Positions 1 through 59,407 of a DNA stretch of 59,407 bases are shown here, in pieces. The translations under genes and the position numbers were made by a program. The notes below the pieces were generated by a model. That model ran no database searches. It had not been told where the DNA came from and saw only the letters and a list, made by a program, of their open reading frames with translations. The DNA is from Nemertoderma westbladi. Lineage: Eukaryota > Animalia > Xenacoelomorpha. The stretch lies in NCBI GenBank assembly GCA_032718475.1, contig JAUCBJ010008643.1, positions 1 through 59,407 of the forward strand, given 5' to 3'. The first letter of the stretch is position 1, and each line of letters begins with the position of its first letter.

Positions 1-1439
1 TCTGTCAAAATGTGTTGCGTCGGTACTACTTTAGCCATAGCTGTCTTTATTGAGCCAATCAGCCTTTCCCAAACGCCGCCTCTCCACGGACTGTCTGGAG
101 TATTAAAATACCAAACAATACGGTGAGGACGTAGTTCCTCGGAAATCTGGTTTTGGTCCAATTTTCTCAAAGCTCTGGTTATTTCGTTCCGTGCACCCAC
201 AAAGTTTGTCCCTTGGTCGCAGTAAATGGATTTGACCAATCCACGTCTAGCGATAAATCGCCGTAAGGCTAGGATAAAGGCATTGGTGGTCAAGTCTGTC
301 ACTCGCTCTATATGGACAGCTCTGCTGGCCATGCAAGTGAAGATCAATCCCCAACGTTTTACCTGTACCCTTCCGCGTTTCGCGATTATGGGTCCAAAAC
401 AGTCTATCCCTGTCTCAGTGAAAGGGGGTCTAAACGCCTGTAATCTAGCTAGTGGTAGTTCACTCATTTCTTGGTGTCCTATCCTCGCGTGCACCTTCTT
501 ACAAATAATACAGTTCCGTGTTACCGAACTCAGTGCCTTACTAGGTCTAATCAGTACAAACCTCGAACGTAAGTGTGATAGACAGTGGTGTCTACCTACG
601 TGTTTGAGTTGTACATGTGCGTCCAGTATCATGGCGCGCTGTAACTCATGGTGTTGCGGTATGATGATAGGATACCTAAAGTCAAGTGCAAAGTCGATGT
701 TTTGGAGTCTGGACTTGTGACAAAGTAAGCCCCGGTAAATAATCGGACTCCAACTCAAAATCGGTGAAGACTTAATCTGTTTACCTTGTTTGATCGCTGT
801 GAACTCTTGTGCGAAATATCGCAATTGATAATGTCGAATGATATCAACTTCACAGTGGCCAATTTCCTTTAAGGTAAGTCTTCTAGGAAAGTCGCGTTTG
901 CCTCTGGCATATTGTCTCAATCGTTTGAGCCATGCTAACTTGCGGCACGCGTCAGTCCAGGATCTAGTTAGGTTCACTATCCTGTCAACGTAAGTGTTAG
1001 TGACGTCATCGGGTAAGGTGTAGTCGTAGTGTGGATACTTGTCTGGACTTGGTAGGCCCACGGGCCTTCCGGTAGGTTTGTCTGAGTCCCCAAGTACGTC
1101 AATCTCTACGGTCTTACCTTTGCCGTCCGCACCTAATGTGTCGACTGGCAGTAATGGTTTCAACTCTACAGTGTCAGTGTGTTCCTGTGAGCCTGTAAGC
1201 TTCCTAACCTTAGTCACACGTTTACCTGTAGGTAAGTCAAGTACCTTCTTCGAGCGGAGTGTAATCCCTGTGGCCACACCTTTGTCGTCCAAAGAAGTCA
1301 AATTCGGTAAGTCTCTAAAAGTCCGCTCCAATGGGTCTTCTAATGGAGTGTCTAGTAGACAGTCTGGTGAAGCGTCTGGTGAACAGTCTGGTGAGACGTC
1401 TGGTGAGACATAGCGCGGAACATCCGGCGAAATGTCCTG
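1..1439 (-). pseudogene. Integrase part of element A pol, in frame after a premature TGA and open to the window edge
   Basis: Manual translation gives HHCC (H..H..CIIC), TGIDCFGP, RRFIARRG, CDQGTNFVGA and WRGGVWERLIGSIK. It is in the same frame as ORF 1440..4841. Confidence 0.92.
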
Positions 1440-1760
1440 TCATTGGTCCCAAAGTCTGTCTAGCGTAACTTCTGTCAGAAAGTCTGGTTCAAAGTCTGGT
1501 GAACAGTCTGTCGAGATGTCTGGTGGAAAGTCTGGTGAGACGTCCGGTAGACATTCTGTCGAGAGTTCTATCAAACAATCTGGCGAACAATCCGGAGAAC
1601 AATCTGGTGTCGCTTCTGGTGAATAATCTGGCGAGTAATCTGGTGAACAATCCGGCGAAACGTCTGGTGAAATCTCCCGCGGAACATCCGGCGAAGGATT
1701 CGTACAAGCGTCTGGTCGAGTGTCTGGCGAGACGTCTGGCGTAATGTCAGGTCTGGCGTC
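1340..1760 (-). repeat. Coding 12-bp (SPDx)n tandem repeat between RNase H and integrase
   Basis: Two blocks of SPDV/SPDC/SPDY tetrapeptide repeats. Confidence 0.85.
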
Positions 1761-4700
1761 CAGGTCATCAGATTTCGTCCGTCCTTTTTTCCTCTTGACC
1801 TTGGCGTTGGCTTTCGCTTTAGACTTGACAACCTTGTCGAGTTTTATCTCGGCACCCTCTGGTATGGTGTTGGTCGTCGCGTCGAATAACGGTGGCCATT
1901 CGTCTGATGGTCGCTGTAGGAAATCGGGTCCTCTAAACCAAAAGGATTTATTGTCCGGTTTACAAAAGTCAAGTGGTTGCATCCCCCGTGACGCGATGTC
2001 AGCTGGGTTCAGCTTCCCTGGACAGTGACGCCAATCTTGTTTGAGCGACCGGTCTAGTATTTCAGCCCGTCTGTTGGCTACGAAAGTCTTGAACTCAAAT
2101 GCTTCGTTGTTTATGTACCAAAGTACCAACGTCGCATCCGTCCAATACGTGACCTTCAAGTTAGCCTCCAGCTCGCGTTGAACTAGACTGACAATATCGG
2201 TGGATATCGTCCCGGCTTGCAGCTCCCCACGAGGTACAGTCATATACTTCAATGGCATTGTTCTAGCCCTTGAAGTAACGAGAGATACATCGTAGCTGTC
2301 CGATGTCACTTGTCGTCTAAGGTATAAAGTAACCCCCAATCCATCCTTGCTAGCGTCACTAAAGCTGTGAAGCTCTAAATCGGCAGGAAAGGTGGTTTGC
2401 AAAGGAAAGTATACCCTTGGTATGGTATAGTCTTGTAGGAACGTCAGTTGGGCTTCCCAGTCCCTCCATCGCTCAGCTAACTTTTCTGGGATGGGATCGT
2501 CCCATTCCAGTCCGGCTTGCCAAATGCTGCGGAGTATGATCCTGGCATGTAGGATCACTGGACTAATGAAACACAATGGGTCATACAATCGACTCATGGT
2601 CGATAAGCAAGTCCTCTTAGTGAGAGGTCTAGTCTGGTCGTTGGACCTTACACGTACCCTAAAATTGTCGGTGTTAGGGTCCCAACTAAGTCCTAATACT
2701 TTGGTCGTCGGCAGAGGTTCTAGGTCTAAGTCCAAGTCACCTCCACTGCGATCCATCGGGTCAAATGAGTTCACCAGTTCGGGTTCGTTGGAAGCGAACT
2801 TCGTCAGGTGAAATCCGCCCTCAGCGAGACAATCCTGGAGTTGGTGTGCTACGGTTGTAGCGCGCTCCAAGGTGTCACAACTCTTGAGGCCGTCATCCAC
2901 GTAGAAGTCTCGTTCCACGGTCCGAACTACTTCTGGGTCAAATTGGTCTCGTCTGTCCAATGCTGTCTGCTTCAATGCGTACATGGTGCAGTTGGGGCTG
3001 TCCCTGGCTCCAAATACTCTTACCTGCATTTGGTAAGTTTCTGGCGGAAGTTGTAAGTTTCCGTCCGGATACCAAAGAAACCTCAAACTGTCCCTGTCCC
3101 GCTCCAAAGCCTTAACCTGGTGAAACATGGCCTCTACGTCACAGGTGAAAGCCACTTTGCGTTGTCTAAAACGCATTAGGACTCCCATGAGGTAATTATT
3201 CATATTCGGCCCGTCCATCAGTTCGCTATTCATAGACATCCCTTGGTAAAGCGCAGCGCAGTCGTTGACTACACGCACCTTGCCAGGTTTGTCCGGGTGT
3301 CGAACAAAATGATGTGGCAGGTAATATGTCTGGTCTGTGGTTACCTCGGGATTTAACATCCTAATGGCGTATCCCTTTTGGAGATACGTCTGAAGTTGTG
3401 CATTGTATTGCATATGGGCCGTCTCGTCTCGCAACAATCGCTGCCTTATTGATTTGAGTCGCCTCAAAGCAAGCGGGTAATTGTTAACGAGTTTAGGTTG
3501 TCCATCGCGCCACAACATACCAACCTCATAGTGGCCATTCGCGGTCTGGCGAATGGTATCTCTCATAATATTTAATGACCGTTTTTCCTGTTCTGACATA
3601 GCGGTCTCGTAACTACCGGGTTCTGCTGAGTCCTGTTCCAACCATTGTATGGTCCGTTCAGTCAGCAGTCGGTCAAGCGCTGCTTGCACTGCGCCATGGT
3701 CCTCGTCCACGTCTTCGTCCGCTGCGGTGGCTAGTGTCAATGTGTCTGGTAGGCTCGCAAGCCTTCCGGTGTCACTAGTCGGCGTCGAATCGTCGTGCGG
3801 CGGTTTGACAACCTTTTGATCTGTCGGTAGGCTCGCAAGCCTTCCAAGATCAACGACCGGTGTCGAAGCCTGGTGGGTGGGGTCAATGACCTTCGGATTT
3901 TTCGGTAGGCTCGCAAGCCTTCCAAAATCCTCGTTCATCGAGTCATCCACGGCAACAACCCTTAGGTCTTCAGTAGTCAATACAACCTGGTCTACTGCAA
4001 GTAGTTGTAAGTCAGAGGTCCGTATGGTCGTGTCCAGATCGGTTACGTCAGTATCGGTGGCGTCTGCGTTAGTGACGCAAGTCTGTCGTAGTGCCGTCCG
4101 TACAATTGGACCACAGGTGTGTGAAGGAGAATTATCTATCGTGTTAGTCAATAAACTACACGTACTCAAAACGTCGTCCTCCTGGTCACTTACCTCTAGT
4201 GAACGTATTGGTGCTCTAGTATACCAACCTATGGGAGTTCTACATGCGTAGGGGTTGCCCGCTGTAATAACAGATGGGCGTGTCTCCCATACCTGATGTA
4301 AGTTAAACTGGTATGTCCCAATTAACATCGCAATGGAACGATAATTAACAGGACATTCCGGTATTCCAAGGTGTCGGAAATACTTACGATCTTCCGGTGA
4401 TTGCTCTGGCACAGGGCCGAGCAAGTTACTAAAGTCCTTCGTAGCTGCAAAGGTCAAATTTCTTACCGGAAGTAATGAGCGCTCCTCCTTGCTGTGTTCC
4501 GCTTTGGAAAGAAGAGTGTCTAAAGTTAGTTTTACTCTTGTCACAGGAATCGCTCTCTTACCATGCATGCTGCTTACAGTATACTGAGCAGTCTTACCTT
4601 GACTCATGTCCGTAACTACGTCGGCTACTTGTTCGTCGACATAACTATGCGATGACGCAGAGTCTAAGATGGCGTATATACGCTTGCTCCCTCGGGTTCC

Positions 4701-4915
4701 GGTAATCTTTATAGGAATCACGCTAAACCCTTTCAATTGGTTCTGTGTGAGGAGCGTTATCGAAGGCTGTTCCTCACCTGCATGCACGTAAAAAGTGTCG
4801 TCTTCCTCCTGGTCCTCATCCGATGATCCTGACTGATCCATACAGTCGGTATAAAAGGTACGGATCTCGCGCGGCGCACGCTCCTTATAAAGCGCGTCGC
4901 ATCTAGCCGCTTTAT
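1440..4915 (-). pseudogene. Element A pol: aspartic protease, reverse transcriptase and RNase H
   Basis: The 1133-aa ORF has Pao-type PR/RT/RH motifs. The frame extends upstream to the solo-LTR insertion site and ends at an internal TGA. Confidence 0.95.
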
Positions 4916-4921
4916 CTGGAT

Positions 4922-5400
4922 TGTCATGAAGGAATCATGCAATTTGTGACATTGTTGACTGAAACCCTCACATTGTCGAAAGAAATATTGTTGTCTCCAA
5001 TAATCACCATATATTACGTATAATATAATAAATAATATAATAAATATCCTAAAATACAAGTATATCTTTCTGCACAAATTACTCACAGTACTCACAACCG
5101 TGAGTCTGTGCCAATATTGAAGACTGAGCTCACAATTCCAGGTTTTCTCAAACTAAAATTTCTACATAACATTAAGCTGAATAGCACTGCTGATATACTG
5201 TATTTATCGCCTGACTTTGTGTTACATCAAATTGTACTGTATCTCATAAATTGTACTGAAGACCGGAATTGTTTGCCTTTAACTAATTATTGAAACAATA
5301 AACATGATAAATAATGATACACATGATAAATTGCACATACATAATAAAAAACGGATATTGCCAATGAAGCTTACTCAAATTCCGATTACAATTTATGACA
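4922..5400. mobile_element. Solo LTR (479 bp) inserted at the gag-pol junction of element A
   Basis: Termini are TGTCAT...ATGACA, with a perfect TSD CTGGAT at 4916-4921 and 5401-5406. Removing it restores the frame ...RREHPDKAARCDALYKERAPREIRTFYTDCMDQ. Confidence 0.92.
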
Positions 5401-8400
5401 CTGGATGCTCTCGTCGAAAGCGTCTGGTCGGAGTATGACTAGTTGTGTGAAGCAACGCGTCATGGTTACGTCCACACAAAGAACATGTATCGTCGCTCGG
5501 GCAATCCTTCCGGACGTGTCCTGGCTTCATACATCTCCAACAGGAATCTAGAGATCGGATTTGGAGTCTCCTCTCCTCGATCCCTAACTCTTTAAAAGCG
5601 CGACATCCACGTAGTTTATGTCCGCTATGGTTTCTGCCATTCCGCTCGCAGTATGAGCATCCCACAAAGTCCGCCGGCAACTGTTGTCGTGGCTGCGTGG
5701 TGCCGATAGGCGTCAGAACTTTAGAAGTCTCAGTAGGGGTGGCGTAAGTAACGGCTTTCGCGTTCGTCGGAAGTGGTTTTGTCCGATTCGGCGCAGAAAC
5801 AGCTATCCCTTCTGCCGCGATATGGTGATCGGTATAGTTCGATCGAGTCTCGATCACGGCCTCCCGTGAAATAAGTTGATAGACATCGGTGAGTTTTAAT
5901 AACCCTCCGGCCTCTTCGCGCTGGTACTCGATGCGTCGCCATTCTCTTCGTAGTCGAAGGTGAAGTCGACCGATTATTCGAATGAGAACCGTCGGTGCGT
6001 TACCGTACTCGAGTTGTCCAATGGACCGTAAAGTCCCTATAGCGTTCTTTATTTCGTCCGCGAGTCGTAAAAGGTCGATCGGTCTCGAAATGTTGCCTCC
6101 TCTGCAGAGGTCTTCAATGATGGATTTAGCCATGGCGACGTTACCGCCGTAAATCGAATACAAACGGTCGTACGCCAATTCAAAGGCATCGGGAACTCCA
6201 ATGAATGTTTCCGCTAATCGTTTCGGCTCACCAGACAGAACTTGGAGCAAGTAATTAAACTTCTCCGTCGAGGTGAAAGCACACTTAGCGATCTGGGACT
6301 CTACGTAGTCTACCAGTGTGTGCCAGTGTTTCGCGTTGCCAGAGAACTTCGGCGGTTGCTGTGCCGGTAATCCGTGTCTAGCCGCGAATTTCGCAATCTT
6401 GCTAACTAAATCCAATTGTCCGCGTCCCTGTTCGGTGGCGTCGTCCAGTCGCTCCCTTCCGCGCGTTGTTCGTCGGTAGGAATTATTAACGGGATCTTCT
6501 TCTCGATGTGTCGGAGTCCGTCTAGTCTCCTGTTCTCTCCTCGGTGGTCGATGTTGTCTAGGTTGTTCCAACTCCACGCTGGTTCGAGATCGATCCGACG
6601 GTTGCGCTTCAAGTCGTTCTTCGAGTTGAGCTATTCTGTCCGTCATCTCGGTGAACTGTTTAGCGCTGATCGTTTCCGCTGGTTTCAACGTGGGTTTTTG
6701 TTGGGGTGTTTCTCGAGGTGGATTGTCGATGTAGGGATTCGTCGACCTCTCCTCTCGTTTGTAATCTTCCGCCGCTCCAGTACGGAATATTTCCCGTTCC
6801 GTCGACTCCGAGTCGCTAGATGAGTCGCTGTTGTCCGGATAAGGTGGCTGGCGGGTTCGTGTCCGGCGTATTATTCTCGGTTTCGTCCGTTGTGGTCCGG
6901 AATCTACGGCTCTCCATTGTTCGGTAGGCTCGCAAGCCTTCCACGAAGTCGTAGGTCTCGCTATACGTTGTCCGATCCCGTGGGTACCACCCACATCCAT
7001 CCTCCTCCGTAGTTTGGTAGGCTCGCAAGCCTTCCACGAAGTCGTAGGTTGCGTCGAACATTGTGTCAACGGTCGAGTGAAATAGTCGGGTTTCGTAGTC
7101 GGTCTGTAAATAACTGGATTTGCACAGCACGTCACAGGTTTAACTTGTAATGGTTTACTCACCTGTTTAATGGTCATAAACGCAGGTTCCTCTCTTCCTA
7201 CAAGTAGACTACGACTTACTGTAGGTGGACTAGTTACGTTACCTGCTAAAATCGGCGATGAAGTCGCCCTAGGTTGCGGTATTTCCGTCACAACAAACCT
7301 GTTGCCTTGCGTCGAATGGACAGGCGTTATTTCCTTACGTTTCGTAACGAAGACCGGTTTTATCGGAGTCGTGGGTTTGAGCATAGGAATAACTTGGGGA
7401 AAACGTTTACAGTAATCCTCGACGAACTCCTCTCCTCGATCTATCGCTCCCACACTTCCTTCCTCGATCCGCTTCTGTATTCCGCGATATCGAGCTTCCA
7501 TGCGATCCAGGGCAGACAAGTCATGTCCAGTTCGCGATCTTATAGATCTATCTCTCGCGTCGAGTTCGAGGTCCGCTTGCGCGTTCGCTGTCTCGCGCGA
7601 TCTACGATTCAATTCGAACTGTAGTTGCATCTCCCTTTCGCGTCGATCCGCTACTTGTTGTTGTGCCGCTAACTCCGCTTCCTGTATAGCTAAATGAGCG
7701 TTTATTTGTCGCGCCTCCAACTTGGCACGAGCGTCGGATGCTGCTTTCTTTCGTGCTAACTCGTCGGCTGCTGCCGCCGCTTCTCGCGCTAAGTCCTCCT
7801 CCAGTCTGCGCATTTCTGAAGCTTCGAATTCGGCTTGCGCCTTGAGTTGCGCAATTCTTGCCTCGTCCTCTCTATGTTGTTTCTCTCCTTCGATGGCGAT
7901 CTGGGCCATCTGGTGTTGCGCTTCTTCCTCGGCGACTAGTGAGAACTTCCGTCGTCCCTCGCGGTTCGACTTCCGGTTCGTCGATCGGTACGCCGCATCT
8001 ACGAAGAAAATTGGTCAGCGTTTCCAACCTTCCGTCCAGGCAGTAGAGTTCTTCTTCCTCTTCGGGTTGTAACAACGCGTCCGAAACTGACTCACCTAGC
8101 AGTTGGTCAAACTGCTCCTGTTGAGCCAATCTTATTACTGACTTAAACTGGATAATGCTTTCTCTCGCACTTACTAATTTATCTACTATCTTTACCTGAG
8201 TAAAGTTGTCGCCACGCAACTCCGCAAGTTCGTGTAAACCTTTAAGTTTATCTACGGAGGCATGTACCCTACTTTCTATCCTTACCTGTAAGGTGTAGAA
8301 CTCGTATCTCGACATCGGGGCGGTTAACTCGCGTAAAACGCGAAAACCTTCTCCGAGGTTCCGAGTAATCTGGCCATGTGTCCTCCTATACTTCTAATAA

Positions 8401-8659
8401 CGTTCTCCTGGCTTCCAGTCGAACTTACCATGTCCGGTTCCCGTGATCTAGTCTGCGGGACGGTAAGGAAATCTTCGATTCTGCCGTCGCCACGCGTTGC
8501 GGCTTCCGGTATTTCCGTTCGGGGTACCGGCGACGCAAGCGGTGTGACATCGGTGGAATCTCGGGTTCTCCTCCTCGGTTCGTCTACTGTCGATCTGTCC
8601 GGGTCGCACGAGTCATAGTCGGTAGGTGGGTATCTCGTCGAATGGGGTGTGTCACTCAT
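5401..8659 (-). pseudogene. Element A gag, broken by two frameshifts (~8330 and ~7900-7990)
   Basis: ORFs 8324..8659, 7872..8315 and 5393..7909 give a coiled coil, a DUF1759-like region, and CSYC..H..C, CWRCMKPGHVRKDC and CSLCGRNHDALLH. Confidence 0.9.
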
Positions 8660-11219
8660 GTCTTATTATATACGTCAAGTACGGGTAATAAAATGTCAAA
8701 GTGTCTGAATGTTGAAGTGTCAAACTTACCTTGGTATATATAGTATATATATACCCTAACCGGTACAAATAAATCAACAAGTCAGAATGTCGAAATGTCA
8801 AAATGTCGAAATGTACAAATGTCAAACTTACCTTGATATATATATATATCATATATATACCCTAACCGGTACAAATAAACTAACAAAGTATATAATAAAA
8901 TAAGTAGTAATCTAGCCTACCGGCTAAATTTGTACGAATAAATGAGATAACGATATACGTTAACAAAATATAGATCAACAAGTACGAATAATAGGCTAAA
9001 CAGCAACGTCTAACGGGAAAATAAGTACCAACAACACTACTAATAGACAGTGAAACCCACAAATTTTGAGTACTACTGTGCTTTCTTAAGTTTGAATGAC
9101 GCGAGTCGTAAAACTTACGTTCCTTTGATCTTCCAGTCGTACAAATTCCCAAATACAAACCGGACGTGGGTCTTTCCGTTTTTCGGCGGCGCGGACGAAT
9201 TTATTGTCTCCCAAACTTTGCGAAAAGCGGTCTAATCCTCGAAGCGGTCCAGAAATGAGTCCTTGAGTCCTGAAAAGGTCGAAGGTGAGAGTTTTACTTC
9301 TACGCTTACGAAAAATCTTCCTAGGTACCGATACAAATTGGTCTTTAAACCCTATGTACCTTTTCAAGTACCGAAAGTAACACCGCACACACACGGCGTA
9401 AAACAAAGTGCTACAAACTAACTGTTAGCTAGTCAAATATTAAATACGAAAGTACTAGCTACCCTAAGAGCCTACTGAAGCAGGGGACGTTCTAAATTAC
9501 TAAATTTACTAACCTTAAATTTTAAATATCTCCTACTTTCAATAGCTAGCAGATCTAAACTATACTATACACTAATTTCAGAATTTGTATAATATACTTC
9601 CTACTGTAAGGGTCCAGTAGTATACCGCTTACCAGATCCTAGTAACGATGTATCTTACTATGAGACTCTAGTAATGTATACGGGCTCGTACAGTATCTGA
9701 CAACAAATCCCAGTCCAGGATATCTAAACAAACAGATACAATACACAAACGACTACTGGCGAGGAACAGAGCCTAGTATCTATTCTATGTACGTGAGCGG
9801 GTCTAATGCCTACGTACTAGACAAAAGGATACCTGTCCTCTAACCGGTGAGGCAGATGTACAGTTACAGTAACAGACCAAACTCACGGGAAAACAATCCC
9901 CGCGCAGCGAATCCTAACTATCACTGACAGTCCTAAATACAGTAACTTGCCGCGGTGTGATTTATATGGTTTATATACGAACTAGGTGGTTAACAGACCT
10001 AGTGTAACAATGCTGATTACCCCTGTCTAAATCAGCCTAGAAGGTCGTGCCTAAATGTAACGATAACTGATCCCCCTGTACGAAATCAGTCTAAAGGGTC
10101 AGGCCTAAATGTAACAATAACTGCTGGACAGAAATCAACAGTTTATAACGAAAGTGAAATACTCCTTATTGCCGCAACTAAATCAGATCCTAATTTTACA
10201 AATACAGATAATTTCTACCTAAAGTAATGTATAGTGCGCTATAGCTAGTAGAACTTTAAGGGCAATATGTTTTAGGGCGTGTGTGTGTGGGTGTGTTACA
10301 AATAAAACAATTTCGTGTAATTCCTTTACTAGGTTTTAGTGATTTTCTGACTAAATGATACCGTGCGCTAGCTACTAAAATAAACTAGTCGCGTTTGTAG
10401 AACTTTATACTCACAAAATGACGTCAAAGCTCTCTCCTTCCTATCCACAACCCAATGGGCAACCACAGTGTTAGTAACTACACCCGTGATTGGCACTAAT
10501 ACCAGATTCTGGTTGTAAGATAAGGAATAGGGGTTAATTGCTACCGTACGTTAGCTGATCTGGTATACTAATTTAATTCTAGAACTTTGTTGCTGCGGTA
10601 GTTAGCAGCAATACCTATCAGTACGTGGCAAGGCGCGGTAGGATATTAATAAACCTCCCTAGGCCAAGCAGTGTGCCAGTAGCAGAAATACTCCTTGCCT
10701 GATCAAATAGCTAACTCCAGACAGGGGGGGGGGGGGTACTAATGTACGTTCTACAAAGCGAACCGGTACCAAACAGTCAGTGCTACGACTCACTAAATTA
10801 TGGAACATATGCTGTCCGTACCTAATATGTACTCGCGTACTGACGAATGGCAATAGTTCGCACCTGTAGGAAGTACAGGTTAACCCAGGGGTTCGTAGGA
10901 CTGACAAAGGGGGGGGGGGGGTGTTTCTGTCTGAATATAATTATTTGATCCTAAATTTGCGGCGTCCAGTACGGCGTCACGCTTACCCTGATCTATAGGT
11001 CTTACGGCGGGCAAGGACGTCGAACAAAGTCTTACCTTCTCACAAAGCGGGCGCTGCATAGCAAGTGGAGTATTTCGAAGGGCAAAGGGGTGCGCGGTCG
11101 ATCCAATGTGGGCGCTAGTGTGTTGTGGACATCTCTTCCCTGCGTTGCTTACCGCCTAACGGTCTAGGCTGCCATCTCCCTGATGTTTGGCTGTCCCAAA
11201 GTTGGACCAAAAGAAAACA

Positions 11220-11650
11220 TGTTCAGGAATTTGCAGTATATTTACAGTTTTACAAAGGATTTATCAAATAAAGTTTCAACAAGAAACCGAAATAAACTAG
11301 AGTGACAGAAAGGTGAAATGATCTAAGAAGAAGGGTAAAATGATCTAAGAAGAAGGTAACGTAAGAGGTGATAACCGAAGGCAAACCGGCCTTTTATACT
11401 AAATATCGCACATGGAAACTAAACAGAATTTTCCACAGCTTCACATTTGAGCAATAAAGTGCTTCGTGCCCTATGATTGGCCCAGCTCATTGTTCAACGC
11501 AGTCCGGCCCTTACACTAATCTGGGACATGGAATCCTAACAGAATTTTCCACTGCCTCACATTTGAGCAATAAGATAATTTATGCCCTATGATTGGCCTG
11601 GCTCATCATTCGCTACGTTGTACGCTTCTCATTGGCCTACCAATTAGCAC
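11220..11650 (-). repeat. Probable 5' LTR of element A
   Basis: On the minus strand it ends ...CCTGAACA, followed by TGTTTTCTTTTGGTCC (BEL-type PBS-like). It has TATAAAA near 11395 and duplicated CCAAT-containing ~117-bp blocks at 11420-11610. The partner LTR is not in the window. Confidence 0.6.
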
Positions 11651-11679
11651 CAAACGAAAATAAATGGCCCCAAAATACA

Positions 11680-11756
11680 AATTTCCCGACCGGGATTCGA
11701 ACTCGTAACCTATGTAATGTAACCAATGCCTTAACCATCTGACCACTACGCCACGA
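11680..11756 (-). mobile_element. tRNA-derived SINE head or tRNA pseudogene
   Basis: Minus strand reads GTGGCGTAGTGGTCAGATGGTTAAGGC...GAGTTCGAATCCCGG (A and B boxes). The cloverleaf is poor. Confidence 0.55.
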
Positions 11757-11895
11757 GAGTACCTAAGGGTTTTATGTGTACAAATATGAATAGGCATATT
11801 ACATTACTGTAACTCAATCAAAATACGTCGGATTTTCGAAAGTTTTTATGTTAAAGTTAAACTACAAATGCTATCTTATAGTGAAATAATTCATC

Positions 11896-12365
11896 AGTCT
11901 ACGCAGTACTCGTCTTCATTATATGCCTCGTTGCGCTCGTCATTCGTCCCGTGTTGTCATAAAATATTTTTCCTAAACGCAGACTGACGAACTTTATACA
12001 GTTATAACTATGCGAAGTTTTGAAACTGTGCGAGTAACTGCTGATACATCTATGTGGAGATGTGTGATACAACGCCAACGCATCGTATGCCGATGTAGTA
12101 ATATGGGTATTGAAATAATATTAAATCAATGTACACTCTTAAAGCTGCAGCGAAAAATTGTAGCTAATTTCCTTGGTTACATATAAAATAATAAAATTAT
12201 TTTTAAGAACATTAATTTTACTACTTTACAAAAATTCAATTAAAAAATAACCAGACAAATACATTGTGGAATAAACTATTTCATATATAAGCCTACACAA
12301 CAGCCATGCCACGGATAGTATTTATGTTATTATACATGTATCTGTCATTTACCTGAGATAGCAAT
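11896..12365. repeat. Left arm (part 1) of a large inverted-repeat/foldback element
   Basis: Reverse complement of ~29145..29579. Confidence 0.85.
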
Positions 12366-12418
12366 TGTAAAGGCTTTTGCGGAATTAGCTGGTTATTTTC
12401 CCCGCAAAGGAATTTTCC

Positions 12419-13133
12419 CCATCGCTATTACCCTGGACGCGCCTACGAGTGAGTTTACGCGTTCCATCCTTATCTATTCGCGTCTGTTGAACAAAAAACA
12501 CGCACACTGAGTTACGAACTAATGAAGCGTGTTGGTGAGTGTATTTCCACCAAATTTGTTCGAAAATATCTCAGGAACGTCAATCCTAACGATATTAATT
12601 CATACCATTTGATCAATTTCATCCGTCAAGACCCTGAGTATGGCGATTTATTTATCAACTCGCACCCTGAGTTACAGGAAGTATCTCGACGGCCCTACGA
12701 ATATCGAGCCCGAGAACGCGAGCTGGAAAGAACCATTAAACCGAGGAAGTTTCTCACCACTCACGGTCCACCTACCGCTATTGTCCAGACGACTCGTCAG
12801 GGACCAGTAGGAGCTGCTGTCCTAAGACGCGCCCTAAAGGCCGTTAGACCTCGCTCCACTGAAGTTGATATCGATCAACCAGGTACCTCGACCGGCGGAT
12901 ACACCGATCGTAATCCTAAACCTTCTGATGCAATTGTATTGCACCCTTCACCCAGGAGTTATAGCCCTCCTAGTAAAGTGGCTCCCCCCAAAGAGAAAAG
13001 GACTCTTGCTAGCCTCAAAAAACTGCGTAAACGCCGTCCGCGTAAGAAAGACTAACTGTTTAGAGTATTTTTATATTTTAGAAACTGTGATTTTTTATAT
13101 TTTATAGAATTAAATCCTATTTTCTGGGAGCGG
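12419..13133 (+). pseudogene. Duplicated 3' tail of the extra ORF plus PPT, placed upstream of the 5' LTR
   Basis: Near-identical to 26443..27157 (offset 14024). It contains ORF 12522..13055 and is preceded by the first ~44 bp of the LTR (12366..12409). Confidence 0.93.
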
Positions 13134-14309
13134 TCTAAAGGCTTTTGTGGAATTAGCTGGTTATTTTCCCCGCAAAGTACTCTGTAGTTGTTTAAACGGA
13201 GATAAAAAGCCGTTTCCTTACTGTACCGGTGTTTTAGTGGACATAAAAAGCCATTTCTTCTGTATGTGTACTTTAGCGGACATAACTAGCGATTTTATGT
13301 CGCAATAAGCCAAATACTCTAAATATCGGAACTCAGATGACGACATCTATCAGCTGTGTCCACGTGTAACTTTTTCTTTGTTCTTTGTTCGTTCTTTGTT
13401 CGGTCGACCAATCAGAGCGGTTTTCACTCTGTGTTGGAGATTGTATACAGAAACTCACGCAATTCAGTCAGGGTGTGTATTTTTTCCTGATGCCAGAACA
13501 CCGGCTTTGGAATTTCTGTGTTTCAGGCTTTAGCAAAACATTAGTAGGCTTGATCATAGAAACGTATAACTGTTATCTAATCATATCTCAAACCAAAACA
13601 TATTGTTACAAATCATATTGTCACCTACAAACACCGCATTTTTACTGCTATTTACTGTTGGTTATTAATTATATCAGTTGATGGAATATTATTATATTTG
13701 GATAACATCGATAAATAATCATAAAACCCCAATCTTGATATACTGAAGGTAAGAGACAGGTTACATATAGCAATTGCGACTTACATTATATTGGTTTTGG
13801 AGTGAATCTAATGCTATTTCATAGGCACTACATGTGTCGGTTGCTGTTCTCTTTATATGTGACTAAAATTAGTGAAGGTCGGCAGATCGGTGTGCAGCAT
13901 TGTGCGGTAGTGTGCATGAGTTTGATAGATAACAAAGCATCTCCTAAAGAATGCGCTTTATACGTGAATCAATAGCCATCCTGTTGTGCTTAGTGTAAGT
14001 CATAACTCTGTTTACATACTTAGAGCGCCACGTCCTAAAGGAACTGTTGATATTTCCCGAAAGTGAATAATATTTGTCAGAGATTATATATTAACGATCA
14101 ATCGAATAATACAGTAGGCCTACATCGCAATAAGGTCAGAGCTTCCGAATCCAGTCTCCCGGGTATATCCAGCGGGTGAATGGTCGCGCATAGACTGGCT
14201 TCGGCTAATGTAGTGTATCAAATACTCGTCATAGGCTAAAGTCGATTTATAATCTAGAAGACACCTAAATTTGGCAGGTTAAACTGCTAAAGGTCTGAAA
14301 GCGCGAACA
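13134..14309 (+). repeat. 5' LTR of element B (1176 bp; first dinucleotide TC instead of TG)
   Basis: Direct repeat of 27158..28333 with about 8 substitutions counted by eye. Confidence 0.95.
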
Positions 14310-14656
14310 ATAACAGTTATAACTTCTGATTGCAGTGTAGGCAATAAATACAGTTTAATATTGTTCTGGTAAGAAGAATAACAGTTATTGCTTCTGTATT
14401 GCAACGTAGGCAATAAAGCTGAAGTACCGGTCAACCGGTAACTAGTAGGCCTAACTACCTAACCACCCGAACCGGTACTTACTGCAGTACAGGTACCAGT
14501 ATTATTTCGATTGTGATATATTATATATTATAGGCTGTTAGGGGATTAGGGATTGATCACCCCTTATTCCTTTGTATGGTTTACTTATTTCTGTCAGTTT
14601 TATTTATTTGCAGGTTAATATTGAGCAGAAGACGTGTAAGCCTGCTCAGATTGTAC

Positions 14657-15235
14657 AGATAATTTGTAGGCTGGACTGTTGTCTGACTGTTGTTAAGTCT
14701 GAAGAGATTGTAGTGTGTGTAGAGTGTATGTCCGATAAAGTACTAGTTAGGAACTTAGGGGCTTCCAGTGCTGTGAGGTAAATCCCCCCGAAAGAATAAG
14801 TCGTACTACTCGGATAGAACGCATACTAACTAACCATTTCGGAGTCTGCATATACTGTAGTTTGTTTAGGCTTGATAGTAGTCTGCCAGCGTTTGGTCTG
14901 TATTTTGTTTGTGTAGTCTGTACGGGTAGTGTAATATTTCTTATTTAGATAATTTGTAGGCTGGACTGTTGTCTGACTGTTGTTAAGTCTGAAGAGATTG
15001 TAGTGTGTGTAGAGTGTATGTCCGATAAAGTACTAGTTAGGAACTTAGGGGCTTCCAGTGCTGTGAGGTAAATCCCCCCGAAAGAATAAGTCGTACTACT
15101 CGGTTAGAACGCATACTAACTAACCATTTCGGAGTCTGCATATACTGTAGTTTGTTTAGGCTTGATAGTAGTCTGCCAGCGTTTGGTCTGTATTTTGTTT
15201 GTGTAGTCTGTACGCGTAGCGTAATATTTATTATT
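14657..15235 (+). repeat. ~290-bp tandem duplication in the element B leader
   Basis: The block AGATAATTTGTAGGCTGGACTG...GTAATATTT occurs twice, near-identical. Confidence 0.9.
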
Positions 15236-16570
15236 CAGAGTTTATGCGATTATTCGCAACATTCACAACCCCGAGTTTATTCCTACAGTAATTGTGCTTG
15301 TTATACATACCGTTATAGTTAAATTAACCCCGGTACTACATCAGGGCTGCTTGGCTTAGGTAAAGACTGGTGATTTTGTGCCCCGGTCACTCCAGCAGAT
15401 ACCGTGGTTCTTTTAGCTGTACAAGTATTTCTAACTGCTGGTTATTTGTTGTATAAGTACTTGTACCTAATTTAGGGTTTAGTGTACAGTGCTTTCCGAA
15501 GGTAATTAGTGTGTAGGTAGTATATTTGTGTTGTAAAGTGGTTAATAGGCACGTTGGCTCTGGTAGGCCGTGGTAATTAACTTCTAGGTAGGAACACTCC
15601 GTGATACATAACGTAGTACTTATAGCGATACGGCTATAAGTCGTCAGACGGTGGTATTTTTCCTATCTGGACAACGCAGTATATTTACTACTGCTTTGTT
15701 ATTTTCAAATACCGTAGTATCCTGTCTGTTTGTAATAACCAGATATTCTAACCCTTTGTTAGGCTGGTTCGTAGACTTCTTGTAAAATTACCCTAAAAAT
15801 TTCGTACGTGTAATTTTGTATTTATTTAGAGATTGTAATCTCACCCCGAATTGTACGTAATTTGTAGTATTAAGTAACTTAGGTAAATTAGAATTATTTG
15901 TTTTAGTGTCCAACAAGTAGCACTTCACTGAGAGCACACAGCTTCTGTGTAGTGACTCCTTCCCAGAAATAATAACATTTATTTCAAATATTGACAAAAC
16001 CCATTATACGGGTATATATATATTATAAATCAACTTAAACCGATTTATAAAATAGTAGGCCTGTCTTACAACAATTAGGTCTTAATGTCAGTTGGACTAC
16101 TGCTTAAATAACGGCAATCAAGTAAAGTAAAGTAAACAAGTAACCCCTAAAATTCAGAAATTCAATTATTCTAAAATAATTGACATACCGGTATTTACGA
16201 TAGGCTTATTATATTTATTTCTATAAATTTAGGCTGAAATTATACCGGTATTCTGTAATTAATTCTAGTCCATAATTATACTTATATATACTATAAGTGT
16301 AAGCTGTATACCGGTATTCACGATAGGCCTATTATATATTTATATATATCTGTGCTGAAATTATATACCGGTATTCTGTGACAAACCTAGTCTGTAATAA
16401 TACTTATATATATACTATAAGTGTCTACCGGTATTCTAATATATTGTATATATATCACGTTACATAGAGTAACGATATCGGTAATTAATTACTAGGCTAA
16501 CGGTGATACTGAATTACTAGACTTGCTTTAACTGTAATAAAGCAGTAGGCATTTAACTGTACAAACAAAC

Positions 16571-19500
16571 ATGTCTGACACAAAGCCAAACCTGTCAGAC
16601 AGTCTCCTAGATACAACCATCTGTGACCCAGACAGGAGTGTGGAACGTGTGCGACCGAAGTTCAATTCACCTCCTACCGTAAGAAAGATCATCCCTCCAG
16701 TAGTAGTATCAGACCCTAGGCTAGTCCAACACCGTAGGTCTATCATAGGCACTCGAGCTCAGGTCAAGCGGGACCAAGAAGCAGCAGAACAGCAGCAACA
16801 CTCGAGCCGAGAACTTATTTCTCAACGGCCCGACAGCTCCAGTAGTGCGGATACTGTAGAGCTGACACCCGAGCGCGGAGCAAAGATGGCAGATGCGGTT
16901 TATTCGGATCCCCTTCTCATCCTTCCTGCAGCCGTACTCACTAGGGTATTGATTGCGGTGGAGGAACACCAGATTGATTGGGCGAGAAGTAAGCGATCGA
17001 CCAAGGATAGTTATGCGGGATACACAAGGGAAGAACTGAAGTCTATTGTCGAGTCGCAATGGAACTTCCCCGGACCCGGACTCCCATTTGACTTATCGGA
17101 AGCTGCCTGGGAAGACATACACAGGATGGGAGTGACAAAAGAAACCAGCGATCCAGCTGTGTGGAAGAGGTCAGCAGCAGGATACGTACAGGGATTCTTC
17201 AGCTCTATGGAGCGATTAGAGGAACAACTGTTTCGACAACCCCAAGGACCTCAAGAGCAGGGAGAGCTGCTTTATCAAGTTAGAGAAGGAATTCTAAGAA
17301 TCAGACTAATCTTATCGGCCTTTGAGGAGGCTTCAAAAAGAAGACAAGACACGTCGTTGCAAGTTGCCGTAAAGACTTGGTTTCAGCGGGTGAGTCTCAA
17401 AGTTCAAGGAACTGCCCCGTGGAAATCTCAGTTGGCGGAGCGCTCAACCCATGGAGAATCAACAGACGCTACCTTTTCCCAAGTGGAAAGTGAAGTGACA
17501 GCAGAAAAACCGCATAAGAGGGATGCTATTGACATCTATCTGTCAGACTATCAACGATTTGTAGGTGACGAAGAGTTGAGGAGACGGCTGTCTGGACTTC
17601 GCCCTAATAGTGAAGGAGCCAAGCTTGTGTTGGACGCAATCGATGCGGATATGTTAGCTGCGAACCAAGCTAAATTTGATGAACGCCTCCGCATCGCTAG
17701 AGTCCAAGAAGAACAAGTAAAGAAAAAATGTATAGAAGACAGAAAGATAGCAGCAGCGGCAGCAGCAGAGGCAGAAGCGGAAAGATAAGCGGCAGAGGCA
17801 GTGGCAGAAGCGGAAAGAAAGCGAGCCGTGGCAGAAGCAGAACGAAGAGCATCTGAAGAGACCACCCAACTAGAGTTGGAAAATATTCAAGAGAATCAAG
17901 ACCGCATAAATAAACAGTTAGCAGCTAGTCAAATGCAGATGATGAGTCGATCTACTCCCAAAAGACAGGGATATACATCATCTGATGAAGGCGATACCAC
18001 CGATCCTGAAGGCGGAGGAAATAGATCTCGTCTAAGCAGATGTAGAAGAATGTCCCACCTTCAGAAATTGCCTAATTTACCCCCAGCTGTTAGAAGGCAA
18101 CTAACTAACACAGACTTAGGTAGTACAGAACCCACAGACCAAATAATTAAAATAGAAAGACTCCCTACTATAGTAGATGAGCCTGAAATAATTAGGCCTG
18201 TTCTCGAAGCCACCCCTTCGGTGATAGAGACACCTGTACTCCCAGAACCTACCTCTAAATTCCCTTTGCACAGTACTAAACTACCTGTGCCCAGTAGGAC
18301 TGTTCATGAGTCCGAACCCGTCCTGGACGCCGAGCGAGATATCAAGAATTTATCGCCCGTCGTCTCTCGCTCGCCCGCTACTACGTTGGCGACTCCCGCT
18401 TCGGCGGTCGAGTGGGTAGCTGAGGGACGACGGGAGATGGGTCTCCTGCTCGGGCAGCTGAGGGAACACCGTCAGTGCTCCTCTCAGCAGGTCCGGGAGA
18501 TGGAAGGAACTGTTCAGCAGTTCAAGGGCACAGTAAGGGAAAGTAGGTTAGAGTTGCAAGAAGTGCAGCAGAGTATCGCGTTAGAACGCGATAAATTGGT
18601 AAATATACAAAAGGGTATACCACCACCCCCTGTAACAATGTGTCAACCTGTTAGGTCTGAAGTATTTCATGCGCAAGGTGTGGAGCCTACACGCATCTAT
18701 ACTGCTAGTGAAGTAGAAACTCCTATAGTAAACCCTATTAAGGGTAATTATAAACCTGTTGACAATGATATTCCATATAGACTTGATAATAATCCGAGAA
18801 ATTTATATACCGATAAATCGATATTAAATAACACGATGGCCCAAGAAAGTTTTACGCATCAAATGGCTAGAACCGAAGCCCGTCAAGCGGTAAAGGTGGG
18901 AGAGATCATCAAGTTCAATGGGGATGAGATGAAATGGTTACCTTTTAATGAATATTACAAAGATAACATACAGAACTCTGTGCTATCTAACGGAGAGAAA
19001 CTTAGATTCCTCATCGAGTGTTTGGAAGGATCTCCCAAGTTAATGGCGTTAAAGTTTATTGGACATCCAGATGGATTAAGACAAGTTTGGGATACACTAA
19101 ACATCAGGTATGGTAATAGGACTAACATAGCTAGGTATTTATATGCGAAATTAATGGCGCCCCGAAAGTTTCTTAGCAGCGGGATTATAGAGTTTTCCGA
19201 CGAGATTCAGGAGATCTGTAGACAACTAGATTGGTTAGGTAAGTCTCATGAATACCAGAATTTTATGGTTGTAGGAGCCTTAACATCTACTTTGCCCAAG
19301 GGTGGAGTAGGTACACACTGGGACAAGAAAGTGTTATATATGATGGAACAACAATGACGAGACCCTACCATGGCTGATCTCATGTCATTCTTAGATGGAG
19401 AGGTAAAATTACAGCTCCTAAAGCAGTCCAGAGAGAAGACACCGGAAAATAAGGTAAGTGAGAAACCCGTTTCTAGGAGAAAGTTAATACCAGTGTGTTA

Positions 19501-21487
19501 TACAGACGACGGCGAAAGCCAGACTTCTCAAGAGGAAGACAGCGGGAAAGACACTGAAAGATCTTACTATGACAACAAAGCGCCTAAGGACGTAAGTAAA
19601 TTCAAGTCTCGAACCAATGACAGGAGAGAACAGGTAAGAAAAACTCATCCTACGTCTCCTAAGAGAATTCATGTAAGAAAGCCCGAGGAAAGAACGAGTG
19701 TGCACAACGTTACCCAAAGTAAGGTAAGTAACATCAAACCAAAATGTGTGCTGTGCGACGGGCCCCACCGTTTAAGTGCGTTTGATGAATTCCTAAAGAA
19801 ATCATTAAAGGATAGATGGGAAGTCATGTGGGATAAGCGGTTGTGTTATAATTGCCTCAGACAAGGACACCAACGGCGAACCTGTTACTCCGAAGCAAGG
19901 TGTGCGAAGTGCAGCGCAAAACATCATATCTTGTTGCACACTGAATTCGAACGAAACAGCCCGAGTCAGGTAAGTGAGTCCGAACTACATGTCCAATTCA
20001 GTGATGTGAACGACACTGACCAAAGTTCTGAGATGGAAGGATTCTATATGGACGAATTCTCCGACGAAAACGAATCCTGTTACCTGATAAATACCGCAGT
20101 GTATCGAGCACTTACGTATGAAAAGGACACCGACAGCGAGCTCCCCCTAACTACTTCTGACCGACAACCATCTTGGAAATCACCAACTTCCAATGTAGGA
20201 ATCCGAGAATTTCCCGTAGTGCAGTTGAGGGTCCACGGACCTGATAGGAGTTATATAGTGAACGCCCTCCTTGACTCCGGTAGCACAGGAACATTATTCA
20301 TCGACAAAGAACTAGCCGAAGACATCTTTGCTGGACGACCCAAGTTCCGAACTAAGTTAAACATGTCAGGAATTATGCAGGTTTGGAAATCTACAGTAAT
20401 AGCAGATTATTATGTAGGTGCGTTGTCCACCCCCCAGGATGAACTAGGAGAACACAGTATAAGGTCAGTAAAAATGGTGGCGATAAAGAACTTCGCTACC
20501 AGCCAAGTAGAACCTTATAACTGGGATGAGGACGATTTCACCCAGCAGCTTAAGATACCTAGATTCAACACAGACTACCCTGGAGTGCAAATACTCATCG
20601 GCCAAAATGCGCATGAGGCGCTTGAGACATTGGAGAAACGGCCTGCTCAACCGCAACCACTACAAGCCTATGCGGGAAGAACTAGAGTGGGTTGGTACTT
20701 TACTGGCCCTTCCCGTAGAACTCTCATGGAAAGGTTACCAAAAGAACGGGTATACCAAGTAAGTGAATGGGAAGCGGAGAGCAGTGAGGTAGACGACCCA
20801 ACTGAGGGAACACCATACTCCTCAGATAATGACGATATTAACTCCAATGTAGATCAATGGAGATATTGCCCCGAGACGATTAATCTAGCCGACATCGCTT
20901 CCAGAGGAGCAACTCCTCAAGAACTGACAGATACTCCAGACTGGTTAGGTGGACCCGACTTCCTAAGTAAAGAAGAAGAATGGCCTCCCCATCTTACCAC
21001 GGCTGAGATTAGACAAGCCAAGGGAGCGGAGAAAGTCAAACCTAAAACCCGGACGAGTAAATCAAGGTTATTTAAACCCGTGATAGATCTGTCTGTACTA
21101 CACATTGCCAGGGACGACGCTGTGGATCTAAACTCCCCCACCGCAAACCGATCTGTTGTGGAGATCAGAGAGAGAGACTGGAGATCTGGAACACCAGACG
21201 TCTCGCCGGGACTCTCACCTCTCCTGCCGGGAGCGATGGACCACTATAGATCCTGGAATCGGCTTTGTAAGGCCGTCGTGCATTTGAAGCGATGTTTCTA
21301 TCGTCACTATTCCAGGACGAAGAGGAAACCTGGAATTGTATTCGAAACACAACAACTCAATCGCCCAGTTGGTCGTTTATGTTTACTGGAAAGAGGCCGA
21401 GAACTGTCCGGAAACTATGGAAGGCAAGATACTCTTCCCACGACCACCTCCCTAATCCAACAAACATCTAGGGACTCCCCAATGTAA
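16571..21487 (+). pseudogene. Element B gag-protease with internally deleted pol; two in-frame stops (17786, 19355)
   Basis: Three ORFs lie in one frame. They contain KFNGDEMKW, CYNCLRQGHQRRTC, CAKCSAKHHILLH and ALLDSGSTGTLFI, then only QWRYCPETINLADIASRG (RNase H tail) and RPVGRLCLLE (pol C-terminus). No RT or IN core is present. Confidence 0.92.
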
Positions 21488-23040
21488 CAGCGTCTGGAGT
21501 GGGTGTGTGACTATATTATTTTATATTTGTTTTTATTATTTTATATTTATGTATGTATTATTATGTAATTTTATTATAATCGTTTTCTTTAATTTTATTT
21601 AGTAGAATGTTATTTTAGCGATTATCTAGTAGATTAGTGCAATATATATTCGCGTTTATTACTTAATTACTTATATATTATATATTTAGTGCGACGGCGA
21701 GAAATAATTCTTTTTCTCTTTCCTTACTGTCCGTATTACATTATAAATACGTGACTACAATAAGATGAAATATCCGTACTTATTAAAGTACAATAAAGCT
21801 CCTACTATATTTAAGTATTATTGGTAAGTAGAGTATTAGGAATGCAAAGTTCAAATCCTCGTGTCTCGGCTAAACCAAGCTCTGGGTAGACCTTGGAAAC
21901 GACTTGCCTCTACTCACTGACATTGCTTCTTGCGCTATTGCTCTCATACCGTATATTAAATAATACATATAGTAGCGTGATGTCCCTTTAATATTAGCGT
22001 AAAACGCAAAATAAATCTGTTAAACCTTTTGACCATCTGTAATTCTAGTCGATTAAGATATCGCGGCACCCACCGATATACTTGAAAGACAAAATTCTAG
22101 AATCAGTGGTTAACGTCCCCAGACAAGTTCTGGAATAAACTGGTGCCCATCCTAAATATTAACTATTAATATTTATAAAATCTGTCAAATTTTAGATCCT
22201 TTAAAATTCTAGTCTATTAAGATATCGTAGCACTTACCGATATTCTTAAAAAGACCAATTTCCTAGAATCAAGGATCCTAGTCCCCAGACATGTTCTGGA
22301 ATAAAATTGTGTCTATTTAATATTAAATAATAAAATTTACGGGAATAAATTTAAATTCATATTTTAATGAATTTGATAAATTGTCATTTTTATACAATTT
22401 ATAACATTCCCAAAATTCCATTAATTAATAGATCATGGGAGCAGAGATTCACCCTATTAAGTGTATTAGTGTGCGAGAATCTCCAATATATAGTCAATAG
22501 CCGATAAAATTCATAAAATCATGTATAAAGGGGATATTGACAATTAAAGAATTACTATTAAATAGCATCCCAGATCTGTATGCATGAGAATTACCCTAAT
22601 TCTACCGCTAGCTTTCCATAATGTCACCATAGCAACAACCACGCTAGAATTAGAAGTGAGTTAAAAGAACAATAGAAAGCTTACCCCATTGAATAGCATA
22701 GGGAATAAATAGCACACTGCTAGTATCCAAGGATACATAATAATAACGTGGCATTCTGGAAGGCACTGACTAACGGACAAATGGCCCGAATGTGTACAAT
22801 TTGTGACAGTTGTGTGGAATTTGTGCGTTTATAGGTGAATGTTACTACTAAAGTGTGTTTACAGTAGCGAGTCGCAATTGTGAAAGTAGCCCTAACTCTG
22901 CAGCAAGAACCTGAAGTAAATCTAAGCCTTTGGGACGGACAGTGGAGTGACTTGTGCCGGTTATCGTTGTCGTTGTGTAGCTACTACGTTGGCGAAATAG
23001 AAAATTCACCGCTCGCTATACGCATCGTAATGGTACGTAT

Positions 23041-26000
23041 ATGGACTTCTTAACTACTGGCCATCCTATCGATTTACACGATACGGACGATGTAGACACC
23101 GAAAGGGAAATGGTTTTATTTAAATATCATACCCAGCGGAGTCGGAACGATAAACCGAGAATAGAACACGAGAATTCTATTCGAAACAGACTCGAAAGGG
23201 AAGACATTGAAGAGCCGGATAAACGCAGCGACTTCAACGATTATCTGGAATTCCTGAGAGAAACATATCTCGATATTGCCAGTCAACAAAATCTAGAAAC
23301 TCGATATCCTCAAGGTATACATCATGACCCTATGATAGAACTCAAACGACTCTATTTCACTATAATGTATCTTACCGCCGATCGACCGCTACCTGTCGTC
23401 CCAGATAGCTTCGAACAGATGGAGGAATATTGTAAAACTGGAGAACGATCACCCGCGTTTCCCCTGCAGGACGTGCGTCTTTGGTATTACTGCGACGAAT
23501 GCCCTAGACCCAATCAGCAAACGGAAAGACATAAACATCCGCGGAGACGTTGCGCTAAACACAGTTTTACATGATATACTTATGGGAGTTTCAAGCGAAA
23601 CCTGTTCGACGTATCACCTACGCTCGCTCGACTCAAACGATCCTTAAATAAACCAATGATCAGAGTTCCGGAATACTCGGTCAAACCTCCTCATTCCTCA
23701 GTGAGACCTCAAACGCTTGATCCTAATAGTATAACGGATCCCCCTGAAGTGTACTCACTATTTAAAGATCTTGTGTTACCCGAACAATTAATCGGTGGCA
23801 CTCCGGTAGTGGGCTCACTAGATATTCGCCAACCCTACCTAGCCGGATTAGGACACGGTCATCTAATATCGCCGTTTAACCCGTACAACCGTCCAGGCTT
23901 AACACCGATACAACCCGTTACCGAAGTCGAAGAGAGCGTTGTACGAAACGCATTAGACGCTATTCGGCAGAAAATCGGAAAAGGAACTTACGATTGTTTA
24001 GAGAAACGCAAATTGCAGCAACAAATCCAAGCGGTGAAAGAATTAGCTTTACCCCAGTTCGATAGAGAAATCCAGAATCTCGAGGAAGACATCGAACGTG
24101 GACGAACCTACTCTTTACAAGAGTTCCTAGACGAGCGTTTACAACAACAAGCGGAGGAAAATCAGCTCGAGGAGAAACATATAGAAATGGATGAGAGAGA
24201 AGAAGCAGCTTTGGCCCAGCCAGAAACTCAAATTCTTATGACGGATCTCTATTCTAAAACCATCATCCATCCTTCGATGGTTCCCCATTTCGGAGACAAA
24301 CTCTTCGCCACGGCACAACCTCAACCGGTTGATATCAACCTAAGATCTCGAGATCTCATCGCTGACGCTCCCATGTTGCAACGTCCGCCAATCGAGGCCG
24401 CTCGTGTCGATGGTATACTCGTTGAACCTCCGGACAATAGAGCGGATCTTGTCCGTCGCATGGTACACGATGTTAACATACGCGCTAGACCTTTACCGAA
24501 CTCGTTTTATGGGATCAAAGATCACCCTTATTACGTCAATCTAATGCAATATTACATGGTAAAACCGGAAGATCCTACACATAGTCTGAGGTTTCTACCA
24601 CTAATAAATCCTCTCGATCTTGTCGAACTCGAACAACTGCAGAAACATCTGGATCAGTTAGTCAAAGTAAACTCATTTCGAAAACCCTATAATGTTTCCA
24701 GAATAGAGAAAGAGACAATACCTCTGTATAATCTTGATGGATTCATCAAAACTCGATTAGTACACTGGAATCTCGACGTGTTATTCGAAGAGGAAAGAAT
24801 ACAACGATATGGAGATGTAGAAACATATACTACACAATATTTAAAGTATAGAGATCTACCTAATGCTAGCGAATGCGCTACCTTGTGGCATCCAGTGGGA
24901 ATGACTCTAGAAAACGCCACTAAAGAGTGGAATGAGACTCTTAACGTTATCGAGATGTATGGAGTTGTCACTTACGATAATGAAGGTAGCGTTCCGGTTG
25001 GAGAACTGGGAACTACGCGAATGATACACATATGAGGACTAGCTGGTTCTACCCATGTATTTACTCGAGCGTGTTCCGATGTGATTGATTATTCTTTTGA
25101 GACCCTTACCGAGACACAAAGGAAACTCCGACATGGACAATTCGAACTCGCGCAGCGTTACGTCACCGACACCGAGCGCAAACCGGCCATGGGTATCGAT
25201 GGATCGATGTTACCCCAGCCCGTGCTCGAGATGTTGTTTAATGAAAGAATCCTTAAAAATCGGCTCAGCTGTTTACGGAGATCTCCAAAACGACTTTCGG
25301 AACATGGAGAACATTCCATACCCTTTCGTGGATACTCAGCTGATTGCTCCCTGGGCAGAAGGCCGAGGTTTCTTCCGTGCTATGTATGCAAATACACCCA
25401 GCGGCATTACTAAAGTACAACGAACCTCCATCGGACATCTTGCCTTTCAAGAATACGGATGGAATTTCAAGGTTGGAAATCCTATCAACTACCAACAAGT
25501 ATATGGAGATCATTATTCTCGATTATACTTTGACGGACCATTGACTGCACCTGGCGCCGTGTATAGCTTTATGAGTGTTCCACTTCGTCCCTCCTTAGCT
25601 ATATACACGATCTTTGAAAACGCCGCACTTGCCGGTTGGCTAGCCAATGTGTGCAGTCGTACCATACGCGCCCATCCCTTAATACTTGGAACCAAACTCG
25701 CCAAGCTAGATGAACACAATAAATTCATTCGCTTCGAATGTTTCAGGCGCTTTCTGACTCCGTTCCGTAACGTTGATAGTCAGTTCAAGGACAGCGCTCT
25801 GACCAAACTCAGCCTAAGGGACTCAGCTGCGGAGAAGTTAGACAGCGCGGGATTTGCCCTTTTTAAGGACGTTTGTATACAGAACTTACATTCATCTGTT
25901 ATACAAAGACCTCGAATACCCACGGGTTATTCTGTCGTGGAAGTTCAGACAGTGGGTTCGCTTGCGGAGACAGCCGCACCTATCTCAGCTATGCAATTGG

Positions 26001-27079
26001 AAGACGAACCAATATGCTTAGAATCTGAGGAGATTCAGCCTACAGCGCCCCGGAGCAGCGATAACGACTACGTCTTGGAATGGTATCAAGGTCCACAATG
26101 TCTCACCGCATACGATTATCGGCACGCCAACTATGTTTCTCGAAAACGTTGCCGATTATGCGCATCGAGAGATCATTTCACCCCTATGGACTCAGACGTA
26201 CCCTGCTCCTATTTCCATGAACAACCGATGATGGAGATCTATTGTGCGTATTGCAGACTCAATAACTCGCACATTTTTGCAGTCTGCCCACAATTTATGA
26301 CTCAATGCCACCACTGTCAACTTAAAGGACATGCCAGTTTTAATTGCCCTTTTAACCGCGATCGGGAAAGCATAGATGAGATGATTACCCTGCGTTACAT
26401 CCGAGCTTGGGAAGCGAACGCGGATTTGCATTGTGAGTCACGCCATCGCTATTACCCTGGACGCGCCTACGAGGGAGTTTACGCGTTCCATCCTTATCTA
26501 TTCGCGTCTGTTGAACAAAAAACACGCACACTGAGTTACGAACTAATGAAGCATGTTGGTGAGTGTATTTCCACCAAATTTGTTCGAAAATATCTCAGGA
26601 ACGTCAATCCTAACGATATTAATTCATACCATTTGATCAATTTCATCCGTCAAGACCCTGAGTATGGCGATTTATTTATCAACTCGCACCCTGAGTTACA
26701 GGAAGTATCTCGACGGCCCTACGAATATCGAGCCCGAGAACGCGAGCTGGAAAGAACCATTAAACCGAGGAAGTTTCTCACCACTCACGGTCCACCTACC
26801 GCTATTGTCCAGACGACTCGTCAGGGACCAGTAGGAGCTGCTGTCCTAAGACGCGCCGTAAAGGCCGTTAGACCTCGCTCCACTGAAGTTGATATCGATC
26901 AACCAGGTACCTCGACCGGCGGATACACCGATCGTAATCCTAAACCTTCTGATGCAATTGTATTGCACCCTTCACCCAGGAGTTATAGCCCTCCTAGTAA
27001 AGTGGCTCGCCCCAAAGAGAAAAGGACTCTTGCTAGCCTCAAAAAACTGCGTAAACGCCGTCCGCGTAAGAAAGACTAA
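23041..27079 (+). pseudogene. Extra 3' ORF of element B, ~1345 codons, unknown zinc-knuckle protein (2 TGA stops, 1 frameshift)
   Basis: ORFs 23041..23574, 23656..25035 and 25081.. share a frame with open gaps between them. A +1 shift, probably at the A5 run near 25255, leads into 25085..27079. It contains CRLCASRDH, CAYCRLNNSHIFAVC and CHHCQLKGHASFNC, and ends KKLRKRRPRKKD. Confidence 0.85.
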
Positions 27080-27157
27080 CTGTTTAGAGTATTTTTATAT
27101 TTTAGAAACTGTGATTTTTTATATTTTATAGAATTAAATCCTATTTTCTGGGAGCGG

Positions 27158-28333
27158 TGTAAAGGCTTTTGTGGAATTAGCTGGTTATTTTCCCCGCAAA
27201 GTACTCTGTAGTTGTTTAAACGGAGATAAAAAGCCGTTTCCTTACTGTACCGGTGTTTTAGTGGACATAAAAAGCCATTTCTTCTGTATGTGTACTTTAG
27301 CGGACATAACTAGCGATTTTATGTCGCAATAAGCCAAATACTCTAAACATCGGAACTCAGATGACGACATCTATCAGCTGTGTCCACGTGTAACTTTTTC
27401 TTTGTTCTTTGTTCGTTCTTTGTTCGGTCGACCAATCAGAGTGGTTTTCACTCTGTGTTGGAGATTGTATACAGAAACTCACGCAATTCAGTCAGGGTGT
27501 GTATTTTTTCCTGATGCCAGAACACCGGCTTTGGAATTTCTGTGTTTCAGGCTTTAGCAAAACATTAGTAGGCTTGATCATAGAAACGTATAACTGTTAT
27601 CTAATCATATCTCAAACCAAAACATATTGTTACAAATCATATTGTCACCTACAAACACCGCATTTTTACTGCTATTTATTGTCGGTTATTAATTATATCA
27701 GTTGATGGAATATTATTATATTTGGATAACATCGATAAATAATCATAAAACCCCAATCTTGATATACTGAAGGTAAGAGACAGGTTACATATAGCAATTG
27801 CGACTTACATTATATTGGTTTTGGAGTGAATCTAATGCTATTTCATAGGCACTACATGTGTCAGTTGCTGTTCTCTTTATATGTGACTAAAATTAGTGAA
27901 GGTCGGCAGATCGGTGTGCAGCATTGTGCGGTAGTGTGCATGAGTTTGATAGATAACAAAGCATCTCCTAAAGAATGCGCTTTATACGTGAATCAATAGC
28001 CATCCTGTTGTGCTTAGTGTAAGTCATAACTCTGTTTACATACTTAGAGCACCACGTCCTAAAGGAACTGTTGATATTTCCCGAAAGTGAATAATATTTG
28101 TCAGAGATTATATATTAACGATCAATCGAATAATACAGTAGGCCTACATCGCAATAAGGTCAGAGCTTCCGAATCCAGTCTCCCGGGTATATCCAGCGGG
28201 TGAATGGTCGCGCATAGACTGGCTTCGGCTAATGTAGTGTATCAAATACTCGTCATAGGCTAAAGTCGATTTATAATCTAGAAGACACCTAAATTTGGCA
28301 GGTTAAACTGCTAAAGGTTTGAAAGCGCGAACA
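27158..28333 (+). repeat. 3' LTR of element B
   Basis: TG...CA termini, preceded by purine-rich GGGAGCGG (short PPT). Confidence 0.95.
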
Positions 28334-28443
28334 GAAATACAACATTTATAGTAGAGTCAATAGGAATTGGAATACAGGAAGGATGGTGAGATGTGGGATT
28401 TAAAGAATGCTGTCTGGGCTGGAATAGCAATACTGGTTGCCTA
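28334..28443. repeat. Left arm (part 2) of the inverted-repeat element
   Basis: TAGAGTCAATAGGAATTGGAATACAGG...ATAGCAATACTGGTTGCC matches the reverse complement of ~29055..29140. Confidence 0.75.
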
Positions 28444-29054
28444 TTACAATTCCTCTCTGGTTAGTCTACAGCCACAACTCCCAGCAAGCTAGCTCCACAC
28501 CAGCAGAGACTTGACCAATAATCATTCCCAGCAACTCGCTGCCTTACACATACATCCTTCCATCTATGTACCAGCATGTTGGCCAATAAATGAGCAGTAT
28601 TTAATGAGAATCAATTTTTTATGCCGTTTTAATTACTTTAGATCAATTAAAGACACAATTATTAAAGCAAATCACTTGAACTAATTAAAAACTATAATAG
28701 AATGGAGTATGTGGATTACATCTGTATAATTTTTAAGTATAATTATTGAAGTCTTATACTGTAAAACAATTAATTTCCTTTAACAGGCAGGTTGAAAGTG
28801 CTGTTTTTACCGTAATCAATTTAATTAACTAATTAACTGCTATTATCTTGGCTTCTCGAAGGCCACACGAAAATTAAACTTGGAAAATTTCTAAACTTTT
28901 GCCAAACAACATGTGTACCAAGTTTGGATAGATTTCATCGAAGATTGGCCGAGTTATTAACGTTTAAAATTGAACAAGAACGACAGAACGACAGAACGAC
29001 AGGTTGATTAATGGTACCACTACGCTAAGGCTCACTCACTTCGTGGCTCGCCCC

Positions 29055-29579
29055 ACAGGCAGCCAGTAGTATTGCTATAGCAACACAGACATAACTCCAA
29101 CCATACACTGCCTGTATTTCAATTCGTATTGACTCTATATTACTTACTATCTCAGGTTACAGAAGATATAATGACTGTTGTAGGCTTATATCTGAAATAG
29201 TTTATTCCGCAATATATTCGTCCGGTTATTTTTTAATTGAATTTTGGCAAAGTAGTAAAATTAATGTTCTTAAAAATAATATTATTATTTCATATGTAAC
29301 CTAGAAAATTATCTACATTTTTTCGCTGCAGCTTTAAGAGTGTACATTGATTTAATATTATTTCAATACCCATATTACTACATCGGCATAAGATGCGTTG
29401 GCGTTGTATCACACATCTCCACATAGATGATCAGCAGTTACTCGCACAGTTTCGAAACTTCGCATAGTTATAACTGTATAAAGATCGTCAGTCTGCGTTT
29501 AGGAAAAATATTTTATGACAACACAGGACGAGCGACGAGCGCAACGAGGCATATAATAAAGACGAGTACTGCGTAGACT
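29055..29579. repeat. Right arm of the inverted-repeat element
   Basis: Reverse complement of 11896..12365 plus 28334..28443. Confidence 0.85.
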
Positions 29580-29949
29580 ATATTCCTATTAACCATACCT
29601 GGCTTCGCCTATTGAAGGCATCGGTAGTTATAAAGATCGTCCGTCAGTCTGCGTTTAGGAAATATGTTTAAATACAAAACAGGACGAGCACAACGACGTT
29701 TATAATAATGAATACGAGTACTGCCTACTGCGTTGATTATATTCCTATAAACCATACCTGGCTTCGCCTATTGAAGGCATCGATAGTTATAAAGTACTGG
29801 TGGGAGGGAAGGGTGGGGGGGGGGGTGCAGATTAAAAGGGGTGAACACGTACTGTCCCCCTTTGTTTTATTGATTGGTGATGTGGGTAAATTTCTCAAAA
29901 CCTGATTTTGTGATACAGTCGCTCAATTTTAATCTGTATCTGATAACTG

Positions 29950-30365
29950 AGCCTCTGGATGGCACATTCACAAGAATGCTACGCCGGGTTCATTATGTCA
30001 AGTACAATGCACACATCTCCAACCAGACACTATATAACATTGGAGGTGTCTCATTGGTTCCCCCAAGCTTGACACTAGAACAAAATCGCCTCCGCTTTGC
30101 AGGACATTGCTTTCGCCGTGAGGACCAACCAGTGCATAATCTTGTACTTTGGCAGCCTCATGGAGCGAATAAGCATGGTGGACAGCCCATAACTTTCTTG
30201 AGACGCATCTTAAAGGACACTGGTATTGAAGATGCGGATAATCTAGCAAATGTCATAGGTGATAGGAAGTTGTGGCGGTCCAATTTTGTCAATAAGCCGG
30301 CACAGCATTCTTAAAAATGCAGCTGCAATGCAGCATGCCGATCCTAGCAGTAGTAGTAGTAGTAG
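29950..30365 (+). mobile_element. 5'-truncated non-LTR retrotransposon (RTE-like) 3' end, copy 1
   Basis: LDGTFTRMLRR...RLRFAGHCFRR...LWR, followed by a (TAG)n tail. Confidence 0.8.
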
Positions 30366-30379
30366 GGATCATGGTTCCG

Positions 30380-30960
30380 GAAGTCAGGTGAGGACCTTCG
30401 AATACGTAAGGGAAAGGCATGGGCAGCCTTGAATAGGCTTTCCAGGATTTGGAAGTCACCGAGAATTAATCGGAAACTTAAGGTCCGATTATTTAGAGCA
30501 GCAGTAGTTCCAGTACTCCTCTATGGGAGTCCATGCTGGGCTCTAACTGCTGAGGACACCAAATCTCTGGATGGCACATTGAATGCTACACCGGGTTCAT
30601 TGTGTCAAGTACAATGCACACATCTCCAACCACACACTATATAACATTGGAGGTGTCTCATTGGTTCCCCCAAGCTTGACACTAGAACAAAATCGCCTCC
30701 GCTTTGTAGGACATTGCTTTCGCCGTGAGGACCAGCCAGTGCATAATCTTGTACTCTGGCAGCCTCGGAGTGAATACGCATGGTGGACAGCCCATGACTT
30801 TCGTGAGACACTTCCTAAACGACACTGGCCTTGAAGATGCGGATGATCTAGCAAATGTCATGGGTGATAGGGAGTTGTGGCGGTGCAAGTTTGTCGAAAA
30901 GCCTGCACAGCATTCTTAAAAATGCAGCTGCAATGCAGCATGTCGATCCTAGTAGTAGTA
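30380..30960 (+). mobile_element. 5'-truncated non-LTR retrotransposon (RTE-like) 3' end, copy 2, frameshifted
   Basis: IWKS...KVRLFRAAVVPVLLYGSPCWALT, then the same C-terminus and (TAG)n tail as copy 1. Confidence 0.8.
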
Positions 30961-31327
30961 TGTATATTAATAATGCTGAACACAGAATACAGGTCGACCG
31001 ACGCATGTCGATTTTACCCTGGAGAGGTACAATTTTGATTGCAACAGTAATATTCATCTCCATCTGCTACAATTTGGAGAAGACTATTACATAATAATAC
31101 CTATAATTAAAACAATTAATTATTATAAATCTATAGTTAATAAAAACAGTATATCATTCGAGGGATGGAATTTATAGGTCATCTAATTAATTGTTTAAAG
31201 ATTAGCAAACAATACGATGTAATTGCATTGATAAAACCCATAAATAAAACTTGGATATAAAATGTAAAATCGGGATTTACCGTTTACCTTACAAAATGAA
31301 AAATAAGAATGTGCGAAGTTAAGAACA

Positions 31328-31436
31328 GTCGGGGGGGAAGTGTCCGGGGGGGAAGTGTCTGGGGGGGAAGTGTCCTACTTGAGAGGGGGGGGGGGGGGGA
31401 ACTGTCCGGGGGGGAAGTGTCCGGGGGGAAGTGTCT
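31328..31436 (+). repeat. G-rich minisatellite (GTCCGGGGGGGAAGT-like)
   Basis: Repeated G6-G15 runs with short linkers. Confidence 0.85.
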
Positions 31437-32240
31437 GAACACCCTGTTAAACGTTTAAGTTAGTTAATTGTTCTCTGCCAAACTTCGATTTGACAGAGAT
31501 ATGTACTTATATTTAGTACACCGCCTACTATAACCAGCTCCATTGATGAAGTTATATTTATAGAATAGAACTAAAAAATTAACATTTAAAAATAAAATAT
31601 CAAATTAAATTTAATTTAAATAGATAAATTAATTAATTAAAACCAAGTAGTAATGTATAATGGTGGCGGGGCTTAAATCTTCCTGCGTAAAACCACATAA
31701 TAACACACACTACTGGTGGCTCTGTTATGTTCGTGCGTAAAACCAAGTAGTAACACTGGTGGTGGGGCTAAATGCTCCTGCATAAATCCAGAGTGTGAGT
31801 ATTTATTGGGGAGGACAGGGCTGCTATGAGGGGAGGAAGAGGCAGCATTTTTTATATCAATATATTATTTCAACTAATTTATCAAAATTTATTTGTGCAG
31901 CACATGTTTGTCCAGCCTAAATACAGTATATAAACCCGACAGCCCATTTCAACCGAAATGGTTAAGCGCTATGTCGATGGTAAATAAATCCCGACAACCC
32001 ATGGTTCGTCGATGGTGAATAAATCCCGACAAATCATTGCTCAATGATCCGCGTGATCCGCGCTTTGTCGATGGTAACTAAATCATGTGAGGCCTGATTA
32101 AATTAATATTAAAAAATTATATTAATATAAAAAATAATTATATTAATATAATAATATAAATAATAATATAATATATAATATAAATAATAATATAATATAT
32201 AATATAAATAATAATATAATATATAATAATAATATAATCA

Positions 32241-34595
32241 TATATGTTGGGGCGCCAACAAGCTCAAAGATGTATATGTTGGGGGGCCTATTACAAGCCC
32301 GAAGATGTATATGTTGGGGCGCCTACAAGCCCGAAGATGTATATGTTGGGGCGCCTACAAGCCCGAAGATGTATATGTTGGGGCGCCTATACAAGCCCGA
32401 AGATGTATATGTTGGGTCGCCTACAAGCCCGAAGATGTATATGTTGGGGCGCCTATACAAGCCCGAAGATGTATATGGTGGGGCGCCTACAAGCCCAAAG
32501 ATGTATATGTTGGGGCGGCTACAAGCTCGAAGATGTATATGTTGGGGCGCCTATGTAAGCCCAAAGATGTATATGTTGGGGCGCCTATACAAGCCCGAAG
32601 ATGTATATGTTGGGGCGCCTATACAAGCCCGAAGATGTATATGTTGGGTCGCCTACAAGCCCGAAGATGTATATGTTGGGTCGCCTACAAGCCCGAAGAT
32701 GTATATGTTGGGGCGCCTATACAAGCCCGAAGATGTATATGGTGGGGCGCCTACAAGCCCAAAGATGTATATGTTGGGGCGGCTACAAGCTCGAAGATGT
32801 ATATGTTGGGGCGCATATGTAAGCCCAAAGATGTATATGTTGGGGCGCCTATACAAGCCCGAAGATGTATATGGTGGGGCGCCTACAAGCCCAAAGATGT
32901 ATATGTTGGGGCGCCTATACAAGCCCGAAGATGTATATGTTGGGGCGCCTACAAGCCCGAAGATGTATATGTTGGGGCGGCTATGTAAGCCCGAAGATGT
33001 ATATGTTGGGGCGCCTATACAAGCCCAAAGATGTATATGTTGGGGCGCCTACAAGCCCGAGATGTATATGTTGGAGCGCATATACAAGCTCGAAGATGTA
33101 TATGTTGGGGCGCCTACAAGCCCAAAGATGTATATGTTGGGGTGCCTATACAAGCCCGAAGATGTATATGTTGGGGCGCCTACAAGCCCGAGGATGTATA
33201 TGTTGGGGCGCCTATAAGCCCGAAGATGTATATGTTGGGGCGCCTATACAAGCCCGAAGATGTATATGTTGGGGCGCCTACATGCCCGAAGATGTATATG
33301 TTGGGGCGGCTACAAGCTCGAAGATGTATATGTTGGGGCGGCTACAAGCTCAAAGATGTATATGTTGGGGCGCCTATGTAAGCCCGAAGATGTATATGTT
33401 GGGGCGGCTATAAGCCCGAAGATGTATATGTTGGGGCGCCTACAAGCCCGAAGATTTATATGTTGGGGCGCCTACAAGCCCGAAGATGTATATGTTGGGG
33501 CGCCTACAAGCCCGAAGATGTATATGTTGGGGCGCCTATACAAGCCCGAAGATGTATATGTTGGGGCGCCTATACAAGCCCGAAGATGTATATGTTGGGG
33601 CGCCTACAAGCCTGAAGATGTATATGTTGGGGCGCCTACAAGCCCGAAGATGTATATGTTGGGGCACCTATACAAGCCCGAAGATGTATATGTTGGGGTG
33701 CCTATACAAGCCCGAAGATGTATATGTTGGGGCGCCTACAAGCCCGAAGATGTATATGTTGGGGCGCCTATACAAGCCCGAAGATGTATATGTTGGGGCG
33801 CCTATACAAGCCCGAAGATGTATATGTTGGGGCGCCTATACAAGCCCGAAGATGTATATGTTGGGGCGCCTATACAAGCCCGAAGATGTATATGTTGGGG
33901 CACCTACAAGCCCGAAGATGTATATGTTGGGGCGCCTATACAAGCCCGAAGATGTATATGTTGGGGCGCCTATACATGCCCAAAGATGTATATGTTGGGG
34001 CGGCTACAAGCCCAAAGATGTATATGTTGGGGCGCCTATACAAGCCCAATGATGTATATGTTGGGGCGCCTATACATACAAGCCCGAAGATGTATATGTT
34101 GGGGCACCTATACAAGCCCGAAGATGTATATGTTGGGGCGCATATACAAGCCCGAAGGTGTATATGTTGGGGCGGCTACAAGCCCAAAGAAGTATATGTT
34201 GGGGCGCCTATACAAGCCCGAAGATGTATATGTTGGGGCGCCTATACAAGCCCGAAGATGTATATGTTGGGGCGCCTATACAAGCCCAAAGGTGTATATG
34301 TTGAGGCACATATACAAGCCCGAAGATGTATATGTTGGGGCGGCTACACGCCCGAAGATGTATATGTTGGGGCGCCTATACAAGCCCGAAGATGTATATG
34401 TTGGGGCGCCTATACAAGCCCGAAGATGTATATGTTGGGGCGCCTACAAGCCCGAAGATGTATATGTTGGGGCGCCTACAAGCCCGAAGATGTATATGTT
34501 GGGGCGCCTACAAGCCCGAAGATGTATATGTTGGGGCGGCTATTTAAGCCTGAAGATGTACAGTATAAGTTGGGTTGGGGCGCCTACAAGCCCGA
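32241..34595. repeat. 32/34-bp satellite GAAGATGTATATGTTGGGGCGCCT(AT)ACAAGCCC
   Basis: Roughly 70 tandem units flanked by AT-rich low-complexity DNA. Confidence 0.97.
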
Positions 34596-37425
34596 ATGAT
34601 AATGGGACGTTTTGGCGTATTAATCTCACTGCTAATTGAGTATACATACATTTATATATATATATATATTAATTATATAAAATATTTATAACAATATATA
34701 TATTTATATTATGTAAAATATAATTAAATAATCAATATTTTAAATTATTTATTATTAAATTATTATTATTAGATTGACTTTTAATTATAATTCCAATTTC
34801 TTTTTATTTTTAGTTAACGAATTGGTTTTCACGAACCGAAGGAATCCGTCAGAAATAAATATTAGTGGCTCTCATCTCATCAACAACAGGCATTTGGCAC
34901 AAGTGGCAGCTCCAGCTTTCACACAGAAAATATAAATTTGGATCGCTGATTTGCTGAATTGCGGATTGCAGTTTTTAGGTTTTATTATGAATCATTATTT
35001 GAAACTCATTTAAAAGGAACCACTCAAATTAACATTTGAGCCTATATGATAACAAACGATCTTGTGTTACGACATAATAACTACTGTAAAAATCTGATTC
35101 TACTTTATACAACAGTTGAAGCAATACACTCCCTTCGTTGGATACTTACCATCGAACTTCTTATTTTTTCTTATTATTTTTTATCATGAACTGTCGGGGT
35201 GCTGTAAATTGTTAAATATAGTATCCCAAACTATGGCAAGAATTAGTACCAGTACAACTAACAGGGGTGGATGCAGGGAACCGTCGCCTATGGAATGGAG
35301 GGGGGGGGGGGGGACGAATAAGCGGTTGGGAAAGAAGCATGTGGGAGGAGAGGGGAGGAGTGAAGTACAAAATGTACTGGACAGAAGTGAGTGCTATCAC
35401 ACTCAAAGAGTGGGGAGCAGCACCCAACTTCGAAACCACCAGCACGTTTGCTGTAGCGAACTTTATTTTCGAAGCCATCGAACTCGGAATAGACATTGAT
35501 TTAAAGTTTATCGGGTTTGTCTCGTACTCAACTCCATGCGATACCTGATACCTCGGCAGCGGTATTAATACCAAGCGAGCTGGTTGTGTGAAGCATATGT
35601 CTATGAGTTCGCTATATTAATATAAATTTGTAGAAATTATTAAGGTAGATTGAACAGTCTTAGTGACTTCCGATTTAGATTTTTAGATCTACTACCTGTG
35701 TTAATAAAGTTAGCAAAATCGTAAGAAACAGACTAAATCAACTCAGATTAATTTATTAAACTCAAGCGCTGAAATAAATTTTCACGGCTGATACGTGACA
35801 GCAAGCATAACCGATTCCCAATTAAAAGACAAATTTATCATAGTTTTAAAAATGCGTACATGAAATTAATATCATATATGTTTCGAAAATTCAGTGTAAA
35901 AAACTGGAACTATTGTTGAATTTTCATAAGTAAAAATAAACGATTGATCATTGGATCCCACCCAATAATATGTGAAATATTTTATTAACATTATAAATAA
36001 TTTAAATTCATTAATCCTTAAAGGTAAATGTGAAAAAAAAAGCAGCGCCGATACTGTCTATCAAGATAAAGCACCTGTAACTGTTTTCCTTAGTATAACT
36101 TACTTTGTATTACTATTGCATACTGTAGCTACACGTGAAATAAATATAATGTTCCAGAATTTTGGGTATTTATTAAATAGAATAAAATAGCCTCACGCAG
36201 ATGTAAAACCAAGCAAATTTCAAACGCTCATATCTCAGCTATTTTACGACGAAATTCAGATTGTGTTTCATATTTGGAATCCTTGCATGGACAGCTTTCT
36301 AACAATACCAACAAATCAATATAAGGTTGAAGAATAACTGTGGTGTAACTGGTGCAATATCGACGGAGACACCTTTTTCAAACGCTTGAAGCTAAAGACT
36401 GAAAGCGAAAATAAAAATTCTGGCTCACCCAGCAAAGAGGAGGGAGGTGAAATTATCTCTGTTTCACATTTCATGCAATCTCATTAAGATTTGTAGAAAA
36501 ATTTGGGGGGGGGGGGGGGGGCAGGTACCTGAATAACGACACTATATTCCAGGACACAGGACATGGTGTACTGCAATACTGCAATAGGCTTCAGGAATAC
36601 AGGAATAGCCTCCCACAGCCTGGCAGACCTATATGGAATACTGACAAAAAGCGCGCCACACGCATTCTGGTTAAACGAAAATCGCGCCAGCCATGATATC
36701 TAATGCGCGCCAAGCCAACAGTTGACTATGAAATTTTGCAGTAATTCTGTAATTGCTTAATTGTAATAATTTATCAGTTTATAATGCTGTAGCCCTACAG
36801 TATTTTAACATTAAAATGCGAGCGTAGCGAGCAAGGAAATTTTACAATTATGTTAACATATATACAGTCTGACAGTAATAGTCAGATAGTGCTGTAGTTG
36901 TAGTAGTAGTAGGTCAACGTCAACTGACTGTTTTTAAATGCAGATGTGATCAAGATGCGAGCGTAGCGAGCACGAAAATTTTAACATTTCAGCATTTACT
37001 GATTTAAAGTAGGCAAACCGACTGTTTTCAAATAGGGTACAGAAATGCAGATGTCTTTAAATTGCGAGCTGGCGAGCGTAACGAGCATGGGAATTCTGCT
37101 GAATCATGCAGGCTGTCATGGTCTTATTGGTTTGAAGAATCTGACAATTGAAAAACTTTTGAAACAAGTCATGTTTTTAATGGTCATGCGCAATCTGTCC
37201 GTTTCCATTTGTCCACAGCCAGACAGTGCTAAGAGTAGGCTGGTAGGCTTACAGTATAAACGCGAGAGAAGCGAGCGGACTTTTTCAATCTTTTTAAACC
37301 TATGGAATAATTTCAAATAGACCTGTCACCTATCTGCCTATAGAGTGGGATGTGTTGCCAGTGCACTGCTACGCTACCTCCTACTGTACTGTCCTAACCT
37401 AACGCTACATCCACACTGCCATATT

Positions 37426-37590
37426 CGCGCCAGGACCGCCAGGATCCTCAATGCGCGCCACACGCCCCTGTCACTACGCGCCAGGATCCTTAATCCGCGC
37501 CACACGCCCCTGTCACTACGCGCCAGGATCCTTAATCCGCGCAACACGCCCCTGTCACTACGCGCCAGGATCCTTAATCCGCGCCACACA
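37426..37590. repeat. 42-bp GC-rich tandem repeat upstream of TSC1
   Basis: CGCGCCAGGATCCTTAATCCGCGCCACACGCCCCTGTCACTA, about 3.5 copies. Confidence 0.9.
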
Positions 37591-37941
37591 TGTTGAGCAA
37601 ACTCTACATAAATTCCAACCTGGGGCAGCCACACTGCAGCACTGCGGTAAGATGTAAGACTGTAAGACAGTTCAGCAGTTAGTAGGACCAGGACAGTACC
37701 GTAGGTAAGCTGGTAGGAGGCCTATCCAGCTATCTGCCCTGCCTATCAACAACGCGCCGGCCTAGTCAAGGACTACAGCAGTACTGGCTCCTGCATAAAC
37801 AGAGACAGACTGACAGAGAGTGGAGAGATCAGACAGGGCAGCAGGGATAGCTCTGTCTGTCTGTTCTGTAGCTGGATCTGGGATCCTGACAGATCGGTCA
37901 GACAGTAGAATCAAGATCAAAAAGAACTGAAGGACTGAAGG

Positions 37942-38044
37942 ATGTCTTCGCAAAGTGAAAAGTTGCTTGTAGATTTCCTGGAGTCAAATGAACCTCAGTT
38001 GGTTAGAGAAATTAAGCGAATGCTTATAGAGAATATTCATTCTG
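37942..38044 (+). CDS. TSC1: Hamartin coding exon 1
   Basis: MSSQSEKLLVDFLESNEPQLVREIKRMLIENIHS resembles the hamartin N-terminus. GT donor, phase 1. Confidence 0.8.
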
Positions 38045-38660
38045 GTTGTACATCAACTGGCAGAGAACCAGGTTAGTCCAGTACTGCAGTACCGCTATCG
38101 GTAGTCCAGTAGTCAGTTCAGACAGCAGTTACCGGTACTGTGGTAGTCCGGTATTTCAGTAGTTTACCCTTTCTGTCGCACTCGACAGCTCGACATATCG
38201 GGAGATACGGTAGGGGCCTATTTCAGCGCCATACCTTAAACCTTACCCAAGTCCAGAAGTCAGAAAGGCACCGGTAGCAGCAGAGCAGGGTAGGCGGGTT
38301 GGGTAGACTGGTAGAAGACCTACCGCCACCGCTACCAGCCAGCCACTCTGCCAGCCTACTGCACTGCTGCACAGCGCTGTGCTGCCTACCGGACAGCCGG
38401 ATGCTGGGATATTTGAATGTCCAGCAGAAGCAGTCCAGTCCATCTCCATGCAGCCATGTCTTGTCCTGTTGTCTCAGTCCAGCAGTCTCAAGCTGTCAAG
38501 GCAGCAAGGGTAGGCCTACTGGCCTAGCGGCTTGCAGAGTATCAGACAGTCAGAGCTTAGACAGTTAGAGTCTCGGCCACGTGTAACGACAGTCCATCCT
38601 CAGGAAATATTGTGTTGTAAGTCTGTACACTGTAAGTGTAACGTACCCAGTGTCAGCAGT

Positions 38661-39023
38661 CAGAGTGTACAATTCTGAGAAGACTCCCCCCCGCCCCCCA
38701 GTCATCTCCCAGTCTCATCTCAGCCCAGGCTGAGAACACTCCCCTTACCTTAGGCTGAGATGACTCCCTTTGCCCTTAGGCCGAGTCTGAGATGACTCCC
38801 CTAAGTGTTATTTTCGTATAGGCCTATTACAAAAATAAAACTGTATCCTATGTTTATTGAGTTATCGTTTATTGTTTTGGTTAGAAAAGCCCACCACTGT
38901 AACCTGCTCCTTTCCGTTAATTAAGAAATTTAGAGAGAAAACTGAAAGTGTTCTCAGCCTAGGCTGAGAAGACTGAGGAGTCAAATTTGGCGGGGAGTTA
39001 TATCAGCCTGTTACACCGGTCTG
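38661..39023. mobile_element. Degenerate MITE-like inverted-repeat element in TSC1 intron 1
   Basis: Inverted CTCAGCC(C/T)AGGCTGAGAACAC subrepeats and imperfect terminal inverted repeats. Confidence 0.5.
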
Positions 39024-39198
39024 CCTGTGGGTGCTTGACTTGGTCGATTCGATTATTAATTATTTTATTCTGACTAGGCCTATTAATGAAATTCCCGTTT
39101 ATTTTAACAGTTGTTGACCCACAATGTTACATATGCGTAATGCCTCCACTTGTCTTTGTATCCAGTCCACATATTATATGAAAATTGTATTTTTATAG

Positions 39199-39326
39199 GG
39201 ACAATTATCTCCATGATTCTGGAACGATATATTGCTACAAAGTCTCTTAGATTCCTCGACTTGTTGTCTGCGATTAAGTCGCCAATACATTTACAGGTGT
39301 TTGAAAAGCTGACTGAATGTATGAAG
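39199..39326 (+). CDS. TSC1: Hamartin coding exon 2
   Basis: GTIISMILERYIATKSLRFLDLLSAIKSPIHLQVFEKLTECMK. AG/GT boundaries with consistent phases. Confidence 0.85.
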
Positions 39327-39640
39327 GTTAGTGAGTCTCCTTATGCAGGTTGATACCGGTACCTTACAGCAGTACAGCTCTGTAGGATGTATTTACATTA
39401 ATACGAATACTTTTCGCTGCGTAGTAGATTATATTTAATGTTAGTTCCAAACCTTTTCTAATTAACTCTATTTATAAATATAGATAGATAATTAAATATA
39501 TCGTAAAATTGGCGAAATTTTTCAGAATTCGACAAAAGTTTCGCTTATGTTTCGTATAATTGTTTTGGTTTCGTTCATCTCAACCTAAGTTACAGTTCGA
39601 TCGCTTATTTAACGTTTTATATTCCATTGAATTCTTCTAG

Positions 39641-39788
39641 ACTTCTATCCCGGACAAACAGCTGCAGTTGGAGAGGAAACGGATGGCTCTACAAGTTCTG
39701 GGCCAATTAGTTTACAAACAACCGCCCTGGATCTCCGACATCATAAAGAATCCATGTTTCGTCGCTCTTATAAAGCAGTTAAAGGAAG
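39641..39788 (+). CDS. TSC1: Hamartin coding exon 3
   Basis: RMALQVLGQLVYKQPPWISDIIKNPCFVALIKQLKE, compare human LSLLGHVIRLQPSWKHKL. Confidence 0.88.
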
Positions 39789-40023
39789 GTTGGTAGATCG
39801 CGAATTCATATTGTTTGTTTTCCTCTGATAATTTAGTTTTAAAATATTTAAATAACAATAAAATTGGAAATAACAAATATGAAAATGTAAATTTTTAACA
39901 ATTAGAAATGTAAACATTTAATAAAGTTGATGTCCCCGCGTTATAATTCTATACTAATTAGGTAAATCTACTCGGTAAGTTTTCTAGAACGATAGTCTCC
40001 AGTTCCATCTGTTTCTTTTGTAG

Positions 40024-40208
40024 TCGACGATTGTGTGTTTATGGTTTGCGGCGTACTGGTTCTCGCCTCCTTGTTACCTATCGTCCCCGCCCTCAAGCCC
40101 TCGCAACTCGTCGATATATACGAGGTATTCGCAAGGCTAGTCCGCTGGGACTCCCATCCGAAACACCGCCCTTCTACCGTATCCGACGTCCTACTGCTGC
40201 ACGTACAG
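40024..40208 (+). CDS. TSC1: Hamartin coding exon 4 (GC donor)
   Basis: GVLVLASLLPIVP...YEVFARL...LLLHVQ, compare human GVLVLITMLPMIP. Donor is CAG|GCGAGT. Confidence 0.9.
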
Positions 40209-40227
40209 GCGAGTTGCTTAGGGGATT

Positions 40228-40730
40228 TAGAGTTGAAACAGAGACCTGTTTTTCTTAATCCCGGTAAACCAGAGCCCTACCCAGGGAATTATTTGGAAAA
40301 ATACCGGAGACCAGAGCCGGAGATCAGAGACTTTGCTTATTTTTCTACTTACAATTTGATTACTCCCCTATAGCACAAACAGGTACATACGGCCTTAAAA
40401 CTATTTTTCTATGGTTCAATTACAGTAAAGTAAATCCAACCCATTTCAACCCTTTTACCCATTGTAAGAAAATAAGAGCACGTACAGTTTGGGGGGCTTA
40501 ATTAATATTAATTTGGTTATTTACTTGTAAAAAATTTGTGAAAAATTATCTTCATTTCACATTTTTTGTTGTAGAGGATCTATTTTTAAATATCTATTTC
40601 TAATTTGTAAAATCACTGATCTCTGGGTAAAATGTCTGTTTTCAATACCCGGGAACCAGAGACCTATCCGGAGACCAAAAAACCGTCCGGAGAATCCAGA
40701 GATCAGTGACAAGTCTCTGTTTCAACTCTA
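40228..40730. mobile_element. MITE (hAT-like) with 18-bp TIRs
   Basis: TAGAGTTGAAACAGAGAC...GTCTCTGTTTCAACTCTA, with flanks GGGGATT/GGGGATAT. Confidence 0.85.
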
Positions 40731-41145
40731 GGGGATATATACTTTAGGGTCGCAAGCGATGAAATAAACTTACTGTATTTACCAACATAAAAACTTTATG
40801 TTGCAATGAAGGTCAACTGAGCTGAGTTTATTATTTAATAATAAAATAAATTTACCTTTAAAATTATAGGATATTAAATCTCCAGTAACTTTATTTAAAT
40901 TTAATAGACGGCAGTTTGTTGTCTGAATACTTTTATTTCTTCTTTAATTATCGATTGGGTATCAACCGGGTGTGGAAGTCTTGCTCGGAGACGAAACGGG
41001 TTCATTAATACAATATTTTTTTAAATAATTTATTTTCAATAGTAATTTAATAAAATATTAAAATAATCAGATGAGATTTATTTCTAAATCTATTTTAAAT
41101 ACTGAGGGTGTTGTGGGGAAAATGCGATAAATTTTATATTTCTTC

Positions 41146-41553
41146 TCGTGTTTAATCGGGATCCCGGCAAAAAATGCGATCCCGGTCCCGATCCCGACTT
41201 TTTTGGAACGGGATCCCGATGTATAAATACTGAAATATATTTCTTTAATATCCGATGAATAGCTACTCCAGGACAGAACTGTTATGACCGTATTGAATTG
41301 TCGAATTAGTGGATGTCAGTAAACCATCCAGTATTCAATTGTAAATACATTTTATATAATTTCATCTCACTAATATTTCAGCAATGTGAAATAATGTGAT
41401 ATAATTTTGCCAATAATGCGTTTTATACTAATACATCAATATATAATTGTATTAAAAATTTCAATCCCTGTCCCGAAAATCGGGATTTCCTAGAATGATA
41501 ATCCCGGTCCCAATCCCGGAAATCCCGAAAAGTCTTATCCCGTTTAAACACTA
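41146..41553. mobile_element. MITE with TIR TAGTGTTTAAACGGGAT
   Basis: Inverted termini and subterminal ATCCCG repeats. Related copies lie at ~49919 and ~50493. Confidence 0.8.
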
Positions 41554-41619
41554 ATAATTTCTTCGCTAGAAAAATTTAAGCCGCGGCCCCGATCGTTTCC
41601 TATAATAGAGATATAACCG

Positions 41620-44600
41620 GAAGTTAGATCAACTCTTCTGGCCGGAAGTGACGTACTATATCGAGAGAACCACGATGTTTCCGTTCGGTTACACCAGCTC
41701 TTCCGACCGGAAAAAACGTCAGCTTTTCCGACCGGAAGTGACGTACTATATCGAGTGAACCACGATGTTTCCGTTCGGTTACATCAGCTCTCTTCCGACC
41801 GGAAGTGACGTACTATATCGAGTGATCCATGATTTTCGGTTTAGTTTACATCAGCTCTTCCGGCCGGAAGTGACGTCATCTCTTCCGACCGGAAGTGATG
41901 TACTATATCGAGTGAACCACGATGTTTCCGTTCGGTTACATCAGCTCTCTTCCGACCGGAAGTGACATACTATTTCGAGTGAACCATGATGTATCGGTTT
42001 GGTTTACATCAGCTCTTCCGGCCGGAAGTGACGTCATCTCTTCCGACCGGAAGTGACGTACTATATCGAGTGAACCACGATGTTTCCGTTCGGTTACATC
42101 AGCTCTCTTCCGACCGGAAGTGACATACTATTTCGAGTGAACCATGATGTATCGGTTTGGTTTACATCAGCTCTTCCGGCCGGAAGTGACGTCATCTCTT
42201 CCGACCGGAAGTGACGTACTATATCGAGTGAACCACGATGTTTCCGTTCGGTTACATCAGCTCTCTTCCGACCGGAAGTGACATACTATTTCGAGTGAAC
42301 CATGATGTATCGGTTTGGTTTACATCAGCTCTTCCGGCCGGCAGTGACGTCATCTCTTCCGACCGGAAGTGACGTACTATATCGAGTGAACCACGATATT
42401 TCCGTTTGGTTACATCAGCTCTCTTCCGACCGGAAGTGACGTACTATATCGAGTAAACCACGATATTACCGTTTGGTTACATCAGCTCTTCCGACCGGAA
42501 GTGACGTACTATATCGAGTGAACCACGATATTCCCGTTTGGTTACATCAACTCTTCCGACCGGAAGTGACGTACTATATCGAGTGAACCACGATGTTTCG
42601 GTTTGGTTTACAACAGCTCTTCCGGCCGGAAGTGATGTCATCTCTTCCGACCGGAAGTGACGTACTATATCGAGTAAACCTCGATATTTCCGTTTGGTTA
42701 CATCAACTCTTCCGACCGGAAGTGATGTCAGCTCTTCCGACCGGAAGTGACGTACTATAACGAGTGAACCACGATATTTCCGCTTGGTTATATCAACTCT
42801 TCCGACCGGAAGTGACGTATTATATCGAGTGAACCACGATGTTTCCGTTTGGTTACATCAACTCTACTCCCGACCGTAAGTGACGTACTATATCGAGTAA
42901 ACTACGATATTTCCGTTTGGTTACATCAGCTCTTCCGACCGGAAGTGATGTCAGCTCTTCCGACCGGAAGTGACGTACTATAACGAGTGAACCACGATAT
43001 TTCCGCTTGGTTATATCAACTCTTCCGACCGGAAGTGACGTATTATATCGAGTGAACCACGATGTTTCCGTTTGGTTACATCAACTCTACTCCCGACCGG
43101 AAGTGACGTACTATAACGAGTGAACCACGATATTTCCGTTTGGTTACATCAACTCTTCCGACCGGAAGTGATGTACTATATCGAGTGAACCACGATGTTT
43201 CCGTCTGAACCACGATATTTCCGTTTGGTTACATCAACTCTTCCGACCGGAAGTGATGTACTATATCGAGTGAACCACGATGTTTCCGTTTGGTTACATC
43301 AACTCTACTCCCGACCGGATGTGACGTGCTATAACGAGTGAACCACGATATTTCCGTTTGGTTACATCAACTCTTCCGACCGGAAGTGACGTACTATATC
43401 GAGTGAACCACGATGTTTCCGTTTGGTTACATCAGCTCTTCCGACCGGAAGTGACGTACTATATCGAGTGAACTACGATGTTTCCGTTTGGTTACATCAA
43501 CTCTCTTCCGACCGGAAGTGGTACTATATCGAGTGAACCACGATATTTCCGTTTGGTTACATCAACTCTACCGACCGGAAGTGACGTACTATATCGAGTG
43601 AACCACGATGTTTCCGTTTGGTTACATCAACTCTTCCGACCGGAATTGACGTACTATATCGAGTGAACCACGATGTTTCCGTTTGGTTACATCAACTCTT
43701 CCGACCGGAAGTGACGTACTATATCGAGTGAACCACGATGTTTCCGTTTGGTTACATCAACTCTTCCGACCGGAAGTGACGTACTATATCGAGTGAACCA
43801 CGATGTTTCCGTTTGGTTACATCAACTCTTCCGACCGGAAGTGACGTACTATATCGAGTGAACCACGATGTTTCCGTTTGGTTACATCAACTCTTCCGAC
43901 CGGAAGTGACGTACTATATCGAGTGAACCACGATGTTTCCGTTTGGTTACATCAACTCTTCCGACCGGAAGTGACGTACTATATCGAGTGAACCATGATG
44001 TTTCCGTTTGGTTACATCAACTCTTCCGACCGGAAGTGACGTGCTATATCGAGTGAACCACGATGTTTCCGTTTGGTTACATCAACTCTCTTCCGACCGG
44101 AAGTGGTACTATATCGAGTGAACCACGATATTTTCGTTTGGTTACATCAGCTCTCTTCCGACCGGAAGTGACGTACTATATCGAGTGAACCACGATGTTT
44201 CCGTTTGGTTACATCAACTCTTCCGACCGGAAGTGACGTACTATATCGAGTGAACCACGATGTTTCCGTTTGGTTACATCAACTCTTCCGACCGGAAGTG
44301 ACGTACTATATCGAGTGAACCACGATGTTTCCGTTTGGTTACATCAACTCTTCCGACCGGAAGTGACGTACTATATCGAGTGAACCATGATGTTTCCGTT
44401 TGGTTACATCAACTCTTCCGACCGGAAGTGACGTACTATATCGAGTGAACCATGATGTTTCCGTTTGGTTACATCAACTCTTCCGACCGGATGTGACGTG
44501 CTATATCGAGTGAACCACGATGTTTCCGTTTGGTTACATCAACTCTTCCGACCGGAAGTGATGTACTATATCGAGTGAACCACGATATTTCCGTTTGGTT

Positions 44601-45240
44601 ACATCAGCTCTCTTCCGACCGGAAGTGACGTACTATATCGAGTGAACCACGATATTTCCGTTTGGTTACATCAGCTCTCTTTCCGTTTGGTTACCATCAG
44701 CTCTCTTCCGACCGGAAGTGACGTACTATATCGAGTGAACCACGATATTTCCGTTTGGTTACATCAGCTCTCTTCCGACTGGAAGTGACGTACTATATCG
44801 AGTGAACCACGATGTTTCCGTTTGGTTACATCAGCTCTCTTCCGACCGGAAGTGACGTACTTTATCGAGTGAACCACGATGTTTCCGTTTGGTTACATCA
44901 GCTCTCTTCCGACCGGAAGTGACGTACTATATCGAGTGAACCACGATATTTCCGTTTGGTTACATCAACTCTTCCGACCGGAAGTGACGTACTATATCGA
45001 GTGAACCACGATGTTTCCGTTTGGTTACATCAGCTCTCTTCCGACCGGAAGTGACGTACTATATCGAGTGAACCACGATGTTTCCGTTTGGTTACATCAA
45101 CTCTTCCGACCGGAAGTGACGTACTATATCGAGTGAACCACGATGTTTCCGTTTGGTTACATCAGCTCTCTTCCGACCGGAAGTGACGTACTATATCGAG
45201 TGAACCACGATGTTTCCGTTTGGTTACATCAACTCTTCCG
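41620..45240. repeat. 65-bp satellite in TSC1 intron 4
   Basis: The unit is CTCTTCCGACCGGAAGTGACGTACTATATCGAGTGAACCACGATGTTTCCGTTTGGTTACATCAA, about 55 copies with shorter variants at the left. Confidence 0.97.
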
Positions 45241-45254
45241 CTTCTACCTTTCAG

Positions 45255-45441
45255 ATCTCGGCGTTCTGTTTATTTAGTCGTCTCTACGGCATGTATCCAT
45301 GCAACATGCTGGCGTTGCTACGTAGAGATTACACCCTGGCGGCCTCCTACGACCATTCTAGACGAACCGAGATGGCATACCAGTTCGCCAAGTCAATAAA
45401 ACCTATGTTGGAGAGATGCCGGTTGCATCCAAAACTAATAG
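45255..45441 (+). CDS. TSC1: Hamartin coding exon 5
   Basis: LFSRLYGMYPCN...IKPMLERCRLHPKLI matches the diagnostic hamartin motif LFHRLYGMYPCNF. Confidence 0.96.
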
Positions 45442-45969
45442 GTGGGTTAAAGGAGACAAGAGGCGCATAAAACTGTTCATTTTCAATGTAATAGGACATC
45501 TTAGTATGGCATTTTTTTAATGATCACATTTTGATTTAGAAATACGTTGAAAATATAAAATAAGTACTTTTTATTATTAATTCGAGCTACGAAATAGTGA
45601 AGTGAAAGTTTCTTCAAATAGTGCGAATCTCAAATTGTTGACTTGAAATTTTATCTTTTCTATAGTTGTAATTTTCTGGAAATAGTATTGAAATTAATAA
45701 TATTAGAATTAAAGGAGACAATATTAACAATACTGCAGCTGCATCATAATGTATACAATTATTATTAAAGGTAGGACTGCAAATGAGTAAATAAGAGTGA
45801 CAAATTTCTATAATAATAATATTTGCTTATCTGGTCCCACCTGGTCATCAATGCCGACATTGTTAAGCTGTGCCGGTCCGGTCGGTACCCAAAGAAAATT
45901 CTAACAAACCAAATATCAAATAAATTGTATAATAGGAGTTCAAACTAACTCAAACTAACCTTACAAATT

Positions 45970-46170
45970 GCATCGTGGGTTCGATCCTCATGGGCCATAG
46001 GATAGTTTTTGTTTCGGCACGAATGCTTTGAAGGGACCAGCCAGGGCGCATCTCTACCTTGCATCCTTAAGTGGTAGCTAAATGAGTACTATAGTTTCTT
46101 CTGGGGAGTAAAGTTCTGGGGGGACCGCACTGTAAATAAGTTGTCTGCGTAATCCCTGGCCTAGCATCCG
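45970..46170 (+). mobile_element. Degenerate tRNA-derived SINE
   Basis: B box GGTTCGATCC and core CCTTGCATCCTTAAGTGGTAGCTAAATGAGTAC, similar to the SINE at 58036. Confidence 0.5.
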
Positions 46171-46353
46171 AAGAAAGTTTACTTTTTTTACATTTTACAA
46201 TATAAAGTCAGTGATTGTTTTAGAGGTCTCCACAGAGGTCTTTAAAGGTCTTTCTGCTCTACACAAAAGAGCAATTCAAATATCCCTCCATTTACTTATA
46301 GGTTATGTGTTCCCCCTTTCAAATTGACGCCTTCATTTTCTTTTGACTTTTAG

Positions 46354-46496
46354 AATACAGTTGTGATCTGGAATTAGATAAGTCACAATGGAAGAAACAT
46401 AGCAGTCAGGATATTGTTCTAGAATGCGCCAAGGTGTCATTAGATGCTTCTTCCACTAGGGACGACTTAGCGTATGGTCACCAACGTGTGTCCATG
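46354..46496 (+). CDS. TSC1: Hamartin coding exon 6
   Basis: ELDKSQWKKHSSQDIVLECAKVSLD, compare human [31 protein letters not shown] donor. Confidence 0.95.
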
Positions 46497-46666
46497 GTAA
46501 GTATGTCTTTTGTTCTTTCTATTACATTATAATCTTCACTGTGTTACATTGCCATGGCGGTTTTGGCAGAAGAGAACAAACAGATTTTACCTTTTCTACT
46601 GGAATAAGGTTCCGATGTGAAGTATACCAGAAGGTTTGAATGTAACCAAAACAATAAACTAATTAG

Positions 46667-48185
46667 TAGGGATGTGCCGGATTGACTATTTTCAAACCGG
46701 CCAAGCCGGAGCCGGATTTGTAAAAAAAATCAGGCCGGCATTCCAGCCATGCCGGATTTTATTTATATATCACCACTTTTTTTTCCTTGAATCAGCTATA
46801 TGGTACAAGGAATATGGTACCTTTATGCATGAACAGAACTGGAGGGAGTGAGTGTTAGGATCACCAGAGGCCTTTAAGTAAGTGAGATACCTGAACTGGA
46901 GGGAGTGAGTGTTAGGATCACCAGAGGCCTTTAAGTAAGTGAGATACCTGAACTGTAGCTGATTGTAGAAATAGGGTAATCTGTCCGGACCGGTAGTGCA
47001 GAAAAGTCTACTGGTACAGTTGTAGTAACCGGTATATCATGCCTACCGGTGTAATTGTGTTATCTAAAATATCTGATTGAATATATGTCGGACAGTCAGG
47101 AGTGATAACTTTATAGTCAATATTTCAGTGAGGGTACCACGTCATTTGGTCCTTTGGGTGTTAGGTCCTGCGTCGATAGATAACGTGCTGGATCATTATC
47201 AGCAACGTCATGATAAGGACTTTAACTTTAATAAGAATTCAGAAGTAGATTAGTAAGTGTATCTCAATTATCCCAACTAAACGGGATGAGAAAAGCGTTA
47301 TGCGTTGGTTGGCTACAAATAAGGGATCATTTCCTAATTTACAAATACTGTACATATATTTAGTATCACCAGCGTCTTATTTATTCCGCGTATTTATTCC
47401 GCGCGAATATTTGTAGAGGCTGGTAATGTATTTGATGAGAAACGCTCTCGTCTACTTCCGGATCGTGGAGAGAAACTAATATTTTTGTACCATAACCTTC
47501 GACGATTTGATATTTGATATAATGGATTGATTTGATAATAAATTGCAAATAGAAAAATAGAACGAAGAAATACTAGCTGTAGTTTTTTTATACTCTCTGA
47601 GTTAAATTGGATTTACTAGAGTTTCTAAATTGCCTGTCGAATTGTCGAATATATAAACTGGTCATTCGGCTTAATCTCAATTTATAACAATCCTACCTAG
47701 ACCAAACATTAACGCTTGCGCTCTGGGACACTATAATAATTATTGACTATAGTTATAATTAGAATATGAGTACAAATGTACTATTATGTATATTTAATGT
47801 GTTAGTGAGGCTGAGCCCAACCAAATACAAATATTATTGGCTAAAAGTAGTCAGTCAGCTCAGCAAGTATAGATAATCGTAAAATGATAGCTCTTCTTTA
47901 GACTTTATCATATTCATAATATTAATGAATGAATATAATACAAACAATGAAAATAATTGTATTGTATTCCATTGGATTTGGTTATGTTTAAATTTGTTTG
48001 AATTTAAAATAAAATTAATTTTCATGTTTTTTTTTCGAAAATTTACATTAATTGTAAATTTTGCCAACAGTTCGTTGAAATTGAAATCCGGCCAAAAAAT
48101 TGAAATCCGGCCGGAGCCGGAACCGGATTTTTTTCTCAAAATCCGGCCGGAATTCAGGCCCGGGCGGATATCCGGCTCACCCCTA
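46667..48185 (+). mobile_element. Internally deleted hAT DNA transposon
   Basis: TIRs TAGGGATGTGCCGGAT / ATCCGGCTCACCCCTA, perfect 8-bp TSD CTAATTAG, and a dimerisation-domain remnant IFVEAGNVFDEKRSRLLPDRGEKLIFLYHN at ~47405-47515. Confidence 0.92.
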
Positions 48186-48836
48186 CTAATTAGTAATGTG
48201 AGGGTTATAAGAAATGAGCGAAGTATAAATCACTTTTAAAAAACTACAAATTAAAAAATTTCAATAAAATTTCGACCGAAAAGTGAAATCCTGACAGTAT
48301 TCTTTATCACATCGGGCGGTATTGATTCGAATTATGGCTCTTATTCTAGTGAATATATACCTTGTAAAGATGGTTTTTATTACAATCAGAAATGTGTATT
48401 TCTCAATACTGTAGGCTTTAGTTTTTATTTTATATTTCTATTTCCCAGTAATTTTTTTCTGAAAACTGTTTATAATTTAATTTGTACTATTTATTAAAAA
48501 CGGCACCCTCTAATGTTGCTATACTTTGGTATATTTTAGGTACATGTGCGGCAGTCCACAGTTAGAAATGCATACTGCTCCTAAAAGCAAATATGTAAAT
48601 AAAGTTTAAGGTAAATTTTGGGTGGAATATATTGAATTGTAATATTTAAAAAGCATCTTAGCGAACAGAGTCAAAATATATATTTTTGACTTAAAATGCA
48701 TCTCCTTTGTTATGCTTTATTTTCAGAAATTGTAACCTGTTTTTTTTGGAATCAATGTGGTCGATTACGTGAAAAAAAATTAGATTTTTTGTTATAATTT
48801 ATAAATAAGTTTTTCTTCTTTCTTGTATCATAATAG

Positions 48837-49111
48837 TACTGGTCCAACCGGAGTGCCGGTCAGCTGCAGTCCGGCTCACCGATGCCGGGGAGGTCCGCGT
48901 CAGGAGGGTTGGTTGCCTCAACCACCTCGACTACAGGGGGTCTTCTACGGAGTCCCTACTTGGAGACACAGTGGACCCCCTCCGTCTACTACTACCAGTA
49001 CTCACCCACCCAGTCGGAACTGTCGTTGGGAACGTGGGAACGGAATACACCCGGGGTGACATCCAGTCGGGGTTCCCCCGCCAGTATGGAGGGCGCGGAA
49101 CGGTACAGAAG
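48837..49111 (+). CDS. TSC1: Hamartin coding exon 7
   Basis: Ser/Pro-rich with WTPS (compare WSPS). AG/GT boundaries with consistent phases. Confidence 0.8.
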
Positions 49112-49160
49112 GTTAGTGAATGTTCCTTACGTCTATGTTCGTAAATCCAGTAGATTGTGG

Positions 49161-50254
49161 GGTAATGTTTCGATACGAGTACCTTACCTATGCCAATTTT
49201 TTATACTGTTTAGTTTTTGCTTCTTTTTTGTAATGTTCTAGATAGAATATGTTAGCTTTTTATTTGTTTTTTTTTGTTTTTTTATTTGTTCTAGAACAAA
49301 TATTTTTAAAAATGAATTAATAATAATATTTATAAAAGAATATTATTATATTGCCTATCCAAATATGCGTCAACAACTGGGATCCTCCACGCTGTTGACA
49401 ACCCAAAGGATGCCGAAATATCATTGGTCAATTTGCAAGGAAAGAGACGCCGCTTTGCGGCGCAGTTCCTATCTAACGCTTTCCATCATAAGATCTGCCG
49501 CACCAATAAATGTTGGAGGCCGGTCACAGGTTGTATCTGTCGTCTCTGTGGTCAACCTGCGGAGGAATATTCACACTATCTTGATTGTCAGTCATTAGGA
49601 AATCTAAATCTAACACCAACACCACTACAACTAGCCGCTCACCTCAACTGCAAATTATAATTATAGCGGAACTCCGACATGGGGACGACCCCCATTCAGG
49701 CTGATTTATATAACTTTTAATATATATTTATTTTTAATTTAATAACTTTTAATAATTCATTTTAACACACAACGCTTTGTTGTAATAAAGAAATATAATT
49801 GTCATAAAAGAATATTTTAAAAAAGTAGCTATTTTTAAAAATTATAAATATATTTTTTTTCTTTACTAACTGATGTTTTACATCAAACAGTTACTTTTTG
49901 GAGACATGGTAGATAGTATAATGTCTAAACGAGATCCCGATCCCGAAAAACCGAGATCCCGGCGAAAAATGCAATCCCGATCCCGGAAATCCCGAAAAGT
50001 CTGATCCCGTTTAAACACTAGTAGCTAATATTTTTTTAAATTATATTTTGTTTTGCCAACAACAATGTAATTTATTTTATTAGAAATATTCAATAATTTG
50101 TATTGTAATCTTTAAAAATGTTCCAAAAGAATAAATTTGTTCTAGGAAACGCTTATTTTTTTTAAACAAATAGCTAACATATTCTAGAACAATAAATAAA
50201 AGTAGCAAAAACTAGATAGTGTAATAAATTTCGTAAGGGTATCGAAACAGTACC
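49161..50254. mobile_element. Old element with ~150-bp degenerate inverted termini
   Basis: GGTAATGTTTCGATAC...TAGAATATGTTAGCT is mirrored at 50110..50254. Confidence 0.5.
49919..50020. mobile_element. Short copy of the GTTTAAACGGGAT MITE
   Basis: Only the two termini are retained. Confidence 0.65.
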
Positions 50255-50492
50255 GGTTGCGGTTAGTGAATGTCCCTTACATGTTGTACTCGTAGACGTG
50301 TGTTGTATTATAGGGTAGTGCTTACAGTAAACAGGATACGATGGCGATGGTAAAGTCGTATAAGTCACATTCGATCGATCCCGAGTAGTACTCAAACTCC
50401 TATAGCTCGAACAGCTGATGCGTGTCGAACGGGATGGTTAATCGGGATGTTGGGTAGGCCCACCGAGCCTGTAAATTATCATTATTCCCTTT

Positions 50493-50880
50493 TACTGTTT
50501 AAACGGGATCAGACTTTCGGGATTTCCGGGATCGGGACCGGGATTAACACTCTCGGGATCCTGTTTTTTGGGATCGGGGTTGCAATTTTGGATTAAGTTC
50601 CATTATATTAGAGTATGCTGCGGGTTTTGGGTAACACTCACTTTATTTTACACTTCTGAAATATTAGTAGAGATCAAGTTATATCAAAATTATCTTACAA
50701 TTGATTACTGGATGATAAAAATTCGATATAATCCAAACATTTCCGTTCTGCTGGAACTATTTATCTGATATTCGACAAATTTACTGAATTTATACTTCGG
50801 GATCCCGTTCCAAAAAAGTCGGGATTGGATTTTTCGCCGGGATCCCGGTTTTTCGGGATAGGAATCCCGTTTAAACACTA
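50493..50880. mobile_element. GTTTAAACGGGAT MITE, opposite orientation to the 41146 copy
   Basis: TACTGTTTAAACGGGAT...ATCCCGTTTAAACACTA. Confidence 0.8.
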
Positions 50881-50977
50881 TCCCCATATAATACATTTCT
50901 GAATTGATTAATTCGTAAATAAATTTAACCGGTATTTTAGTTAGTGCTTTAGCTCTGCTGATTTACTTTATTTCCAG

Positions 50978-51160
50978 TTTGACTTGTATCGGTGCGTTTC
51001 GAGGTGGCAACTACTCCTTGGCTCCAATCGATACGAATCCGTTACCGAATCCTGCTCCGATCAACCGCCCCAGTCGATCCGTACCCTCAACCCCCCGCAA
51101 TAACAACCCCGATGCTGTTGTCTTCGATTACTCCACAAAGCCCCTGCAGCCACGAACTAG
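50978..51160 (+). CDS. TSC1: Hamartin coding exon 8
   Basis: Open phase-2/phase-2 exon bounded by TTTCCAG and GTAAAG; Pro/Ser-rich. Confidence 0.75.
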
Positions 51161-51657
51161 GTAAAGCTGTTAGTTAGAATTCAAGTATAGGAGGTAAGGG
51201 AGATTATATGGTATACAAGGTAAAGCAGTTAGTTAGATGCAAGTAGGTAAGGGAGATTATATGGTATACAACTTCTTCCAAAAGTATATAATAAATATCT
51301 GTAATAAATTTTTCACCATATTTCACAGAATAATATAATACGTAAACGTAAAACCAACTTGTGAACCAATTGCAATACTTTTTGACAATCAAACTGCATA
51401 ATCCGCATTGCTGCCACTCTATAAACTTTTTGATTGTTGTTAAACTTTCATTTACATTTCTTCTCGCTCTTAAAGTTTTCAATTTTTAGATACGACCAAC
51501 AACTATAACCTATAAAACATTCGTCTAATCTGCATAAAATAGGCAGCATAAAATGCACTAGGATCCTGCCACTGGATCTAATCCGGCCTCGACCATCTGT
51601 TTTTTTGCTTTGCTTTTTAATTTCTTGTTGGTCTATAATTATTATTGTTATTCGCAG

Positions 51658-51889
51658 ACACAGCACCGCCCCTCAACGGCCGTCCTCCGCAATACGCGCC
51701 GTCGTCCACAGTGTCGGCGGTAGTTCGGGTCTATCCTCGTCGCAGAGCAGCGTAAAGGGAAGCGGTGACGTCATGGATGCGACGAGAATCCCAGCCAATC
51801 AGGATGCCGGACGCCAAGTGGTAGCCAATCAGCTGAAGGAAGTCGTAGAACTACTCAGTGAGAAGGGAAGTCCGGAATCTGAGAACCGA
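51658..51889 (+). CDS. TSC1: Hamartin coding exon 9
   Basis: Open exon bounded by TTCGCAG and GTTAGT, with consistent phases. Confidence 0.75.
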
Positions 51890-52199
51890 GTTAGTATCTT
51901 AGCAACCCCACCAGTTGCACTAATTATTGTATCTAATTCTACTGTGATGAATTAATATTTACAATAATTCAATATTTGCTTTTACGTCTAATACAATATG
52001 TAGGGATCCCTAAGGCCCACTTGTCTCTTGGCTAATTACCTATATTAACACCAGAGGCAGGGATCCCGAAGACCCACTTCTCTCTTGGCTGCTACCTATA
52101 ACACCATATGCAGGAACCCGAAGGTCCAGTAATCTCTTGGCTATTACCTATAAGGGTCACTCATATCACCTATAAGGTGCGCCACTCAACTCCCAAATT

Positions 52200-52443
52200 T
52201 CTCTAACTTTATGTGACTCTCTAACTTTATGTGAGTCTCTAACTTTATGTGACTCTCTAACTTTAAGTGACTCTCTAACTTAATGGGACTCTCTAACTTT
52301 ATGTGACTCTCTAACTTTATGTGACTCTCTAACTTTATGTGACTCTCTAACTTTATGTGACTCTCTAACCTTATGTGACTCTCTAACTTTATGTGACTCT
52401 CTAACTTTATGTGACTCTCTAACTTTATGTGACTCTCTAACTC
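52200..52443. repeat. 18-bp minisatellite CTCTAACTTTATGTGACT
   Basis: About 13 copies ending just before the exon 10 acceptor. Confidence 0.95.
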
Positions 52444-52462
52444 TGCTTTATTTTATTTGTAG

Positions 52463-54976
52463 GAAGATAAGGAAGTAGAAGAGCTGAACAGCAACACAAG
52501 CATGGATTATCATACCAGCAACCAGGATTACCCTAGCAACGCATCTTACATCAGTACCCATAGTAACCAGACGTACCTAGACTCAATCCAAATTAACCAA
52601 GTTAACTTAGAGTCTCATAACAACAGCGATTTCCTTGGTGATTCCCGTAGCAACCGTGACTCGCCCCGGCACAGCAGCCCCCGAGTCCCACCCACGCAGT
52701 CCTTTAGTCCGGCCCCGACCCGGTCTCCCGTATGCTTTACTAAAACCGCCCCGCGGCTCCAAGCCATAAAGGAGTCGTGTAACCAACCCGCCCCGCCCCA
52801 TTGTGAGTTGGTCGTCGCGGAAACTGTTGCCAAGGGTACCGGGGACCACGTTGCCACGGATACCTGTGCCTCCGTCACTATGGATACCGACGACCCAGTT
52901 GCTACTCGCGACTCAGCAGTGCAGTGCAGCAGCGCGGCGTCCCCATTCCACGCGATGTTGTTACAGACCCTCCCGATCCCAGTAGAGTCGATAGACAGCG
53001 CCACCTTCCAGGAGGAGGATGAACTCACTAATTTATTCAACGAGTCCTCCGCGGAATCCAGACGCCCCCCTGGCAACTCGTCTACCAATAGGAAGCCGTC
53101 GCCGTTGGAGACCCTTGATCGCTACCTCCGATTCGGAGACGCGCCCGAGGATGAGATAACTGTCCCGTTGTCCAACGCCGCGGATCTCACGCACTTCGGT
53201 GGCACGCCGCCCCCCGACGAGGTATGCCTCCTCCGCACCCGCCTCCAACTCATGTACAACCAGCTGCTGTACGAGCGCAACCGGAGTCGCGAGTGCGCAG
53301 CACACGCGCGGCTGTTGCATGCGCGCCGTCTGGGCTCCCGGCAGCGGGTCGCCCTCGAGGCGAACCGCACCGAGACGCGGATAGTCGCACAGCTCGAGAG
53401 CGAGGTCACCCGACTCGCCGTCGAGCTCGCTCGGCTCACATCGGAAGTGAAGGGGGCGGGGAAACAACCGGAAGTTATGTCATCGTCAGAACCGAAAGTG
53501 TTACTGCCTATATCTGTACAGCCAGTAACATCGTATCAGATAGACGCGCGACCGGAAGCTCTCTCTATTATCCCTGCCTTGGATCTCCTGGAAGCGAACG
53601 CACGATTGGAGAACCGAGTCAGCGAGTTGCAGACCGAACTATCGGGGGTGGAACTAGAGTTGGGGGACACTCGCCGGCAGTGGGAGGAGTTGGAACATCG
53701 GCACTTCGAGGCGATGCGGGACAATGATCGTCTCGTAAAGGAAGCCGACCAGGTTAAGGAACTCAAGGAGCGCGTGGAGAAACTGACGGCAAACTTGGGT
53801 TTAGTTTGCGAGGCTAACTCTCGTTATCGGGAGGCGTTGTCTAGTCCACGGGAGGGGTTGCGGGACGCGGAACGGGAGCTGTTTGCGAGTTCCTGTCAGT
53901 GCGAGTTGGAGGCGATGCGACGAGGCTGTCAGGAGTCGGTGGCGCACGCCGAGCACTGGAAGGGGGCCGCCGCGCAGCTGGAGGAGGCCGGGAGGCTTCG
54001 GGAGGAGGCAGCCGAGGGGTTGCGAGCGAGGTTGCGGGATGGGGAGGCGGTCTGGGAGGAGAAGAGGAGCGCCATGGAGCGTCGGTACGGGGCCGTGAAG
54101 AAAGTTAATCGGAGGCTTGAGAGGTTGGTCATGGAGTTGAGGGGAACGCTGTGGAACGGCGGGGCTAATGAGGTGGCGGAACGAGAGGGATGTAATTCCG
54201 TCCGGGATTGCGATGTGACCGACTTCGAAATGGAGTATTATAGAGAGTCCGAAGCTTTCGGTCGAGAAAAGAAAAATATTGAGATGCTCCGGGTGGACGA
54301 TTTCGTGGATGGAGTAGTGCCAGTGGCGGGAAAGGAAGGGTATTCGTACTGGGAATCACGTGATGTTGTCAACGAGTCGGATTCGAACCGGAAACAGAAC
54401 GTACCTGAGTCGGAGTCGGTTCGGCACCGGAACGTACCTGAGTCGGAGTTGGTTCGGCACCGGATCGTACCTGAGTCGGTTTGGACCCGGAACGTACCGG
54501 ATTCGGTTCGGAACCGGATCATACCGGAGTCGGAACCGGATCGAGCGAACCGCGCCGGTCGCAGTATCAGCGTGGAGTCGGACGGACCCCCGCTGCTACT
54601 CGGTGTCGGTTCGTCTCCGACCGGGGTCGGAACCTTCCACAGCAGTTCCGAATCCGCGGCCACCAACGGAACCGCCACCGACGAAATTCCTCCCGTTCTC
54701 TCGGACAATAACCAATTAGCGCTGAGCTCTTCTCCCTTCTATCGGTCTCTAGGACAACGTCGAGCCTCGATGCACTCTCTACCGTCGGCCTACCCCCCGG
54801 AATCTCAAATCGCGCCGTTGATTTTCACCAAGGTGCAATCGAGGAGTTTAGATCGAAGGTCCTCCTTCGATATCGCAGCCTTCCAGAAACAACTGGAACC
54901 ACCGCAGCTGCCCACTTCAATGAAACCAATACGCCCAATAGGTTTGCAGTTACAGATACGCAGTGAAATGCTTTAA
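52463..54976 (+). CDS. TSC1: Hamartin terminal coding exon 10 (coiled-coil region)
   Basis: SPLETLDRYL and DLTHFGGTPPPDEVCLLRTRLQLMYNQLLYER (human [32 protein letters not shown]), then a long coiled coil. The ten exons sum to 4098 nt. Confidence 0.95.
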   Translation, partial: EDKEVEELNSNTSMDYHTSNQDYPSNASYISTHSNQTYLDSIQINQVNLESHNNSDFLGDSRSNRDSPRHSSPRVPPTQSFSPAPTRSPVCFTKTAPRLQAIKESCNQPAPPHCELVVAETVAKGTGDHVATDTCASVTMDTDDPVATRDSAVQCSSAASPFHAMLLQTLPIPVESIDSATFQEEDELTNLFNESSAESRRPPGNSSTNRKPSPLETLDRYLRFGDAPEDEITVPLSNAADLTHFGGTPPPDEVCLLRTRLQLMYNQLLYERNRSRECAAHARLLHARRLGSRQRVALEANRTETRIVAQLESEVTRLAVELARLTSEVKGAGKQPEVMSSSEPKVLLPISVQPVTSYQIDARPEALSIIPALDLLEANARLENRVSELQTELSGVELELGDTRRQWEELEHRHFEAMRDNDRLVKEADQVKELKERVEKLTANLGLVCEANSRYREALSSPREGLRDAERELFASSCQCELEAMRRGCQESVAHAEHWKGAAAQLEEAGRLREEAAEGLRARLRDGEAVWEEKRSAMERRYGAVKKVNRRLERLVMELRGTLWNGGANEVAEREGCNSVRDCDVTDFEMEYYRESEAFGREKKNIEMLRVDDFVDGVVPVAGKEGYSYWESRDVVNESDSNRKQNVPESESVRHRNVPESELVRHRIVPESVWTRNVPDSVRNRIIPESEPDRANRAGRSISVESDGPPLLLGVGSSPTGVGTFHSSSESAATNGTATDEIPPVLSDNNQLALSSSPFYRSLGQRRASMHSLPSAYPPESQIAPLIFTKVQSRSLDRRSSFDIAAFQKQLEPPQLPTSMKPIRPIGLQLQIRSEML

Positions 54977-54997
54977 AACCCACCGATTTGATGTGAA

Positions 54998-55003
54998 AAT
55001 AAA
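54998..55003 (+). promoter_or_regulatory. Candidate polyadenylation signal for TSC1
   Basis: AATAAA about 20 nt after the stop, followed by GT/T-rich sequence. A second AATAAA lies at ~55139. Confidence 0.45.
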
Positions 55004-55284
55004 TTGTGCCGCGTGTTTCATGTTTATTATTTTGTAACGATTATTTATTATGTACAACTTGTTCTACCCAATGATTTGGTGTAATAATTGATTATGATGG
55101 ATATTGAATACTCTTTTATCGCTGAATATTTGTTTAATAATAAACAAGAAGATGACAAATTCATTTTTTTATTGGGGTTATTATTCGAGAGTGATGTTTT
55201 AGTTTTGGAATTAAATTTGCTCACAAATTTGAAGCAGAGCGGTTCAAACGAAATCCTACTAAATTTCGCAGCAATATTTTTATC

Positions 55285-57520
55285 CATACATCCATACAGA
55301 CACATGTAGATGCACCCCCAAGTAACTCCATACAGACACAGTATATAGTACCCCAAGTAACTCCATACAGACACAGTAGATGTACCCCAGGTAACTCCAT
55401 ACAGACACACTATATAGTTGTACCCCAGGCTAACTCCATACAGACCAGACACAGGAGATGTACCCCAGGTAACTCCATACAGACACAGGAGATGTACCCC
55501 AGGCTAACTCCATACAGACACAGGAGATATACCCCAAGTAACTCCATACAGACACATTAGATGTACCCCAGGCTAACTCCATACAGACAAGGAGATGTAC
55601 CCCAGGTAACTCCACACAGACACAGGAGATGTACCCCAGGCTAACTCCATACAGACATAGGAGATGTACCCCAGGTAACTCCATACAGACACAGGAGATG
55701 TACCCCAGGTAACTCCATACAGACACAGGAGATGTACCCCAGGTAACTCCATACAGACACAGGAGATGTACCCCAGGTAACTCCATACAGACACAGGAGA
55801 TGTACCCCAGGTAACTCCATACAGACACAGGAGATGTACCCCAGGTAACTCCATACAGACACAGGAGATGTACCCCAGGTAACTCCATACAGACACAGGA
55901 GATGTACCCCAGGTAACTCCATACAGACACAGGAGATGTACCCCAGGTAACTCCATACAGACACAGGAGATGTACCCCAGGTAACTCCATACAGACACAG
56001 GAGATGTACCCCAGGTAACTCCATACAGACACAGGAGATGTACCCCAGGCTAACTCCATACAGACACAGGAGATGTACCCCAAGTAACTCCATACAATCA
56101 CTGTAGATGTACCCCAGGCTAACTCCATACAGACACAGGAGATGTACCCCAGGTAACTCCATACAGACACAGGAGATGTACCCCAGGCTAACACCATACA
56201 GACACAAGAGATGTACCCCAGGTAACTCCATACAGACACAGGCGATGTACCCCAAGTAACTCCATACCGACACAGGAGATGTACCCCAGGTAACTCCATA
56301 CAGACACAGGAGATGTACCCCAGGTAACTCCATACAGACACAGGAGATGTACCCCAGGTAACTCCATACAGACACAGGAGATGTACCCCAGGTAACTCCA
56401 TACAGACACAGGAGATGTACCCCAGGCTAACTCTATACAGACACAGGAGATGTACCCCAAGTAACTCCATACAATCACTGTAGATGTACCCCAGGCTAAC
56501 TCCATACAGACACAGGAGATGTACCCCAGGTAACTCCATACAGACACAGGAGATGTACCCCAGGCTAACACCATACAGACACAAGAGATGTACCCCAGGT
56601 AACTCCATACAGACACAGGCGATGTACCCCAAGTAACTCCATACCGACACAGGAGATGTACCCCAGGTAACTCCATACAGACACAGGAGATGTACCCCAG
56701 GCTAACTCCATACAGACACAGGAGATGTACCCCAGGCTAACTCCATACAGACACAGTAGATGTACCCCAAGTAACTCCGTAGTCATAGGAGATGTACCCC
56801 AAGTAACTCCATACAGACACAGTAGATGTACCCCAGGTAACTCCATACAGTCATAGGAGATGTACCCCAGGTTAACTCAATAGGCCCTACAGACACAGTA
56901 TATAGTAGTTAACTCCATACAGACACAGGAGATAGTATCCCAAGTAACTCCATACACGTCATAGATGTACCCCAGGTTAACTCAATACAGACACATAGTA
57001 GCTAACTCCATACAGGCACAGGAGATTGTATCCCAAGTAACTCCATACCGACACAGGAGATGTACCCCAGGTAACTCCATACAGACACAGGAGATGTACC
57101 CCAGGCTAACTCCATACAGACACAGGAGATGTACCCCAGGCTAACTCCATACAGACACAGTAGATGTACCCCAAGTAACTCCGTAGTCATAGGAGATGTA
57201 CCCCAAGTAACTCCATACAGACACAGTAGATGTACCCCAGGTAACTCCATACAGTCATAGGAGATGTACCCCAGGTTAACTCAATAGGCCCTACAGACAC
57301 AGTATATAGTAGTTAACTCCATACAGACACAGGAGATAGTATCCCAAGTAACTCCATACAGTCATAGATGTACCCCAGGTTAACTCAATACAGACACATA
57401 GTAGCTAACTCCATACAGGCACAGGAGATTGTACCCCAAGTAACTCCATAGAGTCATAGGAGGTGTACCCCAGGGTAACTTCAATACAGACACAGGAGAT
57501 AGTAACCCATGCAAACTCAA
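55285..57520. repeat. 34/35-bp satellite CCATACAGACACAGGAGATGTACCCCAGG(C)TAACT
   Basis: About 60 tandem units with higher-order duplications at the right end. Confidence 0.97.
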
Positions 57521-57642
57521 TACATTTTACTATTAACACGTTGTGTGCCCATTACTCTGGTTCTACATCATGGAATTTTATAAAAAATTTCCAGAAGGGC
57601 GGAGTAGTATCGAGATACACCTGGAACCTAATAAAATTTAAT

Positions 57643-57950
57643 ATTATAAGTAATTCAACAGGACTAAGGATGATCCAACTCTATAGCAAATGGAGCGGAA
57701 AAAATGAATTCACCACCAGCGGGGATCGAACCCGCGTCTCCCGATAAACGTTCAGGTATGCTAACCACTACACCACCTCCGTGGTGTAGTTGTATGCTAG
57801 CCACTACACCACCTCCGTGGTGTAGTGGTTAGCATACCTGAACGTTTATCGGGAGACGCGGGTTCGATCCCCGCTGGTGGCGAATTTATTTTTTCCGCTC
57901 CATTTGCTATAGAGTTGGATCATCCTTAGTCCTGTTTAATTACTTATAAT
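57643..57950. mobile_element. Palindrome of two head-to-head tRNA-derived units
   Basis: The ~134-bp arms are near-perfect reverse complements. Each has GTGGTGTAGTGGTTAGCA (A box) and GGTTCGATCCC (B box). Confidence 0.85.
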
Positions 57951-58035
57951 TTATACAATCTATGGATGTTACACATATACAATAAAATTTAATATTGTTT
58001 TTGTGTCAGTGTATGACAAGTAAATGACAGTAAAC

Positions 58036-58180
58036 GGCGGGGTAGCTCAGTTGGTTGAGCGCCGGGCCTGCAAAGAATTGGTTGTAGGTTCAGCCCCGCC
58101 AGGTCCACTCAGCCTTTCATCAACTGGGGTCGATAAAATGAGTACCAGTTAAATAACTGGGAGCAAATCTTAGGGTAGCA
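58036..58180 (+). mobile_element. tRNA-derived SINE with a conserved central core (MetaSINE-like)
   Basis: GGTAGCTCAGTTGGTTGAGCG head, then CCACTCAGCCTTTCATC...GGGGTCGATAAAATGAGTACCAG. The superfamily label is from memory. Confidence 0.7.
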
Positions 58181-59407
58181 GCTATTGATATAGGAGCCTA
58201 TGTATGTCTTGTCAGCCTTGTCATTGTATGGGGGTCACTTAATTGCACTTAAAAACCAAAAAATAGCACGTTTTCGAAGAAAATATTAGAAATTCATTAA
58301 TTGTTTTAGCAAAATTTCCGATATGGGGTTTTCCTTTTTACTGGTTTCATTTCTGATGTCAATTTTAATGTTTGACAGAATCTCGAACGTCTGTATGTCT
58401 GTCTCTATGTACGTTGGTCTGTCTTGACAGACATATGGACAGACAAGACAAATATATAGACATACTAGACTGAGTCAAATAGGATAACACCAGAAAAGAA
58501 ATCAGCGAGCATAAAAACGATTTAAGAGTCCTATATTCGGACTGAGTGGACCTAAATTAGCTTAAAGGGGACCTAAGCTCGTAGTTAATTCGTCTTATTA
58601 CTTCGTGGGCGCTATTGAATTGAATTCATGAAAACAGCTATTATTATTAATCAATTGACACCTCGACTCCTCTCTGAGATTCCGACTACTCTATCCGATA
58701 GAATAAAATAATCATTTCGCTAACTGCTCTCTATCTTCGATAATCACAATTTATAATTCATTAGATGACTACAACATAATAATTATAGTTTGAAGTTGTC
58801 TAGAAAATATCTCGTACACCACCGGGACTACCCTCACACGAATTTATCAAAAAAACAGGTAAACAAAGTCTTACACCCCACAAACCAACAAAAAACATTG
58901 AGTGGAATACAGTATTTTCAACTTATTTATCAAACAGAACAAAAAGGTTTGACTTGACTCGTACTGTCCCTTACTACTTGCTTTACGGCGGGCCGCTAGC
59001 TTTAGTAGTCTTGTGTAACAACCATCATTTTTTGGAACAGAACCGAATATGTTAAACAGAAAACTTGTATCTGATTGTAGCAGTCTTGGAAATAGTTATT
59101 GTGAACATTCCAGAGATTATTGTAGTTTACAAAATATTAGGGTTGCAATCAGCCGAAACAAATGTAATCCAGTCTTAATGCGTACTTACGTCATGAATAT
59201 ATTTAAAACAGATGTTACAAATTGTAATTTAGAAATATGATTAGTTAATTATTTGGAACGAATTCCATCCTACTGATAATAATTGACGTTGTAATTTTTA
59301 CCATTACGGAATTGCAGATGTTACAGGTACTAATCAAAAGACAAATAATTGAAATATTGTGGCAGTATAATATCCAGGCAGTAGTTAGCCTACACCAGTA
59401 TGCAACA

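Follow-up and report, generated by a model that had tools for sequence, protein, structure and literature searches.

The window, i.e., the whole analyzed stretch of 59,407 nt of Nemertoderma westbladi DNA, hosts a minus-strand BEL/Pao LTR retrotransposon that carries six copies of a short hairpin (Table 1). Its Gag was recognized by profile matches to DUF1759 (E 4.8e-9) and zf-CCHC (E 2.9e-4) together with three Cys/His clusters identified by eye; the 5' part of gag, with an apparent start at 8659, is disrupted here by stops and frame changes. The pol frame is terminated by an in-frame stop at 1440, and its continuation extends past the window edge, placing the 3' end of the element outside. 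Profile matches within pol comprise Peptidase_A17 (E 5.7e-40), Integrase_H2C2 (E 2.7e-5), and a weak RVT_1 match (E 0.013). The domain order protease, RT, RNase H/Peptidase_A17, integrase is present, with the protease being assigned by motif alone, and PF05380 was found in 119 of the 120 matches listed. The closest protein relatives share 43-44% identity over RT/RNase H, with nothing nearer than ~44% found, and gag protein matches range from 22 to 34%. A linker query against shorter proteins returned zero matches, and of 89 candidate loci in viral contigs none was confirmed as a relative.

Table 1. Features of the BEL/Pao element and its hairpin copies (window coordinates).
Feature	Position	Strand	Description
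Pol continuation	3..1439	-	linker bearing the variant hairpin, followed by integrase (H2C2 zinc finger; D-D-E motifs seen by eye)
Variant hairpin	1051..1070	-	RNase H-integrase linker; closing pair C-G, loop CGUG; sense strand without lower helix
Pol frame	1440..4934	-	protease motif (DSA), three-hairpin linker, RT (YVDD), Peptidase_A17
Pol copy 3, exact core	3748..3767	-	6-bp Watson-Crick helix farther out: 3773-3778 with 3731-3736
Pol copy 2, exact core	3826..3845	-	predicted stem-loop 3816-3853; U-G pair, 2-nt 3' bulge, 7 Watson-Crick pairs
Pol copy 1, exact core	3904..3923	-	predicted stem-loop 3895-3930; below core U-G pair, 2-nt 3' bulge, 6 Watson-Crick pairs
Gag reading frame	5393..8014	-	DUF1759, CCHC knuckles
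Gag copy 2, exact core	6923..6942	-	predicted stem-loop 6912-6948; lower helix as in 7016 but one G-C to G-U
Gag copy 1, exact core	7016..7035	-	predicted stem-loop 7005-7041; 5-nt 3' bulge, 6-bp lower helix (one G-U)
Apparent site of further hairpin in other family members, missing here	7936..7942	-	inferred from contig joints

The original prediction had described five identical copies of a 20-nt motif, three of them with a 78-bp period, and all five were recovered at 3748, 3826, 3904, 6923, and 7016 with spacings of 78, 78, and 93 nt. By chance, 0.02 matches with up to three mismatches are expected, and five were reached in 0 of 100 shuffles. The core folds as the postulated stem with tetraloop, ((.(((((....))))).)), at -7.6 kcal/mol on either strand; as a DNA hairpin it reaches -4.4 and -4.7, the strands being nearly equal. 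A sixth copy at 1051, proposed to alter the closing pair and the loop while keeping the stem and the A/A mismatch, does so: it departs from the core at 4 of 20 positions, all of them transitions, and retains all 7 pairs despite these changes (P 0.011-0.029) as well as the A-A mismatch, which is thereby conserved in six of six copies. The variant is predicted to fold at -9.6 on the sense and -10.5 on the antisense strand, and matches of this kind are expected ~0.006 times in the element and 0.04 times in the window. Since the gag copies at 6923 and 7016 have 33 nt rather than 20 in common (13 additional nt upstream of the core), these two are not independent.

A covariance model of the hairpin detected no additional copy in the window (best other match E 0.64) and, between 7040 and 20723, no match below E 1 apart from the known copies, with none found in the leader. 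Rfam covariance models, applied to positions 1-10000 at E up to 10, gave a single unrelated match at 9194. At 38509, 16 of 20 positions agree with the sixth copy, but this site was rejected, as it is made of TAGGCCTA, present seven times in the window. A scan of viral contigs gave zero exact matches. One exact match in a metagenome contig (a single copy in a bacterial-type ORF, otherwise dissimilar) and four degenerate matches representing one identical phage-type sequence were attributed to chance. Judged by eye, the motif fits neither a mimic of a tRNA anticodon arm nor the 3' hairpin of a Helitron. The literature searched did not contain the exact 20-nt motif. Short repeated imperfect palindromes, some of them in coding sequence, occur genome-wide as bacterial REP and Rickettsia palindromic elements. 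The present repeats resemble them as imperfect palindromes with GTAG at one plus-strand end, but in contrast to the genome-wide distribution of those elements the motif is, within the window, restricted to a single retrotransposon of an animal.

Public contigs revealed a large family in which the gag hairpin copy number is variable, with certain members being devoid of one gag unit (both among the 40 of 634 variant rows listed). Contig joints among these rows connect 7035 with 7937 (X1, X3), 7035 with 7942 (X5), and 3766 with 7942 (X3), suggesting that other family members probably carry an additional hairpin at 7936-7942. Several of the joints listed (7035 twice, 3766, 3851) finish no more than 6 nt away from the edge of a hairpin.

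The motif had been claimed to be read in two frames and to sit in inter-domain linkers, and both statements hold: it is translated as GRLASL in pol, as KACEPT (offset 1) in gag, and as GRPVGL at 1051, and only 0, 0, 4, 5, 8, and 5 of 317 BEL proteins align at the six sites, compared with ~150-260 of the same proteins in folded domains. Four copies share one frame as G-R-x-x-x-L-P, which would be consistent with protein-level conservation of a cleavage site or of a peptide repeated in the linkers. As the copies differ in frame, two being translated in another one, this explanation is largely refuted and highly improbable; furthermore, the cores show zero synonymous changes, and none of the six possible peptides is exactly present in the 317 related proteins. 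Within the pol tandem units the cores are identical at 20 of 20 positions versus 33 of 58 in the spacers (Fisher P 1.6e-4). Third positions are identical at 8 of 19 in the spacers, core codons changed in 0 of 6, and the chance of the same six codons being reused is 7.6e-5 per copy. Plain recent duplication, which would leave equally conserved flanks, thus fits poorly with these diverged flanks beside cores identical even at synonymous sites. Two frames and unchanged core codons beside diverged spacers support the proposed conservation at the nucleotide level, and we consider a constraint on the motif as nucleic acid to be very likely.

Beyond the core, five copies possess a copy-specific lower helix. 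The tests applied to helices and loops were designed once folds had been seen and are accordingly post hoc. In the homologous units 3904 and 3826, each arm bears three changes at partner positions, two of them compensatory, so that two pairs of the 3826 lower helix are swapped; both swaps alter amino acids (P 0.007-0.014, post hoc). Their own flanks give 7 bp versus at most 3 for swapped flanks. An excess of contiguous flank helices was observed in eight of eight Watson-Crick settings allowing bulges (P 0.0001-0.023); the two zero-bulge Watson-Crick settings gave zero signal, and with G-U allowed the signal was equally strong on the antisense strand, on which copies 3748 and 1051 extend better. 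The gag lower helices, in a 140-nt context, have pair probabilities of 0.73-0.85 on the sense versus 0.00-0.01 on the antisense strand. Flank pairing measured by folding energy with the core fixed was non-significant (Fisher P 0.43 and 0.64); for this reason the z-scores of -2 to -3.8 obtained when the five exact copies were folded in 60 nt were dropped as evidence. The U-A to C-G swap predicted to be compensatory does exist at 1051, but alone it is non-significant in the column-shuffle control (69/500 shuffles, six rows). The control is also non-significant for the two rows 3904/3826 (125/500), the covariation resting on copies inside one element.

Both loop versions are self-complementary via G-U on the sense strand and neither on the antisense strand, a post hoc observation. 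Such loops account for 36 of 256 possible ones; the property ranks within the top 6-7% of loops and survives two random loop changes 17-50% of the time, representing modest evidence. Because of this self-complementarity, two RNA copies could form a duplex pairing 18 of 20 nt, predicted at -30.7 for the sense homodimer versus -15.2 for two hairpins (antisense -22.9).

Several explanations compete at the nucleic-acid level. The repeats might be a neutral by-product, with reverse transcriptase copying or homogenizing the hairpin by template switching, linkers tolerating the outcome, and quasi-palindrome correction producing the compensated changes. The location of copies within 78- and 93-nt tandem units, the 33 nt shared by the gag pair, the differing copy number with joints at hairpin edges, and the 12-nt repeat array (1327-1763) located in the same element are compatible with such a process. 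However, gag-pol identity ends at the hairpin boundaries, as it does within units having 57% identical spacers, the A-A mismatch persists although palindrome correction should remove it, and 20 nt is not an integral number of codons, rendering this origin quite unlikely. The original prediction left the choice between an RNA signal and a DNA site open. A function as DNA, with the dyad either bound by a dimeric host factor as an internal enhancer or silencer or folding into a hairpin in the single-stranded cDNA while reverse transcription proceeds, would agree with the near-perfect dyad and its equal stability on both strands, with joints close to hairpin edges, and with a 260-nt context in which antisense pair probabilities reach 0.92-0.96 for four copies while sense hairpins yield to cross-copy pairing. 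A duplex binding site, though, needs neither compensated copy-specific flanks nor the coupled two-arm change of the sixth copy. Because the lower stems are compensated and the G-U pairs of gag stems and loops work on the sense strand only, RNA is favored over double-stranded DNA, even though the core folds equally on either strand; we regard a DNA function as unlikely.

Among RNA functions, the stem-loops could be putative landing sites for a host protein (nuclear export or germline transport), comparable to the localization signal of the I factor. Every sign of sense-strand RNA structure applies here as well, and copies 3904, 3826, 6923, and 7016 resemble Egl-BicD signals with 3' bulges. In these signals, including the I factor ILS within coding sequence, upper and lower helices are parted by 3' bulged bases; two helices, each of 6 bp or more, are required, and varied loops are tolerated (PMC13186709). 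The present hairpins have a lower helix and 3' bulge in four of six copies, but the upper helix comprises 5 bp above the A-A mismatch, the tip is invariant, and the motif is missing from the sister BEL element, making this reading rather unlikely. The I factor further differs as a non-LTR element with recognition by shape and variable loops (PMC13186709); compared with its ILS, our hairpins have a shorter, G+C-rich, and invariant upper helix that is present six times.

The reading we tentatively favor, at slightly less than even confidence, is that the hairpins are putative repeated dimerization/packaging tags on genomic RNA, handled by the Gag of the element itself. Each copy would present a fixed apical stem-loop with its invariant A-A mismatch atop a variable lower stem with 3' bulge, and two copies would switch from hairpins to the 18-of-20-nt duplex through the G-U self-complementary loop. 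The zinc knuckles of Gag might recognize the fixed tip and chaperone this conversion between two co-packaged RNAs, which could provide several family-specific contact points spread over the long genome, with the tags persisting in linkers only, where the protein would accept any residues. The CCHC knuckles of Gag were counted in favor of this reading; family members missing one gag unit, the absence of the motif from the related, internally deleted BEL element of the window, and the 5' location of known Ty1 and retroviral signals were counted against it. The hairpin copies lie outside the 5' leader and gag start in which Ty1 and retroviral dimer palindromes are located.

Precedents exist in the Ty1 SL1 hairpin, which becomes an extended duplex with Gag (PMC6844567), and in MuLV, which relies on stem-loops of palindromic sequence together with GACG tetraloops (PMC5874298); the dispensable Ty1 palindrome PAL3 within gag speaks against the favored reading (PMC6844567). 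Ty1 PAL1-PAL2 (SL1) and MuLV SL-A/SL-B share with our hairpins the property of short LTR-element RNA hairpins able to become an intermolecular duplex, here predicted (PMC6844567, PMC5874298), and the GACG tetraloops of SL-C/SL-D that of a tetraloop with a central G-C pair (PMC5874298). The Ty1 and MuLV signals are clustered in the 5' leader, in contrast to six near-identical copies over 6 kb of coding linkers (PMC6844567, PMC5874298). According to a review of Ty1 and Ty3, their interior is mostly deletable, which likewise speaks against the favored reading, and scattered, undefined sites beyond the main packaging region may contribute (PMC4974528). In ssRNA viruses (MS2, HBV pregenome), dispersed packaging signals similarly consist of multiple stem-loops sharing a motif along the genome; there the motif is loose (PMC6281560), whereas the present LTR retrotransposon has an invariant stretch of 20 nt.

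No description of a packaging, dimerization, or localization signal for BEL/Pao elements was found in the literature searched. As a speculative generalization, which we consider possible rather than probable, it may be an array of G-U-palindromic stem-loops in protein linkers, instead of one leader signal, that zips BEL/Pao genomes together and selects them for packaging, with the fixed tip conferring family identity and copy-specific lower stems setting the RNA register; the same design may recur in unrelated LTR retrotransposons. Because the 20-nt motif has exact coordinates and comes with a natural variant and with compensated stems, the question of a BEL/Pao signal becomes testable with short RNAs. 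It also offers a possible reason for linker expansion in retrotransposon polyproteins, in that linkers can host RNA signals.

All five exact 20-nt copies of the hairpin were confirmed where the original prediction had placed them, in pol (3748, 3826, 3904) and gag (6923, 7016), with 0.02 expected and none of 100 shuffles reaching at least five. The sixth copy at 1051 was likewise verified; it differs at four positions, all by transitions, and its 16/20 match to the motif is expected 0.006 times within the element. Searching the window with a covariance model built from all six turned up no further copy (strongest additional match E 0.64). The gag copies are indeed read in a different frame from the pol copies. 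All copies lie in inter-domain linkers as proposed; since only 0, 0, 4, 5, 8, and 5 of 317 BEL proteins align at the six sites, these linkers are lineage-specific. The folded domains of the element are aligned by about 150–260 of these proteins. None of the six sense-strand peptides encodable by the two motif versions occurs exactly among the 317, and we give a protein motif next to no probability.

Recent duplication with equally conserved flanks, which would have undermined a conserved signal, fits the pol copies poorly. Each starts a 78-nt unit, and the two complete spacers are homologous, yet identical at 33 of 58 positions versus 20 of 20 in the cores (Fisher P 1.6e-4). Third positions of the spacers are identical at 8 of 19, four synonymous differences fall among nine conserved residues, and chance reuse of the same six codons has P 7.6e-5 per copy. 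The block common to gag and pol copies measures 20–24 nt; gag copies 6923 and 7016 have 33 nt in common and therefore provide weaker evidence for constraint. The compensatory stem change ascribed to copy 1051 stood in part: all seven pairs are kept after the four changes (P 0.011–0.029), but a six-row column-shuffle control was not significant (69/500). From these data we infer that the core is very probably constrained at the nucleic-acid level; the motif is real, with an RNA structure likely under selection.

Folds of 60 nt hinted at stems longer than the core. A folding-energy test with the core fixed, covering five copies (7016 omitted as a duplicate), gave no significant flank-pairing signal (Fisher P 0.43 and 0.64). 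Another test, devised post hoc, asked how long a contiguous helix the flanks can form beneath the core; across its 20 settings, P was 0.0001–0.023 in 8/8 Watson-Crick settings allowing bulges, 1.0 in both without bulges, and between 0.0002 and 0.40, relative to the element null, in the ten with G-U. Copies 3904 and 3826 account for most of this signal: each forms 7 bp with its own flanks and at most 3 with the flanks swapped, and in register each shows a U-G pair and a lower helix separated by a 2-nt 3' bulge. Three 5'-arm differences between the two copies sit opposite three 3'-arm differences (P 0.007–0.014 by simulation), namely two compensatory swaps (U-A/C-G, G-C/U-A) and one broken end pair; a two-row shuffle did not single out this compensation (125/500). 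Because both swaps alter amino acids, the peptide changed even as the pairing persisted. The gag copies carry a 6-bp lower helix beneath a 5-nt 3' bulge, dependent on G-U pairs and differing between the two by G-C to G-U, with a pair probability of 0.73–0.85 on the sense and 0.00–0.01 on the antisense strand (140-nt context). For copy 3748 a 6-bp helix lies further out, and copy 1051 has no lower helix on the sense strand; with G-U allowed, both extend better on the antisense strand, which counts against a sense-only reading. Just before copy 1051, the sense strand repeats that copy's own last six bases, the resulting 12-nt near-palindrome (1065–1076) overlapping its 5' arm.

When folded within 260 nt of context, four copies all but lose their sense hairpins (probability 0.00–0.01), and in cluster folds neighbouring copies pair with each other in place of local hairpins because the loop UGCG is self-complementary via G-U pairs. 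The variant loop CGUG is likewise self-complementary; neither antisense loop is. The motif fold and duplex energies are predicted: the sense homodimer would pair 18/20 nt at -30.7 kcal/mol versus -15.2 for two hairpins, and the antisense homodimer would reach -22.9 kcal/mol. Self-complementarity is found in only 36 of 256 possible loops and survives two random loop changes 17–50% of the time, making it a modest, post hoc sign.

Domain order and Pfam matches identify the host as a minus-strand BEL/Pao retrotransposon, whose closest public proteins share 43–44% identity in RT/RNase H and 22–34% in gag. The window copy is degenerate, with an in-frame stop at 1440 and a gag whose 5' part is interrupted by stops and frame changes. 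An AT-rich stretch (4935–5392) separates gag from pol; contig depth is about 300 there versus tens of thousands in the flanks, and DNA-run joints skip the stretch, a minority feature and perhaps an inserted small element. Within the RNase H-integrase linker lies an array (1327–1763, minus strand) of some 30 degenerate units, each 12 nt long, that encode P-D-x-S-like repeats, and a short similar stretch occurs in a second BEL/Pao element. That element, with a gag of similar start and 26–28% identity to the host's, is internally deleted, lacks RT, and in this deleted state contains no hairpin motif. Outside both its LTRs lies an inverted 412-nt repeat pair (11896–12307/29171–29579, 94% identical).

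Features of the host element and the remaining window
Feature	Position	Strand	Characteristics
gag, host element		-	DUF1759, CCHC knuckles (Pfam matches)
pol, host element		-	Peptidase_A17, weak RT match (Pfam matches)
Beyond pol frame, host element		-	Integrase zinc finger (Pfam match)
Second (sister) BEL/Pao element	12419-28333	+	Between two 1.89-kb LTRs
LTRs of second element	12419-14309, 26443-28333	+	99.4% identical
Two long frames of second element	22981-25035 (one stop), 25085-27079	+	No Pfam match; between pol remnant and 3' LTR
Tandem array	32241-34560		34-nt units
Tandem array	41633-45240		65/67-nt units with higher-order units
Tandem array	55291-57524		About 69-nt units
837-aa frame	52463-54976	+	Coiled-coil-type Pfam matches (Hamartin, TMF_TATA_bd)

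For a family survey, four public runs were mapped to window 700–8000, the rows covering 40 of 634 variant entries, 15 of 107 joints, 12 of 41 between-letter entries, and 24 of 864 loose ends. Two DNA runs from organism A contributed 10,024 and 4,584 placed contigs, ranging from 99% to under 90% identity and thus indicating a large family with diverged subfamilies; their summed depth does not give a copy number. Among the rows listed, some members are without one gag unit (run X1, 6970–7085, net 93 nt; run X5, 6971–7107, net 87 nt). Three different joints among those listed (X1 and run X3; X5; X3) set a hairpin end 6 bases from sequence at 7942, and ten X1 contigs among those listed continue unlike the window behind 7937. 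We read this as a candidate further hairpin site near 7937–7942 in other members; deletions ending at a hairpin may instead explain the joints near 7942. One diverged contig aligns to 3851, six bases beyond a hairpin, and then jumps to 4145.

Such breakpoints beside hairpins would suit a neutral template-switch product, which the diverged pol spacers make improbable. A DNA-level site or cDNA hairpin would suit a core that folds equally well on either strand; the strand preference of the gag helices and the sense-only loop complementarity argue for ranking it as unlikely, if somewhat less so. Binding by a host export or localisation factor, slightly more probable again yet still doubtful, recalls the I factor ILS, a stem-loop within coding sequence in which Egl-BicD reads two helices and 3' bulges (PMC13186709). 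Ty1 SL1 gives a PAL1-PAL2 extended duplex with Gag and is located at the 5' end, and PAL3, inside gag, is dispensable (PMC6844567); the MuLV leader has palindromic stem-loops and GACG tetraloops, and the FIV site seems to be in gag (PMC5874298). Ty1 and Ty3 interiors are described as mostly dispensable in donor-helper assays, scattered sites possibly contributing (PMC4974528), and ssRNA viruses provide examples of dispersed packaging signals (PMC6281560). The literature searched, which covers few subscription journals, yielded no BEL/Pao counterpart. In its putative working the motif resembles the Ty1, MuLV, ssRNA-virus, and I factor signals, but it matches the full definition of none.

With its invariant core, two reading frames, linker location, and copy-specific complementary flanks, the motif may, at a little under an even chance, constitute repeated tags on the genomic RNA of the element. 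The zinc knuckles of Gag would recognise these tags, and the hairpins would convert into duplexes between co-packaged RNAs.

Follow-up and report, generated by a model that had tools for sequence, protein, structure and literature searches.

A selected accessory gene in a BEL/Pao retroelement of Nemertoderma westbladi, with three CCHC knuckles and a likely DEDDy exonuclease-like domain

Descriptions of BEL/Pao retroelements usually list gag-pol and no more than an env-like gene in addition. A BEL/Pao element in Nemertoderma westbladi carries something else: a gene of about 1345 codons, located between the pol remnant (which ends at 21487) and the polypurine tract (PPT) and 3' LTR. Purifying selection among copies of this accessory gene is clear. 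Its product contains three CCHC knuckles, a basic tail, and a central segment that is a likely member of the DEDDy 3'-5' exonuclease superfamily. We favor, at slightly better than an even chance, the reading that this is a selected BEL/Pao accessory protein in which a DEDDy exonuclease and the three knuckles act together on nuclear RNA 3' ends, so that element RNA evades surveillance. The window, meaning the whole stretch of DNA analyzed, spans 59,407 nucleotides.

From its ATG at 23041, the gene runs through a first frame that extends to 25410 and is interrupted by two TGA codons: 178 (at 23572) and 665 (at 25033). A second frame is open from 25085 to 27079. Only one A5 run, at 25255-25259, occurs where the two frames overlap, and it marks the frame-break site; the native segments of 738 and 606 codons sum to about 1345. 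The first-pass annotation, made from the sequence alone, had proposed such a 4-kb sense gene between pol and the PPT, interrupted by two TGA stops and an A-run frameshift, and location of both frames and the A5 run bears this out. Its three CCHC motifs and its basic, NLS-like tail likewise are present. The features of the gene are as follows.

23041..27079, plus strand: accessory gene, ~1345 codons, broken at 23572, 25033, and 25255-25259
23491..23553, plus strand: extra CX2CX11HX4C motif, a possible zinc site (pattern match only)
23929..24225, plus strand: Glu/Gln-rich segment, probably helical or coiled-coil (judged by eye; residues 351-400 have a net charge of -9)
24916..25640, plus strand: likely DEDDy (RNase D/Rrp6/WRN-type) 3'-5' exonuclease-like domain (weak but convergent homology)
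26150..26347, plus strand: three CCHC knuckles (CX2CX4HX9C, 26150-26206; CX2CX5HX4C, 26243-26287; CX2CX4HX4C, 26306-26347)
27041..27076, plus strand: basic C-terminal tail, NLS-like by sequence, with a putative nuclear-localization function

Three observations are additional to the first-pass annotation: the exonuclease-like domain; the CX2CX11HX4C motif at 23491-23553; and internally deleted versions of the gene within the family. The knuckle region matches the Pfam family zf-CCHC_3 at E 0.03, below the cut-off, and the C-terminal part matches CCHC/AIR2-like Atlas clusters with scores below 0.9, which serve as leads only.

Env-like ORFs do exist in BEL/Pao elements, for example the phlebovirus-like glycoprotein of Atlas virus. 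They occupy the same slot, from pol to the 3' LTR. In the accessory protein, however, the hydropathy maximum is 1.19 (19-residue window) and the N-terminus is hydrophilic, so no transmembrane segment or signal peptide is evident, as had been noted from the outset. An env gene thereby is ruled out.

The remainder of the element is arranged as follows.

12366..12409, plus strand: first 44 bp of an LTR, at the left end of the whole insertion (97.7% match to 27158-27201)
12419..13133, plus strand: second copy of the accessory gene 3' end and purine tract (4 mismatches in 716 nt versus 26443-27158)
13134..14309, plus strand: upstream LTR, TC...CA (8 mismatches to the 3' LTR)
16571..21487, plus strand: gag-protease frame with pol remnants and two stops, the RT-RNase H and integrase cores missing (DUF1759, E 2.8e-12)
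21488..23040, plus strand: AT-rich, non-coding spacer that includes an internal duplication of ~165 bp and lacks a terminal repeat of its own
27150..27157, plus strand: PPT-like purine-rich tract before the LTR
27158..28333, plus strand: 3' LTR, TG...CA, 1176 bp (8 mismatches versus 13134-14309)

The insertion looks like a tandem, because the 716-nt copy of the accessory gene 3' end and the 44-bp LTR start (12366) precede the upstream LTR. The segment at 12419..13133 looks like the deleted upstream unit, so that the first unit is almost wholly gone. The flanking sequences, GCAAT on the left and GAAAT to the right of 28333, agree at four of five positions and are a possible target-site duplication.

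Gag was identified through Pfam by its DUF1759 match; two Gag knuckles fit the Cys/His pattern and the first is altered. The window contains a second BEL element, whose pol bears Peptidase_A17, and the pol remnants match it: the protease and post-RNase H segments align to this neighboring pol at E 2e-12 and 1e-12, respectively. RT-RNase H is absent in frame, the alignment jumping from target residue 244 to 968 (~720 residues skipped). No integrase family was matched in a Pfam search of the element, and no tRNA-like primer-binding site is evident by eye downstream of the upstream LTR. The copy is a decayed, non-autonomous insertion, for which RT and integrase would be needed in trans. The first-pass annotation had described the gene as retained while RT and integrase were lost. 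That loss holds for this copy, but Gag is broken too, and elsewhere in the family the gene itself can be internally deleted. A Gag from a nested element was considered for the accessory gene and rejected: no Gag Pfam family was found; the best BLASTP match to either Gag has E 0.12; and no repeat pair surrounds the gene.

Copies were compared through contigs from four DNA runs (X1-X4; at most three samples) of one organism. Every one of the element's 30 bins is covered by contigs in all four, with identities mostly of 90-99%, which indicates a family with many copies. In each run, at least 99.7% of the summed contig depth does not share the stops at 19355, 23572, and 25033. At the frame-break site, all three X4 contigs (100%) differ from this copy, but only 38-48% of contig depth in X1-X3 is listed as differing, and more contigs end at the site there as loose ends. 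A programmed frameshift at 25255-25259 is not favored, given these differences among the X4 contigs and in X1-X3 depth.

Substitutions in the interval 24900-25620 (721 nt) were evaluated from the best-supported 39 of 146 rows, with one row at the break site left out. Among these 39 listed inter-copy differences, 34 are synonymous; random changes of the same type averaged 12.5 and never exceeded 22 in 5000 draws. Moreover, codon phase switches at the frame break. Upstream, at 25085-25254, 13 of 15 listed differences occupy third codon positions in the first frame, against none in the second; downstream, at 25260-25413, the second frame accounts for six of seven in this way and the first for none. 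(In the rest of the gene, five of eight listed sites are synonymous.) Together, the synonymous excess and the phase switch indicate one real, selected gene. The codon-phase test rules out two overlapping genes, and the many copies along with the synonymous excess rule out a neutral, single-copy host fragment. Contigs also bridge large internal deletions of the gene (23192-25999 and 24182-26730), so some derivatives lack most of it.

The first-pass annotation did not recognize the family of the central segment. Atlas leads, an NCBIfam match, and our own profiles now place it, as a likely member, in the DEDDy exonuclease superfamily. Four of the five Atlas matches listed for 23575-25032 are to RRP6-like, PMC2NT, or DNA_pol_A_exo1 clusters (0.75-0.83, leads only). 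With the central region as query, and X placed at the breaks, the sole match among 18,950 NCBIfam models was TIGR01388, RNase D (E 0.088). In 201 proteobacterial genomes there were 38 matches at E<=1, of which 11 fell on query residues 104-204; ten of these 11 could be placed in PF01612 domains (nine among 30 fetched loci, one by coordinates). The set of 38 includes other recurrent families as well, with three to four matches each.

An HMM of 30 bacterial domains gave 6.7 bits (reached by 0 of 1000 shuffles), from a gapless 45-residue ExoII alignment that spans the frame break. A WRN-like profile of 11 sequences set its DxE on the ExoI candidate, with an HMM score reached by 12 of 1000 shuffles. 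With hhalign, a 50-sequence profile gave E 0.0014 (0 of 100 shuffles) and a probability of 18%; for subgroup profiles, one and nine of 100 shuffles reached the score (nine for the WRN-like profile), with a probability of at most 18%. Hhalign puts ExoI elsewhere than the candidate at 24976-24984, and its global mode returned no match. A six-block colinear search scored 32.5, versus a maximum of 23.1 for shuffles (0 of 500) and 13.0 in 26 window controls. As single blocks, only ExoII and the DT motif downstream of it beat shuffles (0 of 300 each); the values for ExoI and ExoIII were 0.12 and 0.92. The ExoI block at 24976-24984 is the best in the query, yet is reached by 12% of shuffles, and the ExoI-ExoII spacing requires an insertion of ~40 residues. 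The bacterial tests are not independent, since they mostly re-detect one 45-residue segment. None of the homology scores attains library significance; the support, though weak, converges.

Candidate catalytic residues are D (24976) and E (24982) for ExoI, and D (25280) for ExoII. Neither the ExoI D-x-E nor the ExoII D shows variants among the best 39 of 146 inter-copy rows. ExoIII contains no Y-x3-D; the candidates are 25562-25576, which ends in Ser, and 25604-25618, which is Y-x3-E. Judged from these comparisons, the central segment very probably has the DEDD fold, whereas chances that the domain is catalytically active appear roughly equal either way.

Other searches found no relatives. Word-index searches with the C-terminal part, at near and longer lengths, or the N-terminal 790 residues, rather than the exonuclease-like domain as a whole, had no match at E<=0.01. 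HMMER, run with the C-terminal part against 1.84 billion representatives, had one match, to an acidic repeat protein from Angomonas (E 7e-4); it shares no motif and was rejected as a relative. Cross-species relatives that would show conservation were absent from the word-index, HMMER, and metagenome-contig searches. No related loci were found in viral or metagenome contigs (nor any for the neighboring pol in viral contigs), and tblastn against phages and plasmids gave none, save one chance match at E 4. PHROGs gave no exonuclease, only matches of unknown function at E 0.05-0.07. The first-pass annotation had proposed Pfam and AlphaFold checks; Pfam gave no exonuclease match to the accessory protein, and the single-sequence AlphaFold models (mean pLDDT 29 and 32) were unusable. 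Sequence searches of the PDB gave unrelated matches only (E 0.19 or worse) and no exonuclease. An E. coli RNase D query, by comparison, matched PDB entries 7c45 and 7c42, labeled 'CCHC-type domain-containing protein', which we take to be TbRND, the RNase D of Trypanosoma brucei. The accessory protein itself gave no sequence match to TbRND.

A similar domain pairing is documented for TbRND, a DEDD exonuclease followed by a C-terminal CCHC array. According to the text of PMC7797062, these fingers bind the RNA at a distance of 5-9 nucleotides from its 3' end and increase trimming. TbRND, however, is a cellular guide-RNA trimmer with four fingers and a 28-residue linker (PMC7797062), whereas ~170 residues separate the domains here. 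The likeness probably reflects convergence.

Among retroelements, the published precedent comes from bdelloid rotifers. The LTR elements Juno and Vesta, and also Athena/Terminon elements, contain a DEDDy ORF3 whose function, in the text of PMC5408684, is untested; these third ORFs are echoed in passages of PMC5718144 and PMC6431247. Like the gene reported here, ORF3 of the Juno/Vesta type follows pol as a third ORF in its own right, occupies the env position, and encodes an RNase D-like DEDDy protein without a transmembrane segment (PMC5408684, as described there). The differences are the BEL/Pao host, the ~1345 codons, and the three CCHC knuckles, Glu/Gln-rich segment, and basic tail. Neither CCHC nor zinc occurs in the main text of PMC5408684, which does mention a Cys-His-Cys motif for Vesta2 and Vesta5. 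That text also reports no significant departure from neutrality for ORF3 within the genome, in contrast to the purifying selection among copies seen here. Because the likely DEDDy domain places the gene beside this published kind of LTR-element ORF3 (PMC5408684), the first-pass description of an undescribed system was too strong.

Dada DNA transposons also carry a DEDDy domain, and their proteins also end in a CCHC finger; there, in the account of PMC3706591, the domain lies inside the DDE transposase and not in a separate retroelement gene. As for additional genes, passages of PMC2774666 assign them to Retroviridae, Caulimoviridae, and some Ty3/Gypsy elements and mention none for BEL/Pao. In literature outside Repbase, subscription journals, and supplements, no report came up of an exonuclease ORF in BEL/Pao, nor of one joined to knuckles in a retroelement.

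How might the protein work? Of the nuclear nucleic-acid-binding factor first proposed, the genuine, non-env accessory gene stands; nucleic-acid binding and a likely nuclear location fit the knuckles and tail, and the alternative of a second structural protein found no support. In the reading we favor, the gene would be expressed from its own transcript, and the protein, provided that its basic tail is an NLS, would work inside the nucleus. If trypanosome RNase D is a fair guide, the knuckles would grip single-stranded RNA at an upstream position, leaving the 3' end to the nuclease domain. As a first guess, the targets may be small guide RNAs or decay-marking tails, trimmed or shielded such that element silencing weakens.

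This reading presupposes that the exonuclease likeness is real. Chance likeness, with an orphan knuckle protein of another fold, would accord with the lack of a library-significant match in any search and with the non-significant ExoIII block; on the other hand, the family was predicted from the Atlas leads beforehand and then came out on top in NCBIfam and the genome scan, the motifs fall in the expected order, and shuffles reached the scores in 0 of 1000 and 0 of 500 cases. We consider chance very improbable. A different issue is whether the fold is dead. Egalitarian, Exuperantia, and EXD1 are examples of a dead DEDD fold in an RNA-binding adaptor role. A comparable adaptor here would bind element genomic RNA for export or localization, consistent with the knuckles and basic tail, with strong divergence from active enzymes, and with the ExoIII candidate ending in Ser rather than Asp, a codon without variant among the best 39 of 146 rows. 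A functional precedent is CERV of Cer1 in C. elegans, a nuclear, non-env accessory protein required for genomic RNA export (PMC10309623); it too is an LTR-retrotransposon protein that acts on element RNA, the role proposed here, and its abstract mentions no exonuclease. Opposed to the adaptor are the intact ExoI D-x-E and ExoII D, invariant in those same best-supported rows, and the second ExoIII candidate, which retains Y-x3-E and was picked by the colinear search. An adaptor is unlikely, if a serious contender.

A role in replication also may be imagined, in which the nuclease trims primer RNA or cDNA 3' ends in the particle and the knuckles form a second nucleocapsid. To our knowledge, most BEL/Pao elements replicate without such a helper. 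Nor do the NLS-like tail, the placement in a separate gene outside pol, or the contigs that bridge internal deletions suit this role, although DEDDy enzymes act on single-stranded DNA too (text of PMC5408684), the knuckles faintly match the neighboring Gag (E 0.12), and the lack of an evident primer-binding site (by eye, after the upstream LTR) would be in keeping with it. A replication helper seems quite improbable. Returning to RNA 3' ends, a bolder version of the favored reading envisions a BEL/Pao counter-silencing ribonuclease, its Rrp6-like nuclease and Air1/2-like knuckles serving to trim guide RNAs or to decoy TRAMP/exosome. This specific version is unlikely as it stands. If true, it would place both modules of nuclear RNA surveillance in a single transposon-encoded protein, and would explain how the family reached its very high copy number, with copies that lack RT and integrase among them.

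Together, these results extend exonuclease-type accessory genes from bdelloid retroelements to BEL/Pao, and the purifying selection among copies provides what the bdelloid study lacked. For the exonuclease-plus-CCHC layout, a cellular guide-RNA trimmer of solved structure serves as an analogue and supplies a concrete biochemical hypothesis. This hypothesis bears on why retroelements carry DEDD nucleases, and on whether animal LTR elements encode suppressors of small-RNA pathways or the exosome.

In the studied BEL/Pao LTR insertion (12366-28333, plus strand), neither the loss of RT-RNase H nor that of the integrase core closes the frame at 19358-21487, which continues up to the usual pol C-terminal motif. 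No primer-binding site was evident by eye 3' of position 14309. The 2.2-kb 5' leader contains a tandem duplication, and the entire insertion is bracketed by an inverted repeat pair:

14657-15239, tandem duplication, 290 bp, 98%
11896-12307 and 29171-29579, inverted repeat pair, 412 bp, 94% alike

These inverted repeats are possibly the termini of a DNA element hosting the LTR insertion, or else a dispersed repeat present in two copies. The left end of the insertion (12366-13133) is unusual: 44 bp of LTR are followed by nine unrelated bases, the 3' end of the accessory gene, and the PPT (the purine-rich tract preceding the LTR), after which the full LTR begins. It resembles either what is left of a tandem unit after deletion or the outcome of an aberrant strand transfer.

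For the C-terminal part of the accessory protein, which carries the CCHC knuckles and basic tail, the leads from the Atlas protein-cluster resource include, at rank 14 (score 0.78), a cluster of 83 eukaryotic proteins of 1277 residues, similar in length to the accessory protein (~1345 codons). AIR2-like_ZnK4 is carried by 28% of this cluster.

Elsewhere the window contains other repeats and an open frame:

32226-34600, long tandem array, period 32-34 nt
41600-45250, long tandem array, period 65 nt
52463-54976, open frame of 837 codons with 18-nt repeats and coiled-coil-type Pfam matches
55300-57500, long tandem array, period 34 nt
57643-57950, inverted repeat, 148 bp, 12-nt loop

The open frame matches Pfam Hamartin (E 4e-13), a match that is probably compositional. 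Within one arm of the 148-bp inverted repeat, ARAGORN called a tRNA-Asn (57810-57883).

A second BEL/Pao element occupies 1-8014 on the minus strand. DUF1759 (Gag) and Peptidase_A17 were matched, together with a weak RT match; its integrase, recognised by eye, extends past the left edge of the window. A stop at 1440-1442 lies within a 12-nt repeat array encoding PDxSPD-like units, and a short motif resembling this array is present at the equivalent place in the studied element. The family of this second element is a candidate supplier of RT and integrase in trans.
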